In this document: piece by piece, positions 1 through 64,000 of the stretch | Position numbering within the stretch: the first letter of the stretch is position 1 | Layout: each line of letters starts with the position of its first letter | IMG/VR virus record: IMGVR_UViG_3300009285_005630 | Source: a virus | Length of the DNA stretch: 64,000 nt | Direction: 5' to 3' (one strand) | Translations under genes and position numbers: made by a program | Notes under the pieces: model-generated | Database searches by the model: none | What the model saw: the letters and a program-made list of their open reading frames with translations, nothing else | Told to the model about the DNA's origin: nothing

Positions 1-38
1 GCGGAAACTGGGAATTAACCAATCTGACGGCGGGCGAT

Positions 39-974
39 ATGTCTTGGAACAGCATCGGGTATTTGTATATTATCCGAGACTTCGCGCCGTATGACCACGA
101 GATTATGTTTTACGACAGCTATACCGGTTCGGGCACAACCGCGAAATTCCATGTGACGCGCAGAGGGTTGGGAAATTCTACGGCTACCTTAACGGGCGGA
201 ACCGCCGTGCGCTGGATGTTCATACCTACAGGTAGCTTTCGGTTCCTTCTGCGTTCCTATTCCGCACAATATCCCGCCTGGATTGCCGCCGTGTCCTTCC
301 CGAAACTCGTGCATGATAAGCTAGGGCTGACCACCCATGATATCAATTATCTCGGGCTGTCAGGTGGAAACCCTATTTATCAAATGCTCCCGGCAACCTC
401 GCTTGACGGTTCTTATGGTGGGACCTGGGGAACAGGAACAGGGAAATACTCCAATAAATACCCTGCTGATCCTGGGGTAACCGCTACGGTTGGAGTCGCG
501 TACAACGATATCGTCGCCAACCCCTTGATGGGCAACGATAACTATATTCCTCTGCACACGTACGACGCAGACAACTCCACGTATCGGACTGCTGGGTCGG
601 TCGTCAACAAGCCTTCGGCAGGGACTAAAATCCTGTTCTGGACACAGGGAGGCTCCCCGACATTTGGATCCCTTGCCTTTATGGGGACGGATGAGGTTGT
701 GCTCGGCAACTCTCACCCAAACCAAGGCGACCTCGTGGAGATTGTAGTGGGGTGTAAAAATCGGGAAGCCTTGCTTAATAGCATCTTACGATTTGAGGTT
801 ATGTCCCGTGACTTGGATGAGGTCTCTCTGTCCTACACGGTCCAATCCGTTCCGACGACGTTCTTCTACGGCCCATATCCCTTTAAGGGGTTTCTGCACA
901 CGGGAGACGTTATTGAGGCGGCTATAGGGTCCTGGTCGAATGGCCCGCTGGGCTTCAACGGTCTGTACCGATAG
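39..974 (+). CDS. Hypothetical protein, possibly virion structural
   Basis: 311-aa G/T/S-rich ORF upstream of the lysis genes; no motif recognised. Confidence 0.4.
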   Translation: MSWNSIGYLYIIRDFAPYDHEIMFYDSYTGSGTTAKFHVTRRGLGNSTATLTGGTAVRWMFIPTGSFRFLLRSYSAQYPAWIAAVSFPKLVHDKLGLTTHDINYLGLSGGNPIYQMLPATSLDGSYGGTWGTGTGKYSNKYPADPGVTATVGVAYNDIVANPLMGNDNYIPLHTYDADNSTYRTAGSVVNKPSAGTKILFWTQGGSPTFGSLAFMGTDEVVLGNSHPNQGDLVEIVVGCKNREALLNSILRFEVMSRDLDEVSLSYTVQSVPTTFFYGPYPFKGFLHTGDVIEAAIGSWSNGPLGFNGLYR

Positions 975-1018
975 GAGGTTCCTGATAGCGGTGGGGGGTT
1001 GGAAGCCCGGCTAAATCC

Positions 1019-1033
1019 TGTCAGAAAAGGATG
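1019..1033 (+). promoter_or_regulatory. Candidate phage late-promoter motif TGTCAGA-RNAG-N-A
   Basis: Same motif at 56570, 59385 and 62371, all ahead of late/virion genes; ATG 12 nt after the motif start here. Confidence 0.35.
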
Positions 1034-1288
1034 AAATTCAGACTGGATGAACCGCTGGGACTCCCGCGTGGCTCCGTTCGCGCCCTTTTATCCCTCCTGT
1101 TAGTTTCGGGGTGGCTGTTTTTTGTTGGGTGGGCGATTATGGTACAAGGGGCGACGGTCAAGGACGCATTTTCCGATACCCCGGAAGTCATTGGCATGGT
1201 GATGGTCTTCTACTTCGTCCAGCGTATGACTGCCACTCAAGGAATCCCCCCGGCACCACCGGAGGTCCAACCTGGAGGAATCCAATGA
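1031..1288 (+). CDS. Small two-TM membrane protein, putative holin
   Basis: PLGLPRGSVRALL followed by two hydrophobic segments; two genes upstream of the endolysin. Confidence 0.45.
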   Translation: MKFRLDEPLGLPRGSVRALLSLLLVSGWLFFVGWAIMVQGATVKDAFSDTPEVIGMVMVFYFVQRMTATQGIPPAPPEVQPGGIQ

Positions 1289-1671
1289 AGCCTATTGACC
1301 GTCTTGTCCTGGCATTGCAAAAAGCGATTACAGAACTGGAATATTGCCAGGAGAAAATGGGCAACGATAGAAAATCCACGCGCGCGGCCATTATCGCTGA
1401 GGCGGTATCGGCGGTGCGCGAGTGGCAGCGCAACCCTAAGCAGGAGGCTCTCATGAGCAAGTTTGACGAGGCCCTAAAACGTCTCAACGCCTTGACCGAA
1501 GCCACGGACCCCAACGATCAGAAATGCGCCACGTGCCGGTACTACCAACCGGGCACCAAGTCGTGCGGTGAAGAGTACCGTGTGGTCAAGCTCCACACGT
1601 ATTTCAACCTCGTGGACTGGACGCAGAAGCCTGGCGAACCCAACATCTGTCTCGTTTGGCAGGGCAAGTGA
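1285..1671 (+). CDS. Hypothetical protein with Cys-rich C-terminus
   Basis: ATG at 1285 overlaps the previous stop; helical N-terminus, CATC...C...C at the end. Confidence 0.5.
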   Translation: MKPIDRLVLALQKAITELEYCQEKMGNDRKSTRAAIIAEAVSAVREWQRNPKQEALMSKFDEALKRLNALTEATDPNDQKCATCRYYQPGTKSCGEEYRVVKLHTYFNLVDWTQKPGEPNICLVWQGK

Positions 1672-1672
1672 C

Positions 1673-2161
1673 ATGGAGGACCCGCGTCGGCCGGATGTTC
1701 CGGTCGGCTACGAGGGGTTGACCCGCGTGTGCAGTCAGCCCCCGGAGGACATGGAGCACAGGCGCAATTGGGAGGCGCATAACCTCGTTCGCGTCCCGTT
1801 CTTAGCTCCTATTCCCCTAGCGTGGGATCCCAAGACCAAGGCTACACAGGTGTGGGTGCATAAGTACATTCAAGACGTGGTAACGGATACCTTTATGGTT
1901 CTGTACACGAACGGACTGTGGAGTCTGTTGGAGGACTTCGGTGGAGCGTATATGTACCGCACCAAGCGGGGATACGCCAGTAAACTGTCGGTTCACAGTT
2001 TTGGGATGGCACTGGACTTCTGCTGCGTCTCAAACCCCCTGGGAAAGAAGCCCGAGATGCCGGATGCCTTGGTAACAGCGTTTACTGATCTGGGATGGGT
2101 GTGGGGGGGCGCATGGCGTCGCCCCGACGGGCAACATTTTCAATACGCGCGGCAAGTGTAG
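1673..2161 (+). CDS. Endolysin, M15-family (L-Ala-D-Glu/D,D-peptidase-like) zinc peptidase
   Basis: SVHSFGMALD and WGGAW..DGQHFQ motifs carry the His/Asp/His zinc ligands of M15 peptidases. Confidence 0.85.
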   Translation: MEDPRRPDVPVGYEGLTRVCSQPPEDMEHRRNWEAHNLVRVPFLAPIPLAWDPKTKATQVWVHKYIQDVVTDTFMVLYTNGLWSLLEDFGGAYMYRTKRGYASKLSVHSFGMALDFCCVSNPLGKKPEMPDALVTAFTDLGWVWGGAWRRPDGQHFQYARQV

Positions 2162-2173
2162 GAGGAGTTTGAG

Positions 2174-2632
2174 ATGAACGTCGCTCAGGTCGTTGATCGG
2201 TTGCTTACGGAGGAATCCGCCGCTGCGCGGTTGCCGGATGATCTTCGGACGAAGGCCCTGGCCATGGCGCGGGACGGGTGGAAGACGCTCAAGCAGATGT
2301 ACGCCTTGAAGCCAAAGGGCCAGGAAGTAACTCCTGAGATCGAGGCCCAAGCCAAGGAACTCGGCATGGGATTCATTGGTCGTCACGCGGCCACGATTCA
2401 CGCCTTGGTCAAGGCTCTTCCCAAGCCAGTGTCCTCCATCAAGTCCACCACCATTACCGTTGACGAGTTTGTCAGTTGGTACTTGCGGATGCTGGATCGC
2501 CCGGAGAAGATCACCAGTTGGGCATGGGATTTTGTCCCCAAGTATCAGCGGAGTGACCCTGGTGCGCCTATGTCCAGGCTATTCAATGACAACTATAGCC
2601 CCGTCCAATGGGACGCTTTCCTAGACCTGTAA
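2174..2632 (+). CDS. Tagged hypothetical protein (N-terminal VVDRLLTEE), putative internal head protein
   Basis: SD GGAGGAG; N-terminal tag shared with neighbouring genes. Confidence 0.6.
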   Translation: MNVAQVVDRLLTEESAAARLPDDLRTKALAMARDGWKTLKQMYALKPKGQEVTPEIEAQAKELGMGFIGRHAATIHALVKALPKPVSSIKSTTITVDEFVSWYLRMLDRPEKITSWAWDFVPKYQRSDPGAPMSRLFNDNYSPVQWDAFLDL

Positions 2633-2686
2633 GATGAAGACCATGGCCTTGAACCTGTTGGCCGAGAACTAACGACGAGGGACGGC

Positions 2687-3331
2687 ATGGCCTATCGCAA
2701 GTATGTCTTAGATACGAATGGTGGAAGTCTTCTTGGAAGTCCCGAGTGGAAGGAATTCCTGCGAGCACTCAATACGTTCGCGTGGGATGGATACATCAGC
2801 AGCCGCGAGGGTACGCTGGTTGTGTCCGATGAATCCGCCCCGAAGGTATTTGCAGCAGCAAAAAAACATAATCTTGCCCTCTCCAATAAGGGAGTATTTA
2901 AGCCGTTGGAGTCTGCCCGGAAACCGGCCTCGCTCGTTGACCAGCTTCTGAAAGAAGATAGCTCCTTCGGCGATGTCATTTCCAGCTACTCCCGCGCGCA
3001 GGCATTAGAAGATGGGGAACTGGTGGACGTGAGTAAGATCGCCAAGGAAGCCGGAATCAAGTTCCCAACGGCAGTCACGCGGAATCTATTCACCAAATGG
3101 ATTGAACCCAGCGCTGAGGATAAGAAGTACGGCCAAGACCTCCAAGGAAGACTGTGGGACGTGGTGTATATGTTTACCGTCTACGCCAAGCGCACCAGCG
3201 GGTCGCGCATGACCTATCCCGTGATCTTCGCCAAGGGGAAAAAGCACGTCACTGTCAAACTCTTGGCCATCATCGGTCCTGGGGACACTGACGCTCCAAC
3301 CGCGACGATTATGCTGCCGGAGGACGAGTGA
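2687..3331 (+). CDS. Two-module tagged protein, C-terminal module DUF6573-like
   Basis: Internal LES...LVDQLLKE linker, then YSRAQALEDGELVDVS...GRLWDV; true start may be 2634 across a 1-nt frameshift. Confidence 0.55.
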   Translation: MAYRKYVLDTNGGSLLGSPEWKEFLRALNTFAWDGYISSREGTLVVSDESAPKVFAAAKKHNLALSNKGVFKPLESARKPASLVDQLLKEDSSFGDVISSYSRAQALEDGELVDVSKIAKEAGIKFPTAVTRNLFTKWIEPSAEDKKYGQDLQGRLWDVVYMFTVYAKRTSGSRMTYPVIFAKGKKHVTVKLLAIIGPGDTDAPTATIMLPEDE

Positions 3332-3609
3332 CACATACTTTCCGTGCCCGCCTCGACGCACTTCTGGAGCAGGACAACGACCTCCAGAAGAAGCACGACC
3401 GCGCCGTTGACGACGCCAATAGGGTAGCTGGCGACGTGGCTAAAACCCTGTCTATGAACCTGTCGTCAGACCGCGCCGCGCTGGTGGGTCCTGTGGCCGA
3501 TATCATCTACAGGCTCATCGTCGGCGCGGGCACAGGCGGTTTGCGCACGGACGTGGTCACACAGATTGTAACGATGCTGGACGACGCGCATATTAGCGCC
3601 GCAAAGTAG
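3328..3609 (+). CDS. Tagged hypothetical protein (RLDALLEQ)
   Basis: GTG start overlapping the previous stop; tag variant at the N-terminus. Confidence 0.55.
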   Translation: MTHTFRARLDALLEQDNDLQKKHDRAVDDANRVAGDVAKTLSMNLSSDRAALVGPVADIIYRLIVGAGTGGLRTDVVTQIVTMLDDAHISAAK

Positions 3610-3618
3610 GAGGACATA

Positions 3619-3864
3619 ATGGTCAATATCGCCGAAGCCGTTGATAAGTTGCTTTCCGAAGAATCTGGACAAGAGTATAAGATTGCCGACGCAGCCGTCT
3701 CCGCGCTTTCTTCCAAGTTTTCCTCCTTCAAGGAAACGCCTCCAGTGGTTAAAGAGCGTGTTCTTAACATTGTCAAAGCCTTGATCATCATGACGGGAAG
3801 AAACACGTTGACCCCGGCTGGAACGGCAAAGATTCAAGCTCTAGTCAATTCGTTGGCTCAGTAG
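3619..3864 (+). CDS. Tagged hypothetical protein (AVDKLLSEE)
   Basis: SD AGGAGG; N-terminal tag. Confidence 0.6.
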   Translation: MVNIAEAVDKLLSEESGQEYKIADAAVSALSSKFSSFKETPPVVKERVLNIVKALIIMTGRNTLTPAGTAKIQALVNSLAQ

Positions 3865-3871
3865 GTTCTCA

Positions 3872-5245
3872 ATGGCCTCCAGTACGCCGAACCCGACCTC
3901 CAATAAGACCAGCCGAGCAGTGGTGTTTCCGGCCCTCCAACCTGGATCGGATCAACTTCGGACGTTCTCGGAGGCCATCCTTCTCCAGCAAATGCCCGTG
4001 CGCTGGTTCACCGTCGGCGGAAAAATGGCCGTCCTGGCGTTGGAACCGGAGCGCGTAACCGCCCTTGCGAACCAGCAGGGTGTAAAATTCAGCTTCTTAG
4101 ACCCTAACGAGCCCATTCCGCTTGATGTTTTAGGGATTGTCAAGGTGGAAAGTGTGAAAACGCCCTCAGAAATGCCCCAGGATCGTTCGGCGGGGCTTGT
4201 CGGGGGGATGACACTTAAGGACTGCCTTGATGAGCGCCTGACCGGCCTGGACGGAACGACAGCATATCTTTTGGAGGGTATAAAGAATGAAGTCTCCTAT
4301 CCTGCGGGCGATCTCCCAGATTGGGTGTTCCGAAAGCTCTATATCTCGGCACATTCGCATGGTCAAATGGGTCTTCCGATTGTACGCCTGACCCCGGAGA
4401 TTCGCGGGTACATGGAACTGAATTCGGAAGCAACGCTATTCGCTGACGACGGGCATAAAGTTCAAATATCTGAATTGCCTACTAAGAACCCCTTGGAATC
4501 TCATACAAAGGTTCGCGTGTTTAGCCTATCTGCCCTTGTGGACCGGTTACTCCCAGAAATGGCATCCATCGGCGTGCAGGCTGACCATAACAAGCGCATG
4601 CAGGCTTTTCTACGGTCCCATGGCTTCCCCAATGCGGTGCCGATGTACATTGACAAGGGAAGCATGCGGGGCACCTGGCGGATTTACAACAAGGTCCGTG
4701 GAAAGGGGTTGGAGGGGTACGAGAACTGGACGCTTGACGCCGCTGAAAAGCTCAACGCCCTTGGATTCTCCAGCTATGATGGAAAACCCCTTGGGCAACA
4801 CTCTGGGAACGGAGGGTACTTCCAGATATTTGCCCGCTATCGGCCCACGGCGGTTTCTCCCATGGAATCCCAGAAGGTGTCTTTGCCTCGTTTGGTAGAT
4901 CACCTTCTACTGGAAGGATTTTCTCGCTATTGGGAGAACCCTGACGGCTTCACAGATGAGCAGTGGACGGCATTCACGGCCAAGGCCAAGCAGATTATCC
5001 AAGCCGCCGCGCGGAAGAAGATTGTCCTTGCCGGTGGAAACGGAACTGGGAAACCTGTCGTAGACGACAAGGTTGTGATGTTCAATGGAGCCAACCCCGA
5101 TGGGTACGAGACGTGTACAATCCAGCGTGAAGGGGACAAGTTTGGGTTCTGCAAGACGGCGCAGAAACCCTATGACGTGGTGGTCAAAGCAATCTTAGAC
5201 GCGGCGGCGCAAACCAACCCGGATTTCACGGTCACCTCGGGCTAA
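3872..5245 (+). CDS. Multi-module tagged protein (putative polyprotein)
   Basis: Internal LES...LVDRLLPE (4493-4558) and MES...LVDHLLLE (4862-4915) linkers; last module has FNG...FCKTAQKPYD. Confidence 0.6.
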   Translation: MASSTPNPTSNKTSRAVVFPALQPGSDQLRTFSEAILLQQMPVRWFTVGGKMAVLALEPERVTALANQQGVKFSFLDPNEPIPLDVLGIVKVESVKTPSEMPQDRSAGLVGGMTLKDCLDERLTGLDGTTAYLLEGIKNEVSYPAGDLPDWVFRKLYISAHSHGQMGLPIVRLTPEIRGYMELNSEATLFADDGHKVQISELPTKNPLESHTKVRVFSLSALVDRLLPEMASIGVQADHNKRMQAFLRSHGFPNAVPMYIDKGSMRGTWRIYNKVRGKGLEGYENWTLDAAEKLNALGFSSYDGKPLGQHSGNGGYFQIFARYRPTAVSPMESQKVSLPRLVDHLLLEGFSRYWENPDGFTDEQWTAFTAKAKQIIQAAARKKIVLAGGNGTGKPVVDDKVVMFNGANPDGYETCTIQREGDKFGFCKTAQKPYDVVVKAILDAAAQTNPDFTVTSG

Positions 5246-5255
5246 GGAGAATGTC

Positions 5256-5564
5256 ATGGACATTCAGCGACTCACGGACCGATTGTTGACCGAAGGTTTC
5301 ATGAGCGGCAGCTCAGCGTCATTTGCCCAGAAGGCCAACAAGGATATCTCCGCCGTCCAAGACACTATCGAATACGCGCTCCAGAACTTATTGGATTTCC
5401 AGGCAAAGGCCAAAGCCGGGGATGTCAAGTTGAAGGACCCTGAAGCCGTTGCCAAGCTGGCGGTGGAGTTTCACACAATTAAGTCTGACCTGTTTAAGGT
5501 TCAAACAAAATTGAATGAACTGGAGAAAACCGCAATTGTTCGTTTCGTGAAGGGGACGGTGTGA
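5256..5564 (+). CDS. Tagged coiled-coil protein (LTDRLLTEG)
   Basis: SD AAGGAG; N-terminal tag; helical sequence. Confidence 0.6.
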   Translation: MDIQRLTDRLLTEGFMSGSSASFAQKANKDISAVQDTIEYALQNLLDFQAKAKAGDVKLKDPEAVAKLAVEFHTIKSDLFKVQTKLNELEKTAIVRFVKGTV

Positions 5565-6091
5565 CTCGCAGAAGTCTTGTTGACGCCATGCTTTTAGAAG
5601 CTGAGCCTGCCCAGCGTTTGGGCGGCGTGGATGTTTCATCTGTATGGGACTTTGGAGCCGTACGGCTAAAGAGACTTCACGGGAAACTCTATGGGAATAC
5701 CCTCGCGGACCAAGCCATCATGCGATCCCTTGGGTTTGGAGGTTCCATCACTGAGACTGAGTACGAGGCGATGTTGCGCAAGCTGGAAAGTCTTGGCCTT
5801 GGTATCGAAGTCCTGGGCCAAGAAGAATCCATTGCCCATGTTGTCAATACCCTTTTGTTGAAAGAGTACTTGGAGAAGGACTTGAAGTTCAAAGTCTTCA
5901 AGAACCCTGACGCTTTTGGTGCGCGAGAGTGGTCTTTTACGGTGTACTGGAAAGGCAAAGAGTTATTCACACGGGACGATTGCAGTTCCAAGGAGTCCGC
6001 TGAGAAAGAGGCGCACGAGGATATTCAACGCCTGGTCCGAGACACAAAATGGCTGGAAGATCTTGTGGCCGGGACGAAGGGCAAAGCGTGA
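5561..6091 (+). CDS. Two-module tagged protein (LVDAMLLE; VVNTLLLKE)
   Basis: N-terminal and internal tags. Confidence 0.55.
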   Translation: MTRRSLVDAMLLEAEPAQRLGGVDVSSVWDFGAVRLKRLHGKLYGNTLADQAIMRSLGFGGSITETEYEAMLRKLESLGLGIEVLGQEESIAHVVNTLLLKEYLEKDLKFKVFKNPDAFGAREWSFTVYWKGKELFTRDDCSSKESAEKEAHEDIQRLVRDTKWLEDLVAGTKGKA

Positions 6092-6870
6092 AGATACCTC
6101 CTGTTGGGACTAAGTACGTGCTGCACGCTCCAGGAGAACCCGTAGACGGTCAGATATTTATGGTAACCGAAGTTGAAACTCGACAGTATAATGCTGTGGC
6201 AATTCATTTGAAGCGCGCGCAGGATAACCGGATGTCTGAAATGACTCCGGCGGAACTGGAAAAGTCACTGCACGCTGGAAGATTACGCATTCAAGAAGGA
6301 GTTTCTATGCCTATTCGACCTCTGCTGGATAGACTGTTGAAGGAACTGGAGTATAAGGACGTGCGCTACGAGGCCATCCATCGCCTGGGTGAAGTGTCCC
6401 GACAAATCGAGAGGGCTTCCGACATCCTCACGCAGAAGATGCCGGAGATTGACGCCAGGACGTGGAAAATCGAGGCCTCTCTGGTCTCGGGATTCGCGGA
6501 TGAGTTGTCTGCTATCGTCAAACTCATGGGCGACGCGGCCGTGTTCACGGGCAAGCAGGGGGCAGTGGAATCAGTTTCTCCAAGCGCCGCAGTAGATGAT
6601 CTTCTGTCTGAGGACGCAATTACATCCGGCGTGCGCGTGAGCTACAACGCGGCGCTGGCCATCCAAGCCCGACAGATCCAAGCGGGGTACACCTACAAGG
6701 GCAAAGACATTTTCACGCCCGCCGTCGTCGCCAAGATCAAGGCCGCCACCAAGCCCTTGCCGAAGGGAATGGACCCGGATGAGCCGCTACCCGTGCGAGT
6801 CATCAATGAGCTGGTCCCGCGTGGTGGGGCGTTGGAAGACCTCGCGGGCGTGCCCCCGATGGGAAAGTAG
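6088..6870 (+). CDS. Three-module tagged protein (LLDRLLKE; AVDDLLSE)
   Basis: GTG at 6088 overlapping the previous stop; two internal tags. Confidence 0.55.
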   Translation: MKIPPVGTKYVLHAPGEPVDGQIFMVTEVETRQYNAVAIHLKRAQDNRMSEMTPAELEKSLHAGRLRIQEGVSMPIRPLLDRLLKELEYKDVRYEAIHRLGEVSRQIERASDILTQKMPEIDARTWKIEASLVSGFADELSAIVKLMGDAAVFTGKQGAVESVSPSAAVDDLLSEDAITSGVRVSYNAALAIQARQIQAGYTYKGKDIFTPAVVAKIKAATKPLPKGMDPDEPLPVRVINELVPRGGALEDLAGVPPMGK

Positions 6871-6879
6871 GAGCACAGC

Positions 6880-7419
6880 ATGGCAAATTACCTCATCATC
6901 GGTCATCACCCGGATGGTGGAGTCATTGGCGGGAAAATCTACGCGGCCGCCACCAGCCTTGCCGCCGTGGCTTTGGCGCAGGCTGACACAACGTTCTGGG
7001 CCAATTGGAGTGGCGTGGAACGGTTCTCCTTTGAGGAAATCCAGACGGCGGCGGTCCTGACGCCTGACCCCGTTGGCTTGAAGAATATCGCCGCTGCGGC
7101 GGTCAACCCAGCCACGGAAGACACGTTGGCGCTCCTCGCCACGGCTATGGCCCGGTCTTCCAATGCCTATTATGAGAACCAGGCGGGTACGGCGCTGACC
7201 AACGCCTTTGTCCAGCAGGCTTTCGGCTTCACAGCACGTAAGGTTGTGCTATACAACGACGACGGGGCCAACTGGATTGAATGGTCCTGGGATGGTCTGG
7301 CCGTCGCGGGTCGCCTGGAACTCGGGGATCCGCCGTTTGAGATGGACTGGATCAGCCGGACCAGCATCTACCTGCGTGGCCAAGCCGGTGGCGAAAGCTA
7401 CCGCGTGATCGTGCTGTAA
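6880..7419 (+). CDS. Putative virion structural/decoration protein, untagged
   Basis: Ala-rich N-terminal half, NPATEDTL, beta-rich C-terminal domain; SD AGGAG. Confidence 0.4.
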   Translation: MANYLIIGHHPDGGVIGGKIYAAATSLAAVALAQADTTFWANWSGVERFSFEEIQTAAVLTPDPVGLKNIAAAAVNPATEDTLALLATAMARSSNAYYENQAGTALTNAFVQQAFGFTARKVVLYNDDGANWIEWSWDGLAVAGRLELGDPPFEMDWISRTSIYLRGQAGGESYRVIVL

Positions 7420-7429
7420 GGAATCCACA

Positions 7430-7705
7430 ATGAAAAAGTTCCCTGTCCGTTCTCTCGTGGACGGCCTACTCAAAGAAAACCGCTTCCCCGGCAAAGGGCT
7501 GCCCACGGTAGAGTTCTATGTAGTTACCAAGACTCGTCCCGGTGCCTCGTTGAACGATATTTTGTTCAAGACGAACATCGAAGGCATCATTTATCAAATG
7601 GCAGGCGGACTGAAAATCGGAGAAATCGCCGGGCTGTACGGAGAGGCCAACGCCAAAGAGGCCAAGGCCCATGCCGAACGCATTCTGTCCGGTGAGGAAA
7701 AGTAG
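7430..7705 (+). CDS. Tagged hypothetical protein (LVDGLLKEN)
   Basis: SD AAGGA; N-terminal tag. Confidence 0.6.
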   Translation: MKKFPVRSLVDGLLKENRFPGKGLPTVEFYVVTKTRPGASLNDILFKTNIEGIIYQMAGGLKIGEIAGLYGEANAKEAKAHAERILSGEEK

Positions 7706-7712
7706 GCCCTAT

Positions 7713-8567
7713 ATGCCGTACGTTCCTGAGCAAGTAGATCAGTTCTTCTCCCTGTATGTTAAGAACTTGGAGAAGGCGATTCTCAAGTACCCCGCCGACT
7801 ATGGATTTGACCCTGAACAAGGTCCGGCCGGAGCACGAAAACAGGCAGAAGCCACTACCTCAAAAATTCGAGACGTGGTGGTAGTGAAAGGCTTAGGCCA
7901 TGTCAACATCAATAGCAAGGCCTTTGTGTGGACGACCAAGGAATTGAAAATCCCCAACACATATAAAGGCATTGAGGCGTTCTTGAACAAGGCCCCCGGT
8001 TCCAGCACGGAGTCAATTTTACGCATAGCCACTCTCACAGACGCTCTGCTGACCCGTGAGGGGCTATCCAAGGCCGGGATGATGCCGGATGCGCTCCAGA
8101 GCGCCTTGGCCGCTGTTCCGCCTACGGGAGGCACTATCCACGTTCGTGTCTCAACCGATCCCGTGTGGGAGTTCACGTACAAGGACCTGGCGCTGGCCAA
8201 AAAGGCGGCCGAGTCCATCTCCAAGGATCTTGGCGTCCACGTGGATGTTTCCGCACAGCGCAATACACCCCCAGATGCCGTGTACCCTGGCAAACGACAT
8301 TTGAAGCTGGAATCGGTCTCAGTCATCGTTGACGCCCTGCTGGAGAGTGAAGACGCTCCGGGCGCATGGGATAAGACGACGGCAGTAGCTAAGCTGCTGG
8401 CCCGCCGATTGGCCATGCGCGCGGATCGCATCGAGGGCTGGATGCGGCAGTACAACGTAGATCCAAGCAAGCTCTATAGCTTCCTAAAAGATGCTTCTCC
8501 AAGCAATGATGCAGCGTTGAATCAATTCACGGTGGCGGTTGTTAAGATGAAGCCGCTGACCTTCTAA
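7713..8567 (+). CDS. Three-module tagged protein (LTDALLTRE; IVDALLESE)
   Basis: ATG at 7713 after the previous stop; two internal ES...tag linkers. Confidence 0.55.
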   Translation: MPYVPEQVDQFFSLYVKNLEKAILKYPADYGFDPEQGPAGARKQAEATTSKIRDVVVVKGLGHVNINSKAFVWTTKELKIPNTYKGIEAFLNKAPGSSTESILRIATLTDALLTREGLSKAGMMPDALQSALAAVPPTGGTIHVRVSTDPVWEFTYKDLALAKKAAESISKDLGVHVDVSAQRNTPPDAVYPGKRHLKLESVSVIVDALLESEDAPGAWDKTTAVAKLLARRLAMRADRIEGWMRQYNVDPSKLYSFLKDASPSNDAALNQFTVAVVKMKPLTF

Positions 8568-8577
8568 GGAGAAACTC

Positions 8578-9117
8578 ATGGGCTATTCCACCACGGCTAT
8601 TGATCCCCAACGCGCCCTTGCCATCATTAAGGCACAGAAGATGCAACCGGTAGAATGGGCGCATAGCGTGTCCGGTTCCACACCGCCGCGCCTGGCCGCA
8701 ATCGCCAAGAATGTCCAGCATGCGGATCAGACTGACCACGAGCCCGCTAAGATCATTCTCTATCTGGGACCGGATGAGAATGAGTTCATTCAGTACGACG
8801 CCACAGCACAGGAGGAAAGTCTCATGGCCGATAGCCCCGTCCGCAAGATCCTGGAAGCCTACCACGCCAGCCAAGTTGCCAAGATACACACTGTCAAGGA
8901 ATCGGAGGCGTTTGACCACGCGGATGATCTGGACCGCATGGATCAGGTGTTTACCACTGTGCTGAAACGCATGGGGCTATCCTCGCCGGAAGTCCAATCC
9001 TTAGTCACCTCCGTTGGTGATATCGTGCGTGCCCGAATGGATGGTTCCTTGGACAAAATGGACCTCCTCCGCATCGAAAGGTACATTGCCAATCTGGTTG
9101 GAAAACTCTCCTCGTAA
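8578..9117 (+). CDS. Two-module hypothetical protein with divergent internal tag
   Basis: SD AAGGAG; internal EESLMADSPVRKILE. Confidence 0.55.
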   Translation: MGYSTTAIDPQRALAIIKAQKMQPVEWAHSVSGSTPPRLAAIAKNVQHADQTDHEPAKIILYLGPDENEFIQYDATAQEESLMADSPVRKILEAYHASQVAKIHTVKESEAFDHADDLDRMDQVFTTVLKRMGLSSPEVQSLVTSVGDIVRARMDGSLDKMDLLRIERYIANLVGKLSS

Positions 9118-9155
9118 AAGCCTTCATACACCTCCAGAACCGATACAGCCTTGTC

Positions 9156-9186
9156 GGGGGCTAAACCATCAGCCCCCACTTTGTAT
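9156..9186 (+). terminator. Probable intrinsic terminator ending the lysis/tagged-protein operon
   Basis: GGGGGCT-aaaccatc-AGCCCCC hairpin followed by ACTTTGTAT. Confidence 0.55.
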
Positions 9187-9984
9187 GTCTGAGTGACGCT
9201 TTGACATACGGAATATTTCCGTGTTATATCCACACCTATAACAAAAGTGTATCTAAACTACTGATATTTTCTACAGTTACTTGTGCAAACATACACAATG
9301 AATGCGCTGGTTAGTTGTACTAAGTCTTTAGTTGTCAATAACTGGCATAAGTTTATGGGAACTTGGTACACTTGTACTGTCTGCCAGCACAGTTATTTAA
9401 TATGTTATAGTCTATGTTGATCCTTCCGTGCTTGCCACATGAACTCGCGCGGAGGGGCCGGGATTTAGGCAAAAGAGGGAAAAGGAAGGAAGAAAACCCA
9501 TATAAGGAAAGATAGATAGATAAGAGAGTTTTAGATCGAAAACCTTCCAAGTAGCTTCGCTACTTGTTCAGGTTTTCTACCTCAGCTTTTCGTTTAGACT
9601 CGCAGAGTAGAAACAAAGTTTACTCTTATTTGCAACGGTTCTCTTCTCCAAACTCACTCCACGAGCCATTGGTACAGGTATGGGCTTTCTCTCCACTATC
9701 TCTCAACGCTCTTCCTGTACTTCCCTTCGTTCCGATTCCTTGTTCCTCTGCGAGACTCTTCACACCCTCCCAGCCCCCACGAGTCTCGGGTATTGGCAGG
9801 CGCAGTCCTCCCTCCCCCACCCTTGCGCCATGCCAATACGTTTCCGCTCCGCTGTTCGAGATGCAACCGTAAGCCGGGAGGTTTGGGCCAGCGCGCTAAC
9901 TCCAGGATTCCGCATCTTCCTCTTGACAAAAGCTATTTGGCGTGTTTTTATATAATCGAAATCTGAAAGGAGGCTATACAAGCC
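9187..9984. other. Long non-coding region with several hairpins and purine/pyrimidine-skewed tracts (candidate origin or ncRNA)
   Basis: No credible ORF; AT-rich first half; inverted repeats at 9548-9566, 9672-9720, 9751-9788 and 9790-9839. Confidence 0.5.
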
Positions 9985-10275
9985 ATGAAAGTAAAGATCG
10001 ATCTGAAAGTCCTGTTCGCGTTTTTCATTAAGGCCATTTATCCCGCTTTGAAGCATCTCTTCCTGACCATCGGGATGGACGGCTACAAGCGCGCGGTCGC
10101 GCTCGTCAAAGAGGCGGAAAGTCACACGGACTGGGACGGGGACACGAAGTACAAGTTCGTATACGACGGCCTGGTGGAGTGGTTTAAGGCCAAGGGGCGT
10201 GAGGTGAAGGAGAATCGCATCAATCTGCTCATCGAGCTGGCCGTGGAGATCCTGACTTCCGCCTTCGGAGGGTAG
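9985..10275 (+). CDS. Small membrane protein resembling LL-H-type phage holins
   Basis: Hydrophobic N-terminus, then KYKFVYDGLVEWFKAKG...INLLIELAV; SD AAAGGAGG. Confidence 0.45.
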   Translation: MKVKIDLKVLFAFFIKAIYPALKHLFLTIGMDGYKRAVALVKEAESHTDWDGDTKYKFVYDGLVEWFKAKGREVKENRINLLIELAVEILTSAFGG

Positions 10276-10276
10276 T

Positions 10277-10597
10277 ATGACCACGCGGAAGCACGAACTG
10301 GCGCACGCCCTTGAGCAGCAGTTGCCCCTCTCCCAGAAGCAAGCCCTGGAGGCGGTGAACGTCTTCATCCGGACGATTCGGGAATCGCTGAATCGGGATG
10401 AGGTCGTGGTCATTCGCGGGTTGGCGACTTTTGGCACCAAGATCGTCAAGGAACGGAATTACCGGAACCCCGTGGATGGTTCCCCGTTGACGGTTCCCGA
10501 GCATCGTGTCGTGACCTGCAAGATCGGGCGACGGCTCAATGACTTCATCCGGGGAACGGCGGAAGCGGAGGACGTGAACGAGACCGGCGAAGACTGA
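10277..10597 (+). CDS. HU/IHF-family DNA-binding protein
   Basis: KHELAHAL...VVIRGLATF...RNYRNPVDG...V pattern of HU. Confidence 0.9.
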   Translation: MTTRKHELAHALEQQLPLSQKQALEAVNVFIRTIRESLNRDEVVVIRGLATFGTKIVKERNYRNPVDGSPLTVPEHRVVTCKIGRRLNDFIRGTAEAEDVNETGED

Positions 10598-10650
10598 CCC
10601 ATTGTTTATCCCAGCGGGACCGCCCTCGTCCCGCTCCCCGCAACGGGGAT

Positions 10651-10680
10651 GGCGCGCTGCCTTCGGCGCGCCTTTTTATT
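10651..10680 (+). terminator. Intrinsic terminator
   Basis: GGCGCGC/GCGCGCC stem followed by TTTTTATT. Confidence 0.8.
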
Positions 10681-10683
10681 GTC

Positions 10684-10711
10684 TTGACAAACAAAAAAGT
10701 TATGGTATACT
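10684..10711 (+). promoter_or_regulatory. Sigma70-type promoter, probably leaderless transcript
   Basis: TTGACA-16-TATACT with TG extension; ATG 7 nt downstream. Confidence 0.75.
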
Positions 10712-10718
10712 CCCCGGC

Positions 10719-12362
10719 ATGTCACACGTAGAGATCACGGCGTCGAGGGCCGTGCCCAGCTTGGTACTGACGGTTTCGGGGAACACGACGCGGGTAGTGA
10801 CTACACTCCCGGCGTCGGTGATTGATGAACGTCTATCCATCGCGGATCCCACGGCGTGGTACTCGACGGCGTTTAACACATGCGGCAAGTGTGGATATCG
10901 CGGTAACGGGAAGTACAACCGGCGTCCATTCGATGGTGTGTTCCATTGCCTGAATGCTTCCTGTAAGGCGGTGGGCTGGACGAAGTGGGACGGGCGGAAG
11001 CATTTTTACAGCGTGGCCACACGCGGGTTCCCCACGGGGTTGCTGTGGGAGACCATGACCTGGCCGGACGCGGAGGGGCTCACGGTGAACGTGTCGGATT
11101 CCACAGGGGTCTATCCTCATCTGCCGCCGGAGTTTCTCCTCTACCGGGACATGGTGCTGGAACTGATTGGCGAGCAAAAGCCTCGTGATGTGCCCGCTTT
11201 CCTAGCCCGAAACGCCGCGTGCCTCCGGACTGTGTTCCCCGGTGTCATTCCCGACCAACTGGGAGACAAGGTGTTCCGCCCATATCAACGGGAGGCCGTC
11301 GAAGCCGCGTGCCTGATGGGTGGTGGAGTCGTGCATTCGCCAACGGGATCGGGAAAAAGTTTGATAGGTGCCGGAATACTCTACGCCTATGGTGGGGGCA
11401 TGCTGATTGTGAAGGGGCGTGACCTGCTGGCCCAATCGCGGGAGGTCTTTCACAAGTACCTGGGAGAGGAAATTGGCATCATCGGCGAGAATACGGTGGA
11501 CTACCGGAAATACACCGTAGCCTCGATTGACACACTGGATTCCCGCTCGGCGGATCCCGAAGTCAAGCGTATCCTCAAGACGGTTCCCGCCGTGGTGAAC
11601 GATGAAACCCATCATGCCACGTCCAAGACGTGGTACTCCGTCCTGATGAAAATCACCACGCCCCTGCATTGGGGGATGTCCGGCACCCCCTATCGCCGGA
11701 TGGTTGTGGAGGACATGAAACTATCCGCCGTGGTGGGTCCCCTGGTCTTCGATCTGCCGACGACGACACTCCAGGAGGCTGGGTATCTGTCCAAGGCCGT
11801 GCTGACTCTGGTGGACAACCAGGTCCCTTCGGATCGCGGCATGACCTGGCAAGCTGTGCGAAAATTCTCCGTTGTGGAAAATATCGAACGCAATGATACC
11901 ATCGTGCGCATGGCGGCCCAGCGTTCTGAAAGCGGGAAGAAAATACTCATTATCGTAGGAACTTCCATCGCGCATGGCCGCGCGCTGGAAACCCTTCTTC
12001 AGGAGCGACATCCTGCACTGCGCACGCGCTTTGTGGCGGCTACGGAAGACGGTGTGAAGGAGACGACGCGCCTACGCCACGAAATCAACTCAGGGGATGT
12101 GGACATTGCCATCGCCACGATCTGGTTAGATGAAGGAATAGACTGTCCAGACTTGGACTGCGTGCTGCTGGCATACGGGGGCAAGTCCTACGTGAAGATC
12201 GTGCAACGCATCGGACGGGGCCTGCGCCCGAAGGTCAACGGCGTGGAAGTGATAGACTTCAAGGACAAGGGATCACGGTTCTTATCCGCGCATTCAAGAG
12301 CGCGTCAGCGGTTCTACGAAGAGGAGGGAATTTTCATGGAGATTCAGGAAGTCGTGGTATGA
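10719..12362 (+). CDS. SF2 DExH helicase, UvsW-like, with N-terminal Cys cluster
   Basis: SPTGSGKS, DETHH, SGTP and QRIGRGLR motifs; CGKC...C...C near the N-terminus. Confidence 0.85.
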   Translation: MSHVEITASRAVPSLVLTVSGNTTRVVTTLPASVIDERLSIADPTAWYSTAFNTCGKCGYRGNGKYNRRPFDGVFHCLNASCKAVGWTKWDGRKHFYSVATRGFPTGLLWETMTWPDAEGLTVNVSDSTGVYPHLPPEFLLYRDMVLELIGEQKPRDVPAFLARNAACLRTVFPGVIPDQLGDKVFRPYQREAVEAACLMGGGVVHSPTGSGKSLIGAGILYAYGGGMLIVKGRDLLAQSREVFHKYLGEEIGIIGENTVDYRKYTVASIDTLDSRSADPEVKRILKTVPAVVNDETHHATSKTWYSVLMKITTPLHWGMSGTPYRRMVVEDMKLSAVVGPLVFDLPTTTLQEAGYLSKAVLTLVDNQVPSDRGMTWQAVRKFSVVENIERNDTIVRMAAQRSESGKKILIIVGTSIAHGRALETLLQERHPALRTRFVAATEDGVKETTRLRHEINSGDVDIAIATIWLDEGIDCPDLDCVLLAYGGKSYVKIVQRIGRGLRPKVNGVEVIDFKDKGSRFLSAHSRARQRFYEEEGIFMEIQEVVV

Positions 12363-12392
12363 GCGCACCAGGACAACGGACGCCGGTGTAAC

Positions 12393-12833
12393 GTGGGGGG
12401 CGCGATACCCGAAGTGGAGGAGGTCCGTCGGATCTACGAGGAGATGGTTTTTGTCAAGACGGGTCGCATTCACGTGTTTGGAAGACAGAAAACCTCCGTC
12501 ACGTATGAGCCCTACTTTCTCCGGCTCCTGGACCTCTGCCACCTGCACCGATGGTCGGTCAAGCGGTTTCTGGAAGCGCAAATGGTCATGTTCCGGCCTA
12601 CGCGGTTCCGAACGTACCCCACGCCGGACGTGCTGGTGACGCAGGGCGCGATTGACCGGTATCTGGCTTTTAAGCAGTTGGGCATACGCAAGGCTCCCTT
12701 GCTACGCGGCGACTTGCGCATGGAGGGCATTGCGATGGGGAAAGTCCTGCTGGCCCGCATCGCTCAAGCAACGGGGGAATCCGTGGAATCCATCGCTAAT
12801 GATCCCCTGCTCCGATTGACTGTGGCGGTCTGA
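12393..12833 (+). CDS. Hypothetical protein (replication cluster)
   Basis: ORF tightly packed between the helicases; start uncertain. Confidence 0.5.
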   Translation: MGGAIPEVEEVRRIYEEMVFVKTGRIHVFGRQKTSVTYEPYFLRLLDLCHLHRWSVKRFLEAQMVMFRPTRFRTYPTPDVLVTQGAIDRYLAFKQLGIRKAPLLRGDLRMEGIAMGKVLLARIAQATGESVESIANDPLLRLTVAV

Positions 12834-13225
12834 TGCTGACCATTAGGAAGATACTGAAAGCAGTCGCGCTTGGAAAGTTAAACCTGTCCAAGGAGACTTT
12901 AGACTATATTGTCTCCTTCCCGTTGAGTCATATACTATGCCTGATTGAAGGAGGTTCTTCCGCTGGAAACATCGTGGCGATTCCAATGAACCGGAGGAAT
13001 CGTCATCTGTGCCGCGTACAGAGTTTTGCGAGATTTTGGGGCTCCGAAGAAGGACAGGCTAAGATGCAAGTTTTGTTGGACAAAAACTTGGACTTTCCGG
13101 ACCGTCCTACACGTCCACGATCAGATGATAACATGTGGGTCCCCCCCACAGGACCTGAAAGACCCAACATTGATTTATCGCAACAGATAAAAGGATTTCC
13201 GTCGAAGGGAAAGACTAAGTGCTGA
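12833..13225 (+). CDS. Hypothetical protein
   Basis: Overlaps both neighbours at start and stop. Confidence 0.5.
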   Translation: MLTIRKILKAVALGKLNLSKETLDYIVSFPLSHILCLIEGGSSAGNIVAIPMNRRNRHLCRVQSFARFWGSEEGQAKMQVLLDKNLDFPDRPTRPRSDDNMWVPPTGPERPNIDLSQQIKGFPSKGKTKC

Positions 13226-14484
13226 TCCTCGACACGTTCAAGGCCGTTCTGGAAAGCGAGGAGGTGTTCGGGTTGTTCGCCGGGCACTGGTCCGACGTAT
13301 TCCGGGGCTACGACGGCGTGGACGTGTTGGCGGAGATCACGGATAAATTCTACGGGAATCACCAGACACGCCCCTCGTACACAGAGATGCGCCGGGAACT
13401 GGACGCGCTGGTCCTGCGGGGGTCTGATGGGAATTTCCTACGCCCTCTGCTGGAGAAGATGGAGGCGCAACCGCTTCCTGTATCCGAAGTGCGTGCGCTC
13501 CGGTCCCATGCCTTGGAGTTTGCGCGCGCCTCGAAGATGAAGGCGGAACTAACGGCGGCGATTGACGCCCTGGCCCGTGATGGGTGTGACGCGGCGGCCG
13601 AGCACCTTTCGGGAGCACTGCGCACGGACACGCTGTTGAAGAATCGCGGCGTCGGCAAGGAGATGTACGAGTACACAAACATTGTGGACCGCCTGATGCG
13701 CTGGATGGCGGCCAGCCATGAGGGCGGGCTGATGCCGTTGTCCACGGGGATCTCGGAACTGGATGAACAGATTGGCGGTGGGATCTTCCGCCGGGAATTG
13801 AACGTCTGGATGGGACCACCAAAGTCCGGGAAAACAGCGGCGTTGATCCACCTTTCCAAAATTGCCTTGTTCATGCGCAAGAACACCCTGTACGTGTCCC
13901 TGGAAATGAGTGAGGAGAAGATCGCGCGGCGCTTTGACCAAACGTTCACGGGCCGGACGCGGGAGGAGTTGACATCAGAGGACGTGCTGTCATCGGAACT
14001 GGAGGCGGCTCTACGGAAGTACACGGGACGGCTGTGCATCGTGCATTACCCCGGCGGCTCCATCGGCGTCCAGGACATTGGGGCCATCATTGACGATCAC
14101 GCCTCGCGCGGATTTCAGACTGAACTCCTGGTCGTGGACTATGGGGATGAGCTGATGCCATCCCGCCGGTACAACGAGAAGCGGCACGAGCACAAAGACA
14201 CGTTCCAGGAACTACGCAAGCTGGCCGACGAGCGGAACTTGTACATGTGGACGGCGACTCAGGCGGGACGGAAAGGCGCGCAAAAGGAGTGGCTTGACCA
14301 GGAGGATGTGGCGGAAGCCTATGGCAAGGCGATGGTGGCGGACCTGCTGGTCGGGGGTTTGCGCAAGAGTGACGACGCGGACGTATTCGGCATCAGCTTG
14401 GCGGCCAACCGTGGCGGGCGCACGGGCCATCGCTTCCGCATCCTCCAGGACCTTTCCAGGATGCAATTCGTGAGGATGAAGTAA
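13219..14484 (+). CDS. Replicative DnaB/gp41-like helicase
   Basis: Walker A GPPKSGKT, YVSLEM, VVDYGD and TATQ motifs. Confidence 0.9.
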   Translation: MLILDTFKAVLESEEVFGLFAGHWSDVFRGYDGVDVLAEITDKFYGNHQTRPSYTEMRRELDALVLRGSDGNFLRPLLEKMEAQPLPVSEVRALRSHALEFARASKMKAELTAAIDALARDGCDAAAEHLSGALRTDTLLKNRGVGKEMYEYTNIVDRLMRWMAASHEGGLMPLSTGISELDEQIGGGIFRRELNVWMGPPKSGKTAALIHLSKIALFMRKNTLYVSLEMSEEKIARRFDQTFTGRTREELTSEDVLSSELEAALRKYTGRLCIVHYPGGSIGVQDIGAIIDDHASRGFQTELLVVDYGDELMPSRRYNEKRHEHKDTFQELRKLADERNLYMWTATQAGRKGAQKEWLDQEDVAEAYGKAMVADLLVGGLRKSDDADVFGISLAANRGGRTGHRFRILQDLSRMQFVRMK

Positions 14485-14491
14485 ACTGCCT

Positions 14492-15379
14492 ATGAAAATT
14501 CTTGACCTGGTAACCAGACTCCCCAAACATCACGTCACCACCGATGGGAAGAACGCGGTCTTGTGTTGCTTTTTGCCGGGGTGCCGGGACACGAAGGGGC
14601 ACATGTATCTCCACCTTGGCTCAGGGCTGTTCCAATGTTACAAGTGCTCCGGCAAGGGGGCGTTCCGAAAGTTCTTGCATGCGTACAACGACGCTTTTGG
14701 GACGGATTATCATCCAGACCAATTTGACCGGCAACTCATGGACCGGCTTTTGGCGCGATTGCCGAAGGTGGAGCCGGACGTACCTGTGGGTGCGTTGCCG
14801 GAAGGCTATCGGCCCGTGTGGCTGGACGGCTACTTGGCTGATGTGGCGCGGCGTTATTTGACTTCCCGGAATGTCACGCCGGACGAATGGCGGGTGTATG
14901 AAATCGGGTATGCCTTTTCAGGACCCTGCGCGCACCGCGTCATATTCCCCATTCGGGAATCCGGCAAGGTCATCAATTGGGCGGCGCGGGCATGGACGCC
15001 AGACCGGGAACCGAAGATGCTCATGGACGCCAACTCCGGCAAGGACTGCCTGTTCAATTTCGACCGCGCGCTGGCCTTTGATGAATGCGTCGTTGTTGAA
15101 GGCCCATTCGATTCGATCCGTACGGGATATAATGCCGTGGCGTTGTTGGGGAAATCGGCGTCCCCCGGACAGATGCGAAAGCTGGTCCAAGGCAATTGGA
15201 AGAGGATATACTTCTGCTTGGACGCGGATACGCGGTTGACGGAGCGCCTGGCATTGGCTAAACGCATGGCGACGTATACGGAAACCTACATCCTCAATCT
15301 GCCGACCGGCGATCCTGGCAGCTTACCCGTGGGCGCGATGCAACGTCTGCTCCCCACGGCGGAACGTGTGTATTTTTAA
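14492..15379 (+). CDS. DNA primase (zinc finger plus TOPRIM)
   Basis: CC...C...H...CYKC zinc-binding region; VVVEGPFD and CLDAD TOPRIM motifs. Confidence 0.85.
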   Translation: MKILDLVTRLPKHHVTTDGKNAVLCCFLPGCRDTKGHMYLHLGSGLFQCYKCSGKGAFRKFLHAYNDAFGTDYHPDQFDRQLMDRLLARLPKVEPDVPVGALPEGYRPVWLDGYLADVARRYLTSRNVTPDEWRVYEIGYAFSGPCAHRVIFPIRESGKVINWAARAWTPDREPKMLMDANSGKDCLFNFDRALAFDECVVVEGPFDSIRTGYNAVALLGKSASPGQMRKLVQGNWKRIYFCLDADTRLTERLALAKRMATYTETYILNLPTGDPGSLPVGAMQRLLPTAERVYF

Positions 15380-15390
15380 TCGGGGGTCAA

Positions 15391-17868
15391 ATGATCTGCT
15401 CACAGTGTGGCTTGCGCGTTGAATGCCGAGCGCCCGTTCCGGCGGAGATCGGGGATAACTACTCGGGCTTGTTGATTGTCGGCGAAGCGCCCGGTCGCGC
15501 CGAAGATGCTAAGGGGCGTCCGTTCATCGGGGAATCCGGTGAACTGCTCATGGAGATCATGAAAGAGTCTGGCATCGCGCGAGATACCGTGTCTATCTCT
15601 AATATCTGCCGGTGCTTCCCCTCCATCCAAAAGACGCCTTCCCCGGAGCAGGCGGCTGTCTGTACGCAGGCGTGGCTACTGGATGAGATCACTGCGCTGG
15701 AACCGAAGGTCATCCTGGCCTTAGGGAAGCTGGCGGCCGTGTTCTTCTCCGGGAACGCTAAAATCAAGATCGCGAAGGCGTCCGGGACCGTGGTGAAGTG
15801 GTTGCATCCCGTCACGCAAAAAGAATACGCCGTCGTGCTTGGCGTTCATCCCGCCTATGTCCTGCGCAATCCGGCTGACGTGCCATTGCTTTCCCAAGCC
15901 GTCCAGGTTGCCATGCGGGAACAGCGCGGATCCAGCGTCACCGTGCCGATGGACCTCTTGGACCTGACGCCCATGTTGATGCACCCGGATACAACGGAGC
16001 AGGACCTGAGTTCCATGCTGCCCTTTTTGCAGGATCCCGACGTGTCTGTGGTGATGGATCTGGAAACGTCTCGCAAGGAACCCTATGCGCCGGACGCATT
16101 CATTGTCAGCATGGCCTTTACGGTTTCCAAGCCTTTACCTTCCGGCGGAATGGATGAGGTATATTTTGTCCTATGGAGACATGACGACGGCGGCGCGTGG
16201 GAGTCCCCCGGTGGGCAGAAATTCCTCACCCTCCTACGGGAGTCACGATGCGGATGGATTGGTCACCACGTCAAATTTGACGCTTGGTTTACGACGGCAC
16301 ATTGGGCCTGGCGACCAAGAATTGTCTACGACACGATGATTGCGCACTCGTTGACGGAGGAGTCCTCGGCCAGCTTGAAAAAGATAGCGTGGAGCCTGAC
16401 GCCCTACGGAGGGTATGAGGAGGCGTTGGATTACGACATAGAGCAGGGCATGCAGCATTGCCCGCTCGACAACCTGCGCTATTACAACGGGGCGGACGTG
16501 GTGGTGGCCAACTTCATTTACCGCCGGTTCATCCGGGAGCGGAGATTGAAGGGGGCGCAACGCACGGTTGTCATGGATCAAATTCTTGCTCCAGCGTCTA
16601 TGGCCGTGCCGGATATGGAATCCGGCGGGATCCGCATTGACGTGTCGGCGTTGCAGGAAAAGAAGGTCAGCTATGCCACGCGCATTATCGAACTGGACGG
16701 ACGGATTCGCTGGCACGCGGAAGTGGAACGCGCTATCGCTAAGGGGGTAATCTCTCGTGACGCCGTGGCGGAGATGAACATCGCCTCCTCAGAACAGCTT
16801 GGAACCCTCTTGTACGGAGTTCTGGGCTATCCCATCGTGAAGGAGACGGCTGGAGGGAAAACAGGCCATGCTCGCCCCAGCACGGACAAGGAGGCGTTGA
16901 AACTCCTGTCACAGCAGACGGGGCCTGAGGGTGTGGCTGGGCTGTTACTGGAATACCGGCGACTGAGTAAGTTGAAAACCACGTACTTGGATGGCCTGGA
17001 GGCCGCCGTGGTCAACGGACGTGTGTACCCAACATACTGGATCGCCCGGTATGACGACGGTAAGGATCACGGCGGCACCGTGACGGGACGGCTATCGTGT
17101 TCAAATCCGAGTCTTCACACCATTCCCCGCGACTCGGATATCAAGGAACTGTTCCTACCTGAGGAAGATGAATTCCTGTGCGTGGTGGACTTTAGCCAAC
17201 TGGAGGTGCGCGTGGTATCCGTGCTAGCGCAGGATGCTCGCATGCGGGCATTCTTTCTGTCTGGCCAGGACTTGCATCGTCAGGTCGCGGCGGCCATTGG
17301 CAAGAAGCCCCCTGAGGACGTGACAGACGAGGAACGCAAGCGCGCCAAGACCATCACCTTTGGACTGTTGTACGGGAAGGAACCGCAGTCATTGTCCGTG
17401 GACCTGGGAATAACCCTGTTGGAGGCGCAGAAATTTTACAGGGAGTACTTCCAGACGTTCCCGGATGTGGCGCGGTGGCGTGAGGAGGCCATGGCATTTG
17501 CGCGCAAGCACGGTTGGTGCGCCACCCCACTGGGGCGCATCCGAACCCTGCAAGGATTCTCTGATTCTGAGCGGGATCGGAGATCCGTGAATAGTCCCAT
17601 CCAAAGCACGGCCTCCGATATCTGCTTGAACTCCCTTGTTCGGCTCTATGCGTTCCTGCGCGCGGAGGAATTGGGAACAACCTTGCGTGGAACCGTGCAT
17701 GATTCCATCCTGTTGTCGGTTCCTGAGAAGGAACTGGATATGATCCCGGAGTACAAGCGCCGGTGTGAGGACGTGCCATTCCCTGAGTTGACGGAGTTTG
17801 GGATTCCGTTCTCCCTGGACGTGCAGCTTGGCATGAACTGGGGTAACACTGAAAAGATATTGGGCTGA
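15391..17868 (+). CDS. Family-A DNA polymerase with N-terminal family-4 UDG-like domain and 3'-5' exonuclease
   Basis: VGEAPG..ED..GRPFIGESG, HPAYVLR (UDG); DLET (exonuclease); DFSQLEVR, RAKTITFGLLYG and VHDS (Pol A motifs A/B/C). Confidence 0.92.
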   Translation: MICSQCGLRVECRAPVPAEIGDNYSGLLIVGEAPGRAEDAKGRPFIGESGELLMEIMKESGIARDTVSISNICRCFPSIQKTPSPEQAAVCTQAWLLDEITALEPKVILALGKLAAVFFSGNAKIKIAKASGTVVKWLHPVTQKEYAVVLGVHPAYVLRNPADVPLLSQAVQVAMREQRGSSVTVPMDLLDLTPMLMHPDTTEQDLSSMLPFLQDPDVSVVMDLETSRKEPYAPDAFIVSMAFTVSKPLPSGGMDEVYFVLWRHDDGGAWESPGGQKFLTLLRESRCGWIGHHVKFDAWFTTAHWAWRPRIVYDTMIAHSLTEESSASLKKIAWSLTPYGGYEEALDYDIEQGMQHCPLDNLRYYNGADVVVANFIYRRFIRERRLKGAQRTVVMDQILAPASMAVPDMESGGIRIDVSALQEKKVSYATRIIELDGRIRWHAEVERAIAKGVISRDAVAEMNIASSEQLGTLLYGVLGYPIVKETAGGKTGHARPSTDKEALKLLSQQTGPEGVAGLLLEYRRLSKLKTTYLDGLEAAVVNGRVYPTYWIARYDDGKDHGGTVTGRLSCSNPSLHTIPRDSDIKELFLPEEDEFLCVVDFSQLEVRVVSVLAQDARMRAFFLSGQDLHRQVAAAIGKKPPEDVTDEERKRAKTITFGLLYGKEPQSLSVDLGITLLEAQKFYREYFQTFPDVARWREEAMAFARKHGWCATPLGRIRTLQGFSDSERDRRSVNSPIQSTASDICLNSLVRLYAFLRAEELGTTLRGTVHDSILLSVPEKELDMIPEYKRRCEDVPFPELTEFGIPFSLDVQLGMNWGNTEKILG

Positions 17869-17878
17869 GGAGAAAATT

Positions 17879-18205
17879 ATGGGACGTGGGAGGCCGGTCG
17901 GGTTTCGGATGTCGGATGAGCAGAAGAAGAATTTTCGGGAGGCAATGGCTCGGGCACGTGCGAGAAAGTATGCGGGCGAAGCCCCCCCCCCTGACAAAGG
18001 GCAACCCAAGAAACCATTGCTTCCTATCGCACCGGATGCTTTGGTTGCCCCCTCGGAACCTACGGATATACGGCTCATAGAACGCTCGCCAACGTCCAAA
18101 CGAGCCAAACTGCGGAGTTTGGAGGCTCAGTCGGCTACTCTGCTGGCCACTGTCGTTGGCCTGCACAAGCAGATTAAGCAACTTGTGGCGGAGGAGGACC
18201 GATGA
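17879..18205 (+). CDS. Small basic hypothetical protein
   Basis: SD GAGGAG; basic N-terminus, coiled-coil C-terminus; contains a C10 run at 17982-17991. Confidence 0.5.
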   Translation: MGRGRPVGFRMSDEQKKNFREAMARARARKYAGEAPPPDKGQPKKPLLPIAPDALVAPSEPTDIRLIERSPTSKRAKLRSLEAQSATLLATVVGLHKQIKQLVAEEDR

Positions 18206-18219
18206 CGTAATTTTGCCTC

Positions 18220-18247
18220 TTGACAAAGTGAAATAGTGTGGTATAGT
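18220..18247 (+). promoter_or_regulatory. Sigma70-type promoter
   Basis: TTGACA-16-TATAGT with TG extension. Confidence 0.75.
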
Positions 18248-18274
18248 CCAGACCTAACAAGGAGAGTAGAGACC

Positions 18275-18733
18275 ATGAAAATCAAACCTGAACCAATCAA
18301 TGAACTGGAAATTCCGGCTGACGCGCAGGAAATCCTTGCGCAAGTCAACGCGGAGTTGGCCATTGACACGACCAACCTCAGCTTGGAGTACTCCACGTAC
18401 AGCGCCATGTATTGCGGATGGTCGTTGAAACTGGCCGAGACCAGACGCCTGCATGAACTGGACACAATGGAATGCGAGGAGTTGGAGGCCCGGTTGGCGG
18501 GTCCGATCCGGGAGGGGATGGGAACGAAATGCACGGAGACGCAGGTCAAGCAGCAGATGCGCTTGGACCCGAAGTACAACGAGAAGCTCCGTTCCGTGGC
18601 GCATCTGGCCTACCTCGTCAACGTCCTGACGGCCTGTGTTCGCGCCTATGAACGAAAATCCGAGATGCTGATCTCCCTGGGCGCGACGCAGCGCCACGAG
18701 CAACAGTATCTCGATCCCGTAATCAAACGATAG
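18275..18733 (+). CDS. UvsY-like recombination mediator
   Basis: Helical 152-aa protein ending YERKSEMLISLGATQRHE; directly before the SSB gene. Confidence 0.6.
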   Translation: MKIKPEPINELEIPADAQEILAQVNAELAIDTTNLSLEYSTYSAMYCGWSLKLAETRRLHELDTMECEELEARLAGPIREGMGTKCTETQVKQQMRLDPKYNEKLRSVAHLAYLVNVLTACVRAYERKSEMLISLGATQRHEQQYLDPVIKR

Positions 18734-18742
18734 GAGGTCACC

Positions 18743-19675
18743 ATGAATCGTGAAAAGTTGATGGCTCTAAAACTGCGCCTGGATTCCTCGCAAAAACGTG
18801 GCGGGTTGTATTTCAGGCCCAAACCGGGGGCGACGCACACCATCCGCATTCTCCAGCGTCCGAACGTGGAGGAGTTCTACCTCCCGTTCTACCAACACTC
18901 CAACATCGGAACGGAGAAGGTTCCGATTCTCTGCCGACGGACCATCCACGCCACCGACTGTCCCATTGACGAAGTGGCGCAGGAGTTGATGCGCTCGACG
19001 GACGAGAAGGAGAAACGCCTGGGCAAAGGCATGCTGGCCCAGGAGCGGTATGCCTTCGTGGTTCTCGTGGACGGGGATCCCAAGCCCCTGTGCTGGGACT
19101 TGGCTCCCAAGTTCTTCCGCAAGATCGTGGGATTCGTTTGCGACCCCGCGTGGGGGGATATCCTGGATCCCTATGAGGGCCGGGACTGGACGATGGAACG
19201 CGGACCGGGACAGGGCATCGACACGGAATACGATTTCCGTCCCAGCCCTGAGAAAACCTCCATTGGAGCCACACAGGAGGAAATCGAGGCTATCTTGGCC
19301 GATCTCCCGGACCTAACGCGCGCGTACTGTCCGAAGGAACCGGATGAGATCATGGCGATTCTCGACGGCGGAGCGGATAGCTTCTCCCCTGCGGACATGG
19401 GAGCGGCCCCTCCGCCCCTTCCTCCCCCGGCTCCTTCCACGCCTCCCCCTCCTCCGCGCGTGGTGCGGCCTCCCGCTTCCCCCGCGCCTCCGGCACCGGT
19501 TGCTCCCGTGGCTCCTCCTGTGGAGGCCCCCAAGCCCCCTCTTCCTCCGGTTGCTTCGCCAACTGCGTCCGGGCCTGCCGCACCTCCGGCGGTTCCGCAA
19601 GTTCCCACGGAAAAGTTGAGCGAAGCAAAGCGCAAGTTTCAGGAGAAAATGGCGGCGCTGAAAAAAGGCAAATGA
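18743..19675 (+). CDS. gp32-like single-stranded DNA-binding protein with Pro/Ala-rich linker
   Basis: FRPKPG..TIRIL...H...C...CPI...DP.EGRDW core. Confidence 0.75.
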   Translation: MNREKLMALKLRLDSSQKRGGLYFRPKPGATHTIRILQRPNVEEFYLPFYQHSNIGTEKVPILCRRTIHATDCPIDEVAQELMRSTDEKEKRLGKGMLAQERYAFVVLVDGDPKPLCWDLAPKFFRKIVGFVCDPAWGDILDPYEGRDWTMERGPGQGIDTEYDFRPSPEKTSIGATQEEIEAILADLPDLTRAYCPKEPDEIMAILDGGADSFSPADMGAAPPPLPPPAPSTPPPPPRVVRPPASPAPPAPVAPVAPPVEAPKPPLPPVASPTASGPAAPPAVPQVPTEKLSEAKRKFQEKMAALKKGK

Positions 19676-20848
19676 GTGACCTATCGGTTTGGCGTCATCA
19701 CGGATATTCACCTGGGGCCGTCCCGTCAATTCGGGGCGGTCCCGGTTCCCTTTCCTATCCTTGGCATGCCGCCCAGGATGGCGTTGATTGCGCGCGCGTT
19801 GGATTATGTGGTTGGCCAGTGTGCGGCACGGGGAGCACAGGATATCATTCTGGCTGGAGATATCTTGGCGGATCACGAGAAAACATCGGGGCATGTCCTG
19901 GTGCTCATTCGTAAAATTCTTTGGGACCTTGTACATTCTCATAGCGTGAACCTGTTCCTGATGGATGGGAACCACGACCTTATCACGGGCCGCCGGGATA
20001 ACACCCTGAGTGGGGTGGGCTTGGTCGCTCCCCGAAATTCCGTTGTTCTGGAGCGGTCCCTTTGGCCGGATGCCTACTCCACGGAAGCTCCGCTGATTGG
20101 ATTTGACCCTTGGCGTGTTGTGTCCTACACGTCCGACACCAAACAGACGGTCTACGTGCCCGCGCTGAAAAGTTGCCGACGCCGATTACTTGTGATGCCG
20201 TGGGTCCCTGATGAGCATTTTCCGCGCATGCTGGCCGAGGCGGGTGTGGACGAGGCGGACGTGGTGATCTGCCATCAACCGTTGGCGGGAGTTCCGTTGG
20301 CCACGGGCGCGACCTTGCCGGAGGGCGTGGACGTGCAGGAGTTGATGAAGGTGGCGCGCGCGGGAACGACATTCATCTCGGGCGATATTCATCACCGCAT
20401 GCTGCTGGACATCCCGGACCGGTGTTCCTGGGTGTATGTTGGCCCTCCCTGTCACCATACCTTCGGTGATGTTGGAGAAATTGGCGGCGTCATCGTGGAC
20501 ATCCCGGACGCGGGCCAGGTGGATGTGACGCCGATCAATAATCCGCTTGGGCCATTTTTCCATCCTGCGCTTGTGTCGCCGGACGAGTTATACGCGCCGG
20601 GGGAGAAAGTGGGATTCTTCCGTTGTCCCAGGACGCCGGAATTTGAATCCCGTGTGCAGGAGTTGGGCATCGAGGCATTTGTCGCGTGGGAGGGGAGCCT
20701 ATTCCTCGCCGACACGCAAACCGTGGGAAAGCCCTCGGACCTGTTGGCTCCTATTGAGCAGGATTTGTCCTCCTACGTTGGCAACGTATGCAAGGAGAAA
20801 GACGCCGCTCTCGTGTTGAACACGGGATTGAAACTGCTGGAGGTATAG
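19676..20848 (+). CDS. SbcD/Mre11/gp47-like metallophosphoesterase nuclease
   Basis: DIHLG, GDI, GNHD and GDIH motifs; adjacent to an SbcC-like gene. Confidence 0.85.
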   Translation: MTYRFGVITDIHLGPSRQFGAVPVPFPILGMPPRMALIARALDYVVGQCAARGAQDIILAGDILADHEKTSGHVLVLIRKILWDLVHSHSVNLFLMDGNHDLITGRRDNTLSGVGLVAPRNSVVLERSLWPDAYSTEAPLIGFDPWRVVSYTSDTKQTVYVPALKSCRRRLLVMPWVPDEHFPRMLAEAGVDEADVVICHQPLAGVPLATGATLPEGVDVQELMKVARAGTTFISGDIHHRMLLDIPDRCSWVYVGPPCHHTFGDVGEIGGVIVDIPDAGQVDVTPINNPLGPFFHPALVSPDELYAPGEKVGFFRCPRTPEFESRVQELGIEAFVAWEGSLFLADTQTVGKPSDLLAPIEQDLSSYVGNVCKEKDAALVLNTGLKLLEV

Positions 20849-20850
20849 CG

Positions 20851-21081
20851 TTGACCACATTCGCCCGTAACACGTTGGTCCCCATTCACCGCAGCCGAGC
20901 GGATGTGGATTGCCTTCTGCGCGAATGGGGAGCATCAGGCGTCCAGTGGTCCGACGACCGCTATGTCTCCGATTGTTGCCAATCCCGCGTATACCACGCG
21001 ACGGTAGAGATGTTTGATGGGCCAACCATAGTGTACGTTTGCGATTACTGTGAGTGCGCCTGTGGCGTCGTGAAGAAATAG
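20851..21081 (+). CDS. Small, apparently chimeric protein
   Basis: RSRADVDCLLREWGASGVQWSDD followed abruptly by a Cys-rich tail. Confidence 0.45.
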   Translation: MTTFARNTLVPIHRSRADVDCLLREWGASGVQWSDDRYVSDCCQSRVYHATVEMFDGPTIVYVCDYCECACGVVKK

Positions 21082-21082
21082 C

Positions 21083-23080
21083 ATGCTGACCCTCACGCGG
21101 CTTGTTCTGAAAAACTTCGGGCCGTTTGGGTCCGTGGACCAGTCTTTTCCTCCGACGGGAGCCGTCAAAGTATCTGGCAAGAACGAATTTGACCCCGGTC
21201 AGGATGACAACGGCAGTGGAAAGAGCACAATGCTCGGCGAGGGTCTGTCCTTCATCGTTTATGATGAAAACTTACGGGGAACCCGCGCCAATGACTTGAT
21301 CCGAGACGACCAGGACGAGGCGTACGGACGCGCCGAATTCCATGACGATAGCGACCCGCGTCCGTTGGTCTTTGAGCGCACGAAGAAACGTGGCAAGTCC
21401 TCGGTCCTGGTCACCTCGCGTCCCGTGAGCCTGCTGTCGTTTTCCCTCTTCTCCATCTGCAACGTCTTCGATGATACTGCCGTGTCCTTTGTGACGGCGC
21501 AACCGGCGGAGCGGCAAAAGCATTTGGAAAAGATCATTGGCGCGGAGCGCGTGGAGAAGGCTTTGAATGCGGCCACGGGGGAAATCGAGCGCGCTGAGAA
21601 GAGGATATCCGATCTGGAGAGGGATAGCGAGAAGAATCAGACGAAGGTTGACACGCTGATCCAGGTCGGCGAGAGTTTGGCGGAGAAATTCGATCCGCAG
21701 AGCGTGGCGGCGGCCCAAGTGACCGCGCAGGCGGCATTGGACTCCCTCCAGGCCAGCTATCGTGTCTCCGTGGATGTCGTGGCCGCACTGGAAGCGGAGC
21801 AGACGGAATCCCTGGCCGTATTACAAGGCGTGGACGCACAGATCGCCGACACGGAGGCACGGTTCACTAAGGAAATCCAGGACACAGCGTCTCCGGCAAT
21901 GCTGGCGGACGTGGACCGGCGGATCAAGGGTCTTCCGACGAAGTACGCGGACCGGATTCGGAAAGCCACCAGCGATAAGGAGGCATTGATCCGGGACCAG
22001 GGCGGCATTCAAGGCTCAATTACCGCCGTGGGCGCGCGCATCACCCGGTATGAAGCGCTGGGGCCGACGTGTCCGACGTGCGAACAGGCCGTGGATGCCA
22101 CACACAAGGAGAACCATCTCGCCCTACTCCAGCAGGAGAAAGATGCTTTTGAGGAGAAACTGGAATCCATTGTTGCGCTTGTACGCGCCGCGAGTTCTAA
22201 CGTGGAGGCGTTGGCGACGCAGCAGATTCAGGACGGGCAGGCCTTGGCTACGGAACGGGCGACGATTGAGGCCAGGCGGGACGCCATTCTTCAACGCAAG
22301 GCCTCTGCGTTGGGTATCCTCGCGGAGACGCGCAAGCGCCTGTCCGATGAGCGATCAACCCGAGAGTCCTCCATCCGCACGGAGACTTCCTCGAAGATAT
22401 CCTTGGAGCGTGAAATTCAGCGTGGAACGACAACCTTGGCAGAGCTGAAAAAATCCGTCGCGGACTATGAACAATCCCTTAAGGAAAACTTGGAACAAGT
22501 TGAGGCATTGGACGCGGAGCGCGCGCGCTTGCGCGAAGCCTTGGTGGCGCAACGGGAAGCCATCAAACCGTATTTGTTCTGGAAAAAACACTTTGGTGCC
22601 GGTGGGTTCAGGGCGTGGCGGCTGGGACGGGTGCTCGACGTGCTCAATGAGACATTGGCCGAGTTGACGCAGACGTTCCCCAGCTTCCGTGTGTCCTTTG
22701 TTTTGGAGCGCACGGGCAGCAGTACGGGGAAGATTGAAATCAAATGCCTACGCACGGCTAATAACCGGGAGTACTTCTACGAGCAATTGTCCTCAGGGGA
22801 GCGCCGCCGGGTTGTATTGATTGTGCTTTTCGGCCTGTGGAAATTGGGCCAATCCTTTCCCAATGGGTTCCGCTTCCTCATCAGTGACGAAGTGTTCGAC
22901 AAAATTGACGGCAGCGGCCGGGACAGCGTGGCGGACGCCGTGGGCTCCATGCGGACGCAGGGTCAGGTCTTTGTGGTGACCCATGTTCCCGAAGATACCA
23001 TTCAGTACGACCAACACATCGAGTGTGTCAAAGACCCCACGGGCATATCTTCAACCCACTCCATTCCCGTGGCCAGTTAA
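21083..23080 (+). CDS. SbcC/Rad50/gp46-like ATPase
   Basis: NGSGKS Walker A, coiled coil, CPTC zinc hook, LSSGE signature, SDEVFD, VTH. Confidence 0.92.
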   Translation: MLTLTRLVLKNFGPFGSVDQSFPPTGAVKVSGKNEFDPGQDDNGSGKSTMLGEGLSFIVYDENLRGTRANDLIRDDQDEAYGRAEFHDDSDPRPLVFERTKKRGKSSVLVTSRPVSLLSFSLFSICNVFDDTAVSFVTAQPAERQKHLEKIIGAERVEKALNAATGEIERAEKRISDLERDSEKNQTKVDTLIQVGESLAEKFDPQSVAAAQVTAQAALDSLQASYRVSVDVVAALEAEQTESLAVLQGVDAQIADTEARFTKEIQDTASPAMLADVDRRIKGLPTKYADRIRKATSDKEALIRDQGGIQGSITAVGARITRYEALGPTCPTCEQAVDATHKENHLALLQQEKDAFEEKLESIVALVRAASSNVEALATQQIQDGQALATERATIEARRDAILQRKASALGILAETRKRLSDERSTRESSIRTETSSKISLEREIQRGTTTLAELKKSVADYEQSLKENLEQVEALDAERARLREALVAQREAIKPYLFWKKHFGAGGFRAWRLGRVLDVLNETLAELTQTFPSFRVSFVLERTGSSTGKIEIKCLRTANNREYFYEQLSSGERRRVVLIVLFGLWKLGQSFPNGFRFLISDEVFDKIDGSGRDSVADAVGSMRTQGQVFVVTHVPEDTIQYDQHIECVKDPTGISSTHSIPVAS

Positions 23081-23090
23081 GGAGAGTTCA

Positions 23091-23399
23091 ATGGTTGATT
23101 TGACTACGTTGCCTTCCGTACCAGCATCTGTGGATCCCGCGTCTACGCCGCCGGACGGGAGTGAGGAGCAGAAGTTATACCGTCAGATGGGGCGCATACT
23201 GACCGATCTTGTGGCGGCCGATTCCTTGGCGGAGAAGATTGATGATGCCGTGCGCGCTGGACTGCTGGACGCGCGGCATCCCATTGCTATCGCACGGAAG
23301 GAGTACGGCCGCACGTTTACCTACTTCTGGAGAGAGTTTGTCACCAAGATGGAGCGGGCGGCGGATCAAGCGCAAGGGGCGCGGGGCGGCCATGAGTAG
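23091..23399 (+). CDS. Hypothetical protein
   Basis: SD AAGGAGAG before the ATG at 23091. Confidence 0.55.
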   Translation: MVDLTTLPSVPASVDPASTPPDGSEEQKLYRQMGRILTDLVAADSLAEKIDDAVRAGLLDARHPIAIARKEYGRTFTYFWREFVTKMERAADQAQGARGGHE

Positions 23400-23784
23400 C
23401 GACGTTGGGCGCATGCACCCCGTTGGAGGCGGCTTTGAAATAGACCCTGAGCCTGAGGGCTTGCTCTTAGGACCGTATGCGGCAATGGGGGAGGAGATAG
23501 GGAAGCTCGTGGAGAGTAAGAATATCGCGTATGGCGATGCATTTGGTCAGTCAGGGAAGATTTTAGAAGTCCTATTCCCGGACGGTGTGCCCGTGGAGAA
23601 GTACGATGACCTCCTGTTCCTAGTACGGACAATAGACAAGTTATTCCGGATCGCCTCACGTCGTATGGATGCGTTTGGAGAAAATCCGTTTAGCGATATT
23701 GCTGGGTATGCTATACTGGGTGCGGTGCGTTTCGAGAACGACCGCAAGAAAAAGGAAGATCATGCCGCGCAAAAAAGACCATAG
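23392..23784 (+). CDS. DUF1599/Nmad1-like nucleotide-modification-associated protein
   Basis: KNIAYGDAF...DKLFRI...FSDIAGYAILG pattern. Confidence 0.65.
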   Translation: MSSDVGRMHPVGGGFEIDPEPEGLLLGPYAAMGEEIGKLVESKNIAYGDAFGQSGKILEVLFPDGVPVEKYDDLLFLVRTIDKLFRIASRRMDAFGENPFSDIAGYAILGAVRFENDRKKKEDHAAQKRP

Positions 23785-24481
23785 CAGAAGTGCATCCGGG
23801 CGTCGGGCAAAGCAGCACGGCAACGCATTTGAACGGATTGTGTATCATCTGATCCGGGATGCTTGGAAGTTGGACGAGAAGGAGTGTTTCCGTACGCCGC
23901 TGTCCGGAGGGCATCGGTCTTTGAATGCGTCGGATATCCTGTTTGGCGACGGCGTGTTCGATACCGGGGACCGTCCGCTGTTCATCGAGTGCAAGTACAG
24001 AACCGTCCGGCAATGGTCGTTCGATTACCTCTTCAAGGGTCCGTTCCAGGAGACTGCGGATTCCTGGTTCCCTATTAAAGTTCTGGAAGAGACGCGCACG
24101 AAGTGCCCTGAGGGCCATGCTCCGCTGGCTGTTATGGGCCGTCCCTTGTTCCCCGTGTTCGCCGTGTTCAAGTTCGATGATTACAAGGATGAAGCCCTTC
24201 TCTTTGACCAGGTATTCAGTTTGGGATACTACGGAATGTGCCCGTTGCCTATCTTTCTCAAGGCCTACGCGCACACACAACACGGCCTCAGCACCCGGTT
24301 GGGTGTGCAATGGGTGGACGTGAAGGGCATTGCTAAGTTCAACGTCGAACGGGAGCGGGAACGGTTGAAGGCGCTGGCAAAGGACATGGGCGTCCAGGTC
24401 ATTACGACACGGGAGGAATTGGAAGCGGCGGAACAAGCCTCACCAGCACCGCTTCCCTTTCCGCCACGAAAGGAAAATTAA
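23762..24481 (+). CDS. Hjc-like PD-(D/E)XK Holliday junction resolvase
   Basis: HGNAFER, RTPLSGG, SDI and FIECK motifs. Confidence 0.75.
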   Translation: MPRKKDHSRSASGRRAKQHGNAFERIVYHLIRDAWKLDEKECFRTPLSGGHRSLNASDILFGDGVFDTGDRPLFIECKYRTVRQWSFDYLFKGPFQETADSWFPIKVLEETRTKCPEGHAPLAVMGRPLFPVFAVFKFDDYKDEALLFDQVFSLGYYGMCPLPIFLKAYAHTQHGLSTRLGVQWVDVKGIAKFNVERERERLKALAKDMGVQVITTREELEAAEQASPAPLPFPPRKEN

Positions 24482-24482
24482 C

Positions 24483-25034
24483 GTGCAGGGAAACGGGCGG
24501 GTCTTGGTCCTGGTGGATTGCCAGCAGTTGTTCTATTCCGCGCGGGAATTGAGCGGAGAATGGGCGCGGCTGGATTATCAGAAGCTCGACAAGCGTGTGG
24601 CGGAATTAGTTCACGGTCGGGACGTGGTGAAGGTGGCGTTTGTCGCCGTGTCCGATCAGTTTGACAGTTCCCGGTTTGTCACCATGCTCAAAGCGTTGGG
24701 CTATCGGGTCAAGAAGAAATACGTGAACCTGGCCGCAGCCGCTGGAGGCGATGGTATCCGGTGGTCGGAGTGGATGACGGGCGAAATCACCTCCCTGTTG
24801 ACGGATCCCTATGCGGCCTTTGTCATCGCATCCGGCTCCGGTGGGTTCCTTCGTCTCGTGGAGTCCCTGGTCGGCGGGGATAATGAGGTGACCATGCTTT
24901 CCTTCAAGAACCGGCTGAACGCGAGTTTCCGCGCCTTGACCCCGGTCGTGGAATTGGGCGTGGAGGACCTACTGGAGGAGCGCCGCCGGGAGAAAGACGC
25001 ATGCGGGACAGCGCCGACGAACTCAACCAGCTAA
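24483..25034 (+). CDS. Degenerate NYN/LabA (PIN-fold) domain protein
   Basis: VLVDCQQLFY...ASGSGGF spacing of NYN domains, with several catalytic Asp positions replaced. Confidence 0.65.
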   Translation: MQGNGRVLVLVDCQQLFYSARELSGEWARLDYQKLDKRVAELVHGRDVVKVAFVAVSDQFDSSRFVTMLKALGYRVKKKYVNLAAAAGGDGIRWSEWMTGEITSLLTDPYAAFVIASGSGGFLRLVESLVGGDNEVTMLSFKNRLNASFRALTPVVELGVEDLLEERRREKDACGTAPTNSTS

Positions 25035-25636
25035 AAGCGGAGGAGTTGTACTGCACGGCCTTGCAAAGCGTGCCCGTGATCGCCCGGACGCTGGGGCTGA
25101 ACGAGCGGATGGTGTACTTTTGGAAGGATAACCTGGACTGGACGCGCAAACGCGACCGATTCCTTAAAAAAATCAAACGTGGCATGCAGGAGCGCGCGCG
25201 AACCATGCTGGCGCGCACGTTGTCGGACATGGACCGGGATCTCTCTGAACTCCAGAAAATGTCCCTGGCGGCCATCCGGCCCAACAATCCTGAAAACCCC
25301 GAGGACGCCGTGGGCACGGATCGGGAGCGCAAACCCCTCACGTTCCGCAGCGCCGAGGGAGCCGCCAAATTGCTCATGGACGTGTACGGCGAACGTCGGC
25401 AGCTCATTGCCACCGTATTGGAGTACATCGGCGGGGATCTCCCTGCGTTGGACCTTCCCACGTTGGCACTTGGAGGCGAATCCCCAGCCACACCTCCCGC
25501 CCTACCAGGGCAAGTCTCCCCCGTACTGGAGGACCTTGGCGGAAAGGTCATCAAACGGGACAAACGGCGCAAACTCCCCCCTCGCCGGAAGCGCGTGCCC
25601 AAGAAAGCGCAGAAACCACCGGAGCCGGGGGCGTAG
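25001..25636 (+). CDS. HTH protein, terminase small subunit-like
   Basis: AEELY...IARTLGLNERMVYFWKDNLDWTRKR, typical TerS N-terminal HTH. Confidence 0.55.
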   Translation: MRDSADELNQLKAEELYCTALQSVPVIARTLGLNERMVYFWKDNLDWTRKRDRFLKKIKRGMQERARTMLARTLSDMDRDLSELQKMSLAAIRPNNPENPEDAVGTDRERKPLTFRSAEGAAKLLMDVYGERRQLIATVLEYIGGDLPALDLPTLALGGESPATPPALPGQVSPVLEDLGGKVIKRDKRRKLPPRRKRVPKKAQKPPEPGA

Positions 25637-25783
25637 ATGGGCACGCAAACCCGGTCTGGCAGGTCATGGCTCGCGTCAGGATCGTCCCGGATCAATTTTC
25701 CGTGTCCTCCTCCCGGTCATCCTGCCCAATTCAATCCTGGACTGCTTGGTGTGCTGAAACGTGGGGAAACATGCTTACCTCAC

Positions 25784-25812
25784 TTGACAAACTGTATAAG
25801 ATGCGGTATAAT
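25784..25812 (+). promoter_or_regulatory. Sigma70-type promoter
   Basis: TTGACA-17-TATAAT. Confidence 0.8.
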
Positions 25813-25835
25813 GCAGATGAAATGAAGGAGAGAAC

Positions 25836-26078
25836 ATGAAAATCACGAAAATCAGCAAGCATTTTTCTTTGACCATCCAGGCGCGGCCGTTCCATCCCCT
25901 TACGATGTCCACGATGATGGAGGCGGAGGTGGGAGAGGGGGAGACGGAGGAGGACGTGCGCGCATTGTTGGATGAAAAGGTGCAGGAAGACGTGTTTCTG
26001 GGTATCCCCGAGGCCGTCGAGAAGTTCAACACGGAAATCGATGGCATGACCTCCTCGGGGGCCATCCGGAAGAAGTAA
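25836..26078 (+). CDS. Small acidic hypothetical protein
   Basis: SD AAGGAGAG, first gene after the promoter. Confidence 0.6.
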   Translation: MKITKISKHFSLTIQARPFHPLTMSTMMEAEVGEGETEEDVRALLDEKVQEDVFLGIPEAVEKFNTEIDGMTSSGAIRKK

Positions 26079-26311
26079 TGCCAATCCCTCTATGGCAACT
26101 CTACGTCGGGGTTGCCTGCATCTTCGCCCTTTACTATCTTCCCGAGGGGCCTGCGTACTTACGCCGGAAGCCGGTGCATAGGGCTATTCAAGCCTTTGTT
26201 GTCGCCGTGGTCCCGTTTATCCTTGGATCTGTATGGCCTATCATTTTAGTCATGCGCATTGTTGGTGCTCTGCGCGAGTGCCAGAAGTTCGCACGAGGAG
26301 ATTGTGTATGA
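26078..26311 (+). CDS. Small membrane protein
   Basis: Two hydrophobic segments. Confidence 0.5.
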   Translation: MPIPLWQLYVGVACIFALYYLPEGPAYLRRKPVHRAIQAFVVAVVPFILGSVWPIILVMRIVGALRECQKFARGDCV

Positions 26312-26553
26312 AGCGTTGCGCGTTGTTGTTCCTTGTCCTGACTCTTTTAGGGTGTAGTCTGGCTAACTTTTTCCCCACGGGCTATGTGGAGGTGACGGTC
26401 GTCAAGGATGGCGTGACCGTGTTGCACGGGACTTTCCACGCCCATCAAGTCAAGGCTTCCGCGTCGGAGTTGAAACTCTACTGTACCCTGTTGTCATGCC
26501 GGATGATCTACTCCAAGGCGCAAGGGAACAGTTGGACTATCACGAAATTGTAG
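26308..26553 (+). CDS. Putative lipoprotein
   Basis: MKR plus hydrophobic core and lipobox LLGC. Confidence 0.5.
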   Translation: MKRCALLFLVLTLLGCSLANFFPTGYVEVTVVKDGVTVLHGTFHAHQVKASASELKLYCTLLSCRMIYSKAQGNSWTITKL

Positions 26554-26562
26554 GAGGACGGC

Positions 26563-26862
26563 ATGTACGTGAGGTTCTGGAAGAGGGTCTTGGGCTTGAT
26601 GAAGAACCACAACAAAGATGTGAAGACATCGGATGCTCCTCCGTTGATGTACATTATCCCGCAGGAACACGTGGAACAGGTCTTTGAACTGTGGGATGAG
26701 TCACGCAACGACCCGGGCAGCTCGGCGGCCAGATTCAGGCTGTGGAGTTTTGTGGAAGCCAGTCTGGGAGGCAAGACCAACATACAATCTGGAATGCGCT
26801 GGCAATTACGCGCCCTAAATTGCTTGACCCTTCACGTGATCAATATTCCCAACAAGGAGTGA
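26563..26862 (+). CDS. Hypothetical protein
   Basis: SD AGGAGG. Confidence 0.55.
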   Translation: MYVRFWKRVLGLMKNHNKDVKTSDAPPLMYIIPQEHVEQVFELWDESRNDPGSSAARFRLWSFVEASLGGKTNIQSGMRWQLRALNCLTLHVINIPNKE

Positions 26863-26864
26863 TC

Positions 26865-27119
26865 ATGACATCGCATAGGACGCTCGCCAAAATCTTAGTG
26901 GTCCTCTTCCTCTGCCTGATGGCCTACGGTGTGGGATGGTCGCGCGGCGCGGAGTGGACGCATGAGCAAACCTGCCTACTCCTGGCGGACTTCTTTGAAC
27001 TCTACACAAAGACGGACACACGTGCGCTCGGCCCGGAGGATCGAGCGCTGTTGAAGAACATCGAACGCCGGATGCAGGTCATGGAGCGTATGGCCAAGCG
27101 GCATGCGGTGGCCCCATGA
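26865..27119 (+). CDS. Small membrane-anchored protein
   Basis: SD AAGGAG; N-terminal TM segment. Confidence 0.5.
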   Translation: MTSHRTLAKILVVLFLCLMAYGVGWSRGAEWTHEQTCLLLADFFELYTKTDTRALGPEDRALLKNIERRMQVMERMAKRHAVAP

Positions 27120-27358
27120 CCGACCTGGACAAGACAATCACATATTTCTATTTTCTATATTCAATGTGCCCTTCGGTGGACGAAATGGCGAAACGCTTAC
27201 TCCCCAAAGAAAAGCCCCTACGCAAATGCGCCCTTCGCGGGTGTGAAAACATGACACGGCATAATGGGAGCTATTGCTGTGCGGAACATTGCAAAGCCGC
27301 CAAGTTGCCCGCCGCGCCAGACGCCGCTGGGAGCCGTTGTGACAACACAAGTCGTTGA
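27116..27358 (+). CDS. Small Cys-rich protein
   Basis: C...C...YCC.EHC motif; overlapping start and stop. Confidence 0.45.
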   Translation: MTDLDKTITYFYFLYSMCPSVDEMAKRLLPKEKPLRKCALRGCENMTRHNGSYCCAEHCKAAKLPAAPDAAGSRCDNTSR

Positions 27359-27638
27359 GACGGATTCCAGTGTCTACGTGCTCAGCGTGCGGTGCGCCAA
27401 CTGCCAGAGCATCTTCCTGGTGGCCATCCCCATGGGGACCAGCTACAACCAGCATCTCGCCCGTGGATTGGTGGAATGCCTCTACTGCGGACAGACCTCC
27501 AAAGACATTCCAGGTACGGCATGGGAAGACCGCTCCAAGAAGTTTATCAATCTCGGCGTTCCCAAGGATGACGCCTTGGACCACGTGGACGACGGGCTTC
27601 CGAAGAAAAGAAAGCGTGCCAAACGAGGTAAGCCTTGA
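27339..27638 (+). CDS. Zinc-ribbon protein
   Basis: CANC and CLYC pairs; start uncertain. Confidence 0.5.
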   Translation: MTTQVVETDSSVYVLSVRCANCQSIFLVAIPMGTSYNQHLARGLVECLYCGQTSKDIPGTAWEDRSKKFINLGVPKDDALDHVDDGLPKKRKRAKRGKP

Positions 27639-27952
27639 AATCTCCTGACATGGCTATCCGCATCACCCCTAAGATGTTCATCGCCTATAACGCCAGACTT
27701 TTGGAGGAACTCCACTTTCCATCCGTCGTGGAATTCGTGGTCATGCCTCCGGGGGACGTGATCCTGATCCGGCGTAGCATTGCGCGGACTACGGGTTATC
27801 GGGTATCCTACTGCAATCGTAAAAATAAATCCGGGGCCGTCACGGCGGTCCCCCGGCCGTTATTGAAGCGGTTTGGTAATCAAATCAAGCCGGGTCGGTA
27901 CATCGCCTATCGTTCGGGATCCGGCGTAGCGTTTCGCTTGGGGGATGTGTGA
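27635..27952 (+). CDS. Hypothetical protein
   Basis: Overlapping start and stop with neighbours. Confidence 0.45.
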   Translation: MKSPDMAIRITPKMFIAYNARLLEELHFPSVVEFVVMPPGDVILIRRSIARTTGYRVSYCNRKNKSGAVTAVPRPLLKRFGNQIKPGRYIAYRSGSGVAFRLGDV

Positions 27953-28332
27953 AGCCGTTGACCATCAAAGAGCGGCATTATATCATCTTCTGGACAAGGC
28001 ATTTGAACACCGAGGAGGATCCCGAGGGCAAGGATATCCGTCTGGCCACGGGACGATTCGATCAACACGGGGCGGAAATCTACGAGGGCAATATGGTGAG
28101 GGTCACATGCGATGGTGAACCCAACGTAGACGGCAAGGAATTCCTGATCTATTGGGATACCAACCTCTGCGGGTTCTGGTTCTGGGATCGCGCCTTGCCA
28201 GGCCCGCTGGAGTTGACGTATAATCTGTGGTCCGTGAACCCTGTCCTGGAAATCGCGCAACGAATCAAGACGGATACACCCCAAGGATCCGCTCAGACCT
28301 TTGGGGAGTTACCAGGACCCCAGGACAATTAG
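27949..28332 (+). CDS. YopX-like protein
   Basis: TGRFDQHGAEIYEGNMV matches the YopX TG.KDKNG.EIYEGDIV motif. Confidence 0.7.
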   Translation: MKPLTIKERHYIIFWTRHLNTEEDPEGKDIRLATGRFDQHGAEIYEGNMVRVTCDGEPNVDGKEFLIYWDTNLCGFWFWDRALPGPLELTYNLWSVNPVLEIAQRIKTDTPQGSAQTFGELPGPQDN

Positions 28333-28340
28333 GAGGGAAG

Positions 28341-28667
28341 GTGAAACGCCAAAACGAGAAGCCTGCCTTCAAGGCACAGATAAGCACGCCACACCAACAG
28401 GATACTCCCATTGGGCAACCCATGGTTCCGTGCGGATTCTGCCAGAGCTTCCGCCCCGTCCACGTAGCCCACGAGATCAACGTCGGGCATTGCAAGTTGC
28501 CCCGAGGCGTTTACTTTGACAATGTGTGCGAAGTGGAGGGCACGTTCGAGGGCACGGGAATCGCTGCCTGCAACGAGGACTATGTGCGCCGCGTCCTCAC
28601 CCATAGAATCATGCGCACCACGGACGGTTGCGTAGAAGGAAAACTTAAGGAGAGTCCTCATGCTTAG
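28341..28667 (+). CDS. Cys-rich hypothetical protein
   Basis: SD AGGAGG before GTG; CGFC...C...C. Confidence 0.5.
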   Translation: MKRQNEKPAFKAQISTPHQQDTPIGQPMVPCGFCQSFRPVHVAHEINVGHCKLPRGVYFDNVCEVEGTFEGTGIAACNEDYVRRVLTHRIMRTTDGCVEGKLKESPHA

Positions 28668-28968
28668 AGCCCCTCATCAAGCCAATGGCATCCAGCGTCG
28701 GAATCGAGCCCGTCAGTTAGCCAAACGGAGAGGAGAACAACCTTCCCGCCAAAAGCCGTTGGGAGCAACCTCGCATATCCTGCGCCCCTTCGATAGCCAA
28801 CGCTCCTGGTATCGTTACCTATCCCGGATGATGAAAGCACGCAAAATTACCACCTACCTTCTTAGACGGCATAAAAAAGTCATGGATGACTTGCGCGGGT
28901 TCAAGCCCGCAGTCTTTGACCTTCCGCTCGTGGTCACACCGTCGTCCTACTTCGCCAATAAGCATTAG
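28660..28968 (+). CDS. Basic hypothetical protein
   Basis: SD AAGGAGAG. Confidence 0.5.
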   Translation: MLRAPHQANGIQRRNRARQLAKRRGEQPSRQKPLGATSHILRPFDSQRSWYRYLSRMMKARKITTYLLRRHKKVMDDLRGFKPAVFDLPLVVTPSSYFANKH

Positions 28969-28978
28969 CAAAGTAATC

Positions 28979-29692
28979 ATGCCTTGGTTGAAGCGGGCTT
29001 ATGACGTATATCTGCTGATGCAGGCAGAAGGTACAACCCCTCATGCAGTTAGTGACTTTGTCGAGCATGTGGAGCCGATTGTCCTGTCCACCCTACGGCC
29101 ATTCCTACGTTTGTCCGGTGTACGGGACGGAACCGACGATGACATGATGCAGGCGGCACGTTTGCGGATTGTCGAGAAATTACCCAAGATTCTGAGCACG
29201 CAATTGGAGTCCAAGGAGCAATTATTCAAGTACCTTGAGTTGCTTTGCCGCAATGCCATGAAAAACGAATTCGGACGGTTTGAGTGGTGGTGCCCCATCC
29301 TGCCGGAGTACATCAAGCCGCCGACGGAATTATCCCGAGAGGAAGTCGCCGCGTTCAACCGGGAACTGGTGACCTTTGTGCTGGCCGGATTCCCCCAACG
29401 GGAACGGGACTTAGCCCGCTATGTCCTACGCCAACGCATCTTGGGACGCACGGTCAGCCGGTTCCTGGTCCTGCGCTTGCGGTGCAGTCCACAGTGTAAG
29501 GCGCACTGCCGCGCCCTCAAAGCCGTACAGGGAGGTCAGTGCGCCAGCCTGTTGGTGGAGGCCACCGTGGATCTGCGCATCCGACGCTACTTAGCGGATT
29601 TGTACCGGCACGTCTGGGAGAAAACGAGAGACACAGGCACGGGCCGGGAGAATGTGACGGAGAGCGCAACGCCTGAAAGTGAGCCTCGTTAA
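28979..29692 (+). CDS. Sigma70/ECF-like sigma factor candidate
   Basis: DDDMMQAARL...LFKYLELLCRNAMKNEF resembles region 2; FPQRERDL resembles the start of region 4. Confidence 0.5.
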   Translation: MPWLKRAYDVYLLMQAEGTTPHAVSDFVEHVEPIVLSTLRPFLRLSGVRDGTDDDMMQAARLRIVEKLPKILSTQLESKEQLFKYLELLCRNAMKNEFGRFEWWCPILPEYIKPPTELSREEVAAFNRELVTFVLAGFPQRERDLARYVLRQRILGRTVSRFLVLRLRCSPQCKAHCRALKAVQGGQCASLLVEATVDLRIRRYLADLYRHVWEKTRDTGTGRENVTESATPESEPR

Positions 29693-29868
29693 TGTTTCCC
29701 GATCCAATAAACTACAGGTCTCTCAGGATTGTCTTTCCCTACCCGGGAGGATTCGAGTGGCAGTATTACATCCCTGGAGGAATGTATTGGGTTCCAGTGC
29801 AGATTCCTTGGTCGAGTACCCCCGAACCAGCAGTTGTCTATCCTTGGGATGGCGAACCAAGGCTGTGA
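29692..29868 (+). CDS. 58-aa Pro/Tyr/Trp-rich peptide (below the ORF-track cutoff)
   Basis: ATG overlaps the previous TAA; MFPDPINYRSLRIVFPYPGGFEWQYYIPGGMYWVPVQIPW... Confidence 0.35.
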   Translation: MFPDPINYRSLRIVFPYPGGFEWQYYIPGGMYWVPVQIPWSSTPEPAVVYPWDGEPRL

Positions 29869-29921
29869 TATAATGAAGCTCTCACAAATCATCACTGCTA
29901 TTTTTCCTACCTTTGCCCTGG

Positions 29922-29946
29922 AGCCCTGTCGCCCCAGGCTTTTTTG
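29922..29946 (+). terminator. Possible intrinsic terminator
   Basis: AGCCCTG/CAGGCT imperfect stem plus T-run. Confidence 0.45.
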
Positions 29947-29973
29947 TGCTTATGCGTCGGAGCGCAACGTGAG

Positions 29974-31098
29974 ATGACCCAAAGCATGGAAGTTCTAATC
30001 TATGAAGTGAGAAAATCATCCTCTCCAGGATCAATGAAATTCTTAATAGTTCCTACATCTAACGGTCTTGCTGTTGTCCCAGCGGAGCTACGCAAAAGCC
30101 TCGGGGAATTGGTTTTTTTCACAAAGCTATCGTTGAATAAGGGAGAAAAACGAATTGCTCTTGATGTTGATAATGTTCTTCTCCAGATTCAAGAAAAAGG
30201 ATATGGTGTTCAGGAAAACATTCCTTCAGGCTATAGGGCTACTCCTTCGCGAACGGAAATTATCACCGAAATTCAGAGCATGATACGGCTTGCAACCGCA
30301 CGTGGCGTAAGTGAGCACAGCCAATACAATACGAATTGCGTAGTGCGCTTGGGGAATGGATTGATCGCGGCCATACACGGGCTGGTATGGAGCGGTGATG
30401 CGGAAACTGTTTTATTCAGTATCCACGAGGCCTTGCGCGCCCAAAATGATCAAGACCATCTATTGGTCTGCTTAGTCTGTGGCTGGAGAGGATCTGAGGC
30501 GAGTCGGAGGGCCACGTACTTTCAACAGACCGTGTGCGCTGGTCCCATGGCTCTTCCTCCGGACCCAAATGTTCATTTCTACGAAATGGGACATGGAGCG
30601 GCATGGGACTGCGGTCCGGTCGTTACAGATATTGGCCAGCAGGTATCTCATATCGACTGCACTCATTCTCTCTACAATGTGCGTCGTGAACATTACCAGA
30701 AATACGGGCCGTTGTACACGCTGGATGAAGAGATTCTAAAGCGGGAGCCTGATATAGACTTCGTTTGTGAACTTCTAAAAACTCGCGGTTCCCTAACAAA
30801 ATATTGCAGAAAGGTGGTTCATGAAAAGGAGAGGCAAGTTATGCTCAACGAAATGAAACTGCAAATGGAAGCTACTTTGGCGAAGTTTGTCTTTCAAGAT
30901 TCCACTAAGACTACTTGGCGAAAAATGGAGGATGCACTGGAAACTATCCCTGGCGTGCAGATTGCAAAAGTCTGGCACGTCAGCGGGACATCGCTGGAAG
31001 GGTTCATTATTTGCGCCAAAGGCCGGAACCGCATTGACTTCACCGTCCGTCCCGTTGGCGTTGACGTAACCCTGCTGGAAGAGAGTACCACGTCTTAG
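29974..31098 (+). CDS. Multidomain protein with N-terminal YcgL-like domain
   Basis: VPAELRKSLGELVFFTKLSL...LDVDNVLLQIQEKGYGVQ resembles YcgL; visibly AT-richer than its flanks. Confidence 0.5.
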   Translation: MTQSMEVLIYEVRKSSSPGSMKFLIVPTSNGLAVVPAELRKSLGELVFFTKLSLNKGEKRIALDVDNVLLQIQEKGYGVQENIPSGYRATPSRTEIITEIQSMIRLATARGVSEHSQYNTNCVVRLGNGLIAAIHGLVWSGDAETVLFSIHEALRAQNDQDHLLVCLVCGWRGSEASRRATYFQQTVCAGPMALPPDPNVHFYEMGHGAAWDCGPVVTDIGQQVSHIDCTHSLYNVRREHYQKYGPLYTLDEEILKREPDIDFVCELLKTRGSLTKYCRKVVHEKERQVMLNEMKLQMEATLAKFVFQDSTKTTWRKMEDALETIPGVQIAKVWHVSGTSLEGFIICAKGRNRIDFTVRPVGVDVTLLEESTTS

Positions 31099-31127
31099 TT
31101 GACAAACTCGCTAAACTATGGTATAGT
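31099..31127 (+). promoter_or_regulatory. Sigma70-type promoter, probably leaderless transcript
   Basis: TTGACA-17-TATAGT; ATG 6 nt downstream. Confidence 0.8.
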
Positions 31128-31133
31128 ACAGCC

Positions 31134-31457
31134 ATGAAACAATGTCCTCGCTGTGGAGCGCCGTATGACAGGGACGTGCTGGTGGGGATCTCGGGCAACA
31201 CGTTCGGGCGCAAGTTTTCCTGCGGGACTATCGTCGGGCCAGCCGTGCAGGATATCAGCACACCTCCCGATGGGGTTACCGTGCTGTGGGCCGCCTGTGC
31301 GTATTTCGTGCAACGGGCTGCCCAGATAGACTCGCAGGTGGAGCAAATATTTCGAGCTGCGACATTCAACGCCTCCTCCTGGTACGAATCGGCATCTGGT
31401 GTTGCGCAGTTGACTAAAGCCGAACAGGAGCGCGTGTTACAAATCATTCGACTCTGA
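31134..31457 (+). CDS. Cys-containing hypothetical protein
   Basis: CPRC at the N-terminus; no SD. Confidence 0.55.
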   Translation: MKQCPRCGAPYDRDVLVGISGNTFGRKFSCGTIVGPAVQDISTPPDGVTVLWAACAYFVQRAAQIDSQVEQIFRAATFNASSWYESASGVAQLTKAEQERVLQIIRL

Positions 31458-31474
31458 TAGAGACAGGAGGGACT

Positions 31475-31831
31475 ATGTGGATTTCCCGTAAGGATTACGA
31501 CCTGCTGCTGATATCGGGAATGCGGTTGAAGCAGGAGAACGAGACGCTCTTGCAGCGTGTCGCTGAGATGGAGGCGGAAGCGTCCAGGTTGCGGAAGGGC
31601 TATGAGCGGAATTTCTACGCTGTGGAGAGTGACGACGGCGGCAATACGGTCAGCACCATTGTCTCCTCCCGTTCCGCGCGTGTGCGGGATGCTTGGGTGG
31701 CCTCTAAGCCTTCCACTCGGTTGGGCGTCTCGGCTGGTCACGCTAAGGTCATAGAGGCACTTCATTTGGGAAAAGTGCCCTCTTTGGACCCGACCAAGGA
31801 ATCTCAGAGCGCGCAGTTGCGGTTATTTTGA
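31475..31831 (+). CDS. Hypothetical coiled-coil protein
   Basis: SD AGGAGG. Confidence 0.55.
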   Translation: MWISRKDYDLLLISGMRLKQENETLLQRVAEMEAEASRLRKGYERNFYAVESDDGGNTVSTIVSSRSARVRDAWVASKPSTRLGVSAGHAKVIEALHLGKVPSLDPTKESQSAQLRLF

Positions 31832-31865
31832 CCCATATGGTTGATGCGCCTGCTGTGAGGGCAAA

Positions 31866-32147
31866 ATGACAGACACGCTGGAGGCCTTCTCCGTACGTGC
31901 CGAGCGCTTGTTGGACCGGTTATTCCTTGGCAAGCACCATGTTCCCAAGATCAAGAAAGAGAACGTGGAGACGCCGTTTGAACGCTGGGAGGTCAACGAC
32001 TCCGGGGACTGGTCTACCTTTGACTTTGAACGGCTGACCCGGCTCGTGATCTTAGCCCATGATGAGTGCATACGCGCCTCCATCTGTCCCAGCGGTCCAC
32101 GCCATGCACGCCCGATCCCAATGCTTGCCCTCGTTGGCCGTCTTTGA
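31866..32147 (+). CDS. Phage hypothetical protein, probably C-terminally truncated
   Basis: STFDFERLTRLVILAHDECIR...SGP, then sequence overlapping the Thg1 fragment. Confidence 0.5.
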   Translation: MTDTLEAFSVRAERLLDRLFLGKHHVPKIKKENVETPFERWEVNDSGDWSTFDFERLTRLVILAHDECIRASICPSGPRHARPIPMLALVGRL

Positions 32148-32499
32148 CGCCAGGGCATTCTCCGTACCCGTGGATGACGTTGTGAACGTCTTCCTGTGGC
32201 GGGCCAAAGATTGGGAACGCAACAGCATCCAGATGTACGCGCACAGCCTGTTCAGCCATAAGCAGCTCCACAAGAAGAACATTGGCGCGATGCATGAGAT
32301 GTTGCATTCTGTCGGCAAGAACTGGACTACGAATCTATCCGACCGGGAACGTAACGGCGCGTTCCTGATCCGGCGTTCCGGCGGAGGCATCGAAGTCCGA
32401 ACGGATATCCTTCCAACGTTCCCAAGCGTCCAAGCGGCTATAGGTGGCCTTTTCACCTTTGACGCGGATAAGAAGCCAAATGCGCCGGGGATGCCGTGA
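32104..32499 (+). pseudogene. C-terminal half of a Thg1-like tRNA(His) guanylyltransferase/3'-5' polymerase
   Basis: FDARAF...FLWRAKDWERNSI...FSHKQLHKK...EML...NW...RNG; N-terminal catalytic half absent. Confidence 0.75.
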
Positions 32500-32720
32500 A
32501 CCGTCCCGAACTCGGCGTCAAGCAATTTGTCGCCGTCGTGCAAAACCGGCGAGGTGGGAAGTTCATGGTATTTGCCACAGGTAGTTCTAAGCACTACCTG
32601 TTCTCCCCCTTGGACCAATATGGGTGTGCAACCTGCATGAGCTTTCCTGTTCTGAAAGCCAACCTCCGTCCCGAGATCCGAAGAGCCCTTGCACACGGAT
32701 GGGGCAATGCCTCCTTGTAA
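32496..32720 (+). CDS. Hypothetical protein
   Basis: GTG overlapping the previous stop. Confidence 0.45.
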   Translation: MNRPELGVKQFVAVVQNRRGGKFMVFATGSSKHYLFSPLDQYGCATCMSFPVLKANLRPEIRRALAHGWGNASL

Positions 32721-32727
32721 TATCTAC

Positions 32728-32756
32728 TTGACAAACAGAAAAAGGCGTGGTACAAT
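32728..32756 (+). promoter_or_regulatory. Sigma70-type promoter
   Basis: TTGACA-17-TACAAT with TG extension. Confidence 0.8.
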
Positions 32757-32785
32757 ACGGCCATAGAGACTACAAGGAGGCTCAT

Positions 32786-33016
32786 ATGAACGGAACGACG
32801 AAAATGACCCTCGATCAAATCTGCGAGCAGGAGCACTTGTACCGCCGGGAGGATCTGCCGGTCTGGTGTGAGAAGAAACTCCTCGCGGCCGGTGTGCGCG
32901 TACCCGTGCGGTTGACGGGCACAATCTGGGCGTACTCCAACGATCTTGGGCAGGTGTGGATCGCCACCACCATGCAGGGTTGGGCACGGTCGCTGTCCGT
33001 CCGGATGCTGTACTAA
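32786..33016 (+). CDS. Hypothetical protein
   Basis: SD AAGGAGG before the ATG at 32786. Confidence 0.6.
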   Translation: MNGTTKMTLDQICEQEHLYRREDLPVWCEKKLLAAGVRVPVRLTGTIWAYSNDLGQVWIATTMQGWARSLSVRMLY

Positions 33017-33026
33017 GGAGGCTATC

Positions 33027-33527
33027 ATGTCAACCAAAAAGAAAACCTACCCTTGCCCCTCATGCAGGAAGCCCATCCCGGTTACGGAGTTCTTCTCCGG
33101 CGACGATTTTGTACTCGACGAGTACGGTGACGATGGGGATAGTGCAACGCTTTGGTACAAGGGAAAGCTCGCCCTCGGCAACAGTGAAGGCGCTAAACAA
33201 GGAACGTGCGTAAAGTGCAGGCTGCCAATCCTCGTCAGCGCCACCATGCACATCACGCAGACAACGGAATTTTCGGTTGGAAAGGACCCTGCGCGGGACC
33301 GCTTGTTCACCGCCAAGGATTTTCCGGCCTGGGCGTGGGATAAACTGACGGAGAATTTGAAAAGCACCACAGGTACGGACATGCCTGCCATCTTCCTGTA
33401 CAAGGACATCTTGGGCCGGATATTGTTTACCGGCGATGGCCTGCGCGCCAAGCTGTGGCGGACGAGGGGCGGTGAAGCTTTTCCAAAAGACCTGCCTCCG
33501 TCTGCGCCAAAGGACGGGGCACGCTAA
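33027..33527 (+). CDS. Zinc-ribbon-containing hypothetical protein
   Basis: SD AAGGAGG; CPSC and CVKC pairs. Confidence 0.6.
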   Translation: MSTKKKTYPCPSCRKPIPVTEFFSGDDFVLDEYGDDGDSATLWYKGKLALGNSEGAKQGTCVKCRLPILVSATMHITQTTEFSVGKDPARDRLFTAKDFPAWAWDKLTENLKSTTGTDMPAIFLYKDILGRILFTGDGLRAKLWRTRGGEAFPKDLPPSAPKDGAR

Positions 33528-34216
33528 TGGCCTACGTCGTTCTGCAATCCGAGGTAGGCCTGTATACCGTCGGGTTTTACTCTCCTGACGGAACGTGGCA
33601 TCCCGTAAAGGATTGCGCGTCTTCCGAAGAAGCACAACGACACGCGCATTATCTGAATGGGGGAAGCTCTCAAACAGGGAACGAGGCGAAGAAAACTAAA
33701 GTGCCCTCCAAGTCGCAAGTTCTCGCGCCGAAGATGTTGGATTTTATCCAGAGATGGCGTGAAATCATTGACGGAGGAGGCAAGGGTGCGGAACAGTGGG
33801 CAGAGGACTTTGACACGGAAGCTCAGGCGATACTGAAGAAAGTACGCAGGAATCACTTGGGAGAAGATGCTGAGATCATCACAATCTTTGAATTTGCCTG
33901 CGGGTGCAAAGTGACCCGACGCGATAGGACCACCCTTGTTTCCATGTCCTATTGCGCAACGCACGAGAACCCATCGAAGGGGGTCAGGAATCAGTTTATC
34001 GGGGAGATAGAGTTGCTATCCTTTATCAAGTCACTGGATGACCGGTTGCGAGCACTGTGTGTGCAAGCGCATATCCTAGCTAATGAACATGCAGCCGGGT
34101 TGGCCATTAGTGATGGCGCGTGGAAGGACCTCTTGGATTTGGCCTGCGAGGGGTTCAAGGCGTCCGATACCTACCATGCTGCGTTGATAACTTCGGCATC
34201 CAAGGCCAAAGGATAG
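33527..34216 (+). CDS. Multidomain hypothetical protein
   Basis: N-terminal SE.GLYTVGFYSPDGTWH...HYLNGG module resembles a small standalone phage protein family. Confidence 0.55.
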   Translation: MAYVVLQSEVGLYTVGFYSPDGTWHPVKDCASSEEAQRHAHYLNGGSSQTGNEAKKTKVPSKSQVLAPKMLDFIQRWREIIDGGGKGAEQWAEDFDTEAQAILKKVRRNHLGEDAEIITIFEFACGCKVTRRDRTTLVSMSYCATHENPSKGVRNQFIGEIELLSFIKSLDDRLRALCVQAHILANEHAAGLAISDGAWKDLLDLACEGFKASDTYHAALITSASKAKG

Positions 34217-34223
34217 TCCCGTC

Positions 34224-34694
34224 ATGGCCATGAGGCTCATTGATGCGATCAAAGTTGTCCAGGACCCGTTCCGGGGTATTCAGCACTCGGCACAGAAGAT
34301 CGCTTGGGCGGAAGAAGCAATTCGCGCCAGGGATTTGGACCCGGAAACCTACCGGAATTGGGTGCGCCCTAAAGCCCTAAACCGGAGTCTGCAAAATCCA
34401 CGCACGAGGACACGCATGTACAGCATCCAGCGACAACTCCTGCTTGATCCACGATCCCGTACCGTCGTATCCGCCGAGGTCACGGAAGTACTTCGGCTTG
34501 CCGGACCTGATACACCAGTGACCAGTGTGCTATTTGGCCGAATGTACCAGGTCAGTTCCGGCGGTCGTCGCTTGCGCAGGCTATGCTTCCGGGATCGTAA
34601 GGTCGCCGAGAAACTTCTCTTAGCAGACAAGTCTATCCTGCGGGAAGTGGAGATGGCCTGTACGGTATCCGATTGCAGGGCGGCAATGGCATGA
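34224..34694 (+). CDS. Hypothetical protein
   Basis: Packed ORF. Confidence 0.5.
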   Translation: MAMRLIDAIKVVQDPFRGIQHSAQKIAWAEEAIRARDLDPETYRNWVRPKALNRSLQNPRTRTRMYSIQRQLLLDPRSRTVVSAEVTEVLRLAGPDTPVTSVLFGRMYQVSSGGRRLRRLCFRDRKVAEKLLLADKSILREVEMACTVSDCRAAMA

Positions 34695-35152
34695 ATGGCT
34701 TGTCAATGGGGTCCATCGAGTCCAAGTTCATTGCTGCCACTCTTGAACAAGGAAAGAATGCTTCTTCTGAGGATATGGCGGAACACTACGGTCGGCTGTG
34801 CATTGCCTGTGTAATGGGCAATTTGGCGCTTCAAGATATCGCTCCCGTGTATGCTCGCATTGCCTATCGGTTCGCGGAGAAGGCTACACCCAATTTCGCC
34901 TTGCGCGGCTTTGAGATGTTCTCCGTGCTATTGCAACATCACTATGGATGGGTGCGTTATGACGTGGAAGCTCGCATGTTAGCGGAGGCAGCGTATATAG
35001 CCGTGCGCCGGAGTCACACCTTCCTGACGGATACCAACCACACCTACACGGCGGGCGAACGGACGATGCCGATAGGCGGTAGGACAATGACCTGGACTTC
35101 GGACATGATTCGACGCTATGTCGCGGCGTGTCAGAAGGCACCACGTGGCTGA
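34691..35152 (+). CDS. Hypothetical protein
   Basis: ATG overlapping the previous stop. Confidence 0.5.
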   Translation: MNGLSMGSIESKFIAATLEQGKNASSEDMAEHYGRLCIACVMGNLALQDIAPVYARIAYRFAEKATPNFALRGFEMFSVLLQHHYGWVRYDVEARMLAEAAYIAVRRSHTFLTDTNHTYTAGERTMPIGGRTMTWTSDMIRRYVAACQKAPRG

Positions 35153-35945
35153 CCAGGCTCCCGTAGCGTGGTCCGAGAACTCGGTCTTGGACCGGCTGAC
35201 GTACCTTTTCCCTGAGACGTCCCATGTGATCCTGCGTGGTGTACGCAATGCCACCGGCTTTCCACGTCAGGTCCGCACGGCGGATGCCCTGGTCCTGTCC
35301 ACCTGGCCCTCACGGGGCCTCTGGATGGCGGGTGTGGAAGTGAAAATATCCAAGAGTGACTATCGCAAGGAGCTGGAGGATCCCACGAAGGCGCATGAGT
35401 TTCATCGCTTCTGCCATTTCTGGTACGTGGCGACGCCCAAGGGGCTCCTCGACGGGTTGGTCATACCGGAGACGTGGGGCCACATTGAGGTCCAGAAGGA
35501 TCGCGCCAAAGTAGTAAAGACACCAATTCAGCAGACCCCTATCCCGATCACCATGGCATTCCTCTGTTCTATCTTGCGCCAAGTGTCCGAAGGCTATATT
35601 TCTAAAGAAACCTTGAACACCCGCATTGCGGAGGAAGCGGAACGGCAAAATAAGCGGCTTAAAGAGCACCTGGAATACGAGTACAAGAAATTGAAAGAGA
35701 ACGTAGAACACTTCGAGAATCTCTCCGGCGTCAAGCTTGCCAAGAGTTGGGAACTGTGCAACATCGGTCCTGCCGTGCGCTTTGTCGTCAACTCCGGCCT
35801 GTTGCGCGGTGAGAGTATGATGGAACGCCTTCTGGAATCTTGCGAGCGTAGTGCCAAGGATATCCGAGAGGCGTTGGAGGAGTTTCGTAAAGCATCTCCG
35901 GAGAATCACTCTGTTGGAGGAGCCAATGGTCCTGACCAGGGTTGA
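35145..35945 (+). CDS. MmcB-like PD-(D/E)XK nuclease-fold protein
   Basis: ADAL...GVEVKISKSDY..E...P.K...CHFWYVATP...IPETWG. Confidence 0.7.
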   Translation: MADQAPVAWSENSVLDRLTYLFPETSHVILRGVRNATGFPRQVRTADALVLSTWPSRGLWMAGVEVKISKSDYRKELEDPTKAHEFHRFCHFWYVATPKGLLDGLVIPETWGHIEVQKDRAKVVKTPIQQTPIPITMAFLCSILRQVSEGYISKETLNTRIAEEAERQNKRLKEHLEYEYKKLKENVEHFENLSGVKLAKSWELCNIGPAVRFVVNSGLLRGESMMERLLESCERSAKDIREALEEFRKASPENHSVGGANGPDQG

Positions 35946-36081
35946 CGCCCTCAAAGAGCATCTTTGCCTGGTGTGCAAAAGCTATCATCCACGGGAGGGC
36001 AAAGACTACGGGAAATGCGACACGGTACAGATGGTGGTGCAGGAGACCATGACGTGCGAGAAATGGAGACTAAAAGAATGA
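35926..36081 (+). CDS. Small Cys-rich protein
   Basis: SD GGAGG; CLVC...C...C. Confidence 0.45.
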   Translation: MVLTRVDALKEHLCLVCKSYHPREGKDYGKCDTVQMVVQETMTCEKWRLKE

Positions 36082-36323
36082 CTGACGCTTTCTGGACCGC
36101 CGCCGAGAACTTTCTGGAAGAGCTTAAGGCCGAGTGCCTTAGTGTCCTGCATGGTGACCAACGGTATAAAATCTCCGTGTCTGCCTGCGCCCACGACATT
36201 CAAATCATGGTCTGGCGGGAGCACAAGAAACCTATCCTGGTGCGGTTGAAGCCGGATGACGCACGCGCCATGGCCGAGAAGATGTTGGCTCTATTGGAGC
36301 CCCCAACATGTGGAACCGAGTGA
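36078..36323 (+). CDS. Hypothetical protein
   Basis: ATG overlapping the previous stop. Confidence 0.5.
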   Translation: MTDAFWTAAENFLEELKAECLSVLHGDQRYKISVSACAHDIQIMVWREHKKPILVRLKPDDARAMAEKMLALLEPPTCGTE

Positions 36324-36526
36324 GACGGGCGTGCCACACCAACGAGCCTCAGAGCACCACGGTCATCGCGTTGACGTTGTTGAACATCGCGGCCGTGCTT
36401 AGAAATCCCCATCCGTCATGGTGGGTGTACGTATTGGCTGTGCTGATTTATCCTGCTATCGCGTTCACCGCCAATCTGCTGGACCCTATCCCTTGCCGGA
36501 GGTTATCTGACCATGAGCAAATCTAA
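36308..36526 (+). CDS. Small membrane protein
   Basis: Two hydrophobic segments. Confidence 0.4.
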   Translation: MWNRVRRACHTNEPQSTTVIALTLLNIAAVLRNPHPSWWVYVLAVLIYPAIAFTANLLDPIPCRRLSDHEQI

Positions 36527-36546
36527 GCACGAGATGCCCGTGACCG

Positions 36547-37023
36547 TTGATGTGCGATTCTGCTGTTGGCCGCACTTTCTGGAGTTCTGGCAACCCGCCT
36601 TATGCTTTCCTGGCCGGAGGGATCACCGGATGTGAGGAATGGCAGGCAAAGGTTGTTGAAGCATTGAAAGACGAGCCTGTCCTGCTGATTAACCCACGAC
36701 GCGCCAACTTCCCCGTGGAGGACAAGCACGCGGCATTTGACCAGATCAAGTGGGAGTTCTCCTGTTTGGCTTTGGCGGATCGGATTCTGTTCTGGTTCGC
36801 CAAGGAGCAAATCCAACCCATCGTTCTCTATGAGTTCGGACGGTGGCTGGCCTTGAGCACTAAGCCTTTGTTCGTCGGTGTGCATCCGGCGTACCCACGT
36901 CGTCAGGACGTGTACATTCAAGGGATGTTGGCGTATTCAAGCTTGGAAATTTCCTCCTCCTTGGATGCGCTCATTTGGCGGGTCAAGAACAACCTACGGC
37001 AGGCCCAAGAGTTCGGAAAATAA
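36547..37023 (+). CDS. Nucleoside 2-deoxyribosyltransferase-like protein
   Basis: FLAGGITG...WQ...NPRR...QIKWE...AD.ILFWF...PIVLYEFG. Confidence 0.75.
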   Translation: MMCDSAVGRTFWSSGNPPYAFLAGGITGCEEWQAKVVEALKDEPVLLINPRRANFPVEDKHAAFDQIKWEFSCLALADRILFWFAKEQIQPIVLYEFGRWLALSTKPLFVGVHPAYPRRQDVYIQGMLAYSSLEISSSLDALIWRVKNNLRQAQEFGK

Positions 37024-37044
37024 CAACAGTTTAACGGAGGGGAT

Positions 37045-37398
37045 ATGTACATTCGCTACTACCATTTTCGACGGCACTTCAACGGCATCAACTACTTCGA
37101 GTTGTTTCCAGGTGCCCGTGATGCTGAGCCCTTGGGAGGTGTGACGGTTGCCCTGGACAAGGACACGGGGAAGATCGGGATGGCCGTGTGCTCGCATCGG
37201 GATTTCTACAACCGCAAGAAGGGTCGGGAGAAGTCCTATGCCCGGCTGAAAGTGGCATGCCATCAGAATGTGGATGCTTGCGCCCCATGCATGAAGTTCG
37301 TAGACGAACAGGAAGCCGTGATCGGCATTGTCTTGCGCGTCCTCAAATCGCAGAACTCTACGACGCCACTCAAAGCCTTGCGCGTCCTGTTCGAGTAG
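37045..37398 (+). CDS. Phage hypothetical protein
   Basis: GMAVCSHRDFYNRKKGR motif; SD GGAGG. Confidence 0.55.
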   Translation: MYIRYYHFRRHFNGINYFELFPGARDAEPLGGVTVALDKDTGKIGMAVCSHRDFYNRKKGREKSYARLKVACHQNVDACAPCMKFVDEQEAVIGIVLRVLKSQNSTTPLKALRVLFE

Positions 37399-37400
37399 CA

Positions 37401-37428
37401 TTGACAAACACGGAAAATCTGCTATAAT
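37401..37428 (+). promoter_or_regulatory. Sigma70-type promoter
   Basis: TTGACA-16-TATAAT with TG extension. Confidence 0.8.
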
Positions 37429-37459
37429 CGCGTAGTAAATTACTCTAATGGGGGTAGCC

Positions 37460-37873
37460 ATGACGCCTCTGATAGGACAGTTCTTGGGCATCGAAGCGGA
37501 CAAGCCGACGGCGACAGGCCGAGTGTATCCTAAGAGTGTTCTCGCTTCCCTGGTGTGTCAAGCTCGTCAGGATAAAACGGATATCCCAGGATTTTACGGT
37601 AACCTGACCGACGCTTGGCAACCGCCTTCCGTAGACACGTGCGCTTTCACGGCCAGGAACGTTCGGCTGGAGCGCGAACGGCTGGTGTGTGACGTGGCCG
37701 TGGTAGACACGCCTGCTGGTCGAAAACTCCGGAAGGACCTCGCCGCCAAGAAGAACGTCCCATTCACGCTGGCCGTCACGGCGTCATTACGCAGGGACGC
37801 GGAAGGCAGAGAGGTGATTGGTGATGATGTCAAGTTGTGCGGGGTATCCGCCGTGCTGGTCGATGGACAGTGA
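37460..37873 (+). CDS. Degenerate T4 gp21-like prohead protease paralogue
   Basis: ADKPTATGRVYPKSVL and DTPAGRKL match N.NGR.YP..L and L.TP.G..L; the GELDHP and SSRG equivalents are absent. Confidence 0.55.
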   Translation: MTPLIGQFLGIEADKPTATGRVYPKSVLASLVCQARQDKTDIPGFYGNLTDAWQPPSVDTCAFTARNVRLERERLVCDVAVVDTPAGRKLRKDLAAKKNVPFTLAVTASLRRDAEGREVIGDDVKLCGVSAVLVDGQ

Positions 37874-37895
37874 CGCAGTGCATAGGAGGGAATCC

Positions 37896-38264
37896 GTGAC
37901 GCAACAGAACTGTGTTGGGAAGGTCCACTACCCGCTGTGGTATCGTCTGACCAACCTTATTCCTGCAATTCGGAGGAAACGGCAAGCGATCTGGGACAAT
38001 GTACTTAAGCGCAAAGGGCCTTTCATTTACCTTCCCTATACGCCTGTGTATAAACCCCTTTCCATGGATGACATTGTACGTGGGTACAGCCCCTTGTGGG
38101 CGAGACTGCTCTATTTCCTGCCCGTGGTGCGTCGCTATGCCAATCGGAGATTCTCCCGGATGCCTATGGTTAGAGCCTATGCGCAGAGGCCCATCAACAA
38201 GATGTTCTACCAGGTGGGCACGATTAACACGGGTAAACACGACGCTGGAGACTCCCATGAATGA
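37896..38264 (+). CDS. Hypothetical protein with internal repeat and gp23 C-terminal-like segments
   Basis: YPLWYRL..IPAIRR / YSPLWARL..LPVVRR repeat; FIYLPYTPV and RAYAQRPINKMFY. Confidence 0.45.
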   Translation: MTQQNCVGKVHYPLWYRLTNLIPAIRRKRQAIWDNVLKRKGPFIYLPYTPVYKPLSMDDIVRGYSPLWARLLYFLPVVRRYANRRFSRMPMVRAYAQRPINKMFYQVGTINTGKHDAGDSHE

Positions 38265-39045
38265 GGCTATTCGTGTCCCCGGCATGACTGAGGAGGAATG
38301 CAGGCAGTTGATCCCGCCAGGGACGTTCCTGTTGGGCTACGCAGGCTCCCGAGCGCATGGCACCTATCCCCCGCCGGAGGTTCCCGGATCCGTTGACGAC
38401 ATAGACCTGATGGGCGTCGCGTTCGCCAAGCCGGAAGTCTACCTGGGACTGGCTCAATGGGATCACGTCCAGATCATCCGGGGCCAGTGGGACGTGACAG
38501 CCTATGAAGTCCGCAAGTTCGTCCGGCTCCTGCTCAAGCAGAATCCTAACGTGCTTAGCCTGCTGTGGTTGCCTGATGAGTGCTACGTCCATCAGACCCC
38601 CGCAGGGCAATGTTTAGTGAATAACCGAGATCTCTTCACGTCAACGCAGATATTCCATTCCTTTGCGGGATACGCCTATGAGCAGCTCCGGCACATGGAA
38701 CAGCGTTCCGTCAATTCCCGCATGGGGGAGAAGCGGCGGAAGGTCGTCCAGCGGTACGGTTATGATTGCCTTGCGGCTAGCCACCTGATACGGCTCTTGC
38801 GCATGGCCATTGAGTTCCTTGGCGATGGTATTCTGCGCGTCCGGCGTCCGGATGCCTCCGGTCTGTTGGAGATCAAAACCGGGCTACGGACTCTGGAAAG
38901 CGTGAACGCGGAGGCCACCAAGCTATTCAAGAAAGCTGAAACTGCCTTTGCGAAGTCGCCGTTGCCTGCCACGCCGCAGACGCGCAAGGCGGAAGAACTG
39001 CTGATGGAGATCGTGCGCAACTACTTGCTGATGGGTGTTGCGTGA
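38257..39045 (+). CDS. RlaP-like (Pol beta superfamily) nucleotidyltransferase
   Basis: GSRAHGT...DDIDLMGV...YEVRKFVRLLLKQNPNVL...ASHLIRLL. Confidence 0.8.
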   Translation: MNEAIRVPGMTEEECRQLIPPGTFLLGYAGSRAHGTYPPPEVPGSVDDIDLMGVAFAKPEVYLGLAQWDHVQIIRGQWDVTAYEVRKFVRLLLKQNPNVLSLLWLPDECYVHQTPAGQCLVNNRDLFTSTQIFHSFAGYAYEQLRHMEQRSVNSRMGEKRRKVVQRYGYDCLAASHLIRLLRMAIEFLGDGILRVRRPDASGLLEIKTGLRTLESVNAEATKLFKKAETAFAKSPLPATPQTRKAEELLMEIVRNYLLMGVA

Positions 39046-39110
39046 CATACATCACCGGTCGGTCTGAGCGTGAGAAGGCATAGGGAACCCATCGGGAGTA
39101 CCTGGACCAC

Positions 39111-39242
39111 ATGCCGGTGGTGATGACGGATCAGCACTGCGGCCGGTTGCATCGTTGTCCGCTCTGTGGCAAGGAGGAGTGGAGCGTCTGGGGCCGTGCA
39201 CGGAAGCATTGGGAATCACATAAGAAGGGGAACAAAGTATGA
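39111..39242 (+). CDS. Small C2H2-zinc-finger-like peptide
   Basis: CPLCGK...KHWESH; below the track cutoff. Confidence 0.3.
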   Translation: MPVVMTDQHCGRLHRCPLCGKEEWSVWGRARKHWESHKKGNKV

Positions 39243-39405
39243 ACCTACGCTACTTATGTCAAAATGTGGTTGCAATTTACAAACCGGAGATACTGTGCCT
39301 GTTGCTCAAGGCATTGCCGTATTCATCAAGCCGTGTCTGATATGCAAAGAGATCGAAGAAAAAGGTGCTAAAGCAAAGAAGCCAAAGAAGCCGAGGACTA
39401 AATGA
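39239..39405 (+). pseudogene. Zinc-ribbon protein split by a 1-nt deletion (real or sequencing error)
   Basis: Restoring one A in the A4 run at 39261-39264 gives MNLRYLCQKCG...IKPCLICKE, similar to the ORF at 47002. Confidence 0.5.
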
Positions 39406-39427
39406 GCGTTCTTGAGGAATCAGTACG

Positions 39428-39547
39428 ATGAAAATAGCCTTGACAAGGCAACAGGCTATAGCGCTGTGCCTATCTATTGCTATTGCCGTATTCGCTATCC
39501 TCCAATGGCTTGAGGTCATTGAAATCCAGGACAAAGCTACAGAATGA
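39428..39547 (+). CDS. 39-aa membrane peptide
   Basis: Single TM segment; stop overlaps the MTase ATG. Confidence 0.4.
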   Translation: MKIALTRQQAIALCLSIAIAVFAILQWLEVIEIQDKATE

Positions 39548-41025
39548 AGACAACACTCTTATGCGGTGATGCGCTGGAAGTCCTCCGAACACTTCCCGAT
39601 AATTTCGCAAGTTGCTGTGTTACGTCTCCTCCCTATCTCGGGTTGCGGGATTATTTAGTCTCCGGCCAGATTGGGCAAGAAGTCCTGCCGGAAGAGTATG
39701 TTGCTAACTTGGTAGCCGTCTTTCGGGAGGTTCGGCGAGTTCTACACGATAGTGGGACGTGCTGGATTGTGATGGGCGATGCTTACTGCGGTGGTGGTCG
39801 CACGGGAAAGGGCGGTAAACAGATATGGGGTGGAATGGAAAAGAGTCAAAGTGGGCGTGGGCTGGCGTACGGTCAGCCGACGGGAAAGTTGCCGGGAATT
39901 AAAACCAAGGACATGCTTGGCCTGCCTTGGATGCTGGCCTTTGCGCTCAGAACTGATGGCTGGTACTTGCGGCGTGACATAATCTGGACGAAAGAAAACT
40001 GTATGCCATCTTCCGTCAAGGACAGACCAACATGCAATCACGAGACGATCTTTCTCTTGTCTAAAAAGCCCAACTACTTTTATGACTACGTGGCGGGATT
40101 GGAAGACGCTGTGTCCGCATCCGCTCATGACGTGACGGGCCAAGGGTACGCTGCGCCAGGACAATCCCCACAGAAGGGCTCCCGTCCGCGTGGTGGCAAG
40201 AGTGCCTTTCGTGGCCAGGGTCACCAGCGTTCTACTCCGTCAGGCCCGGCGAACCGCTCAGGAAGAGACATGCAGACGGTTGGACCGGGAATCATTAGGC
40301 TTGCAGCGTCCGGCAATAAAGAGCGCCGCTTTGGTGAAGATGCGGGGCGTCCAGGTAGCCATCTCGGAAGGTCTGTTCCGTGGGAAGGCTTCAAGCGCAA
40401 CCGGAGGACAGTGTGGTCCGTTCCAACCGTTCCGTTCAACGGGAAGAAGTTTGGCGCACAGGATCACTTCGCCGTATTCCCCTTACGGCTCATCGAACCC
40501 ATGATCCAGATAGCCACGAGTGAGTATGGCATATGTTCTCAATGCGGAACGCCTTGGGAACGCGAGTACCGGAAGAAAACAGTGTTCCTATCCGGATCCG
40601 GCAAAGCAGGAAAAGCACCTGTGGGGAAACATGCTGGATCGGAGCAAGTACAAAGCGGCGAATATGATGTGCGCATGGGCGCATATATGGCATACGAGAC
40701 AACCTGCTGGAAGCCGACATGCGCATGTGAAGCGCCTCCAGTCCCCGCCGTTGTGCTGGACCCGTTCTGCGGGAGCGGCAGTGTCGGCGTCGTGTGCAAA
40801 CACTATGGCCGGTCCTTTATCGGTATCGACCTGCACCCCGGCAACGTTGAACTGTCCAGCAGGCGCATTGCCCTGGATGACTCGTTGAATAAGACTCCGC
40901 GCGCCGTCAAGCCCCGAAAGGGCAAGGACGCGCCTCGGCATATCCCGATGGCTGGACTCTTACCAAACTTTGACTTGACAAACGAGAAATTGCCTGTAAG
41001 ATTAACACCTGTAGAAGAGGAGTGA
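39544..41025 (+). CDS. Beta-class amino DNA methyltransferase (probably N4-cytosine)
   Basis: TSPPY catalytic motif N-terminal to DPFCGSG SAM-binding motif; HFAVFP. Confidence 0.9.
   Translation: MKTTLLCGDALEVLRTLPDNFASCCVTSPPYLGLRDYLVSGQIGQEVLPEEYVANLVAVFREVRRVLHDSGTCWIVMGDAYCGGGRTGKGGKQIWGGMEKSQSGRGLAYGQPTGKLPGIKTKDMLGLPWMLAFALRTDGWYLRRDIIWTKENCMPSSVKDRPTCNHETIFLLSKKPNYFYDYVAGLEDAVSASAHDVTGQGYAAPGQSPQKGSRPRGGKSAFRGQGHQRSTPSGPANRSGRDMQTVGPGIIRLAASGNKERRFGEDAGRPGSHLGRSVPWEGFKRNRRTVWSVPTVPFNGKKFGAQDHFAVFPLRLIEPMIQIATSEYGICSQCGTPWEREYRKKTVFLSGSGKAGKAPVGKHAGSEQVQSGEYDVRMGAYMAYETTCWKPTCACEAPPVPAVVLDPFCGSGSVGVVCKHYGRSFIGIDLHPGNVELSSRRIALDDSLNKTPRAVKPRKGKDAPRHIPMAGLLPNFDLTNEKLPVRLTPVEEE
40975..41002 (+). 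promoter_or_regulatory. Sigma70-type promoter inside the MTase 3' end
   Basis: TTGACA-16-TAAGAT. Confidence 0.55.
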
Positions 41026-41027
41026 CC

Positions 41028-41348
41028 ATGCGATTTGAAATCCATGTGTATCATCACATTGACAGCGCAACCAATGAAAAACTGGACCGTATACTCCACG
41101 CGCTGGAGGCCGTTCAGAGAAAGGAGGATGCCATGTCCGTGGAACTGGATGCTTTGCAGGCACAGGTCGAAGCCAATGCGTCGTTGGAGCAGTCGGCCAT
41201 CGCGCTGATCACGGGGATTGCGGAGCAGCTCGCCGCCATCAAGGATGATCCGGCCAAGATCGCCGCCCTGTCCGCGTCGCTCAAGGCCAGCGCCGATTCC
41301 CTTTCGGCCGCCATTCTGGCCAACACGCCTGCCGCACCTCCGGCCTGA
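41028..41348 (+). CDS. Small Ala-rich coiled-coil protein
   Basis: ELDALQAQV..N.S...SA..LI.G...DPAKI.AL...L.AAILANTP pattern. Confidence 0.65.
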   Translation: MRFEIHVYHHIDSATNEKLDRILHALEAVQRKEDAMSVELDALQAQVEANASLEQSAIALITGIAEQLAAIKDDPAKIAALSASLKASADSLSAAILANTPAAPPA

Positions 41349-41375
41349 ACCACCGGCAACGAAGCATGAACACAC

Positions 41376-41406
41376 GGGTCGGGCACAGGTCCGGCCCTTT
41401 TCTTTT
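41376..41406 (+). terminator. Intrinsic terminator
   Basis: GGGTCGG/CCGGCCC stem plus TTTTCTTTT. Confidence 0.8.
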
Positions 41407-41410
41407 CCCA

Positions 41411-41439
41411 TTGACAAACCCACTAACCTATGATATAAT
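41411..41439 (+). promoter_or_regulatory. Sigma70-type promoter, probably leaderless transcript
   Basis: TTGACA-17-TATAAT with TG extension; ATG 6 nt downstream. Confidence 0.85.
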
Positions 41440-41445
41440 CCTACC

Positions 41446-41673
41446 ATGAGTTTACGCGATAATCCCTCTTGCAGGATTGAGTTCGGCGATTCCGGCCCGG
41501 ATAGCTTAGGCCGAAGGCGTTTCACGTTGCTTTGGGAAGACGCTGGAAACGAATGGATTAAGGAGCCTTCCAAGCAAGACGGCAAGCCCGTCGGCCACAG
41601 GCGGGCGCAGTGCTTTTTCGCTGCCCCTGAGAAGCAAGGGTTTACCGTACACGGAGAAAGGCTCCCGCAATGA
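41446..41673 (+). CDS. Hypothetical protein
   Basis: Leaderless-type start after the promoter. Confidence 0.55.
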   Translation: MSLRDNPSCRIEFGDSGPDSLGRRRFTLLWEDAGNEWIKEPSKQDGKPVGHRRAQCFFAAPEKQGFTVHGERLPQ

Positions 41674-42236
41674 CGTGTGTCGTCGGGCTCGTGGAACGCT
41701 CCGGGGTTGTGTGGATGGGTGGAGATACCCTTGGATCGAATGGTCACTACATCATCCAGCGCCGGGATCCTAAGGTATTCCGGCGAGGGTCTTACTTGAT
41801 TGGCTACACCTCCTCCTTTCGCATGGGGAACCTCCTGCGCTATGAGGGGACCCTTCCGGAGTGGTCACAGAACGGTTATACCCTGCCGGAGTTCATGGTG
41901 CGGGAGTTCGTGCCGGTCGTGCGCCAACTCCTGAAAGACTCCGGCTACGCGGAGATCGTCAATAATCAGGAGTTTGGTGGCACGTTCTTGGTGGCCGTAG
42001 CCGGAGAACTGTTTGAGATTAGCAATGACTTCCAAGTGGGGCAGCCCTCGGACGCCTACGCGGCTATTGGAGGCGGCCGGGAGGTGGCCTTGGGCGCGAT
42101 GTTCGCTGCGGCGGGACAATCCCCCAGGACCCGGATTGAAATGGCCCTGAGGGCCTCGGAGCGCTTTACCGCCGGTGTGCGCCGCCCGTTCACGATCTTG
42201 AGGTTGCCGGCGCCTAAAAGAGGGAATCATGCCTGA
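41670..42236 (+). CDS. Ntn-hydrolase (HslV/proteasome beta-like) peptidase
   Basis: N-terminal M-T-C-V-V-G, GGD, K, AIGGG...ALGAM pattern. Confidence 0.75.
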   Translation: MTCVVGLVERSGVVWMGGDTLGSNGHYIIQRRDPKVFRRGSYLIGYTSSFRMGNLLRYEGTLPEWSQNGYTLPEFMVREFVPVVRQLLKDSGYAEIVNNQEFGGTFLVAVAGELFEISNDFQVGQPSDAYAAIGGGREVALGAMFAAAGQSPRTRIEMALRASERFTAGVRRPFTILRLPAPKRGNHA

Positions 42237-43447
42237 GTGTACAGCGTGCCAGAATCGAGGGAAGACTTGGCAGGGGGGCGATCCGGTATGTGCGTTTCCG
42301 AACGGCGTGTTTGACTCCTCTAATTGGAACATGCGCGTCTTTCATCACACGGACAATGACGGTAAGTGTGCGGCGGCTATCGTCCTGCTGGCGTATCCTT
42401 CCCAGGACATTCAGCTAACGCCGGTGGACTACAAGGACCCCTTCCCCTTCGACGGCATCAAACCTAACGAGGAAGTCTGGATCGTGGACTTCCACTTGGC
42501 CACGAAAGAGAACTGGGAGCGCCTCCTGGCCATCACGCCCAATGTCAAGTGGTTTGACCATCACGTCACGGCGGTGGAGAAGTTCCAGGAGTACAAGGAT
42601 CGGATCCCAGGCACACGTGCGGTCGGAAAGGCCGGGTGTATGCTCGTGTGGGAGTATCTCTTCCCTCGACGCCGGTTCCGTTGACGCTCCAGATGGTCAA
42701 CGCCTTCGACCTATGGAAATTCCAGTACGGCGATGTTGTGCATATCTTCCAGTGTGGGTTGAACTCCTTTGATACCAGCCCGGAGCAACCCTATGGGCAA
42801 CGTTGCTTCTCCCCAAAGGCATGAAAACTTCCCGTGACCGGTTGCGCATGACGCAAGACATGCTGACGCAGAACATCCAAACACGGGGAAAGGCTGTTCT
42901 GGACTATACCGAGCAGGCCAGCGCCAACCTGATGCGCGGCCTATCCTTCCGCACGGAACTGGATGGGTTAGCCTGTGTCGCATGCAACACCGCGTACACG
43001 GGCAGCTTTGCCTTTCGTTCCGTGCGCGACAACGCCACCCCGCTCATGGCGGCATTCTGCTTCGACGGCAAGCGCTGGACGGTGACGGTGTACAGTGAGA
43101 CCGTGGACGTGTCCACAATCGCGGCTAAGCGGGGCGGAGGCGGGCACAAGAACGCCGCCGGATGGGTCTGTGACACACTGCCCCAGGAGTTTCAGATCAA
43201 GCCAGCTATCGGCACTGGAGCCCGTGAGGCGCTGGCCAACTACGCCCATGAGGCTTGGACAGGCTGGACGAAGCACTTGTTCTCCAAATGCTCAATGCAA
43301 TCTGATGACACGCTGGCGATACCTCCAGACGTTGTAGACCGGGCGCAACGGCAAATGGCGACGAAGTTCATTGATTTGCCTGACGAGGAGAAAGCAAGCG
43401 ACTTGGAACAGGCGGACGCTATCCTGCGCGTGCTGGCAAACCAATGA
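42229..43447 (+). pseudogene. DHH/DHHA1 phosphoesterase broken by two 1-nt deletions, with extra N- and C-terminal modules
   Basis: HTDNDG, IVDF and FDHH in frame 1; PVP...FDLWKF in frame 2; GGGGHKNAAG in frame 3; shifts near 42670 and 42790. Confidence 0.8.
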
Positions 43448-43674
43448 GCGAAAAGTCAACGGCGTCTGTCTTTGTCAAAATAATCACTTCGGATTATGTT
43501 TACATGCCGGGGGTCGTGTTGCATGAGGACATGCCCGCACGCCCTCCAGTTGCCAATTTTCTTCCCTACATCCCACTCCCCGCGCCTACGCACGGTTGCC
43601 GGTATTGCGGACGAAGGGGGATCACGACGGGTAACTGCCCCGGTTGCGGCGCACCGGATGAGGGGGTCCTATGA
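43444..43674 (+). CDS. Small zinc-ribbon protein
   Basis: CRYCG...CPGCGA. Confidence 0.55.
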   Translation: MSEKSTASVFVKIITSDYVYMPGVVLHEDMPARPPVANFLPYIPLPAPTHGCRYCGRRGITTGNCPGCGAPDEGVL

Positions 43675-44135
43675 TCAACCATCCTACAACGGAGATCACG
43701 CAGCTCTGGAATAACTTCGGATTTCTCTGGTCCATAGACTTCCGAGCGCCGGAACAGTTTATGGTGACTTGTGCGAGCATAAAAGAAACCGATGGTCCGT
43801 TCATATCGTACGAGGAAGCCTTTGTTCGGGTTGATCAATTCTTCTCAGCGTACTTACGGAAAACGAACACGCCGCCCCGCGAATTCTCCCTCTGCAAGCC
43901 AACAGGCGCAGGTAGCCGTCAAATCCTTGGTGTGCAAAGACTATGGTGTTTGCGTATTCTTGGGAAGAACGGCAAGTTGTTGAATGTGGATGGACCGTCG
44001 CTCTGTGGGCGCATCCAAGCTGGTTTAGGCAAAGATGTTGTCCAGCCCGTCGAGAGTGTGAAGCTATCCCATCTATGCCTTGAGTGCGCGAGGATTTATA
44101 TTGACATTGCGCGCCGACTCGCGGGCCAACGCTAA
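43671..44135 (+). CDS. Hypothetical protein
   Basis: Overlapping start. Confidence 0.5.
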   Translation: MINHPTTEITQLWNNFGFLWSIDFRAPEQFMVTCASIKETDGPFISYEEAFVRVDQFFSAYLRKTNTPPREFSLCKPTGAGSRQILGVQRLWCLRILGKNGKLLNVDGPSLCGRIQAGLGKDVVQPVESVKLSHLCLECARIYIDIARRLAGQR

Positions 44136-44150
44136 TTCAGGAGAGCAAAC

Positions 44151-45014
44151 ATGAAGATCAAATCCATCACCATCGCCCCTGACGTGGAAGCCGTGTTGCG
44201 GCAAGCAGTGCTTATGGGTAACATGCTCGTTCTCCAAGGCCAGTTGTCCCGTGACCTCTATGTCAAGACCAACAAGGTTTTGGAACTCGTCGGATTCAAG
44301 TGGAGTAAAAAGTTCAAAGGCCACGTCGGGGAAGGGGACTCTATGGACCGGTTGAAGGAAGCGTTGTCCGGCGGAACCGTAGTGGACGAGAAAGCAACCT
44401 TCCAGTTCTACGAGACGCCAGATGACCTGGCCGACCGCATGGTGGAGTTGGCGAATATCAGAGAAGGGGACCGCGTGTTGGAGCCCAGCGCAGGCAAAGG
44501 GGCCTTGGTCCACGCCATTTTCCGCAGACACAAGAGCTTCCCGCGTGTCTTTGTTTGTGAACTGGAGCCGAAGATGCGTGCGGCCCTGTCGCAAATCCCC
44601 GGCGTTGCCATCACCGGGGAAGACTTTTTAGCTCATCGTGCTTTCTACGATTGCATCATTATGAACCCGCCATTCTCCGATGGACAGGACATTGCACACG
44701 TCCAGCACGCCTACACACTACTCTCCACCGGCGGTGTCCTGGTGGCGATCACGTCACCCTCGTGGACGTTCAACGCGGCGAAGAAGTATCAAGCCTTCCG
44801 CGCGTGGCTGAATGAGTTGCGCGTGGGGGATGCCGTGCGTGTGGACGAGGAACTGCCGGAGGGGACGTTCAAGGCCAGTGGAACCTGCGTGAACTCCCGG
44901 ATGCTGTGCATTCAAAAGCCGCGCGCACTGGCGGATCAACTTGTGACGCCCATCCAGTACCCAATGGTCTCCCAGCGGAGCAAGATAACCTTCATCGAAG
45001 ACTCGAAGGAGTAG
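44151..45014 (+). CDS. Gamma-class N6-adenine DNA methyltransferase
   Basis: FYETP, VLEPSAGKG (SAM binding) preceding MNPPF (catalytic); ELP.GTFK.SGT. Confidence 0.85.
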   Translation: MKIKSITIAPDVEAVLRQAVLMGNMLVLQGQLSRDLYVKTNKVLELVGFKWSKKFKGHVGEGDSMDRLKEALSGGTVVDEKATFQFYETPDDLADRMVELANIREGDRVLEPSAGKGALVHAIFRRHKSFPRVFVCELEPKMRAALSQIPGVAITGEDFLAHRAFYDCIIMNPPFSDGQDIAHVQHAYTLLSTGGVLVAITSPSWTFNAAKKYQAFRAWLNELRVGDAVRVDEELPEGTFKASGTCVNSRMLCIQKPRALADQLVTPIQYPMVSQRSKITFIEDSKE

Positions 45015-45017
45015 ACT

Positions 45018-45266
45018 TTGGCCTATTCTTTCTGCGAGTCCACAACAGCCTCTTCCAGGAGCCCTTGGTGCATTCGCAGGCTGACGGACGCGGGGAGGAA
45101 GACTGGAGGTGGCGTAGATACACCGTCCCTGTGTGGCCGCGTGCGAGAAGGGCGAGGCTGGGATCTTACCGTCGAACTGGTCTCCTACCATCTAACCAAG
45201 AATGCCTGCCCTGCATGCAAGGATATCTTCGATCAAGAGACACGCGCCGTTGAGTTGACAAAGTAA
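45018..45266 (+). CDS. Small Cys-containing protein
   Basis: SD AAGGAG before TTG. Confidence 0.45.
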   Translation: MAYSFCESTTASSRSPWCIRRLTDAGRKTGGGVDTPSLCGRVREGRGWDLTVELVSYHLTKNACPACKDIFDQETRAVELTK

Positions 45267-45283
45267 TAAATTGCGGGTATAAT
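45255..45283 (+). promoter_or_regulatory. Sigma70-type promoter
   Basis: TTGACA-17-TATAAT. Confidence 0.8.
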
Positions 45284-45306
45284 AGCCAAGTATCATAGGA
45301 GGCACC

Positions 45307-45555
45307 ATGCAGGATGTGTACAGGGAACTGATAATCGCGGCCATGAAATATTCCAATGGGACATGCTGTCTGCTGGTGGATGGGAATAAGCACGCGGCCG
45401 TTTTGGACTCTTATGAGGATGGACACGAGATGCTGGATCTGGGCATCCTCCCCTTGTACGACACGGAAGAGGAGGCGATTAGGGCGCTGTTGAGTAGATT
45501 CAGTGCGCCGGGGCCAGCTCCGGTAGTGGAAGAGGGGGCAACCTGTGTGGGGTAA
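45307..45555 (+). CDS. Hypothetical protein
   Basis: SD AGGAGG. Confidence 0.6.
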   Translation: MQDVYRELIIAAMKYSNGTCCLLVDGNKHAAVLDSYEDGHEMLDLGILPLYDTEEEAIRALLSRFSAPGPAPVVEEGATCVG

Positions 45556-45558
45556 CCC

Positions 45559-45942
45559 GTGGCGGTGGCGTATCCTCGTGTGCTGTGCAGTGTTCCTTAT
45601 CATCTTGGGAGTTCTCCTGTGCCGAGCGGTCCGATAGTTCACCCACCGGTGGAGCTGCGGTGCGGGCACTGCAATGCTATGCTGACGTGGTGGGATCGCA
45701 AGGGGCATACGCTGGTCCTATCCTGCGCCAATTGCCGGGATCGCGCTTTAGGCGTTGGTGTCCTGGTAGGCATGAAGGCAATGGAAGGCGGGAACGGAAA
45801 GGCCAAAGTGGAAGCAACAATCACGGGGGATGAGCACTGGAGAACGGCGCAGTTCCCTCCGGCGGTCATTGCTCTGCTTTCCTCCTGCGTGGATCAGTAC
45901 TTGTGGCCCCCGCCCAATCGCAAAAGGTTGCGGAGGCGCTAA
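45559..45942 (+). CDS. Zinc-ribbon protein
   Basis: CGHC and CANC pairs. Confidence 0.5.
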   Translation: MAVAYPRVLCSVPYHLGSSPVPSGPIVHPPVELRCGHCNAMLTWWDRKGHTLVLSCANCRDRALGVGVLVGMKAMEGGNGKAKVEATITGDEHWRTAQFPPAVIALLSSCVDQYLWPPPNRKRLRRR

Positions 45943-46406
45943 TGGACGAATTGCAGGCGATGGCACGGAAGTTTGAAGCTCAGCTTGAGGCGTGTATCAT
46001 CCGTACCGTCCAAGAAAAAGGCAACGCGGCCGACGATGACGGCGCGGTTATAGAAGAAACCCGTCGTCTTATGTGTGAGGCCATGAATGTGTTCATTACC
46101 CGAATCAAAGAACACGGGGAACAGTACCGCCGCCGGTGCGTCAAGTTCACGCACAAGGAATTCTTCCTTTCCATGCACCACGGGTTTATGGACTGGGATC
46201 ACTTCGTGGACTTCTTGACATTCTCCGACAACACAAAAGCGCACCTGAAGAAAGACTTCCGCGATGCCTTGTTTGAGCAGGATCCCCTTCGGTTGGAACT
46301 CTATGAGAAGGGGCGCAAGCTGCACTTGGAGTGCGAGCAAGAACGCTTGGTACGCGGGGAGAAGAAAGCCCTCGTGAACCGGCTCAAGCATCCAAATATT
46401 AGGTGA
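45942..46406 (+). CDS. Hypothetical protein
   Basis: SD GGAGG; ATG overlaps the previous stop. Confidence 0.55.
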   Translation: MDELQAMARKFEAQLEACIIRTVQEKGNAADDDGAVIEETRRLMCEAMNVFITRIKEHGEQYRRRCVKFTHKEFFLSMHHGFMDWDHFVDFLTFSDNTKAHLKKDFRDALFEQDPLRLELYEKGRKLHLECEQERLVRGEKKALVNRLKHPNIR

Positions 46407-46410
46407 AGGA

Positions 46411-46944
46411 ATGGATATGGACTATACATGGGTCATCAATCACGGCTCAGTTTTGCTCCCTGGTTTTCAACAGAAATCCGTGGGGAAGTTTGTCAGTAAT
46501 GGGGTCTACGCATTCCAAAGAGAAACGCCTGATGGACACATGCTTTGGCCGTTTCTGGAGAGCGAAATGAAACTCCTTCCTACTATATTTTCGCGCGTCT
46601 GTGGCTGGTGTCATACGCCGCAAGGCACGTGTGTATCTCCGAGCGACCTATGCGAGAACCGCAAGGGAATTTTGTATTGCACTCGGGAACGTGGACATGA
46701 GGGAGCACACGTTGCGTGTAGACTGGGTGGGTCATTGGATGCGCCTGACGCCCATCCTATTCTGGTATGGTCCGAGTTGCCCCAAGAAGGCAGGTGTCAG
46801 GTTGACGTTGAGATTCCTGACCCTGATGGCACGATTGACTATCGTCCTATTCTCGCGCATGGTACTCCTTTGAGGACCGGAGATCCAAAGGAAGTGCGCG
46901 TGTTATGCCTCAATGAAAAACAAGCGCCGTGGTGTATGGTCTGA
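46411..46944 (+). CDS. Cys/His-rich hypothetical protein
   Basis: CGWC; CTRERGHEGAHVAC. Confidence 0.55.
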   Translation: MDMDYTWVINHGSVLLPGFQQKSVGKFVSNGVYAFQRETPDGHMLWPFLESEMKLLPTIFSRVCGWCHTPQGTCVSPSDLCENRKGILYCTRERGHEGAHVACRLGGSLDAPDAHPILVWSELPQEGRCQVDVEIPDPDGTIDYRPILAHGTPLRTGDPKEVRVLCLNEKQAPWCMV

Positions 46945-47001
46945 TTCATGATGCACTATGCTTGGCCCGCTTGGGTTATATTATCAAGAAGGAGAACTAA
47001 C

Positions 47002-47310
47002 ATGGGAATCTACAAGACGGAGTACAAGTGTTCCCGGTGCAAGAACGTTGTGGCCTCCATCGAGCCCCCGGACGGAGGTATCCTGATTGCCCCCTGCGCT
47101 CTGTGCTTGAAGGAGTACCACCAGAAGGGCGTGGAGTTTGCGGAGGCGCAAGCCAAGAAGGAGGCTGGGATGTCGCCGGAAGACCTCCAGGACCGGAAGA
47201 ACTTACAGACCATCCAAACCCTCCTGAGAAATCGTGGGGACGCACACCTGGCCGAATGGGTTACGCTAAAACTTGCCGAACAGGTGATGCAGACACTCCC
47301 CAAGGAATAG
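47002..47310 (+). CDS. Zinc-ribbon protein
   Basis: SD AAGGAG; CSRC and CALC. Confidence 0.6.
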   Translation: MGIYKTEYKCSRCKNVVASIEPPDGGILIAPCALCLKEYHQKGVEFAEAQAKKEAGMSPEDLQDRKNLQTIQTLLRNRGDAHLAEWVTLKLAEQVMQTLPKE

Positions 47311-47321
47311 GGCAACCCGTC

Positions 47322-47645
47322 GTGTCCTGCTGCCCCTGCGATTTTGAACGAATGCTTCAAAAGGCCCGAGAGGGGGAGAGTGTCTCGGTTTGCACTTCCT
47401 CTTGGACGGCCCCAGGAAATTCTATGCCCTATCTCTGCACGCGCATCAACGATCATGCGGGTCAGCACATGGCCTGTGGAACAGTTCCTCCTGAATGTGG
47501 AGGACTCCCGTTGGCTACGTGGGATGATGCCGGTGTAGGTGAGCGAAGGGCACGAGTGCCTTTTACAGACTATCCGAAGTCCTACCTGCACGAGGCCAAG
47601 GCGCTATTCGCTCGCGTTTTAGACTGCCTGACGTTCCGGAAGTAG
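47322..47645 (+). CDS. Cys/His-rich hypothetical protein
   Basis: CTRINDHAGQHMAC; start uncertain. Confidence 0.45.
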   Translation: MSCCPCDFERMLQKAREGESVSVCTSSWTAPGNSMPYLCTRINDHAGQHMACGTVPPECGGLPLATWDDAGVGERRARVPFTDYPKSYLHEAKALFARVLDCLTFRK

Positions 47646-47678
47646 AGAACAGAGCAATAAAAAGAAACGGAGTAGACT

Positions 47679-47999
47679 ATGAGAATGAGATTCTTGGGTA
47701 CAGGCAGCGCATTCACAATCAAGAACTGGCAAAGCAATGTTTTGGTCGAAGTGGAAGACGGTACGGTGGTACGCCGTCTCCTGATTGATGCTGGAGGGGA
47801 TATCCGGCATTCTCTCGCCGAACAGAAATTAAATTACATGGATGTTGATGCAGTCTTTATCAGTCACCTTCACGGGGACCACGCTCAGGGATTGGAGTAT
47901 TTAGGCTTCTGCAATTTCTCTATTAAAGATGGCTTTATAGGGTTTGTACAGAAGGGGCAGACGATTGAACCGGTTGATGTGAAGGCACAGAATCGCTAA
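47679..47999 (+). pseudogene. Truncated metallo-beta-lactamase-fold hydrolase (RNase Z-like N-terminus)
   Basis: FLGTGSAF, LIDAG and SHLHGDH, then stop after 106 aa without the downstream His/Asp motifs. Confidence 0.75.
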
Positions 48000-48310
48000 T
48001 GGCATGTGCTTCCTGCAACTCCGTCAACATCACAGCCCGTCACGGCTGGTTGCGTTGCTCCGATTGCGGGAAGGTCTGGCGCGACGGTGTGACCCCCATA
48101 CCAAAACCCGCGTGCAATCCTCCTGTGCGTTATCCTCCAAGTGAGCTGGATACCTGCCCCTTCTGTGGGTACGTTGCCGACATGGCGGAGATGCCGGAGG
48201 GCTGGTTTGGTGTGTGCTTGGATGGAAACTGTGGGGCCATGGGTCCGGTCAGACCAACACGGGTGGAAGCCGTGACGGCGTACAACTCTCGATGGGCTCC
48301 CCCATTTTGA
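47999..48310 (+). CDS. Lar-family restriction alleviation-like protein with extra N-terminal zinc ribbon
   Basis: CPFCG...VC..NCGAMGP...EAVTAYNSR. Confidence 0.7.
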   Translation: MACASCNSVNITARHGWLRCSDCGKVWRDGVTPIPKPACNPPVRYPPSELDTCPFCGYVADMAEMPEGWFGVCLDGNCGAMGPVRPTRVEAVTAYNSRWAPPF

Positions 48311-48318
48311 AAGGAGGC

Positions 48319-49050
48319 ATGATGGTTAAGCGTATTCTCACCGTATGCAGGGATTTCGGTGTCGTAGCGCTATTGGTGCTGGCCGTGTGGCTGGGCCTCG
48401 TGGTCATCGGCCTGCAACGCAACATTATCACCATGCAGGACAAGCTCCGCATCAGTGACAGCCGCGTGGAGGCCGTGAACGGCATCTCCGAGGATATGGG
48501 CCTAACCTTTCGCCTGGTGGACGGCATCGCGGCCCGTAACCCCAAGCTGAAAGCACGTGAGGTATCCGACATCTCCCTGTCCATTCTGCGGGCGTACAAA
48601 GCACACAGGGACCTTGGCCTTACCCTTCCGATGATTTGTGGCGTGATCCAGACGGAGAGCAACTTCCTTCCCACGGCGTTGAGCGCCAAAGGGGCCATGG
48701 GGGAGATGCAACTCATGCCGGAGACGGCGAAGGTCTACATGGAGCGGGATGGCTATCCCTATGATCTCAACTTGCTCTACAATCCCACACTGAATATCAC
48801 GTGGGGGTGCCGTCACTTAGTGGACCTCCATGTCGTCTACGAGGGGTTACCGACCGTGCGGGATCCTACCTGGCGTAATGCCCTGCTGGCGTACCTGGGC
48901 GGCGCGGAAAATCTACGCTCGTTCTTGATCTGGGAGCACGCGGGACGGAAGTCCGCCTTCTATATACCCAAGTACGAGGACTATCCCCGTGCTGTCTTGG
49001 ACGCGGCGGCGGAGTGGCAGGAAATTCTTTACGGGACGGCAAAACACTGA
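48319..49050 (+). CDS. Membrane-anchored lytic transglycosylase (SLT domain)
   Basis: N-terminal TM segment; IQTESNF...SAKGAMGEMQLMPETA...AY.GG. Confidence 0.9.
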   Translation: MMVKRILTVCRDFGVVALLVLAVWLGLVVIGLQRNIITMQDKLRISDSRVEAVNGISEDMGLTFRLVDGIAARNPKLKAREVSDISLSILRAYKAHRDLGLTLPMICGVIQTESNFLPTALSAKGAMGEMQLMPETAKVYMERDGYPYDLNLLYNPTLNITWGCRHLVDLHVVYEGLPTVRDPTWRNALLAYLGGAENLRSFLIWEHAGRKSAFYIPKYEDYPRAVLDAAAEWQEILYGTAKH

Positions 49051-49127
49051 GACACTACCAGGCCCTAAATCCTTTTGACAGGAGGGATTATAGACAGGTA
49101 GCACAGGGTTCCATTCTTCACGGCGCA

Positions 49128-49167
49128 CCCCAGAGCCAGCAGGAGTCTGCTCTGGGGTTTTTATTTT
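49128..49167 (+). terminator. Intrinsic terminator
   Basis: CCCCAGAGC/GCTCTGGGG stem plus TTTTTATTTT. Confidence 0.8.
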
Positions 49168-49184
49168 GACTTCCAATCTTTCTC

Positions 49185-49212
49185 TTGACAAAATGAATTC
49201 TTCCTCTATAGT
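49185..49212 (+). promoter_or_regulatory. Sigma70-type promoter, probably leaderless transcript
   Basis: TTGACA-16-TATAGT; ATG 6 nt downstream. Confidence 0.75.
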
Positions 49213-49218
49213 AGTGCC

Positions 49219-49539
49219 ATGCTTGAAACCGGACTGGAACACGTCACACACCTTGCCGTGGTTGTATCCAACCCCCGGTCCTTAAAGCTATTAGGCGCAA
49301 AATTCGTGGAAATCGCGGACGTGATCGGTGAAGACAATACCTGTTGCCTTCTGGAAATGTTCGCGGGCAAGACGTTGGAGTTCCCTTCCGGGGTCGAGAT
49401 ATCCCGTGCGCATCAGAAGTTGCATGTCTGGCAATTGAAACGATGGGGCAAGACGGATGAGGAAATCGCCAAGAAAACGGGCATCAGCATCGCCGACGTT
49501 CCCATGCTGGTCCAGGGCATGGACGCCCTGCTGGATTAG
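49219..49539 (+). CDS. Mor/C-family transcription activator-like protein
   Basis: IADVIGED...LLEMFAGKTLEFP and C-terminal HTH EEIAKKTGIS. Confidence 0.6.
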   Translation: MLETGLEHVTHLAVVVSNPRSLKLLGAKFVEIADVIGEDNTCCLLEMFAGKTLEFPSGVEISRAHQKLHVWQLKRWGKTDEEIAKKTGISIADVPMLVQGMDALLD

Positions 49540-49548
49540 GAGGCTACC

Positions 49549-49683
49549 TTGGAAGACAACAAACCCTGGCCGGATGAATCTGTAGCCGTGGCACCCAAGC
49601 CGTGTCATCATGTCTGGGTCGTGGATTCGGCGACGGGGGAGAAAGTGTGTTCGCTGTGCTCGAAGCATCTGCTCCAGGACTGA
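49549..49683 (+). CDS. Small zinc-ribbon peptide
   Basis: SD AGGAGG before TTG; CHH...TGEKVCSLC. Confidence 0.45.
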   Translation: MEDNKPWPDESVAVAPKPCHHVWVVDSATGEKVCSLCSKHLLQD

Positions 49684-49685
49684 TC

Positions 49686-50030
49686 ATGCCGATCTGGATG
49701 GGATGGACGATCCTAAGCCTGTTGGCGGCGTTGACGGTATTCCTGCTGACCATGACCGTGCAACTTGTCCGGTATACCCGCGCCGTCGCGGGCCAACTGG
49801 ACGCCATGGGGGCCTTTTTCCAGGAAACAGAGGCTGAGTACCGCAAGCAATTGAAGGAAATCGTGGACGTACTGGCCCAGATGGCTCCCGCCTTGGTGGG
49901 GATGGCGGAGGCGATGGCAAAGAGCACGGTGACACGCCCCCTGGTGGATCGGGATCAGGAACGCTCGGAGCGCGCCACGACGTTTGCTAAGAAGACCCTG
50001 CACGCGCAGACGGAGGACGACCTTGAGTGA
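49686..50030 (+). CDS. Membrane-anchored coiled-coil protein
   Basis: N-terminal TM segment, then helical. Confidence 0.55.
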   Translation: MPIWMGWTILSLLAALTVFLLTMTVQLVRYTRAVAGQLDAMGAFFQETEAEYRKQLKEIVDVLAQMAPALVGMAEAMAKSTVTRPLVDRDQERSERATTFAKKTLHAQTEDDLE

Positions 50031-50586
50031 GAAACCGGGCCTGACGAAGACCAGTAGGCTCACGTCCCGCGATCTGCTCAATTGGATATCGGAAGACGGC
50101 GCGTTCCGTCCCGACGCGCGGGATCACCTTCGCCGGATCATTGAAGAATACCTGTCCAAGCTCAACGTCATCCTCGTGGCCATTGGCCAGGATGAGTTGC
50201 CCGCCCTGCAACGCTTACATGCCGTGGAAATGGCCTTGGTGGATGAGTTGGAGGACCGCAGCCGGGAGTCCATCGGGTTCTCAGGGCTGAAAGTGCAGGA
50301 CATGTCCATTCTGCTGGGGAGAATCACGGAAGCCAAGAAGGGCGTCATGGAGTTCGTCCAGGCCACGACGGAGCGCCTGGATTCTGTGGCACAGTTCCTT
50401 CAGGAGATGGACAAGGGGAAAGAAAAGAAGCCGGATAACCGCTATGTCACCATGGTACGGGCGCTATCCCCCAAGGATCGGGAGGAGTTGCGCTTGAAGT
50501 TGGAAGAACTATACCGCGCCCACACGTGCCCGGATACTCAGACGGGGGAATATGAAAGCTATGAAAGCACAGGAGCATCGGATTGA
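50023..50586 (+). CDS. Helical hypothetical protein
   Basis: SD GGAGG before TTG. Confidence 0.55.
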   Translation: MSEKPGLTKTSRLTSRDLLNWISEDGAFRPDARDHLRRIIEEYLSKLNVILVAIGQDELPALQRLHAVEMALVDELEDRSRESIGFSGLKVQDMSILLGRITEAKKGVMEFVQATTERLDSVAQFLQEMDKGKEKKPDNRYVTMVRALSPKDREELRLKLEELYRAHTCPDTQTGEYESYESTGASD

Positions 50587-50899
50587 GTTTGACCATCGCG
50601 GGTTCTACGGCCCTGCACCGTATCACTGCACGCTGACCTTGCAAGCCCATGACGCCTTTGAGGAGTTCTCTTTCGTCCCCGTTCCCATGATGGTGGTGAT
50701 GCTGAGGCAAGCCTTGGAAGCCCGAGACGTGAAAGATACCATCGGCATGCTGTCCCTGTGGGCGAACTCCGTCATGGAAAGCACCTTGACCCTGTTGAAA
50801 CAGGCGGAATGGCTGGATCGTATCAGCGCCATCCAAGTGACCGTCAAGTTTGGAGATAGCCCGCGTGTGACCGTCACTCGGGATGAGGACAAGGCGTAG
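50552..50899 (+). CDS. Hypothetical protein
   Basis: Packed ORF. Confidence 0.5.
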   Translation: MKAMKAQEHRIEFDHRGFYGPAPYHCTLTLQAHDAFEEFSFVPVPMMVVMLRQALEARDVKDTIGMLSLWANSVMESTLTLLKQAEWLDRISAIQVTVKFGDSPRVTVTRDEDKA

Positions 50900-50902
50900 A
50901 CC

Positions 50903-51904
50903 ATGATCCAGATACAAGGCCATCCTTTGGAGTCCCTCTATCGTGAAGTCCTGACCAAGTACGCCGACGTAGTGAGTCCGTTAAAGGAGAACCGGCGTCT
51001 GTTGGCGTCCGCGCTTCTGGACAACTGGGAATACGTTCAAACCGTCCCTATTCCCGAAGGCGTAGATGAGGTCAGAAGGAAGGAGGACCTTCAGCGCATG
51101 AGCGTGTGGATGAGAGACACTATTTTGGAATTTTGCCAGCGTACTATCCTTCCGAATATCATTTCCATTCAGCCCGCCATCCTGCGCCAAAACCATATTA
51201 AAAGCGACTTCCTATACCGTCGCGTGGAAATTAAAGAGGGCAGCGCGGATACCGTACCGGAAATAACTCTGCTGGACACACATCACACTCTCAGCCTGCT
51301 CCTTAGAAAGATGCGCATACGGCATCTCCTGACAAGAGCGCCTGGGGAAGTCGCGCAACAACTTATTGAAGATTTCGAGGCATACTTTTTCTATATTATG
51401 CGAGATAATGGTGTAGTAATAGAACTTCCTTTGTACGATAAAACCCCGCCGGTAGCTCAGGACTGGTTTGAGCATAATGTAAGAGCTTTTCCGGCTATGC
51501 TTTTTGCAGGGTGTTCCGAAGTACTCAAGAAAACACGAACCGTTTACCCAGATACGCTTCTCTGCGGGAAAAACGTAATTGCCTTCGTCGAGCATCTTCC
51601 AGATTTTCTGTTAGAAAAAACAGAACGTTCAACACGGGGAATACTTTCCTTGGGTAACAAGACTTTCACCGTCTACGCCTTGGATGGTGTTCATGATGAT
51701 TCATTTATCCTGCTTGCAGCCGAGAATAACGAACGGTTGCTGGCACATAATTTCATTTGGGCTCCTGGCTATCTCCTGGATATTTCAATGCCACACATAA
51801 ACACGGATTTCACCTGTTGCCAAGGAACCTTTTCCTTCTATGGTTGTTCGGCTCTGTGCAAGGCCTTCGCGTACGGAACCATCATAGCCGGAGTGCAAGC
51901 GTGA
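50903..51904 (+). CDS. T4 gp23/gp24-like (HK97-fold) capsid protein paralogue, divergent
   Basis: ALLDNW, ILPNIISIQP, PEITL...RKMR and FIWAPG align by eye with LLENQ, LIAN.VSVQP, PEI.L...TRKLK and YVYAPY of gp23-like MCPs. Confidence 0.55.
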   Translation: MIQIQGHPLESLYREVLTKYADVVSPLKENRRLLASALLDNWEYVQTVPIPEGVDEVRRKEDLQRMSVWMRDTILEFCQRTILPNIISIQPAILRQNHIKSDFLYRRVEIKEGSADTVPEITLLDTHHTLSLLLRKMRIRHLLTRAPGEVAQQLIEDFEAYFFYIMRDNGVVIELPLYDKTPPVAQDWFEHNVRAFPAMLFAGCSEVLKKTRTVYPDTLLCGKNVIAFVEHLPDFLLEKTERSTRGILSLGNKTFTVYALDGVHDDSFILLAAENNERLLAHNFIWAPGYLLDISMPHINTDFTCCQGTFSFYGCSALCKAFAYGTIIAGVQA

Positions 51905-53517
51905 ATATAGACTACTTAGGCTTCGGCATTATCCAGGCAGGTCGGAACGTCGGCCGGTCCGCGCGCATTCTCTCCATTCACGGGTGCGATATAAATTGTG
52001 TTCATCCGGACACATTAGTTACAATGAGTAATTTTACCCAAAAGAAAATCTCTATGCTAATTCCCGGGGATGAGATATTAGGAGTTAAGGCAAAGGAGGG
52101 TAGGAAGAAACGAAGTATGTTGTGTAGTCAATTAGTACAGCACGTTTGGGTTTCAGGTATAAAAGAGGGTTACAGTCTTGATTTTATTTCAGGTAATATT
52201 ATAGGAAGCGGTAAGCATAAAATTTATTCTACTCGCAGAGGGACCTACGCGGAGTTAAGAAACTGTAATGGAAGTACCGGTAAAATGTTCCCATCTTGTA
52301 ACTGTGAATTTAATAAAACATATGCATTAGGGTATATAAACGGGGCATGCTACGGAGATGGGTGGTTTAACACGAAACAATTTAGCATGGATACTGTCGA
52401 TAAGGAGTTTGCGGATAGATTTGTGGCTATGGCATGCCTACTTAATTTTAAGATAAGATATAGCGTTGCTCCGTATAACAAAGGATCAAAGTACACGGTT
52501 TTATACCGAATTCATACCAAGCAACGTAATTTTATATCTCTACTTGGAAATAAGAAGTTCGATAAAGGGGAACTTTTCAGGGGGTGGGTAGCGGGATTTT
52601 TTGATGCCGAGGGAAGCTGGACGAAGCACTGCGGAATCACGATGGTACAAACAAAAGATTTAAATCTTATGCAAGAAGTATCTTCAAGACTAAATAATCT
52701 CGGATACACAAATGCTCTATACACTCAAGACATTCCTAAGTTGAAGCCAAAAGTTTTATACCGCATTCAGATTAATAAAGTAAGAGACTCCCTTAAATTT
52801 TTTATGTGGGCTAATCCAGCTATTCAACGTAAATTTAGGCCTTCCGGATTAGAGGCTTTGGAACAGGTAGGGTTGCATGTTGGTGAACAGTGCTATACCG
52901 GAGAAATGTGGGATATAGAAACGAGCACAGGTAATTTTTTTGCTAACGGATTGCTGGTGCATAATTGTTCATACTGCGATAAAGTCCTGGGGGAAGACGG
53001 CAAGGATGTGACTGTTGACGAACTGTTCAAGGAGATCACAGCACTCCCATCGCCCAGCATGCTCCATATCAACGGCGGGGAGCCCTTGTTCCAGTCCGCT
53101 GAGTTATTGGAGATGCTTAGCCTTCTCGGCAGGCGTCCGATAGATATTGAAGTCCGCACGTCTGGAACGGTGGAAATCTTCGGACTGTTGCGCCATGATA
53201 ATGTCAGGGTCTTGATGGAGTACAAACTCCCCAGTTCCGACGTTGGGTACAGAATGCTGGAATCCAACGTCCGGGCCTTGCGCGGACGGGATGACATGCT
53301 ATTTTCCCCCCAGGATGACGGGGACGTGCTGAAAGCGCAGGAAATCATCCAAGCCGTGCGCTCCTATAAAACCACGGTGGCGTGCCCGGAATTCTGTTTT
53401 ATCTCCTCCAGAACCAGTTATACCTTTGATGAAATGATGGATCGCATGCGGCGCATCGGTCTGCTGTGGTCTCCGGGAATCCGTGTGCTCCGGGGCACGG
53501 ACAAGATCGTATCCTGA
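51901..53517 (+). CDS. QueE-like radical SAM protein interrupted by an intein
   Basis: Spliced sequence gives GCDINCSYCD (CxxxCxxC), then INGGEPLFQ and YKLPSS. Confidence 0.75.
   Translation: MNIDYLGFGIIQAGRNVGRSARILSIHGCDINCVHPDTLVTMSNFTQKKISMLIPGDEILGVKAKEGRKKRSMLCSQLVQHVWVSGIKEGYSLDFISGNIIGSGKHKIYSTRRGTYAELRNCNGSTGKMFPSCNCEFNKTYALGYINGACYGDGWFNTKQFSMDTVDKEFADRFVAMACLLNFKIRYSVAPYNKGSKYTVLYRIHTKQRNFISLLGNKKFDKGELFRGWVAGFFDAEGSWTKHCGITMVQTKDLNLMQEVSSRLNNLGYTNALYTQDIPKLKPKVLYRIQINKVRDSLKFFMWANPAIQRKFRPSGLEALEQVGLHVGEQCYTGEMWDIETSTGNFFANGLLVHNCSYCDKVLGEDGKDVTVDELFKEITALPSPSMLHINGGEPLFQSAELLEMLSLLGRRPIDIEVRTSGTVEIFGLLRHDNVRVLMEYKLPSSDVGYRMLESNVRALRGRDDMLFSPQDDGDVLKAQEIIQAVRSYKTTVACPEFCFISSRTSYTFDEMMDRMRRIGLLWSPGIRVLRGTDKIVS
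51997..52965 (+). mobile_element. Intein (323 aa) with LAGLIDADG homing endonuclease
   Basis: Starts CVHPDTLV, ends FFANGLLVHN followed by Cys; GYINGACYGDG and WVAGFFDAEG blocks; visibly AT-rich. Confidence 0.92.
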
Positions 53518-53819
53518 TGCCGCGCGGGCAAGCTCGAACGAAGTGCCTGATGGAGGAACATGACGTGCAACGGGCGTGCTTACTCATCAAGTATGCCAAC
53601 ACGTCGGCCAGCATTCTATCCGCCGTGGCTCTGCTGGAGGAAAACGGCTACGGCCTGCACTCCAAAGTGACGGGCAAGTGCGCCATCAATATCCAAGCCG
53701 CGCCGGACGACCCGCAGGCCATCACGCTCAAATATGTGCGCGGTCGCACCGTTCGCATGTTAGTCAAGAAAGCCAAATGGTGGCTGACTATTGCAAAACA
53801 GCCCAAGGAGGGGTTATGA
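53517..53819 (+). CDS. Hypothetical protein
   Basis: ATG overlaps the previous stop. Confidence 0.5.
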   Translation: MPRGQARTKCLMEEHDVQRACLLIKYANTSASILSAVALLEENGYGLHSKVTGKCAINIQAAPDDPQAITLKYVRGRTVRMLVKKAKWWLTIAKQPKEGL

Positions 53820-54175
53820 AGGAAACGAGCATTTTAGATAACGTGAACCAAATCCGCCCCATCAGCGACAACATCTTGGTTAAGCGCGTGCCGGAGCAGG
53901 ACATGACGGCGGGGGGTATTGTGATCCCCGCCAACGCCAAGAAGCCCAAGATGGAAGCGCTCGTGCTGGCCGTTGGGCGCAGGGCTACGACGGCGCAGGG
54001 CAAGCAACTGGACCAGCCTATGACCGTCAAAGTGGGGGACCGCGTGCTGATCGACCAGTTTGTAGGATCCGCGTTGACGATTGACGGCGAGTCCTACATC
54101 CTCATGCACGAGCGGCACGTCCACGCCGTCCTGGAAGAGGGGTCGGTGGGGGAGGTCCTGGAGACAGAGGAATAG
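53816..54175 (+). CDS. groES: Co-chaperonin GroES (Cpn10)
   Basis: IRPISDNILVKR...TAGGIVIP...VLAVG...VKVGDRVL...GESYILM. Confidence 0.93.
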   Translation: MKETSILDNVNQIRPISDNILVKRVPEQDMTAGGIVIPANAKKPKMEALVLAVGRRATTAQGKQLDQPMTVKVGDRVLIDQFVGSALTIDGESYILMHERHVHAVLEEGSVGEVLETEE

Positions 54176-54178
54176 GCC

Positions 54179-54421
54179 ATGAGCGCCGCCATTCAGGGAC
54201 TTCGGCGACGGGTCGTAGACATCTGCATCGACTGGGCGTTCATGCCGGATAGCGTGGGGCGGTTGAAGTCCGCCTTGGACGCGGAACTTAATCCGGTTTT
54301 GACACACTTGTGCGCATTGGAGAAGACTATTCAAACCAAGTATCCCGAGCACGCAAACCGGGATGCTTTGGAAGTGGCGGCGGAGGTACTGAGTGGAAAA
54401 ATTCCCTGGCGTACCTCTTAA
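54179..54421 (+). CDS. Hypothetical protein
   Basis: Packed ORF. Confidence 0.5.
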   Translation: MSAAIQGLRRRVVDICIDWAFMPDSVGRLKSALDAELNPVLTHLCALEKTIQTKYPEHANRDALEVAAEVLSGKIPWRTS

Positions 54422-54686
54422 ACTAACAATCTCCTTGTCTACGATACGCTCAGCGGTGTGCCTCCTACGGGGCCACCGCTGGAACTTTCATGGAGTGCTA
54501 TGTTACCGGTGCGGAAAGCGCGCTAAGTTGCACTACGCCCTCCAGAATACCCATTGGAAGGTGTGGGTCGTCAATATCGCAGGGGACGTACCTATATCCG
54601 GGTGTGGGCCAACACTTGGGGAAGCCAAGTTGTCCTTTGAGGAAGCGTGGAAGACCTTGTTGGGACGATCCTATCATGGGGCTTAG
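54393..54686 (+). CDS. Hypothetical protein (start uncertain)
   Basis: GHRW...CYRCG; ends immediately before the terminase. Confidence 0.4.
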   Translation: MEKFPGVPLKLTISLSTIRSAVCLLRGHRWNFHGVLCYRCGKRAKLHYALQNTHWKVWVVNIAGDVPISGCGPTLGEAKLSFEEAWKTLLGRSYHGA

Positions 54687-56633
54687 ATGAAGCGTGGGGC
54701 GGGGGTCAACACACCGGACCGCTGGCGGGAGATGGCCGATGCGCTATGGTCGGCGGATTACGTGCGCATCCCCGTTCCTCCCCGAGAATTTTTCACCAGT
54801 GAGTATTACTTCGGCGTTATGGCCAAGGGGCTGTACCCAAAGTGGCTGGAGGACCTTGAAGAAGTCCTGGACCCGCTGAATGGAATCATAGAATGGCTAA
54901 TCTCGGGATCCTTGGGTACAGGCAAAACTACTGTGGCGTGTGCGGCCACGCTCTATAAAATCTATGAGCTAAGTTGCCTCATTAACCCACATGGATATTT
55001 TGATTTGATGCCTACCAGCCCCATTAGTTTTGCCATGTTTTCCTCGGACAAGTATCGTGCTGAGGGGGTGGGGTGGACGAAGCTGAGCAATATGATCAAC
55101 AGCAGCCCATACTTTCGGGAGCACTTCCCCGTCAACAAACGCCGAAAGAGCTTTGACCAGACCCAACAACAGGAAGACTCCGCCATTATCCTTCCTAAAA
55201 ATATGCGCGTTGTCATCGGATCAAAAACCCGGCACGCCTTGTCGGAGGATATTATTGGCGGGATACTGGATGAGGTAAATTTCCGGGAAGGTAAGGGGGG
55301 GTGGGACACAGAAGGCATCAACAGCGCATTGAACATGTACAATTCCGTTGAACGCCGACGCAAGAGCCGGTTTGAAGAACGTGGGCGCGTCCCCGGCTTG
55401 CTTGTGTTGGTATCTTCTTGCACGGCGACCTCTTCCTTCTTAGATATTCACATTGAGAAATCCAGGGGCAATCCGCAGGTGAAAGTCTCGTCCTATGCGG
55501 TATGGGACGTGAAGAAGCCTGAGAAGTACTCTAAGAAGCGGTTCTACGTGTTTATCGGAGAGTCCACAGGAAAGCATAAGATTATGTCTCCTGAGGAAGC
55601 TACCGCCTTAGGCATTAAACCAACTATGAAGGATGATGAGGTACGCCGGGCGTTCCCGGCCGTGCTCCCCGTTCCCGAGGATTTCCGAGCGGAATTCGAG
55701 CGGGACCTTCCCAGCGCCATCCAGGACATCGGGGGCGTCAGCACGGGGGCGTTCAACTACTTTGTCGGGAATATCCAGGTGGTCAAGGACGCCATGCGCT
55801 CAACGCGGCAGCATCCATTCTCCGGGGAGAAGTTCGCGCAGTTCACGACGCCGCAGATCCGTCTGGGTGTCAAGTCCAATACCACCATCACCGATCATCT
55901 CCTTCTCCAGCATCTCGTCCGCAAGGGGTTGGATGGCCGGTTTCGGCCCATTCACCATCCGGGGGCATCACGCGCTATTCACGTTGATTTGTCGGAATCC
56001 ATCGACGCCACGGGGATATCCATGGAATGCATCCCCCGCCTGGCCGTATCCGTGGAGCAGGTAGGTGATCAACAAATCCGCTCCCTCCTTCCCGTGGTGT
56101 GGCTGGACTTTGCTCTGCGCATCGTCGCCATGAAAGGGGACCAGATTGACTTTGACAAAATCGTGGAGTTCATCTGCCTACTAAGGGACGGCTTTGGGTT
56201 CCCTATTCGGTTCGTCAGTTTTGACAGTTTTCAAAGTACCCACGCCCTGCAACTGCTGATGAAATCAGGATTTGAGGTTAAAAAGGTATCTCCAGACAAG
56301 ACGCCGGACCCGTACAAGCAGTTCCTGGAACTCTGCATCTCCCGGCGCATGGAAATGTACAACCATGACTTTCTGTTGTGGGAGATTCAGCATCTCATCA
56401 AAGACAGCAGTCGCAAGACCATCAAAATAGAACATGAGCGGGACAAGGGGAAGGACGTGGCCGATTCCGTAGTCTGCGCCGCCTACAGGTTGTTGACGGA
56501 GTATGCCGCTGGAAAAATAAGCATTCTCCAACCGACAACGGCGCGTAGTGTCCCGAAGGGGGCCGGACTTGTCAGAACAGTAGCAACCGAAACCGAAGAC
56601 GAATCCTGGGTTACGCAGGGTTATAAACCTTAG
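54687..56633 (+). CDS. terL: Terminase large subunit
   Basis: SGSLGTGKT Walker A, ILDEVNF Walker B, HVDLS/SFDSFQS/KDVADS nuclease motifs; directly before the portal. Confidence 0.88.
   Translation: MKRGAGVNTPDRWREMADALWSADYVRIPVPPREFFTSEYYFGVMAKGLYPKWLEDLEEVLDPLNGIIEWLISGSLGTGKTTVACAATLYKIYELSCLINPHGYFDLMPTSPISFAMFSSDKYRAEGVGWTKLSNMINSSPYFREHFPVNKRRKSFDQTQQQEDSAIILPKNMRVVIGSKTRHALSEDIIGGILDEVNFREGKGGWDTEGINSALNMYNSVERRRKSRFEERGRVPGLLVLVSSCTATSSFLDIHIEKSRGNPQVKVSSYAVWDVKKPEKYSKKRFYVFIGESTGKHKIMSPEEATALGIKPTMKDDEVRRAFPAVLPVPEDFRAEFERDLPSAIQDIGGVSTGAFNYFVGNIQVVKDAMRSTRQHPFSGEKFAQFTTPQIRLGVKSNTTITDHLLLQHLVRKGLDGRFRPIHHPGASRAIHVDLSESIDATGISMECIPRLAVSVEQVGDQQIRSLLPVVWLDFALRIVAMKGDQIDFDKIVEFICLLRDGFGFPIRFVSFDSFQSTHALQLLMKSGFEVKKVSPDKTPDPYKQFLELCISRRMEMYNHDFLLWEIQHLIKDSSRKTIKIEHERDKGKDVADSVVCAAYRLLTEYAAGKISILQPTTARSVPKGAGLVRTVATETEDESWVTQGYKP
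56570..56584 (+). promoter_or_regulatory. Candidate late-promoter motif upstream of the portal
   Basis: TGTCAGA-ACAG-TAG. Confidence 0.3.
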
Positions 56634-56641
56634 GAGGCACT

Positions 56642-58207
56642 GTGGGGCAGTCATTGCTCAAGAGGATGCTGAGTATCGCGCATGTGACGCCGAGGCAATG
56701 GGCCAGGGCGGCGGATCCGGGTATAAGGGGGATGGACCAGACGTTCGCCCGGTTGGGCCAATTGGCCAACACGCAGGCGCTGGACCGCGTGGTATCCCTG
56801 GAGGCGTACCAGCGCCAGATGTTCCGGCGCTATCTGGACCGGAATTCCCGCTTCGTAGACTTCGATATCATGGATATGGACTGCGGCGAGATATCTGTCG
56901 CCTTGGATACCTATGCGGAGGAGGCCACACAACGGAACTTCGCCACCAAGCGCGTCACCTGGGCCGTCAGTAAAGACCCCACCATTCAGAAGGAAGCGGA
57001 CGCGATGATCCAAGCCACCGGTCTGGAGAACTTCGCGTTCGGTATCTGCCGCGCCTTGGCCAAGTATGGCGAAATCCTGGTCTACCTGCGTAAAAGCAAG
57101 GAGAAAGGTGTTTACCGGTTTATTCTCCTGCACCCGTCTCTAGCGGAGCCGGAACTGGAACAGGGCAAGCTCATTGGATGGCGGGCTCCGCAATTGGCTG
57201 AAATCTTTCCCGTGGGCGTCAACGGCTTGTACCCTGCATCCGATTTCGTTCACTTCCGCATCCCGGATTTCTCTGCATCCCAGATCGAAGGCAAGAGCAT
57301 GCTGGATCCCGCCATCAAGCCTTGGCGAATTCTTGACATGCTGGAAATCACCGTACAGATCTTCCGGTTGAATCGGTCCATCGACCGCAGGGTGTTCAAA
57401 GTGGACGTGGGGTCGGCGGCGACGCTCTACGATCAGATGCGTCTCGTCCAGGAGTACATGAAGTTCGTCAAGGGGCGGTCCGTCATTGACCCCGCCACGG
57501 GGGAATTCAAGATCGCCGTCGATCCCAACAACGTCCTGGAAGACATTTTCTGGCCCACGAAGGAGGGGAACAACTCCAGCGTGGAGTACATCAAGGCCGA
57601 GGGGAATGTTGGGGAAATCCTGGACTTGCAGTACTTCCGGAACAAGCTGCGCGTAGCCACCCGCCTTCCCAAGGGGTTCTTTGATGAGAACGACTCCTCT
57701 GGGTGGGACAAGGGGCGCTATCTCATGTTCCAGGACGTGCGATTTGCCAGGGTCATTGAGCGGTTGCAGTTGGCGTTCTGCGCAGGCGTTAAGCAAATGG
57801 TCTTACGACACGTGACCATGAAGGGGCTATTCCCGAACGGGATACCTAAGTTTGAGATCATGACGGAGGTGGCGTCCCAGGTCTACGTCAAGCAGGTGCT
57901 GGACAACCTTCGGGAATCTGCCGATGCCATTTCCGCCGTTTCGGACTTTGCTGACGTGGCGGGCTGGAACAAGGCGGAGTGGATTAAGTGGCTGACTTCC
58001 GCCTTCATGCAAATCCCATCGGACATTATGCAGAAGTTGGCGTTGGCTCCGGACCAGAACCTGGGGGTGGGCGTGGTACAGACGTTACTCTCCGGCATGG
58101 AGGGCATTGCCTCCGACAAGCAATTGGCGGAGTTGAGCCGTCGCCTTGAGAAAATCCGGGACCGGCTGGCGGGTAGTATCGCACAGGACTTAACGGAGGA
58201 AGCATAA
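56642..58207 (+). CDS. Portal protein, T4 gp20-like
   Basis: EISVALDTYAEEA, VHFR, GKSMLD, RRVFKVDVG, EDIFWP, D..YFRNKL, DVRFAR.IERLQ. Confidence 0.9.
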   Translation: MGQSLLKRMLSIAHVTPRQWARAADPGIRGMDQTFARLGQLANTQALDRVVSLEAYQRQMFRRYLDRNSRFVDFDIMDMDCGEISVALDTYAEEATQRNFATKRVTWAVSKDPTIQKEADAMIQATGLENFAFGICRALAKYGEILVYLRKSKEKGVYRFILLHPSLAEPELEQGKLIGWRAPQLAEIFPVGVNGLYPASDFVHFRIPDFSASQIEGKSMLDPAIKPWRILDMLEITVQIFRLNRSIDRRVFKVDVGSAATLYDQMRLVQEYMKFVKGRSVIDPATGEFKIAVDPNNVLEDIFWPTKEGNNSSVEYIKAEGNVGEILDLQYFRNKLRVATRLPKGFFDENDSSGWDKGRYLMFQDVRFARVIERLQLAFCAGVKQMVLRHVTMKGLFPNGIPKFEIMTEVASQVYVKQVLDNLRESADAISAVSDFADVAGWNKAEWIKWLTSAFMQIPSDIMQKLALAPDQNLGVGVVQTLLSGMEGIASDKQLAELSRRLEKIRDRLAGSIAQDLTEEA

Positions 58208-58208
58208 G

Positions 58209-58535
58209 TTGCTACGCAAAAATGACTTTTTACAACGGATTCGAGACGTTCTATTCTCCCAAGGAATTGATATTCCCAACAAGGAATTGGCCATTATCTT
58301 GGCCACGATGTCTACGGTGGCGTCGGATGCGCTGAGACACGGGGAGGAAGTACAGGTGGGGGGGCTGGGCATTTTCTCCATTCGCATCATCGAGCCCCGG
58401 TCTTACTCCTTTGGATTCTCGGGCAACCGCAGATCCAAGGAGTTTGACCGCCGGTCCCGCTTGAAGTTTACGCCCGCTCCTGCCTTGCAAGAGGCCTGCG
58501 CCAACGCCATCAAATGGATCCTCAACGGTCAGTAA
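58209..58535 (+). CDS. Second HU/IHF-family protein, divergent arm
   Basis: KNDFLQRI...GEEVQVGGLGIFS...LKFTPAPAL. Confidence 0.8.
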   Translation: MLRKNDFLQRIRDVLFSQGIDIPNKELAIILATMSTVASDALRHGEEVQVGGLGIFSIRIIEPRSYSFGFSGNRRSKEFDRRSRLKFTPAPALQEACANAIKWILNGQ

Positions 58536-59368
58536 TTGAGGTCCTGGACCTCTTGGACACGGTGGAGTATCTCACCGAGGCCAAGTCCTTCACCAAGCAC
58601 GCAGGATTGCATAAGCCGAGCACCCGTGATCTTGTGGGGAAATATGTCGCGTCCATATCCCCCGAGTACCTCCAGCGCGTCAAGCGCCAAGACGCCAAGC
58701 GCGCCTTGGAAGACTACAAGGTCGTGGAAGCGGACTTTACGGAAACCCTCGGGAGACTGTTGCGCAAATTCCGCTATGGGGATGAAACCCGCGCCAAGTT
58801 CCAACGGGACGCTAAAGGCTTGTTCCGGGAGATGTACCGGCGGGCCTTTTCCTTGGGGTTGCAGGCCGGAGGCGTCCGGGGCTACGTGGCCAGCATGAAA
58901 AAGGATGAGCCTCCGCCGCTAACGGCCAAGGATCGGGAGTGGTTGGAGCGAACGCTGACGGACGAGTCCAAGTACTTCAACAAATTCGTGGATGACGTGG
59001 CGGCCGAGCGCGTGGGTCGTGGAAGTAAGATGAACATGGCCGACCGGACCAAGCTTTACGGGAACTCCCTACGCATGGCCTTCGAGTCTGGCAGAGTCAT
59101 GGCCACACCTGGTAATGCCTTGATCTACTGGATCATGAATCCAAAAGCTGAGCATTGCCAGACCTGCCAATGGCTTCTAAAAATGTCTCCCTTCTCCAAG
59201 CAGAATATACCAACCTTGCCAAAGGAAGCTCGGACCGCCTGCGTAATTGGTTGTAAGTGCCGATTGCTCGTGCGGTTCGTTTCCGATGAAAAATTCAAAG
59301 CCTTTTCAGAGAAAGCGCCCACACGCGCGCAACTCCTGGCAGGCATGAAGGCTCACGGCGGTAAGTAA
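58514..59368 (+). CDS. MuF/gp7-like minor head protein
   Basis: C-terminal WIMNPKAEHCQTC...P.LP...C..GCKCRL; located after the portal. Confidence 0.55.
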   Translation: MDPQRSVIEVLDLLDTVEYLTEAKSFTKHAGLHKPSTRDLVGKYVASISPEYLQRVKRQDAKRALEDYKVVEADFTETLGRLLRKFRYGDETRAKFQRDAKGLFREMYRRAFSLGLQAGGVRGYVASMKKDEPPPLTAKDREWLERTLTDESKYFNKFVDDVAAERVGRGSKMNMADRTKLYGNSLRMAFESGRVMATPGNALIYWIMNPKAEHCQTCQWLLKMSPFSKQNIPTLPKEARTACVIGCKCRLLVRFVSDEKFKAFSEKAPTRAQLLAGMKAHGGK

Positions 59369-59384
59369 GATGGTCTCTCCAGGC

Positions 59385-59399
59385 TGTCAGAATAGCATG
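59385..59399 (+). promoter_or_regulatory. Candidate late-promoter motif, leaderless
   Basis: TGTCAGA-ATAG-C-ATG with no SD. Confidence 0.35.
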
Positions 59400-59612
59400 C
59401 CAAGTCTTGTCGAAGAACTGTTGAAGGAAGAGACGCCCGTTCAGGAGTCCTCGGCTGTAGCCGCCTTACAGGCGATTGAGAAGGCCGCCGTAGCTATGAT
59501 TGCGGGTCGGCAACAGAAGTTTCATGCTCTCGGTAAGAGCATCGAGTTGACCGGAGATGCCTTGGATCTGGCGCAGATCCGGGACATGGCCCGCGCGGGG
59601 TTAAAGTCCTAA
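59397..59612 (+). CDS. Tagged small protein (LVEELLKEE)
   Basis: N-terminal tag variant, then VQES. Confidence 0.55.
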   Translation: MPSLVEELLKEETPVQESSAVAALQAIEKAAVAMIAGRQQKFHALGKSIELTGDALDLAQIRDMARAGLKS

Positions 59613-59722
59613 TGACTTCCCTGTTGGAGATGCTCTACTCCCGTTCCGTGGATTGGCGGGGGGATACCGCCCGTCGCGTTAAGGATGAACTGAAGGCCAT
59701 GCTGAGTTCCGGGGATATATGA
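59612..59722 (+). CDS. 36-aa peptide
   Basis: Start and stop overlap both neighbours. Confidence 0.35.
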   Translation: MTSLLEMLYSRSVDWRGDTARRVKDELKAMLSSGDI

Positions 59723-60294
59723 CACTTTCCGAGGAGTTGGTCATCCAAAGGAACCCAAGCGGACGCCGGAAGCGCCGGTTTGATCTGTTTGAGGACGGGT
59801 TTGTGTCCTCGGCCAGCATTGGAGAGACTCCCGCCTTCGTCACCGTGTACAATCCGGATTCCGTGGATGGTCGAATCCTGATTTCCGCCTTTGGAGCGCA
59901 CAACGACGGGGCATTCAAGGGCACTTGGGGCAAGAATAAGTACATTCTCCGCCGGAAAGGCAAGACTTTGGAGCTTTGGCCGGACTCGGATATGCCTAAG
60001 GCGACCATGCAGGAGGGCTCTGAGCGCCTCCAGGACCTCATTGCCCTGTATGAGGGTCTGGAAGCCACGGCGGAGGAGGAATTGCGCGCTATAGCTGCTC
60101 AGGGCGCTGACAGGGGTCGTTCTACGGCCCCCAGGATCAAGGAGTTCTTGGAATCCATCCACGGAGCACTATCCCAAATGCGGGACATGCTTGAGGCAGC
60201 ACACGCGATTCCATTTATGGAGGCGCAGTACTTGGAATTCGTCGGTCGCTTGGCGGACTTGGACCGAACACTGGAGGGGTTGCTAACGCGATGA
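59719..60294 (+). CDS. Hypothetical protein
   Basis: ATG overlapping the previous stop. Confidence 0.55.
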   Translation: MTLSEELVIQRNPSGRRKRRFDLFEDGFVSSASIGETPAFVTVYNPDSVDGRILISAFGAHNDGAFKGTWGKNKYILRRKGKTLELWPDSDMPKATMQEGSERLQDLIALYEGLEATAEEELRAIAAQGADRGRSTAPRIKEFLESIHGALSQMRDMLEAAHAIPFMEAQYLEFVGRLADLDRTLEGLLTR

Positions 60295-60635
60295 CCGTAC
60301 TATCGGCGGATTTGTCCATTTCCCGCTCGGATACGTTGGGAACAACGCTGCTTGGGGAATTTGCCCCAAATCAGACCTGTACCATCGTCCATGACGGGCA
60401 GATTGAACTTCTATCCGGGGTGGTGTTTTCCTTGCCGTTGTCTGGCATGGCTACCATCAAGGCGCTATTGATCTCCGTGTCCGGTGGGTATGTGAACGTC
60501 ACCTTGGACAATGATGGGGATACTATCGTGTTCCCGTGCGATGACTTCCTGCTGTTGGTTGGGGTGGAATTCACGGCAGTTTCCGTCCAAGCGGTCGGGG
60601 CATGCTCCGTAGACTACGCTCTGGGAGGTATCTGA
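60291..60635 (+). CDS. Small beta-rich putative structural protein
   Basis: SD GGAGG; beta-strand-like composition. Confidence 0.45.
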   Translation: MTVLSADLSISRSDTLGTTLLGEFAPNQTCTIVHDGQIELLSGVVFSLPLSGMATIKALLISVSGGYVNVTLDNDGDTIVFPCDDFLLLVGVEFTAVSVQAVGACSVDYALGGI

Positions 60636-60907
60636 TGTTCAAGGCTCTTTGGAAGAGGCTATTTCATCGCTCCGACATCCAATCGGTGCTCGTGGAGGCC
60701 GAGGGAGTGAAAAACCGGGAGTATAAGGTTGGCGAAATTGCCGTGGGGGAGATATACTACCCCGTCCGGTTCCTCCGTCCCAATGGAGACGACTTGCTCA
60801 TGTTGTTCTTGCGTAGTGACCTGTGGAAGGCGCGTGCAAGGGCGTTGAAGCAGGTTGGGCAAGAAGGCGAAACAGCGATCAAGGACATTTTTGAGGATGT
60901 AGGGTGA
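60635..60907 (+). CDS. Hypothetical protein
   Basis: SD GGAGG before the ATG at 60635. Confidence 0.55.
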   Translation: MFKALWKRLFHRSDIQSVLVEAEGVKNREYKVGEIAVGEIYYPVRFLRPNGDDLLMLFLRSDLWKARARALKQVGQEGETAIKDIFEDVG

Positions 60908-61128
60908 TGGATGCATTCGTGCAGAAGTTTGCTTGCCCGTTTTACACGGAGGAATTATGCATCTTGGACCATGACGTGTGCCCATTCGCGCAGATCCCCG
61001 ATGGATTCCGGGATTGCGGGAAGTGGCTGCGCCTCGCGGGCGTTGTAAGCTCTGACGGGAGTAACCTGCGGGAGTTTGACGGAGTTTTGGAAAGCATTCC
61101 TGCGGTCGTGGACCGACTGCTTCAGTAA
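60904..61128 (+). CDS. Small Cys-containing protein
   Basis: CPF...C...CP...C. Confidence 0.45.
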   Translation: MMDAFVQKFACPFYTEELCILDHDVCPFAQIPDGFRDCGKWLRLAGVVSSDGSNLREFDGVLESIPAVVDRLLQ

Positions 61129-61604
61129 TGCTCGGGGGAATCGCTCGTCGGGCGGCTAATCGCATTCTGTTGGAATTGGGGAGATCGGATACATCCCCCC
61201 ATCGGGATCGTTTGGGTCCGTACGCATTTCAGTTGGAACTTCAAGCCTTGGGGAGAGATATTTTCCAAGAACCCAACATTTCGTGGCAGGATTGGTCGCC
61301 GATTCATACCTTAGGAAATCTCCTGATACGGAAATATTTCGCACAGTTCCGCCGCGTGGATCACTCCGAATCCGACGCGGCTGCGTCCAATCTGGTGACG
61401 TTGACGTACTTCATTCCGTACGATCACCGGTACTATATCGACGCGCGCGTGGTCATCATGCATGACTTCGATCCCGTGTACTCCGCCATCCTGATTGCCG
61501 ACGTGCGGCGGTACACAGAGCATCGTGAAGCCCTTGACAAACGGAATTTCACATGGTATTTAAAGGCGGCAATCCAGAAAAGGAGGGTTTATGAAACTGC
61601 GTAG
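61128..61604 (+). CDS. Hypothetical protein
   Basis: Overlapping start and stop. Confidence 0.55.
   Translation: MLGGIARRAANRILLELGRSDTSPHRDRLGPYAFQLELQALGRDIFQEPNISWQDWSPIHTLGNLLIRKYFAQFRRVDHSESDAAASNLVTLTYFIPYDHRYYIDARVVIMHDFDPVYSAILIADVRRYTEHREALDKRNFTWYLKAAIQKRRVYETA
61534..61562 (+). promoter_or_regulatory. Possible sigma70-type promoter (weak -10)
   Basis: TTGACAAAC, 17-nt spacer ending TGG, then TATTTA. Confidence 0.4.
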
Positions 61605-61890
61605 TGTGTTGGTGTTTTCGTTGGTCGTTCTGTTCGCCGGGACCTTGGCCTTCGGATGGCTCTGGTCAAAGAAAGATGCTGAGCCGCTTCCCGTCCCATT
61701 CACGAAGTGCTCCATGCAGTGGGACTCGGGCGCATCCGGCCTGATTCAAGCGGAGTTCAAGTCACCGGGGACCGCCATTCCACCCAAAGAAATCTTCATG
61801 CTGACGGATGGCGTGGGGTGGAAGTTTAAGAGGGTCTCCCCTGCGGGATCCATGGAAGTATGGTACACCGTCGAAGCCGTTAAACCTTGA
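61591..61890 (+). CDS. Membrane-anchored or secreted protein
   Basis: SD AGGAGG; N-terminal hydrophobic segment. Confidence 0.55.
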   Translation: MKLRSVLVFSLVVLFAGTLAFGWLWSKKDAEPLPVPFTKCSMQWDSGASGLIQAEFKSPGTAIPPKEIFMLTDGVGWKFKRVSPAGSMEVWYTVEAVKP

Positions 61891-61901
61891 AGGAGGTTAT
61901 C

Positions 61902-62291
61902 ATGAAAAAGTTTGCTCTTATCTTCATTCTACTCATGCTCCCGCTCGTGTCATGTGACAATTGGTTCACCAGCGAAACCCCGATCGAGCCGGACAAAACC
62001 GTGTACGCTTACGAAGGCACATTCCTCTCCGACAGCCAGAAGGATCTTACGGGCTACCGTTGGGAATTTGAATTTCTGGGAGCGTGCAACGACCTGGACA
62101 AGGACAAGTTGCCCTCCGATCAGGTCATGCGGATTTCCATGGACTGTCTGCCGACGGTGCCGCATACGGTCCGCCTGTACACGGCCATTTATAATCCTAA
62201 TGAGCCTGGGGCCTATGCCACGTTCTCCAACATCTCCTGGCAAGCTAGTCCTGACGGAACTTTGTACAAATTCACTTTCCACGTAAAGTAG
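61902..62291 (+). CDS. Putative lipoprotein
   Basis: MKK plus hydrophobic core and lipobox LVSC; SD AGGAGG. Confidence 0.65.
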   Translation: MKKFALIFILLMLPLVSCDNWFTSETPIEPDKTVYAYEGTFLSDSQKDLTGYRWEFEFLGACNDLDKDKLPSDQVMRISMDCLPTVPHTVRLYTAIYNPNEPGAYATFSNISWQASPDGTLYKFTFHVK

Positions 62292-62314
62292 GGTTCTTTA
62301 CAGCATGCATACCT

Positions 62315-62345
62315 AAGACCGGGGTTTCCCCGGTCTTTTTGTGTT
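62315..62345 (+). terminator. Intrinsic terminator
   Basis: AAGACCGGGG-TTT-CCCCGGTCTT perfect stem plus T-run. Confidence 0.85.
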
Positions 62346-62370
62346 CTGCGCTTGGAACAAAACGGCTTCC

Positions 62371-62385
62371 TGTCAGAGTAGTATG
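62371..62385 (+). promoter_or_regulatory. Candidate late-promoter motif
   Basis: TGTCAGA-GTAG-T-ATG directly after a terminator. Confidence 0.35.
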
Positions 62386-62405
62386 ACCGCGCGCAAGGAA
62401 TTTTT

Positions 62406-62984
62406 ATGCCATTGAGTGGTTGGAATTACGCCCCCCGAGTGATAGCATCCGGCCCCTGGCTGGACATCCGCCGGTACGCCGGTGCCACCTACAAGGACAA
62501 GCTGCTTGCTGCCGTCGCGTTCGCCGCAGGGGAGGGGGGTGGGTATACTATCTTCTGCCCCGCTGGAACGTATGCGTTTACGGGCGTGGAGACGTTAACC
62601 TTGGCCTCCGTGTCCAATCTCCGTATCCTGGGGGAATCCGGGACGGTGTTCTCGTTCGCGGGGGGGGTGCTGGCCGATATAACAACCGGGACAGAGATTA
62701 CGTTTGAGGGTCTGGCCTTCTCAGGTGCCGTGACTCTCAATCTCACCCTGTCCGAATCCATCCGCGTCCAGGATTGCCAGTTTGCAGGAGGGCTGAATCT
62801 TAATGGAGTTTCCTCTTCCGGGACCGTGCTTGCAATCGTCACCCGTTGCCGTTCCTTGGGGACCGTGCATATTCTGCCTGCCTCGGAGGGGAAAATAATT
62901 GTTTCCGAGTGCTTCCTGTACGATGGCGGAACAATCCTGGATGAAGGTCAAGATACCCTACAATTTAGTAACATTGAATTTTAA
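62406..62984 (+). CDS. Short right-handed beta-helix (tailspike/pectate-lyase-like) protein
   Basis: AAVAFA...TIFCPAGTY...L...SNLRILGE, with repeating beta-coil pattern. Confidence 0.6.
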   Translation: MPLSGWNYAPRVIASGPWLDIRRYAGATYKDKLLAAVAFAAGEGGGYTIFCPAGTYAFTGVETLTLASVSNLRILGESGTVFSFAGGVLADITTGTEITFEGLAFSGAVTLNLTLSESIRVQDCQFAGGLNLNGVSSSGTVLAIVTRCRSLGTVHILPASEGKIIVSECFLYDGGTILDEGQDTLQFSNIEF

Positions 62985-62993
62985 GGAGAGGTT

Positions 62994-64000
62994 ATGAAAA
63001 ACGCGCTGCTACGCTTGATTCTTCTCATTGCCCTACCGTGCCTTGCGCAAATCCCTGTCGTGGATGAGACGGGAGCGAATCATCGGATGCATAAGCAGGG
63101 CAATCTTTATCAACTTCAACCTGATGCCTCTCTATCTACACGGGCGTCAATGACTTTGAAGAAAGCAACGGGGCAAGTACAGAATATTTTTGATATCCTG
63201 GATACCGATGCTGCCCCCATGTGTGAAGTGGATTCTACAGGGGATTGGGATTTTCATGGTCATGCTTTAACTAATGCTGATATTTCTGGGGTAGAAACTG
63301 ACACGCTGGCGACTGTGTTGGGACGCGGCCGGACTACAACGCTCGTTCCGAAATTCCATGCCGGCGTGGAAATCGGATACGACAATTACCCGGCGTCGTG
63401 CCTGTCTATCCCTGCCCCGTTGACGTTCATTTCTTCAGACGATAGTGGGGCGGCGTGCTATCGGACTACGTTTTCCGCTGGAAGCCAAACACAGAATATC
63501 GCCTATACGCTCCCACCGGATGACGGTGATGCTGGTGAATTCATGCAGACGAATGGAAGCGGGGCATTGTCCTGGCAGACTGCCGTGACCGCAGAGGTTG
63601 ATCCTAAAGTAGGAACATTAACAAATACGAAATGGTGTGTAACTGATGGTAGTGTAGTTAATTGTGCTACCGATGCTCCTGTGACTGCCGAGGCCGACCC
63701 CATCGCAACGCATAGGGATGTGGATGAGATGATCACAGGGACATGGATGTATCAGACCTCGCCTGAGCCGTCTGCATCGTACTACTCAGTAGTGCCGCCT
63801 GGCTTATGGCGTTTAACGCATAGCGGCCACACGCATGATATAGCGTGGCCTACGGCTACTGGAACCCTGGCCCTTATATCCGACATTCAAGCTGAGGTAG
63901 ATCCACGCCTGCCTATCCCTGTTGATCCAACTGATGATGGCAAGGTTCTAACGGCCGCACGCGGCGACGCGGAATGGTCGGCGCTCCCCGCTGAGGTAGA
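62994..64000 (+). CDS. Fibre/adhesin-like protein with signal peptide, runs off the window
   Basis: Open frame to the window end; MKNALLRLILLIALPCLAQ; YTLPPDDG..G..MQTNGSGALSW; AE(V/A)DP repeats. Confidence 0.65.
   Translation, partial: MKNALLRLILLIALPCLAQIPVVDETGANHRMHKQGNLYQLQPDASLSTRASMTLKKATGQVQNIFDILDTDAAPMCEVDSTGDWDFHGHALTNADISGVETDTLATVLGRGRTTTLVPKFHAGVEIGYDNYPASCLSIPAPLTFISSDDSGAACYRTTFSAGSQTQNIAYTLPPDDGDAGEFMQTNGSGALSWQTAVTAEVDPKVGTLTNTKWCVTDGSVVNCATDAPVTAEADPIATHRDVDEMITGTWMYQTSPEPSASYYSVVPPGLWRLTHSGHTHDIAWPTATGTLALISDIQAEVDPRLPIPVDPTDDGKVLTAARGDAEWSALPAEV

Follow-up and report, generated by a model that had tools for sequence, protein, structure and literature searches.

A short peptide tag on unrelated proteins of a T4-like groundwater phage, a probable capsid-targeting and propeptide signal

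Introduction

The internal proteins of T-even phages are a diverse set that has the leader alone in common (PMC3012670, PMC12373910). In T4, the capsid-targeting sequence (CTS) of IPI, IPII, IPIII and Alt is ten residues long and is removed by gp21, which cleaves after L/I-x-E (PMC9026906). Mutagenesis of the T4 CTS has revealed that residues 4 and 7 are needed for targeting and residues 8 and 10 for processing (PMC9026906). The T4 core proteins gp22, gp67 and gp68 also receive several Glu-specific cuts per polypeptide inside the prohead. In phiKZ, 201phi2-1 and SPN3US, many head-internal proteins are cut after Glu by gp21 homologues (gp175, gp245), often at multiple sites, and propeptides are removed (PMC9026906, PMC5694885, PMC7411985). 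Moreover, polyvalent proteins unite unrelated effector-type domains in one polypeptide and travel with the DNA; their cleavage into active parts has been proposed (Iyer et al. 2017, PMC5512222).

Here, we describe an array of genes in an uncultured T4-like myovirus from groundwater, whose products share a short tag. The tag is probably a T4-style capsid-targeting and propeptide tag, which in this phage also serves within multi-module proteins, where an E-S site precedes it. The phage has a genome of 97.2 kb and is known from metagenome contigs. The window, the whole stretch of 64,000 nucleotides that was analysed, is a part of this genome, and a composite 97-kb genome was used beyond it. A T4-type portal is encoded inside the window, and an S77 protease and a gp23-type capsid protein are encoded just outside. 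The core head proteins of the phage share about 25% identity with those of T4. A close relative of the phage was sought for a conservation test, and none was found.

The tagged array

The array and the gene directly upstream consist of the following features:

1568..2161, + strand: endolysin (Peptidase_M15_4) with PHROG endolysin matches and PF13539 on the called gene; the array lies directly downstream
2174..2632, + strand: 152-aa protein with the N-terminal tag VVDRLLTE (nt 2189-2212); no match in Pfam and PHROG
2687..3331, + strand: 214-aa two-module protein; N module, L-E-S (2909-2914), tag LVDQLLKE (2933-2956), then DUF6573
3328..3609, + strand: 93-aa protein with the N-terminal tag variant RLDALLEQ (3349-3372)
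3619..3864, + strand: 81-aa protein with the N-terminal tag AVDKLLSE (3637-3660)
3872..5245, + strand: 457-aa multi-module protein; L-E-S (4496-4501), LVDRLLPE (4535-4558) and module 3; second junction with M-E-S (4865-4870), LVDHLLLE (4892-4915) and module 4 (4916-5242)
5256..5564, + strand: 102-aa protein with the N-terminal tag LTDRLLTE (5271-5294)
5561..6091, + strand: 176-aa two-module protein; N-terminal LVDAMLLE (5576-5599), internal E-E-S (5825-5830) and VVNTLLLKE (5840-5866)
6049..6870, + strand: protein with Q-E-G (6295-6300) and LLDRLLKE (6322-6345), then V-E-S (6568-6573) and AVDDLLSE (6589-6612); its start is uncertain (6049-6307)
6880..7419, + strand: 179-aa array gene without tag and without family match
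7430..7705, + strand: 91-aa protein with the N-terminal tag LVDGLLKE (7454-7477)
7671..8567, + strand: 298-aa three-module protein; T-E-S (8010-8015) and LTDALLTRE (8034-8060), then L-E-S (8310-8315) and IVDALLESE (8325-8351)
8578..9117, + strand: 179-aa final array gene without clear tag

The tag has the eight-residue consensus h-[VLT]-D-x-[LM]-L-x-E and occurs in about 14 copies in the plus-strand genes from 2174 to 8567, if variants differing by one residue are included. Six-frame and called-gene scans identified ten copies of the strict form [VLT]-D-x-[LM]-L-x-E between 2189 and 7477, all of them in plus-strand coding frames. By chance, 0.022 strict copies would be expected in the array proteins, with a maximum of one in 2000 residue shuffles. 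The copies at 3349, 5840, 8034 and 8325 are variants shifted by one residue. Seven or eight copies are N-terminal. Beyond the array, no strict copy occurs among the 28,328 residues encoded by the remainder of the composite 97-kb genome (0.28 expected).

An all-against-all BLASTP comparison of the array proteins yielded alignments restricted to the tag stretch. The first-pass annotation, made from the sequence alone, had described 2174-9117 as an array of unrelated proteins sharing a tag, and these results bear out the description. The range also takes in the open reading frames 6880-7419 and 8578-9117, which lack a tag. The presence of these two untagged genes, like the position of the array outside the head-gene cluster, counts against the tag reading. 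In Pfam searches of the array, DUF6573 was the only family found besides a sub-threshold match to SWI2_SNF2 (E 0.053).

The V, D and L residues of the tag are encoded by different codons from copy to copy, with free variation at nearly every synonymous position. This variation, together with the unrelated bodies of the proteins and five almost invariant tag positions over the roughly 14 copies, indicates selection on the peptide, as the first-pass annotation had argued from the differing synonymous codons and the dissimilar flanking modules. The same observations bear on the idea that the tag is left over from common descent or cassette recombination, that is, an inherited N-terminal helix or a recombination handle without present function. 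Common descent is hard to reconcile with bodies that lack similarity while the tag positions hardly change, and a handle at the DNA level is contradicted by the divergent codons. Thus, we regard a relic as highly improbable.

Internal tags, E-S sites and module boundaries

Internal tags are preceded by x-E-S, once by Q-E-G, located 3-11 residues upstream. Eight of the nine internal or C-terminal copies have an E-S within 13 residues upstream, compared with a background of 0.042 (binomial p ~9e-11 in a post hoc test), which confirms an association noticed before. The internal tags reported in the first-pass annotation do exist, but the positions given for them (2906, 4493, 4862, 5822, 6295, 6565, 8007 and 8307) are those of the upstream x-E-S or Q-E-G sites. 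The internal status of one copy is also less certain than had been assumed: the tag at 6322 may be N-terminal because an alternative gene call begins at 6307, yielding MPIRPLLDRLLKE. Likewise, the GTG start of the open reading frame at 5561 was inferred from the tag and from a 4-nt overlap with the preceding gene, whereas a public gene caller begins 27 nt further downstream.

The copies obey a positional rule. An E-S is missing ahead of the N-terminal tags, and the internal tags possess both sites. A C-terminal tag in a head gene (61090-61125) has the E-S and lacks the final Glu. Five array proteins are composed of two to four modules each; separate standalone families account for three of these modules. 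DUF6573 (PF20213) covers residues 95-214 of the 214-aa protein; in 120 standalone homologues, residue 1 falls on query residues 83-91, a stretch that includes the tag Glu at residue 90. AF2 models the tag of this protein as a short low-confidence helix preceding a confident fold. For the 457-aa protein, a phmmer search of 1.84 billion representatives gave 1834 matches, which fall into two separate standalone families at residues ~237-325 and 349-456. In 88 of the 150 matches listed, module 4 begins at homologue residue 2, which places the Met of the homologue opposite the tag Glu. AF2 modelled module 4 with a pLDDT of 90; the leader is disordered there, and the folded part begins two residues past the Glu. 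The sequence LL-x-E directly before module 4 is also present in module-4 relatives of other phages, and part of this tag could therefore be inherited rather than added. Taken together, in three independent domain families (module 3, module 4 and DUF6573) the N-terminal boundary coincides with the tag Glu or lies within a few residues of it. A polyprotein reading of the sequences fits these module boundaries and the positional rule.

Head genes and the prohead protease

Tag-like ends also occur in the head and neck region, which contains the following relevant genes:

56642..58207, + strand: portal, T4-type, gp20 family (PF07230 at 2e-41; phrog_213)
59397..59612, + strand: 71-aa head-module protein with the N-terminal variant LVEELLKE (59406-59429), then V-Q-E-S
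59719..60294, + strand: 191-aa head-module protein with the C-terminal tag-like end T-L-E-G-L-L-T-R
60904..61128, + strand: 74-aa head-module protein ending in L-E-S (61090-61095), IPAV and VDRLLQ-stop (61105-61125), a C-terminal tag without the final Glu
61128..61604, + strand: 158-aa head-module protein with the weak N-terminal variant AANRILLE (61152-61175)

A scan with a PSSM of the tag, as the first-pass annotation had proposed, gave the 71-aa head-module protein as the best match outside the array (15.9 bits). Its gene follows the portal gene at a distance of about 1.2 kb, which is roughly the position of the T4 genes 67 and 68. C-terminal tag-like ends were found in only three genes of the genome, every one in the head/neck region. 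Neither the protease itself nor the portal or the capsid protein carries the full tag, which is a point against the tag reading.

The protease gene is located about 7.5 kb past the end of the window and adjoins the gp23-type capsid gene. It codes for 510 aa with PF03420 Peptidase_S77 (gp21 family, MEROPS S77) and a fused scaffold-like tail. The enzyme is 27% identical to T4 gp21; ELDHP and GVSSR align with ELNHP and GVSSR of T4, and the His and Ser motifs are intact. An ESMFold co-fold of the protease-scaffold protein with the product of ORF 3619 gave a score of 0.01.

All ten strict copies of the tag have L at P3 and E at P1. Since h-x-E is frequent across the phage proteome (1.4-1.9 per 100 residues), its presence by itself is no proof. 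An alternative explanation is that the tag is no more than a protease-removable spacer or inhibitory propeptide. It would hold the modules together or inactive until cleavage by the S77 protease, while head loading would be achieved by other means or the site of action would be the cytoplasm at a late stage of infection. In favour of this alternative, the L-x-E end and the E-S site have the best support of all parts of the tag. Compact ES[VI]NE junctions in two other phage loci, L028 and L034, which work as linkers without a helix, would agree with such a role. However, conservation extends to positions -6, -5 and -3, which would be superfluous if cleavage were the sole function and which agree with the positions needed for targeting in T4 (PMC9026906). 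Head genes have C-terminal copies of the tag, and T4 gp21 works inside the assembled prohead (PMC9026906), so that its substrates must already be inside. A mere spacer or propeptide is thus quite unlikely.

Relatives in other phages

Module-4 relatives with an h-L-x-E leader lie among head genes, in clusters that include portal, S77 protease and gp23 (L016, L028, L034 and L008). An S77-protease head cluster was present at three of three leader-bearing IMG/VR loci and at one of the 77 others (hypergeometric p ~5e-5). Furthermore, runs of neighbouring open reading frames with a common leader ending in h-x-E occur on other phage contigs (L010, L016 and L094), and polyproteins with 7-10 ES[VI]NE junctions are encoded at L028 and L034.

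These relatives also bear on the proposal that the tag is an uncleaved docking helix for a non-capsid partner such as a host protein, a chaperone or a phage-encoded modifying enzyme. Short common leaders can indeed serve other partners, and the window contains a radical-SAM (QueE-like) gene at 51757-53517. This gene is 43 kb distant, and its family match is to QueE-like enzymes, which we take to belong to the 7-deazaguanine pathway. Moreover, the end of the tag coincides with domain boundaries, the internal and C-terminal copies obey the E-S rule, and the leader-bearing relatives adjoin S77 proteases, with no other recurring enzyme beside them. We therefore consider an uncleaved docking helix very unlikely.

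It is conceivable, although we would sooner bet against it, that the S77-protease phages share a sequence-readable grammar, in which an optional E-S, a short helix or spacer and h-x-E mark every head-loaded, injected protein or module. Such a grammar would cover polyproteins with as many as about ten unrelated modules, for instance the 1315-aa protein of L028 with its ES[VI]NE joints. If it is true, a genome sequence would suffice to list which proteins any uncultured T4-like phage injects, and the widespread module 3, module 4 and DUF6573 families would be injected effectors, probably with anti-defence functions.

Comparison with known systems and proposed mechanism

The closest parallel to the tag is the T4 CTS. 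Both are short leaders on unrelated proteins (11-16 residues here), both end in L/I-x-E, and both phages possess a gp21-family protease. In spacing, the tag positions -6, -3, -2 and 0 correspond to residues 4, 7, 8 and 10 of MKTYQEFIAE, to which the tag has no sequence identity except the final Glu. In both phages the genes lie outside the head cluster, with ipIII and ipII of T4 and the array described here directly after the endolysin gene. Unlike in T4, about 14 copies are concentrated in a single 7-kb block, eight internal copies are paired with an upstream E-S in two- to four-module proteins, and one copy is C-terminal. Several Glu-specific cuts per polypeptide, as proposed here, would resemble the processing of the T4 core proteins. 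However, the T4 scaffold is destroyed, whereas the pieces between the sites are folded domains of independent families here and are presumably kept. The inner-body and ejection proteins of the giant phages differ in that they are cut at S/A/G-x-E and have no defined common targeting helix, while the present phage has a 97-kb genome and L at P3.

With 2-15 unrelated domains, the polyvalent proteins resemble the five multi-module proteins of the array. Family searches of the array found neither polyvalent hallmarks (MPTase, ArdC-N, ART-PolyVal, SNF2 and others) nor self-processing peptidase domains, and ART-PolyVal turned up solely in L094, in a leader array unrelated to this one. In contrast to the polyvalent proteins, the array products would be cut in trans at a standard junction, with the prohead protease as the enzyme. 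Encapsulin cargo-loading peptides, which are short terminal peptides, direct unrelated cargo to an HK97-fold shell; they bind the shell protein directly and stay on. They thus resemble the tag as short addresses on unrelated cargo, but they are not removed and have no homology to it.

By analogy with T4, we infer that the array proteins are packaged, cleaved and injected. The tag would form a short amphipathic acidic helix with hydrophobic residues at -6, -3 and -2 and Asp at -5 from the final Glu, which would dock on the prohead scaffolding core. After closure of the shell, the S77 protease would cut behind the Glu of L-x-E and leave the downstream module with an N-terminus close to the native one. 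The five multi-module proteins would be cut a second time, behind the Glu of x-E-S, which would free the preceding module and excise a linker of 12-20 residues. The freed modules would remain in the head, exit with the DNA at infection and probably act on host defence or host takeover. The first-pass annotation had put forward capsid targeting and processing. This proposal gains support from the S77 protease, the L-x-E end, the domain boundaries, the relatives in head clusters, the tag-like ends in head and neck genes of the phage and the gene order after the endolysin, but the upstream sites do not fit the T4 rule. There, P3 is P, Q, A, S or K (A or S in two of nine copies). T4 gp22 contains I-F-E-S-V-N, which makes E-S a plausible bond for the gp21 protease family.

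Proposed late expression and gene order

The array (2174-9117) would be expressed late, downstream of the lysis genes, and two features in the window may bear on its transcription:

1019..1029, + strand: TGTCAGA(RNAG), a candidate motif of late promoters, located 5' of the lysis genes and of the array
9156..9177, + strand: G+C-rich hairpin with a weak T run just 3' of the array, found in a scan for terminator-like structures

The 11-mer TGTCAGA(RNAG) occurs four times in the window, always on the plus strand (0.22 expected). In the 97-kb genome, TGTCAGA is present eight times on the plus strand and never on the minus strand, and seven of the eight copies precede gene starts in the late region. 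The motif precedes both the array operon and head genes, with the copy at 59385 standing before the gene of the 71-aa head-module protein. The hairpin is a possible end of the late transcription unit. The order of endolysin and tagged array is the same as that of e, ipIII and ipII in T4.

A recurrent peptide tag in the late-gene array

The + strand genes at 2174-9117, hereafter the array, encode about 14 copies of the tag, counting its variants. A six-frame scan revealed ten copies of the strict form [VLT]-D-x-[LM]-L-x-E, all in + strand coding frames between 2189 and 7477, while in residue shuffles of the array genes the mean was 0.022 copies and the maximum one. No strict copy is present in the remaining 28,328 residues of the genome (0.28 expected). 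With a gapped pattern, one-residue variants were found at 5840, 8034 and 8325, and another variant is located at 3349. A position-specific scoring matrix was derived from the ten strict copies, which themselves reach 26-33 bits. Its best match beyond the array was LVEELLKEE at 59406 (15.9 bits), which lies in a short ORF downstream of the portal.

The first-pass annotation had described the tag as a peptide shared by otherwise unrelated proteins and encoded by differing codons. Both points could be confirmed: the tag is the sole aligned stretch in an all-against-all BLASTP comparison of the array proteins, and its Val, Asp and Leu codons vary freely from copy to copy. Because the codons vary, a DNA or RNA signal or a recombination handle was ruled out as the basis of the tag, and that the tag is a functionless relic or such a handle is very improbable. 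Moreover, of nine copies at internal or C-terminal sites, eight are preceded by the dipeptide E-S (background rate 0.042), as had also been proposed for internal copies. The coordinates first assigned to the internal tags mark real sites, but these are the x-E-S sites, which lie 3-11 residues upstream of the tags. The tag at 6322, formerly called internal, may be N-terminal, as an alternative gene call begins at 6307; for ORF 5561 a GTG start was inferred and a public gene caller picked another start. The tag does not span the whole range, since it is missing from ORFs 6880-7419 and 8578-9117. It was also considered that the internal tags are starts of separate genes. This was ruled out: a Met is near only one of them (M-E-S at 4862), the modules are not separated by stop codons and the same ORFs recur in more than 20 independent assemblies. 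A weak point of the motif is that h-x-E is very common in the proteome of the phage.

The tag lies between independent modules

The 457-aa protein (ORF 3872-5245), which carries modules 3 and 4, was compared by phmmer with 1.84 billion representative proteins. The 1834 matches fall into two separate families. Module 4 (residues 349-456) starts directly after the Glu of LVDHLLLE and matches standalone proteins that are about 110-200 residues long; 88 of the 150 matches listed have the domain from residue 2 onwards, so that their Met is aligned with the tag Glu. Module 3 (residues ~237-325) starts a few residues past the Glu of LVDRLLPE and matches the second standalone family, which ends about eight residues ahead of the next E-S. 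The same arrangement was observed in the 214-aa protein (ORF 2687-3331), where DUF6573 (PF20213) begins after LVDQLLKE: residue 1 of 120 standalone homologues corresponds to query residues 83-91, and the tag Glu is residue 90. From these alignments AF2 modelled both folds with confidence (pLDDT 90 and 88) and placed the tags in low-confidence segments outside them, with a short helix in the DUF6573 model. Thus, each tag separates modules with independent evolution and occurrence, and a native protein would start at its last residue. A weak point is that LL-x-E right before module 4 is also present in relatives from other phages.

Genome organisation and late-gene context

Exact-protein matches place the window in contigs of 97.15-97.28 kb, which have been assembled independently from many groundwater and other metagenomes. 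As these assemblies have different start points, the genome is probably circular or circularly permuted. The array is identical in copies of the phage from other samples. For scanning, the window and two flanking loci were joined to a composite of 97,142 bases. No DNA match to close relatives was found among 50,697 deposited phage records, and IMG/VR yielded no relatives of the 457-aa protein or of the portal. The next-best match of the helicase is 35% identical, and the portal is ~25% identical to those of known phages. All genes are encoded on one strand.

Gene order of the genome
Terminase, T4-type portal (PF07230), then a head module of small ORFs
Fibre-like proteins
510-aa protein with Peptidase_S77 (T4 gp21 family), then gp23-type capsid protein
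gp13-like neck protein, sheath, baseplate, fibres
Small membrane protein, M15 endolysin
Tagged array
Non-coding gap of 1.2 kb
HU, helicase, then replication and DNA-modification genes

The protease domain shares 27% identity with T4 gp21, including aligned His and Ser motifs. The C-terminal 300 residues of the protein (L005:10001-11533, on a locus beyond the window's end) are acidic, proline-rich, helical and scaffold-like. They contain tag-like stretches (L-E-E-S-R-V-K-L-L-D-Q-E) along with several E-S sites, possible sites of autoprocessing. Co-folding of this protein with the tagged ORF 3619 gave a score of 0.01, which weighs neither way on binding. A dead gp21 paralogue (37448/37460-37873) and a gp23-like paralogue (50903-51904) had been annotated within the window; neither gave a Pfam match at E 0.05, and the real protease and capsid genes are located just past the window's end. 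The P-L-E-G near the N-terminus of the capsid protein was ruled out as the maturation site, for the homologous LLEG lies within the propeptide in T4 gp23 and in the capsid proteins of L016 and L028, two loci from other phages. From the T4 alignment the cut is expected near residues 45-60, a range within which the exact site is not fixed. Two large fibre-like proteins of 782 and 529-550 residues (window 62994-64000 and L005:2962-7497) have signal-peptide- or lipoprotein-like N-termini, as do several small late-region proteins, which is unusual for virion proteins.

The comparison of head genes with the rest, which had been suggested earlier, showed that tag-like ends outside the array are concentrated in head and neck genes. 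Moreover, all eight TGTCAGA heptamers of the 97-kb genome are on the + strand, and seven of them precede gene starts in the late region, which makes the heptamer a candidate for a late promoter or a leader element of late genes in this phage.

Tag-like ends outside the array and TGTCAGA sites
ORF 59397: tag-like N-terminus
ORF 61128: tag-like N-terminus (weak)
ORFs 59719 and 60904 and one neck-region gene: the only three tag-like C-termini in the genome
1019, +: TGTCAGA before the lysis genes and the array
56570, +: TGTCAGA before the portal gene
59385, +: TGTCAGA before ORF 59397
62371, +: TGTCAGA
65901, 77519 and 90026 (composite genome), +: TGTCAGA

Between the array genes no sigma-70-like sites were found, as the sole + strand match (3764) falls within ORF 3619. 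Downstream of the last array gene there is a hairpin. Which sites accompany the tag depends on its position in the protein. An E-S is missing upstream of the N-terminal tags, the internal ones combine an upstream E-S with a final Glu, and the C-terminal one follows an E-S but ends without the Glu, as in ORF 60904 (L-E-S IPAV VDRLLQ-stop). Judged from the sequences, this is what would be expected if both Glu residues served to detach the tag from a folded neighbour.

Leader-bearing relatives and gp21-type proteases

Homologues of module 4 are mostly leaderless, with about 24 leader-bearing proteins among the matches listed. In ten of these, the leader ends in [LM]-L-x-E or similar directly before the domain. 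One of these homologues (P0096) is encoded two genes upstream of a Peptidase_S77 gene and has its leader in common with its neighbour. A scan of IMG/VR with the module-4 family alignment yielded 80 loci. The three with an h-L-x-E leader (L016, L028 and L034) all carry genes for a T4-type portal, an S77 protease and a gp23-type capsid protein and encode the module-4 homologue between the latter two. An S77 protease was present within 10 kb in only 1 of the 77 other loci (hypergeometric p ~5e-5).

Leader arrays and polyproteins in other phage contigs
L016:4500-12200: at least eight small ORFs between S77 protease and capsid gene, starting M-I-K-L-K-x-L-L-x-E or a close variant
L028:7856-11803: head-module polyprotein of 1315 residues
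L034:8819-12220: head-module polyprotein of 1133 residues
L094:111-3828: eight consecutive ORFs with the leader ...[IL]-[DN]-x-Y-L-[TDN]-E, close to V-D-x-L-L-x-E of the window
L010: four consecutive ORFs sharing ...I-L-E-[GS]-K-x-V-R-x-x-x-L-x-E

The modules of L016 are partly fused in L028 and L034, whose polyproteins belong to an AT-rich T4-like lineage, have 7-10 junctions of the form E-S-[VI]-N-E and include a homologue of module 4. The leader array of L094 includes an ART-PolyVal ADP-ribosyltransferase, which recalls T4 Alt, and is followed by a gene for a TnsA-like nuclease. None of these contigs is related to the window in its DNA sequence. Thus, leader arrays and E-S...h-x-E junctions recur around gp21-type proteases.

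A second class of leader or joint, ending in [KRV]-[TSKR]-A directly before G-Y-T-H-Y-W, was observed in other module-4 homologues (P0078, P0087, P0148, L014, L015, L039 and L089). No S77 protease was found near them, and the class may be a junction for another kind of protease. A further homologue (L093:74-466) can be translated only if TGA encodes Trp; the leader design is therefore also present in a recoded phage or host.

Comparison with T4 and interpretation

In T4, ipII and ipIII begin with MKTYQEFIAE/A, gp23 is cut at FLTE/A and gp22 contains I-F-E-S-V-N. The protease gp21 cuts after L/I-x-E, and the first ten residues of IPIII are sufficient for packaging; residues 4 and 7 of the leader are required for targeting, residues 8 and 10 for processing (PMC9026906). 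Internal proteins of T-even phages are diverse and have only the leader in common (PMC3012670), and T4 injects Ip1, Ip2 and Ip3, which inhibit different GmrSD type IV restriction enzymes (PMC12373910). Relative to the final Glu of the tag, leader residues 4, 7, 8 and 10 correspond to positions -6, -3, -2 and 0, which are nearly invariant here, along with the Asp at -5. The gene order is also equal: in T4, gene e (lysozyme) is directly followed by ipIII and ipII, and here the endolysin is followed by the array. A weak point is position P3 of the E-S sites, where agreement with the T4 rule is poor.

From these sequence comparisons, the tag is likely to act in capsid targeting and as a propeptide, in the manner of T4, with its use extended to internal and C-terminal positions. 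About half of this confidence extends to the detail of a cut at both Glu residues, and about half to delivery into the host. Proteins of two to four modules would be loaded and then cut apart. That the tag is a cleavable spacer with no targeting role is unlikely, and a role as docking helix for some non-capsid partner is quite unlikely. Both, like a relic or recombination handle, account more poorly than a targeting propeptide for the conservation of positions not needed for cleavage, for the match between tags and domain boundaries and for the contexts in head modules.

Packaged proteins of this kind are already known from T4 internal proteins and their targeting sequences, gp21 processing, the ejection proteins of giant phages and polyvalent proteins (PMC5512222). 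The present variant was not found described in the literature searched. It combines a different tag, ~14 copies of it in one block, a lineage far from T-even phages and, at each internal joint, a complete tag with its pair of Glu sites. The latter suggests that a single gene of a T4-like phage can provide several effectors for delivery. As the same design is present in several unrelated metagenomic phages, their sequences suggest an old strategy, widely used by phages that encode gp21-type proteases. If the tag works as in T4, the 7-kb block names about 14 candidate injected effectors of an uncultured groundwater phage, picked without experiment, and the tag could be a handle for loading foreign proteins into non-coliphage capsids.

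Candidate cargo modules

None of the array proteins matched a PHROG, and DUF6573 was the only Pfam match above threshold. Foldseek searches of the PDB gave nothing for module 4 or DUF6573, the AlphaFold DB clusters contained uncharacterised proteins only and the ESM Atlas search provided no usable lead. For the module-4 family, with 1834 representative matches, there is no Pfam or PHROG model, and only one cultured phage has a relative, which is distant. Three array modules fall in large uncharacterised families spread over many phages and bacteria, for which array membership would provide a first functional context. The AlphaFold DB relatives of module 4 (window 4916-5242, +) include a fungal protein in which the fold is fused to a heterokaryon-incompatibility (HET) domain.

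Follow-up and report, generated by a model that had tools for sequence, protein, structure and literature searches.

The longest gene-free stretch in the 64,000-nt viral DNA that we analyzed (hereafter the window) spans positions 9118–9984, a gap of 867 nt between the late genes and the DNA-replication genes. We tentatively propose, with a probability of roughly 45%, that this gap is the early promoter region and the structured untranslated leader RNA of the first early operon. As the leftmost early control region, it would act mainly through its plus-strand RNA. The elements of the gap, with coordinates and strand, are as follows.

9118–9984, no strand assigned: whole non-coding gap, from the stop codon of a 179-aa ORF to the ATG of a 96-aa ORF
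9156–9177, plus: T1, terminator-like hairpin ending the late (cargo) operon, with a 7-bp G+C stem followed by ACTTTGT
9180–9211, plus: T2, second strong hairpin, 10+4 bp in the minimum-energy fold of 9150–9240
9201–9230, plus: P1, second-tier candidate promoter with a perfect −35 TTGACA, an 18-nt spacer and TG-T-TATATC; PWM score 18.1
9222–9420, no strand assigned: AT-rich stretch, from nearest-neighbour stability and GC scans and a 30-nt composition table
9403–9411, plus: P2, extended −10 element TGTTATAGT with no −35; predicted start ~9418
9447–9536, plus: polypurine tract, up to 87% purine
9538–9577, plus: hp1, 8+8 bp interrupted by a 2×3 internal loop, with UUC as the apical loop and without a U tail
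9640–9830, plus: pyrimidine-rich tract with C over G, enclosing hp2–hp4
9672–9720, plus: hp2, 7-bp outer and 4-bp inner stem with a pyrimidine-rich loop; −12.3 kcal/mol
9751–9788, plus: hp3, 8-bp stem closing a C-rich loop of 22 nt (UUCACACCCUCCCAGCCCCCAC); −10.1 kcal/mol
9790–9839, plus: hp4, 16-bp (9+7) stem interrupted by one bulge, closing a C-rich loop of 17 nt (UCCUCCCUCCCCCACCC) and lacking a U tail; −23.1 kcal/mol
9923–9956, plus: P3, candidate promoter with a perfect −35 TTGACAAA; PWM score 20.3, the best of the second tier
9964–9987, plus: Shine-Dalgarno (SD) sequence AAAGGAGG and ATG (9985) of the 96-aa first early gene

A non-coding gap at the late-to-early boundary

Coding signal was absent from all frames of the gap, as a sequence-only reading of this DNA had proposed, although the non-coding region proved to be wider (9118–9984) than claimed there. 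Codon-usage log-odds were negative in 6 out of 6 frames, compared with +0.3 to +0.6 for the flanking genes, and no Pfam or PHROG family matched the ORFs within the gap; on these results, we rejected a hidden gene or pseudogene. The GC content of the gap is 0.41–0.46, against 0.55 for the 64-kb window. The rest of the window is densely packed, with no second non-coding gap of comparable length in the 64 kb, and all of its genes lie on the plus strand.

The gap forms the late-to-early boundary. Its structured part had been placed between a late-operon terminator and an HU/replication block, and this location was borne out by tandem terminators upstream and by HU and the replication genes directly downstream of the gap. 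The replication module comprises HU, a UvsW-like helicase, a DnaB-like helicase (encoded ~3 kb downstream of the gap), a primase and PolA. The first early operon, which encodes the 96-aa protein and an HU-like protein, starts at 9985 and has a canonical terminator at 10650–10680.

Sequence analysis identified T1 and T2 as tandem hairpin terminators predicted to close the late cargo operon, with z = −4.9 for the segment that holds both (9150–9240). T2 has a perfect 7-bp core at 9183–9209 and shares part of its 3′ arm with the −35 element of P1. As an intrinsic terminator, 9156–9177 alone qualified within the gap, and only weakly. U tracts are present on the phage's real terminators at 62315, 49127 and 10650; because hp1–hp4, unlike these, all lack a U tail, we rejected them as intrinsic terminators.

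Three candidate rightward promoter elements

We built a promoter PWM from nine clear sites of the phage itself (noise ceiling 14.4). These consensus promoters (TTGACAAA, 16–17 nt, TGGTATAAT) lie at 10684–49185 and score 22.8–27.3, with none in 1–9200. Within the gap, we found three predicted rightward promoter elements of the host type (sigma-70/sigma-A-like), with no gene between them. P1 lacks the −7 T, and its spacer contains a perfect palindrome, ACGGAA-TAT-TTCCGT (9208–9222), which occurs once in the window and resembles an operator. P2, which had been suggested as a possible transcript start, is indeed present and ranks 8th among all plus-strand positions by the extended −10 PWM. For P3, two −10 elements come into question, TGT-TTTTAT with a 17-nt spacer and TATAAT with a 22-nt one (the other phage promoters have 16–17 nt). 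These departures from consensus, namely the −7 T of P1, the −35 of P2 and the abnormal spacer of P3, count against the leader reading.

No comparable leftward promoter was found in the gap, its best minus-strand element ranking 92nd, and for lack of such an element we rejected a leftward transcript. Since credible rightward promoters lie upstream of the hairpins, the plus-strand RNA would be the natural product.

A polypurine tract resembling 5′ stabilizers

The purine tract with three GATA repeats and the pyrimidine tract that follows it are both present as described earlier, the (GATA)x3 lying at 9511–9522. A pure purine run of 26 nt (9471–9496) exceeds every other run of purines or of pyrimidines in the 64 kb, the next reaching 18 nt. 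The purine tract carries GGAGG (9451) and AAGGA/AGGAA (9482, 9487 and 9504), with five SD/GGA-like motifs altogether, and no ATG, GTG or TTG occurs in 9448–9536. The predicted P2 start lies 33 nt upstream of the GGAGG.

In its sequence, a STAB-SD or polypurine 5′ stabilizer is expected to show SD-like motifs that are complementary to the 16S 3′ end, lie in the 5′ UTR and have no start codon after them, and the tract agrees with this. Stabilizers of this design hold a 30S subunit and protect mRNAs of Gram-positive bacteria and the early mRNA of phage SP82; examples are the B. thuringiensis cryIIIA leader and the early RNA of SP82, a B. subtilis phage. Polypurine 5′ stabilizers, that of SP82 mRNA among them, are described in two papers (PMC7509114, PMC2358910) that each cite Hue et al. 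(1995) as well as Agaisse & Lereclus (1996). Citing Hue et al. (1995), these papers state that the early transcript of SP82 also carries an RNase III hairpin. As in STAB-SD leaders, the SD-like purines here would lie in a long 5′ UTR near the predicted 5′ end, with no following start codon. Unlike the single SD of STAB-SD, however, the tract extends over ~90 nt and holds five motifs.

We rejected two further ideas about the tract. Designed pairing with the loops or the pyrimidine tract was no better than in composition-matched shuffles (z = −0.1 to −2.0), and no H-DNA mirror repeat with arms of at least 8 nt and a spacer of at most 8 nt occurs in 9100–10000. Counted by hand, the 26-nt purine run is a self-mirror at 20 out of 26 positions.

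The Thermus phages P23-45 and P74-26 reportedly have purine-pyrimidine tracts of the triplex-forming kind in their largest intergenic regions (Minakhin et al., 2008). In P23-45, the largest gap measures 847 bp (38117–38963), lies among early genes and has TTGACA-type promoters downstream of a long pyrimidine tract on its transcribed strand. The gap studied here resembles it in size and setting. By contrast, the P23-45 tract comprises ~115 nt of almost pure pyrimidine, whereas no pure run in our gap exceeds 26 nt and mirror repeats with arms of at least 8 nt are absent. Homology with P23-45 was rejected, only a distant PolA being in common.

Four stable hairpins and their C-rich loops

All four hairpins that had been proposed are present, including the bulged 9+7-bp stem of hp4, and folding showed three regions to be structured far beyond chance. 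The local z scores were −6.6 for hp1, −3.7 for hp2 and −5.7 for hp3 and hp4 jointly on the plus strand, and −5.8, −2.1 and −3.1, respectively, on the minus strand. The core of hp1 (9548–9566) consists of 8 bp with a TTC loop, and the whole of hp1 folds with about −18.1 to −19.5 kcal/mol. In hp2 (inner stem) and hp4, one pair each is G-U, which gives an A-C mismatch on the opposite strand. Perfect stems of at least 7 bp number nine in the gap, compared with a mean of 1.84 per 867 nt, and this number is the maximum for the window; hairpin density is likewise the highest in the 64 kb. The leader outside the hairpins showed no excess structure, and the last 145 nt upstream of the 96-aa gene were less structured than random (z = +2.0). 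The SD of this gene is predicted to pair with 9939–9950 in long-leader transcripts only (pair probabilities ~0.9).

Set against the RNase III criterion of roughly two turns (at least 20 bp) of dsRNA, in many cases with an internal loop, hp1 offers 16 bp with a 2×3 internal loop, or ~20 bp allowing for mismatch, and hp4 offers 16 bp with a bulge. Rfam 15 covariance models gave best E values of 1.1–7.6 in 8800–10300, far under gathering scores, and no match at gathering scores in the whole window; a CRISPR-DR31 match at 9096–9129 (E = 1.1) was set aside as noise. No tRNA or tmRNA was found. The earlier proposal of an ncRNA is partly supported in that the region is non-coding and structured, with rightward promoters upstream, but it corresponds to no described RNA family (Rfam, E ≤ 10). 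Similarly, CTCGCAGAG (9599–9607) is indeed the exact complement of 9746–9754, but the two alternative folds derived from it are unsupported, because a 9-bp long-range complement is expected ~0.5 times per 500-nt region. With the alternative pairing at chance level, the suggested RNA switch fails.

The loops match their earlier description as C/T-rich, that of hp2 being pyrimidine-rich and those of hp3 and hp4 C-rich. In the ensemble of the P2 transcript, the probability of being unpaired was 0.96 for the hp3 loop and 0.99 for the hp4 loop. Pyrimidines account for at least 47 out of 60 bases across 9681–9771, and 9703–9780 contains 35 C and 9 G, a C/G ratio of 3.9 that is the highest among all 78-nt windows. 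The 9640–9830 tract has the composition of a rut site, its C-rich loops being unpaired but framed by stable stems. Two out of three plus-strand copies of CCCTCCC in the window sit in the hp3 and hp4 loops, as do two out of four copies of CCCCCAC, another of which lies in T1. However, once loop C-richness is fixed, the two 7-mers common to both loops have P = 0.21; we attribute the likeness of the loops to their C-rich composition and rejected a conserved shared motif. Opposite 9806–9821, the minus strand carries the G-runs noted earlier (GGGTGGGGGAGGGAGG), and each loop complement contains three G3+ runs. A G-quadruplex was not supported: neither strand of the gap contains a (G3+N1-7)x4 motif, and the motifs that we found there were all of the G2 (two-tetrad) kind.

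Proposed model of an early leader RNA

In the leader reading, P1 and P2 would produce an untranslated RNA of ~570–750 nt. Its 5′ polypurine tract, with a STAB-SD-type stabilizer design, would hold a 30S subunit and protect the message. The four stable hairpins without U tails may be processing, protection or pause structures, and a termination or RNA-binding factor may load on the exposed C-rich loops, with Rho as the obvious candidate. Together, hairpins and loops would set the amount of transcription that reaches the first early genes, and P3 would supply a short-leader mRNA with its ribosome-binding site free. Stabilization involving RNase J and the 30S subunit, and the dependence on Rho, are assumptions of this model. 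Three results count against it: the C-rich loops pair with the purine tract, the SD of the 96-aa gene and phage translation-initiation regions no better than composition would lead one to expect, the hairpins fold nearly as well when treated as DNA, and distant phages that share the helicase-DnaB-primase-PolA order lack a comparable gap.

The left end of phage T7 has host promoters A1–A3, a long untranslated leader and the RNase III hairpin R0.3 before gene 0.3. Like T7, this phage has all its genes in one orientation and, where the late genes give way to the early ones, ~0.9 kb of non-coding DNA with several tandem elements of the host-promoter type. Its predicted leader likewise measures several hundred nt and includes a long, imperfectly paired hairpin upstream of the first early gene. 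Unlike T7, with which it has no sequence similarity, its putative RNase III site, hp1, is only 16 (up to 20) bp. The purine and pyrimidine tracts and C-rich-loop hairpins of this phage are absent from T7, and terminal repeats were not seen here.

A replication origin as the main alternative

The main rival, which we consider unlikely, is a transcription-primed replication origin of the kind known from T7 or T4 oriF/oriG. P1, P2 or both would fire into easily melted DNA, and the purine-rich RNA would stay hybridized to the pyrimidine-rich template as a primer; the displaced plus strand would fold into the hairpins, and the bubble would thus stay open so that the DnaB-like helicase could be loaded. 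The primary origin of T7 combines promoters phi1.1A/B with an AT-rich region, T4 oriF and oriG each have a promoter, a downstream unwinding element and an R-loop, and ColE1 RNA II represents a transcription-primed plasmid origin.

The order of elements in the gap is similar to that in these origins. Leaving the intein aside, no 60-bp duplex in the window is less stable than 9222–9281, right after P1, so that the DNA that melts most readily comes directly after a promoter, and a purine- and G-rich non-template tract begins ~30 nt after P2. The predicted transcript, long, untranslated and hairpin-bearing with a G/purine-rich segment, also recalls these systems, and the gap, the largest non-coding region, lies directly upstream of replication genes that include the UvsW-like helicase. 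Indeed, hp1–hp4 fold nearly as well with DNA parameters, again significantly (z = −6.0 for hp1), so a role at the DNA level is possible. No other origin-like repeat array was found in the 64 kb.

Several results count against an origin. The gap contains no iterons or other tandem or dispersed repeats, no IHF site, and a single DnaA box with one mismatch, compared with 11 such boxes in the 64 kb, which is no enrichment. Thus, the origin suggested in the sequence-only reading keeps its promoter, unstable duplex and purine-rich non-template tract, but finds no iterons or DnaA/IHF clusters. Cumulative GC skew, the check proposed with it, rises monotonically with a mere local dip at the gap. Low GC content is usual in any promoter region, and no origin-binding protein was found in the 64-kb window, a further 33 kb of the genome lying outside it. 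Unlike the T7, T4 and ColE1 origins, the gap shows neither a signature of RNase H or primer processing nor an antisense regulator, and at its strongest hairpins the nascent RNA would be C-rich, the less R-loop-prone orientation.

Searches for relatives and other explanations

Among 50,697 phage records, we obtained no match for the gap by blastn or for 25 kb of the window by megablast. Scans based on the helicase found no relative in IMG/VR, in JGI metagenomes or in GTDB genomes, and exact DNA scans for hp4 and the hp3/hp4 junction gave 0 matches. The helicase protein cluster represents one phage population (~23 contigs, 99–100% identical), and the next helicase and PolA homologues have at most 31% protein identity. 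None of 80 loci found by a PolA profile had DNA in common with the gap. No comparable gap occurred in the nine distant loci with both the helicase and the DnaB-like helicase; the one candidate gap there was rejected as coding. Loop-motif scans of IMG/VR returned chance matches only, with a 6-bp enclosing stem in 2 out of 139 loci.

The failure to find relatives showing conservation would suit an explanation in which the gap has no function beyond its promoters, the tracts and hairpins being leftovers of decayed or imported DNA between modules. Its GC content, 10–15 points under the genome average, also fits, as does the reduction of several supposedly designed features to chance or composition. 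We nevertheless judge this improbable: near-perfect 16-bp stems with z near −6 would not survive neutral decay, the hairpin density is the highest in the window, and the phage is tightly packed elsewhere, with no comparably long gap.

Quite improbable, too, is a stand-alone trans-acting regulatory RNA whose CCUCC loops mimic the 16S anti-SD and block host ribosome-binding sites, or whose GGA-rich purine tract sequesters 30S subunits or an RNA-binding protein of the host. RsaE/RoxS and RNAIII of Firmicutes are regulatory RNAs with C-rich loops, and the gap, like them, offers unpaired C-rich motifs that could pair with GGAGG ribosome-binding sites. Two adjacent hairpins with unlike stems both expose very C-rich, CCUCC-containing loops, which hold the CCCTCCC and CCCCCAC copies described above, and the five SD/GGA-like motifs of the purine tract lack a start codon. 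However, the similarity of the loops is within chance at fixed composition (P = 0.21), and 87 phage translation-initiation regions paired with them no better than random windows did, leaving no phage target enrichment. In addition, no terminator of its own defines a 3′ end, no Rfam family matches, and the loops, at 17–22 nt, are far larger than those of known sRNAs, which measure a few nt. Very unlikely indeed is a version in which the P2 transcript would be an RNA-only device for host takeover in the first minutes of infection, its purine tract capturing 30S subunits or a GGA-binding regulator and its CCUCC loops masking host ribosome-binding sites.

We give equally little credence to a physical genome end or packaging signal: with the genes of the 64-kb window all on the plus strand, as in T7, the late-to-early junction would be the expected terminal-repeat or terminase site if the genome were linear and early genes were injected first, and concatemer junctions, as in T7, are typically non-coding and rich in hairpins, but the gap has no direct repeats or repeat arrays, the portal is T4-type, and the large terminase, at most 33% identical to those of Vibrio siphophages, has no characterized close relative.

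Significance of the proposed early control region

How a phage takes over its host is decided by its early control regions, which, to our knowledge, are almost unexplored beyond a few model phages. At present, the value of our analysis lies in a clean element map for transcript or read data, which would not surprise specialists. The gap unites a stabilizer-like purine tract, C-rich loops on stable stems that resemble factor-loading sites, and a promoter with an unwinding element beside replication genes. If the gap is an origin, it would mark the start point of this replication module. If, as we tentatively propose, its leader RNA regulates read-through or stability, the logic of Gram-positive-type 5′ stabilizers and attenuation would extend to an uncultured groundwater phage.

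The main non-coding region

The 867-nt gap at 9118-9984 separates two ORFs: it opens after the stop codon of the first (179 aa, 8578-9117) and closes at the ATG of the second (96 aa, 9985-10275). Scored with a log-odds model of codon usage, for which 17 long genes from the window served as the training set, the gap was negative in all six frames, compared to +0.3 to +0.6 per codon in the flanking genes. None of the seven gap ORFs tested (45-102 aa) matched a Pfam or PHROG family, and both results bear out the non-coding status proposed in the sequence-only reading. GC content is 0.41-0.46 in the gap vs 0.55 in the window. The 64 kb contain no second non-coding stretch of similar length: the remaining candidate gaps overlap listed ORFs, except 39046-39543, the only one of them that we inspected. 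This apparent 0.5-kb gap carries small ORFs with CxxC pairs (e.g., 39111-39242, 43 aa) and a lysine-rich tail at 39166-39405, and is probably coding DNA for small zinc-finger proteins.

Features of the gap and gene order 3' of it
9156-9177 and 9180-9211: two strong hairpins at the end of the late operon
9201, + strand: P1, candidate host-type promoter
9403-9411, + strand: P2, extended -10 promoter element
About 9447-9536: purine tract
9538-9577, + strand: hp1, extended form (core 9548-9566), 8+8 bp, -18 to -19.5 kcal/mol
9672-9720: hp2, hairpin
9751-9788: hp3, hairpin
9790-9839, + strand: hp4, 16-bp stem with one bulge, -23.1 kcal/mol
9923-9956, + strand: P3, candidate host-type promoter
Gene 1: 96-aa protein with weak, sub-threshold Holin_LLH resemblance
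Genes 2-3: HU-like protein, UvsW-like SF2 helicase
Genes 4-7: two unknown proteins, DnaB-like helicase, DnaG-like primase
Gene 8: PolA with N-terminal UDG domain

Every gene in the window is on the + strand. The family A DNA polymerase (15391-17868) combines an N-terminal uracil-DNA-glycosylase-superfamily domain with a 3'-5' exonuclease domain, and the same UDG-polymerase fusion is encoded on more than 500 IMG/VR contigs at 24-33% identity. Just upstream of the terminase genes, a 199-aa ORF (53576-54175) has a C-terminal Cpn10/GroES domain (E 4e-23) and, by that match, is a phage co-chaperonin that carries an additional N-terminal segment. Together, the ORFs at 54687-56633 and 56642-58207 encode the portal and the large terminase. 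The portal belongs to the T4 type (Portal_T4, E 2e-41). For the large terminase, no Pfam match was obtained; its nearest relatives, at about 33% identity, occur in Vibrio siphophages of about 80 kb and in Gordonia and Thermus phages. Judged by these similarities, the packaging module is mosaic.

Promoters at the late-to-early junction

A host-type promoter consensus is very clear in this phage (TTGACAAA, 16-17 nt, TGGTATAAT). Nine consensus promoters lie within 10684-49185 and none in 1-9200, which makes the gap the late-to-early junction, with the 5'-most early promoters inside it. When we scanned both strands with a PWM built from the phage's own nine sites, the sites ranking directly below these nine were P3 (9923, 20.3), 61534, 40975 and P1 (9201, 18.1), followed by sites at 14.4 or less. 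The P1 spacer is occupied by a perfect palindrome, ACGGAA-TAT-TTCCGT (9208-9222), unique in the 64 kb, which from its classic position looks like an operator for a repressor of the first early promoter. P2 (TGTTATAGT) has no -35 element, and its extended -10 element ranked eighth among all + strand positions, after seven sites that are mostly known promoters. On the minus strand, the best candidate in the gap ranked only 92. P3 has a perfect -35 element with TATAAT 22 nt away and only TTTTAT at 17 nt, resembling the phage consensus with about five extra bases (TTTTA) between TG and TATAAT; it is either a crippled promoter or a factor-dependent one.

The 96-aa/HU operon ends, after the HU-like gene, in three consecutive G+C-rich hairpins (10598-10683, z -3.6), the last of which is a canonical terminator with a TTTTTATTG tail, just upstream of the helicase promoter. 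In the consensus promoters at 10684-10722, 31099-31137, 41411-41449 and 49185-49222 (TTGACAAA...TATAAT), an ATG follows 6-7 nt past the -10 element with no Shine-Dalgarno (SD) sequence, so several early genes appear to be leaderless. Among them is the helicase gene, whose database protein starts at 10719, vs TTG 10602 in the ORF-finder listing. Strong GGAGG sites mark other genes of this phage; two translation-initiation modes thus coexist, which may be a clue to the host.

Discrete hairpins and biased tracts

Every element listed in the sequence-only reading proved to be present at the positions given there, and its hairpins exceeded chance. Perfect stems of at least 7 bp numbered nine in the gap, the window maximum; on average, 867 nt contain 1.84. 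Local fold z values on the + and minus strands were -6.6 and -5.8 for hp1, -3.7 and -2.1 for hp2, and -5.7 and -3.1 for hp3 plus hp4. By contrast, the leader (the RNA expected from P1 and P2) was no more structured outside the hairpins (9418-9537, 9574-9670) than shuffles, and the final 145 nt upstream of the 96-aa gene had less structure than random (z +2.0). Taken over the whole region, z is -2.3, a value due to hp1-hp4, so the region holds a discrete hairpin set, not a single large fold. We rejected hp1-hp4 as terminators because they have no U tracts, unlike the real terminators of this phage.

The proposed tracts were borne out as well: the 26-nt pure purine run at 9471-9496 exceeds every other run of purines or pyrimidines in the 64 kb, and 9703-9780 has the top C/G ratio (3.9) among all 78-nt windows, within a 190-nt C-over-G tract that holds hp2-hp4. 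In the phage's main non-coding region, hairpins and biased tracts thus cluster in a way that is real and statistically solid.

Several of the more exotic features failed testing. The 9-bp complement between 9599-9607 and 9746-9754 is real, but about 0.5 such 9-mer complements are expected by chance in a 500-nt region, which offers ~125,000 position pairs; the two alternative folds drawn from it therefore have no statistical support, and the RNA switch fails with them. When paired with the pyrimidine tract or the loops, the purine tract gave duplex energies inside the range of composition-matched shuffles. The hp3 and hp4 loops (ensemble unpaired probability 0.96 and 0.99) have CCCTCCC and CCCCCAC in common, accounting for two of the three and two of the four + strand copies in the window, respectively. 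Because 21% of random sequence pairs with loop composition have at least two 7-mers in common, we rejected a conserved loop motif; what is unusual in these loops is their C-richness. The suggested G-quadruplex found no canonical motif on either strand, nor was an H-DNA-type mirror repeat found in the gap.

A candidate early control region with a structured leader

We put the probability that the gap is an early control region with a structured leader RNA at roughly 45%. This reading draws on sequence anatomy, from which we infer transcription, stabilisation, processing and termination. Transcripts would start at about 9418 (P2) and 9237 (P1) and be untranslated for about 570 and 750 nt, respectively. 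Over the first 120 nt downstream of P2, the sequence is rich in purines and poor in C, with GGAGG, AAGGA and AGGAA motifs and not one ATG, GTG or TTG. An SD-like sequence near the 5' end without a start codon is the defining design of polypurine/STAB-SD 5' stabilisers; one such stabiliser was found in early RNA of the B. subtilis phage SP82 (PMC7509114, PMC2358910, which cite Hue et al. 1995 and Agaisse & Lereclus 1996). The purine tract may likewise act as a 5' stabiliser of the P1/P2 leader. On its 3' side, hp1 would form a long imperfect helix resembling RNase III substrates, the hp2-hp4 stems could be pause or protection elements, and the untranslated tract with the window's strongest C>G bias has the look of a Rho-loading site. 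In long transcripts, 9939-9950 is the predicted pairing partner (p ~0.9) of the ribosome-binding site that serves the 96-aa gene. Those nucleotides lie upstream of the expected P3 start, so the site would be free in P3 messages. P1 and P2 would then supply a stabilised, structured leader RNA with limited passage into the first early operon, and P3 a directly translatable message.

The main rival, a transcription-primed replication origin, seems rather unlikely, though with real support in the sequence. The window's weakest duplex outside an AT-rich intein lies right after P1 (9222-9281), the non-template tract 3' of P2 is purine-rich, hp1-hp4 are also significant when folded as single-stranded DNA, and replication genes follow, the UvsW-like helicase among them; however, no iterons, DnaA-box cluster or IHF site were found, the skew is uninformative, and low GC is normal in promoter regions. 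Functionless leftover DNA is improbable, as 16-bp stems at z near -6 are hard to reconcile with an otherwise compact genome. We regard a trans-acting RNA with anti-SD loops as very doubtful: exposed CCUCC loops would fit, but there is no terminator, Rfam gave no family match, and 87 phage initiation regions held no target signal. A genome end or packaging site, although compatible with the one-directional gene order, is the least probable, the gap having no repeats.

Relatives and known systems

No relatives emerged from searching phage records and the contigs of IMG/VR and JGI metagenomes at the DNA level, or from scanning IMG/VR, JGI metagenomes and GTDB genomes with protein seeds. The helicase cluster is one population (99-100% identical), and the next helicase and PolA homologues among 5.8 billion proteins have at most 31% identity. 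In distant phages that share the replication gene order, no comparable gap is present. In Thermus phage P23-45, the largest intergenic region (847 bp, comprising a ~115-nt pyrimidine tract and then TTGACA promoters) is strikingly analogous by size and setting, but fails as a family match: the tracts in the gap are short and not mirror-symmetric, and only a distant PolA is common to both phages.

The closest architecture is the T7 left-end early region, with its tandem host promoters, long leader and processing hairpin; the gap also has similarities to Gram-positive 5' stabiliser leaders. Our best reading of the gap is an early promoter and leader region that may double as a replication origin; it is a fresh example of an already known kind of element.
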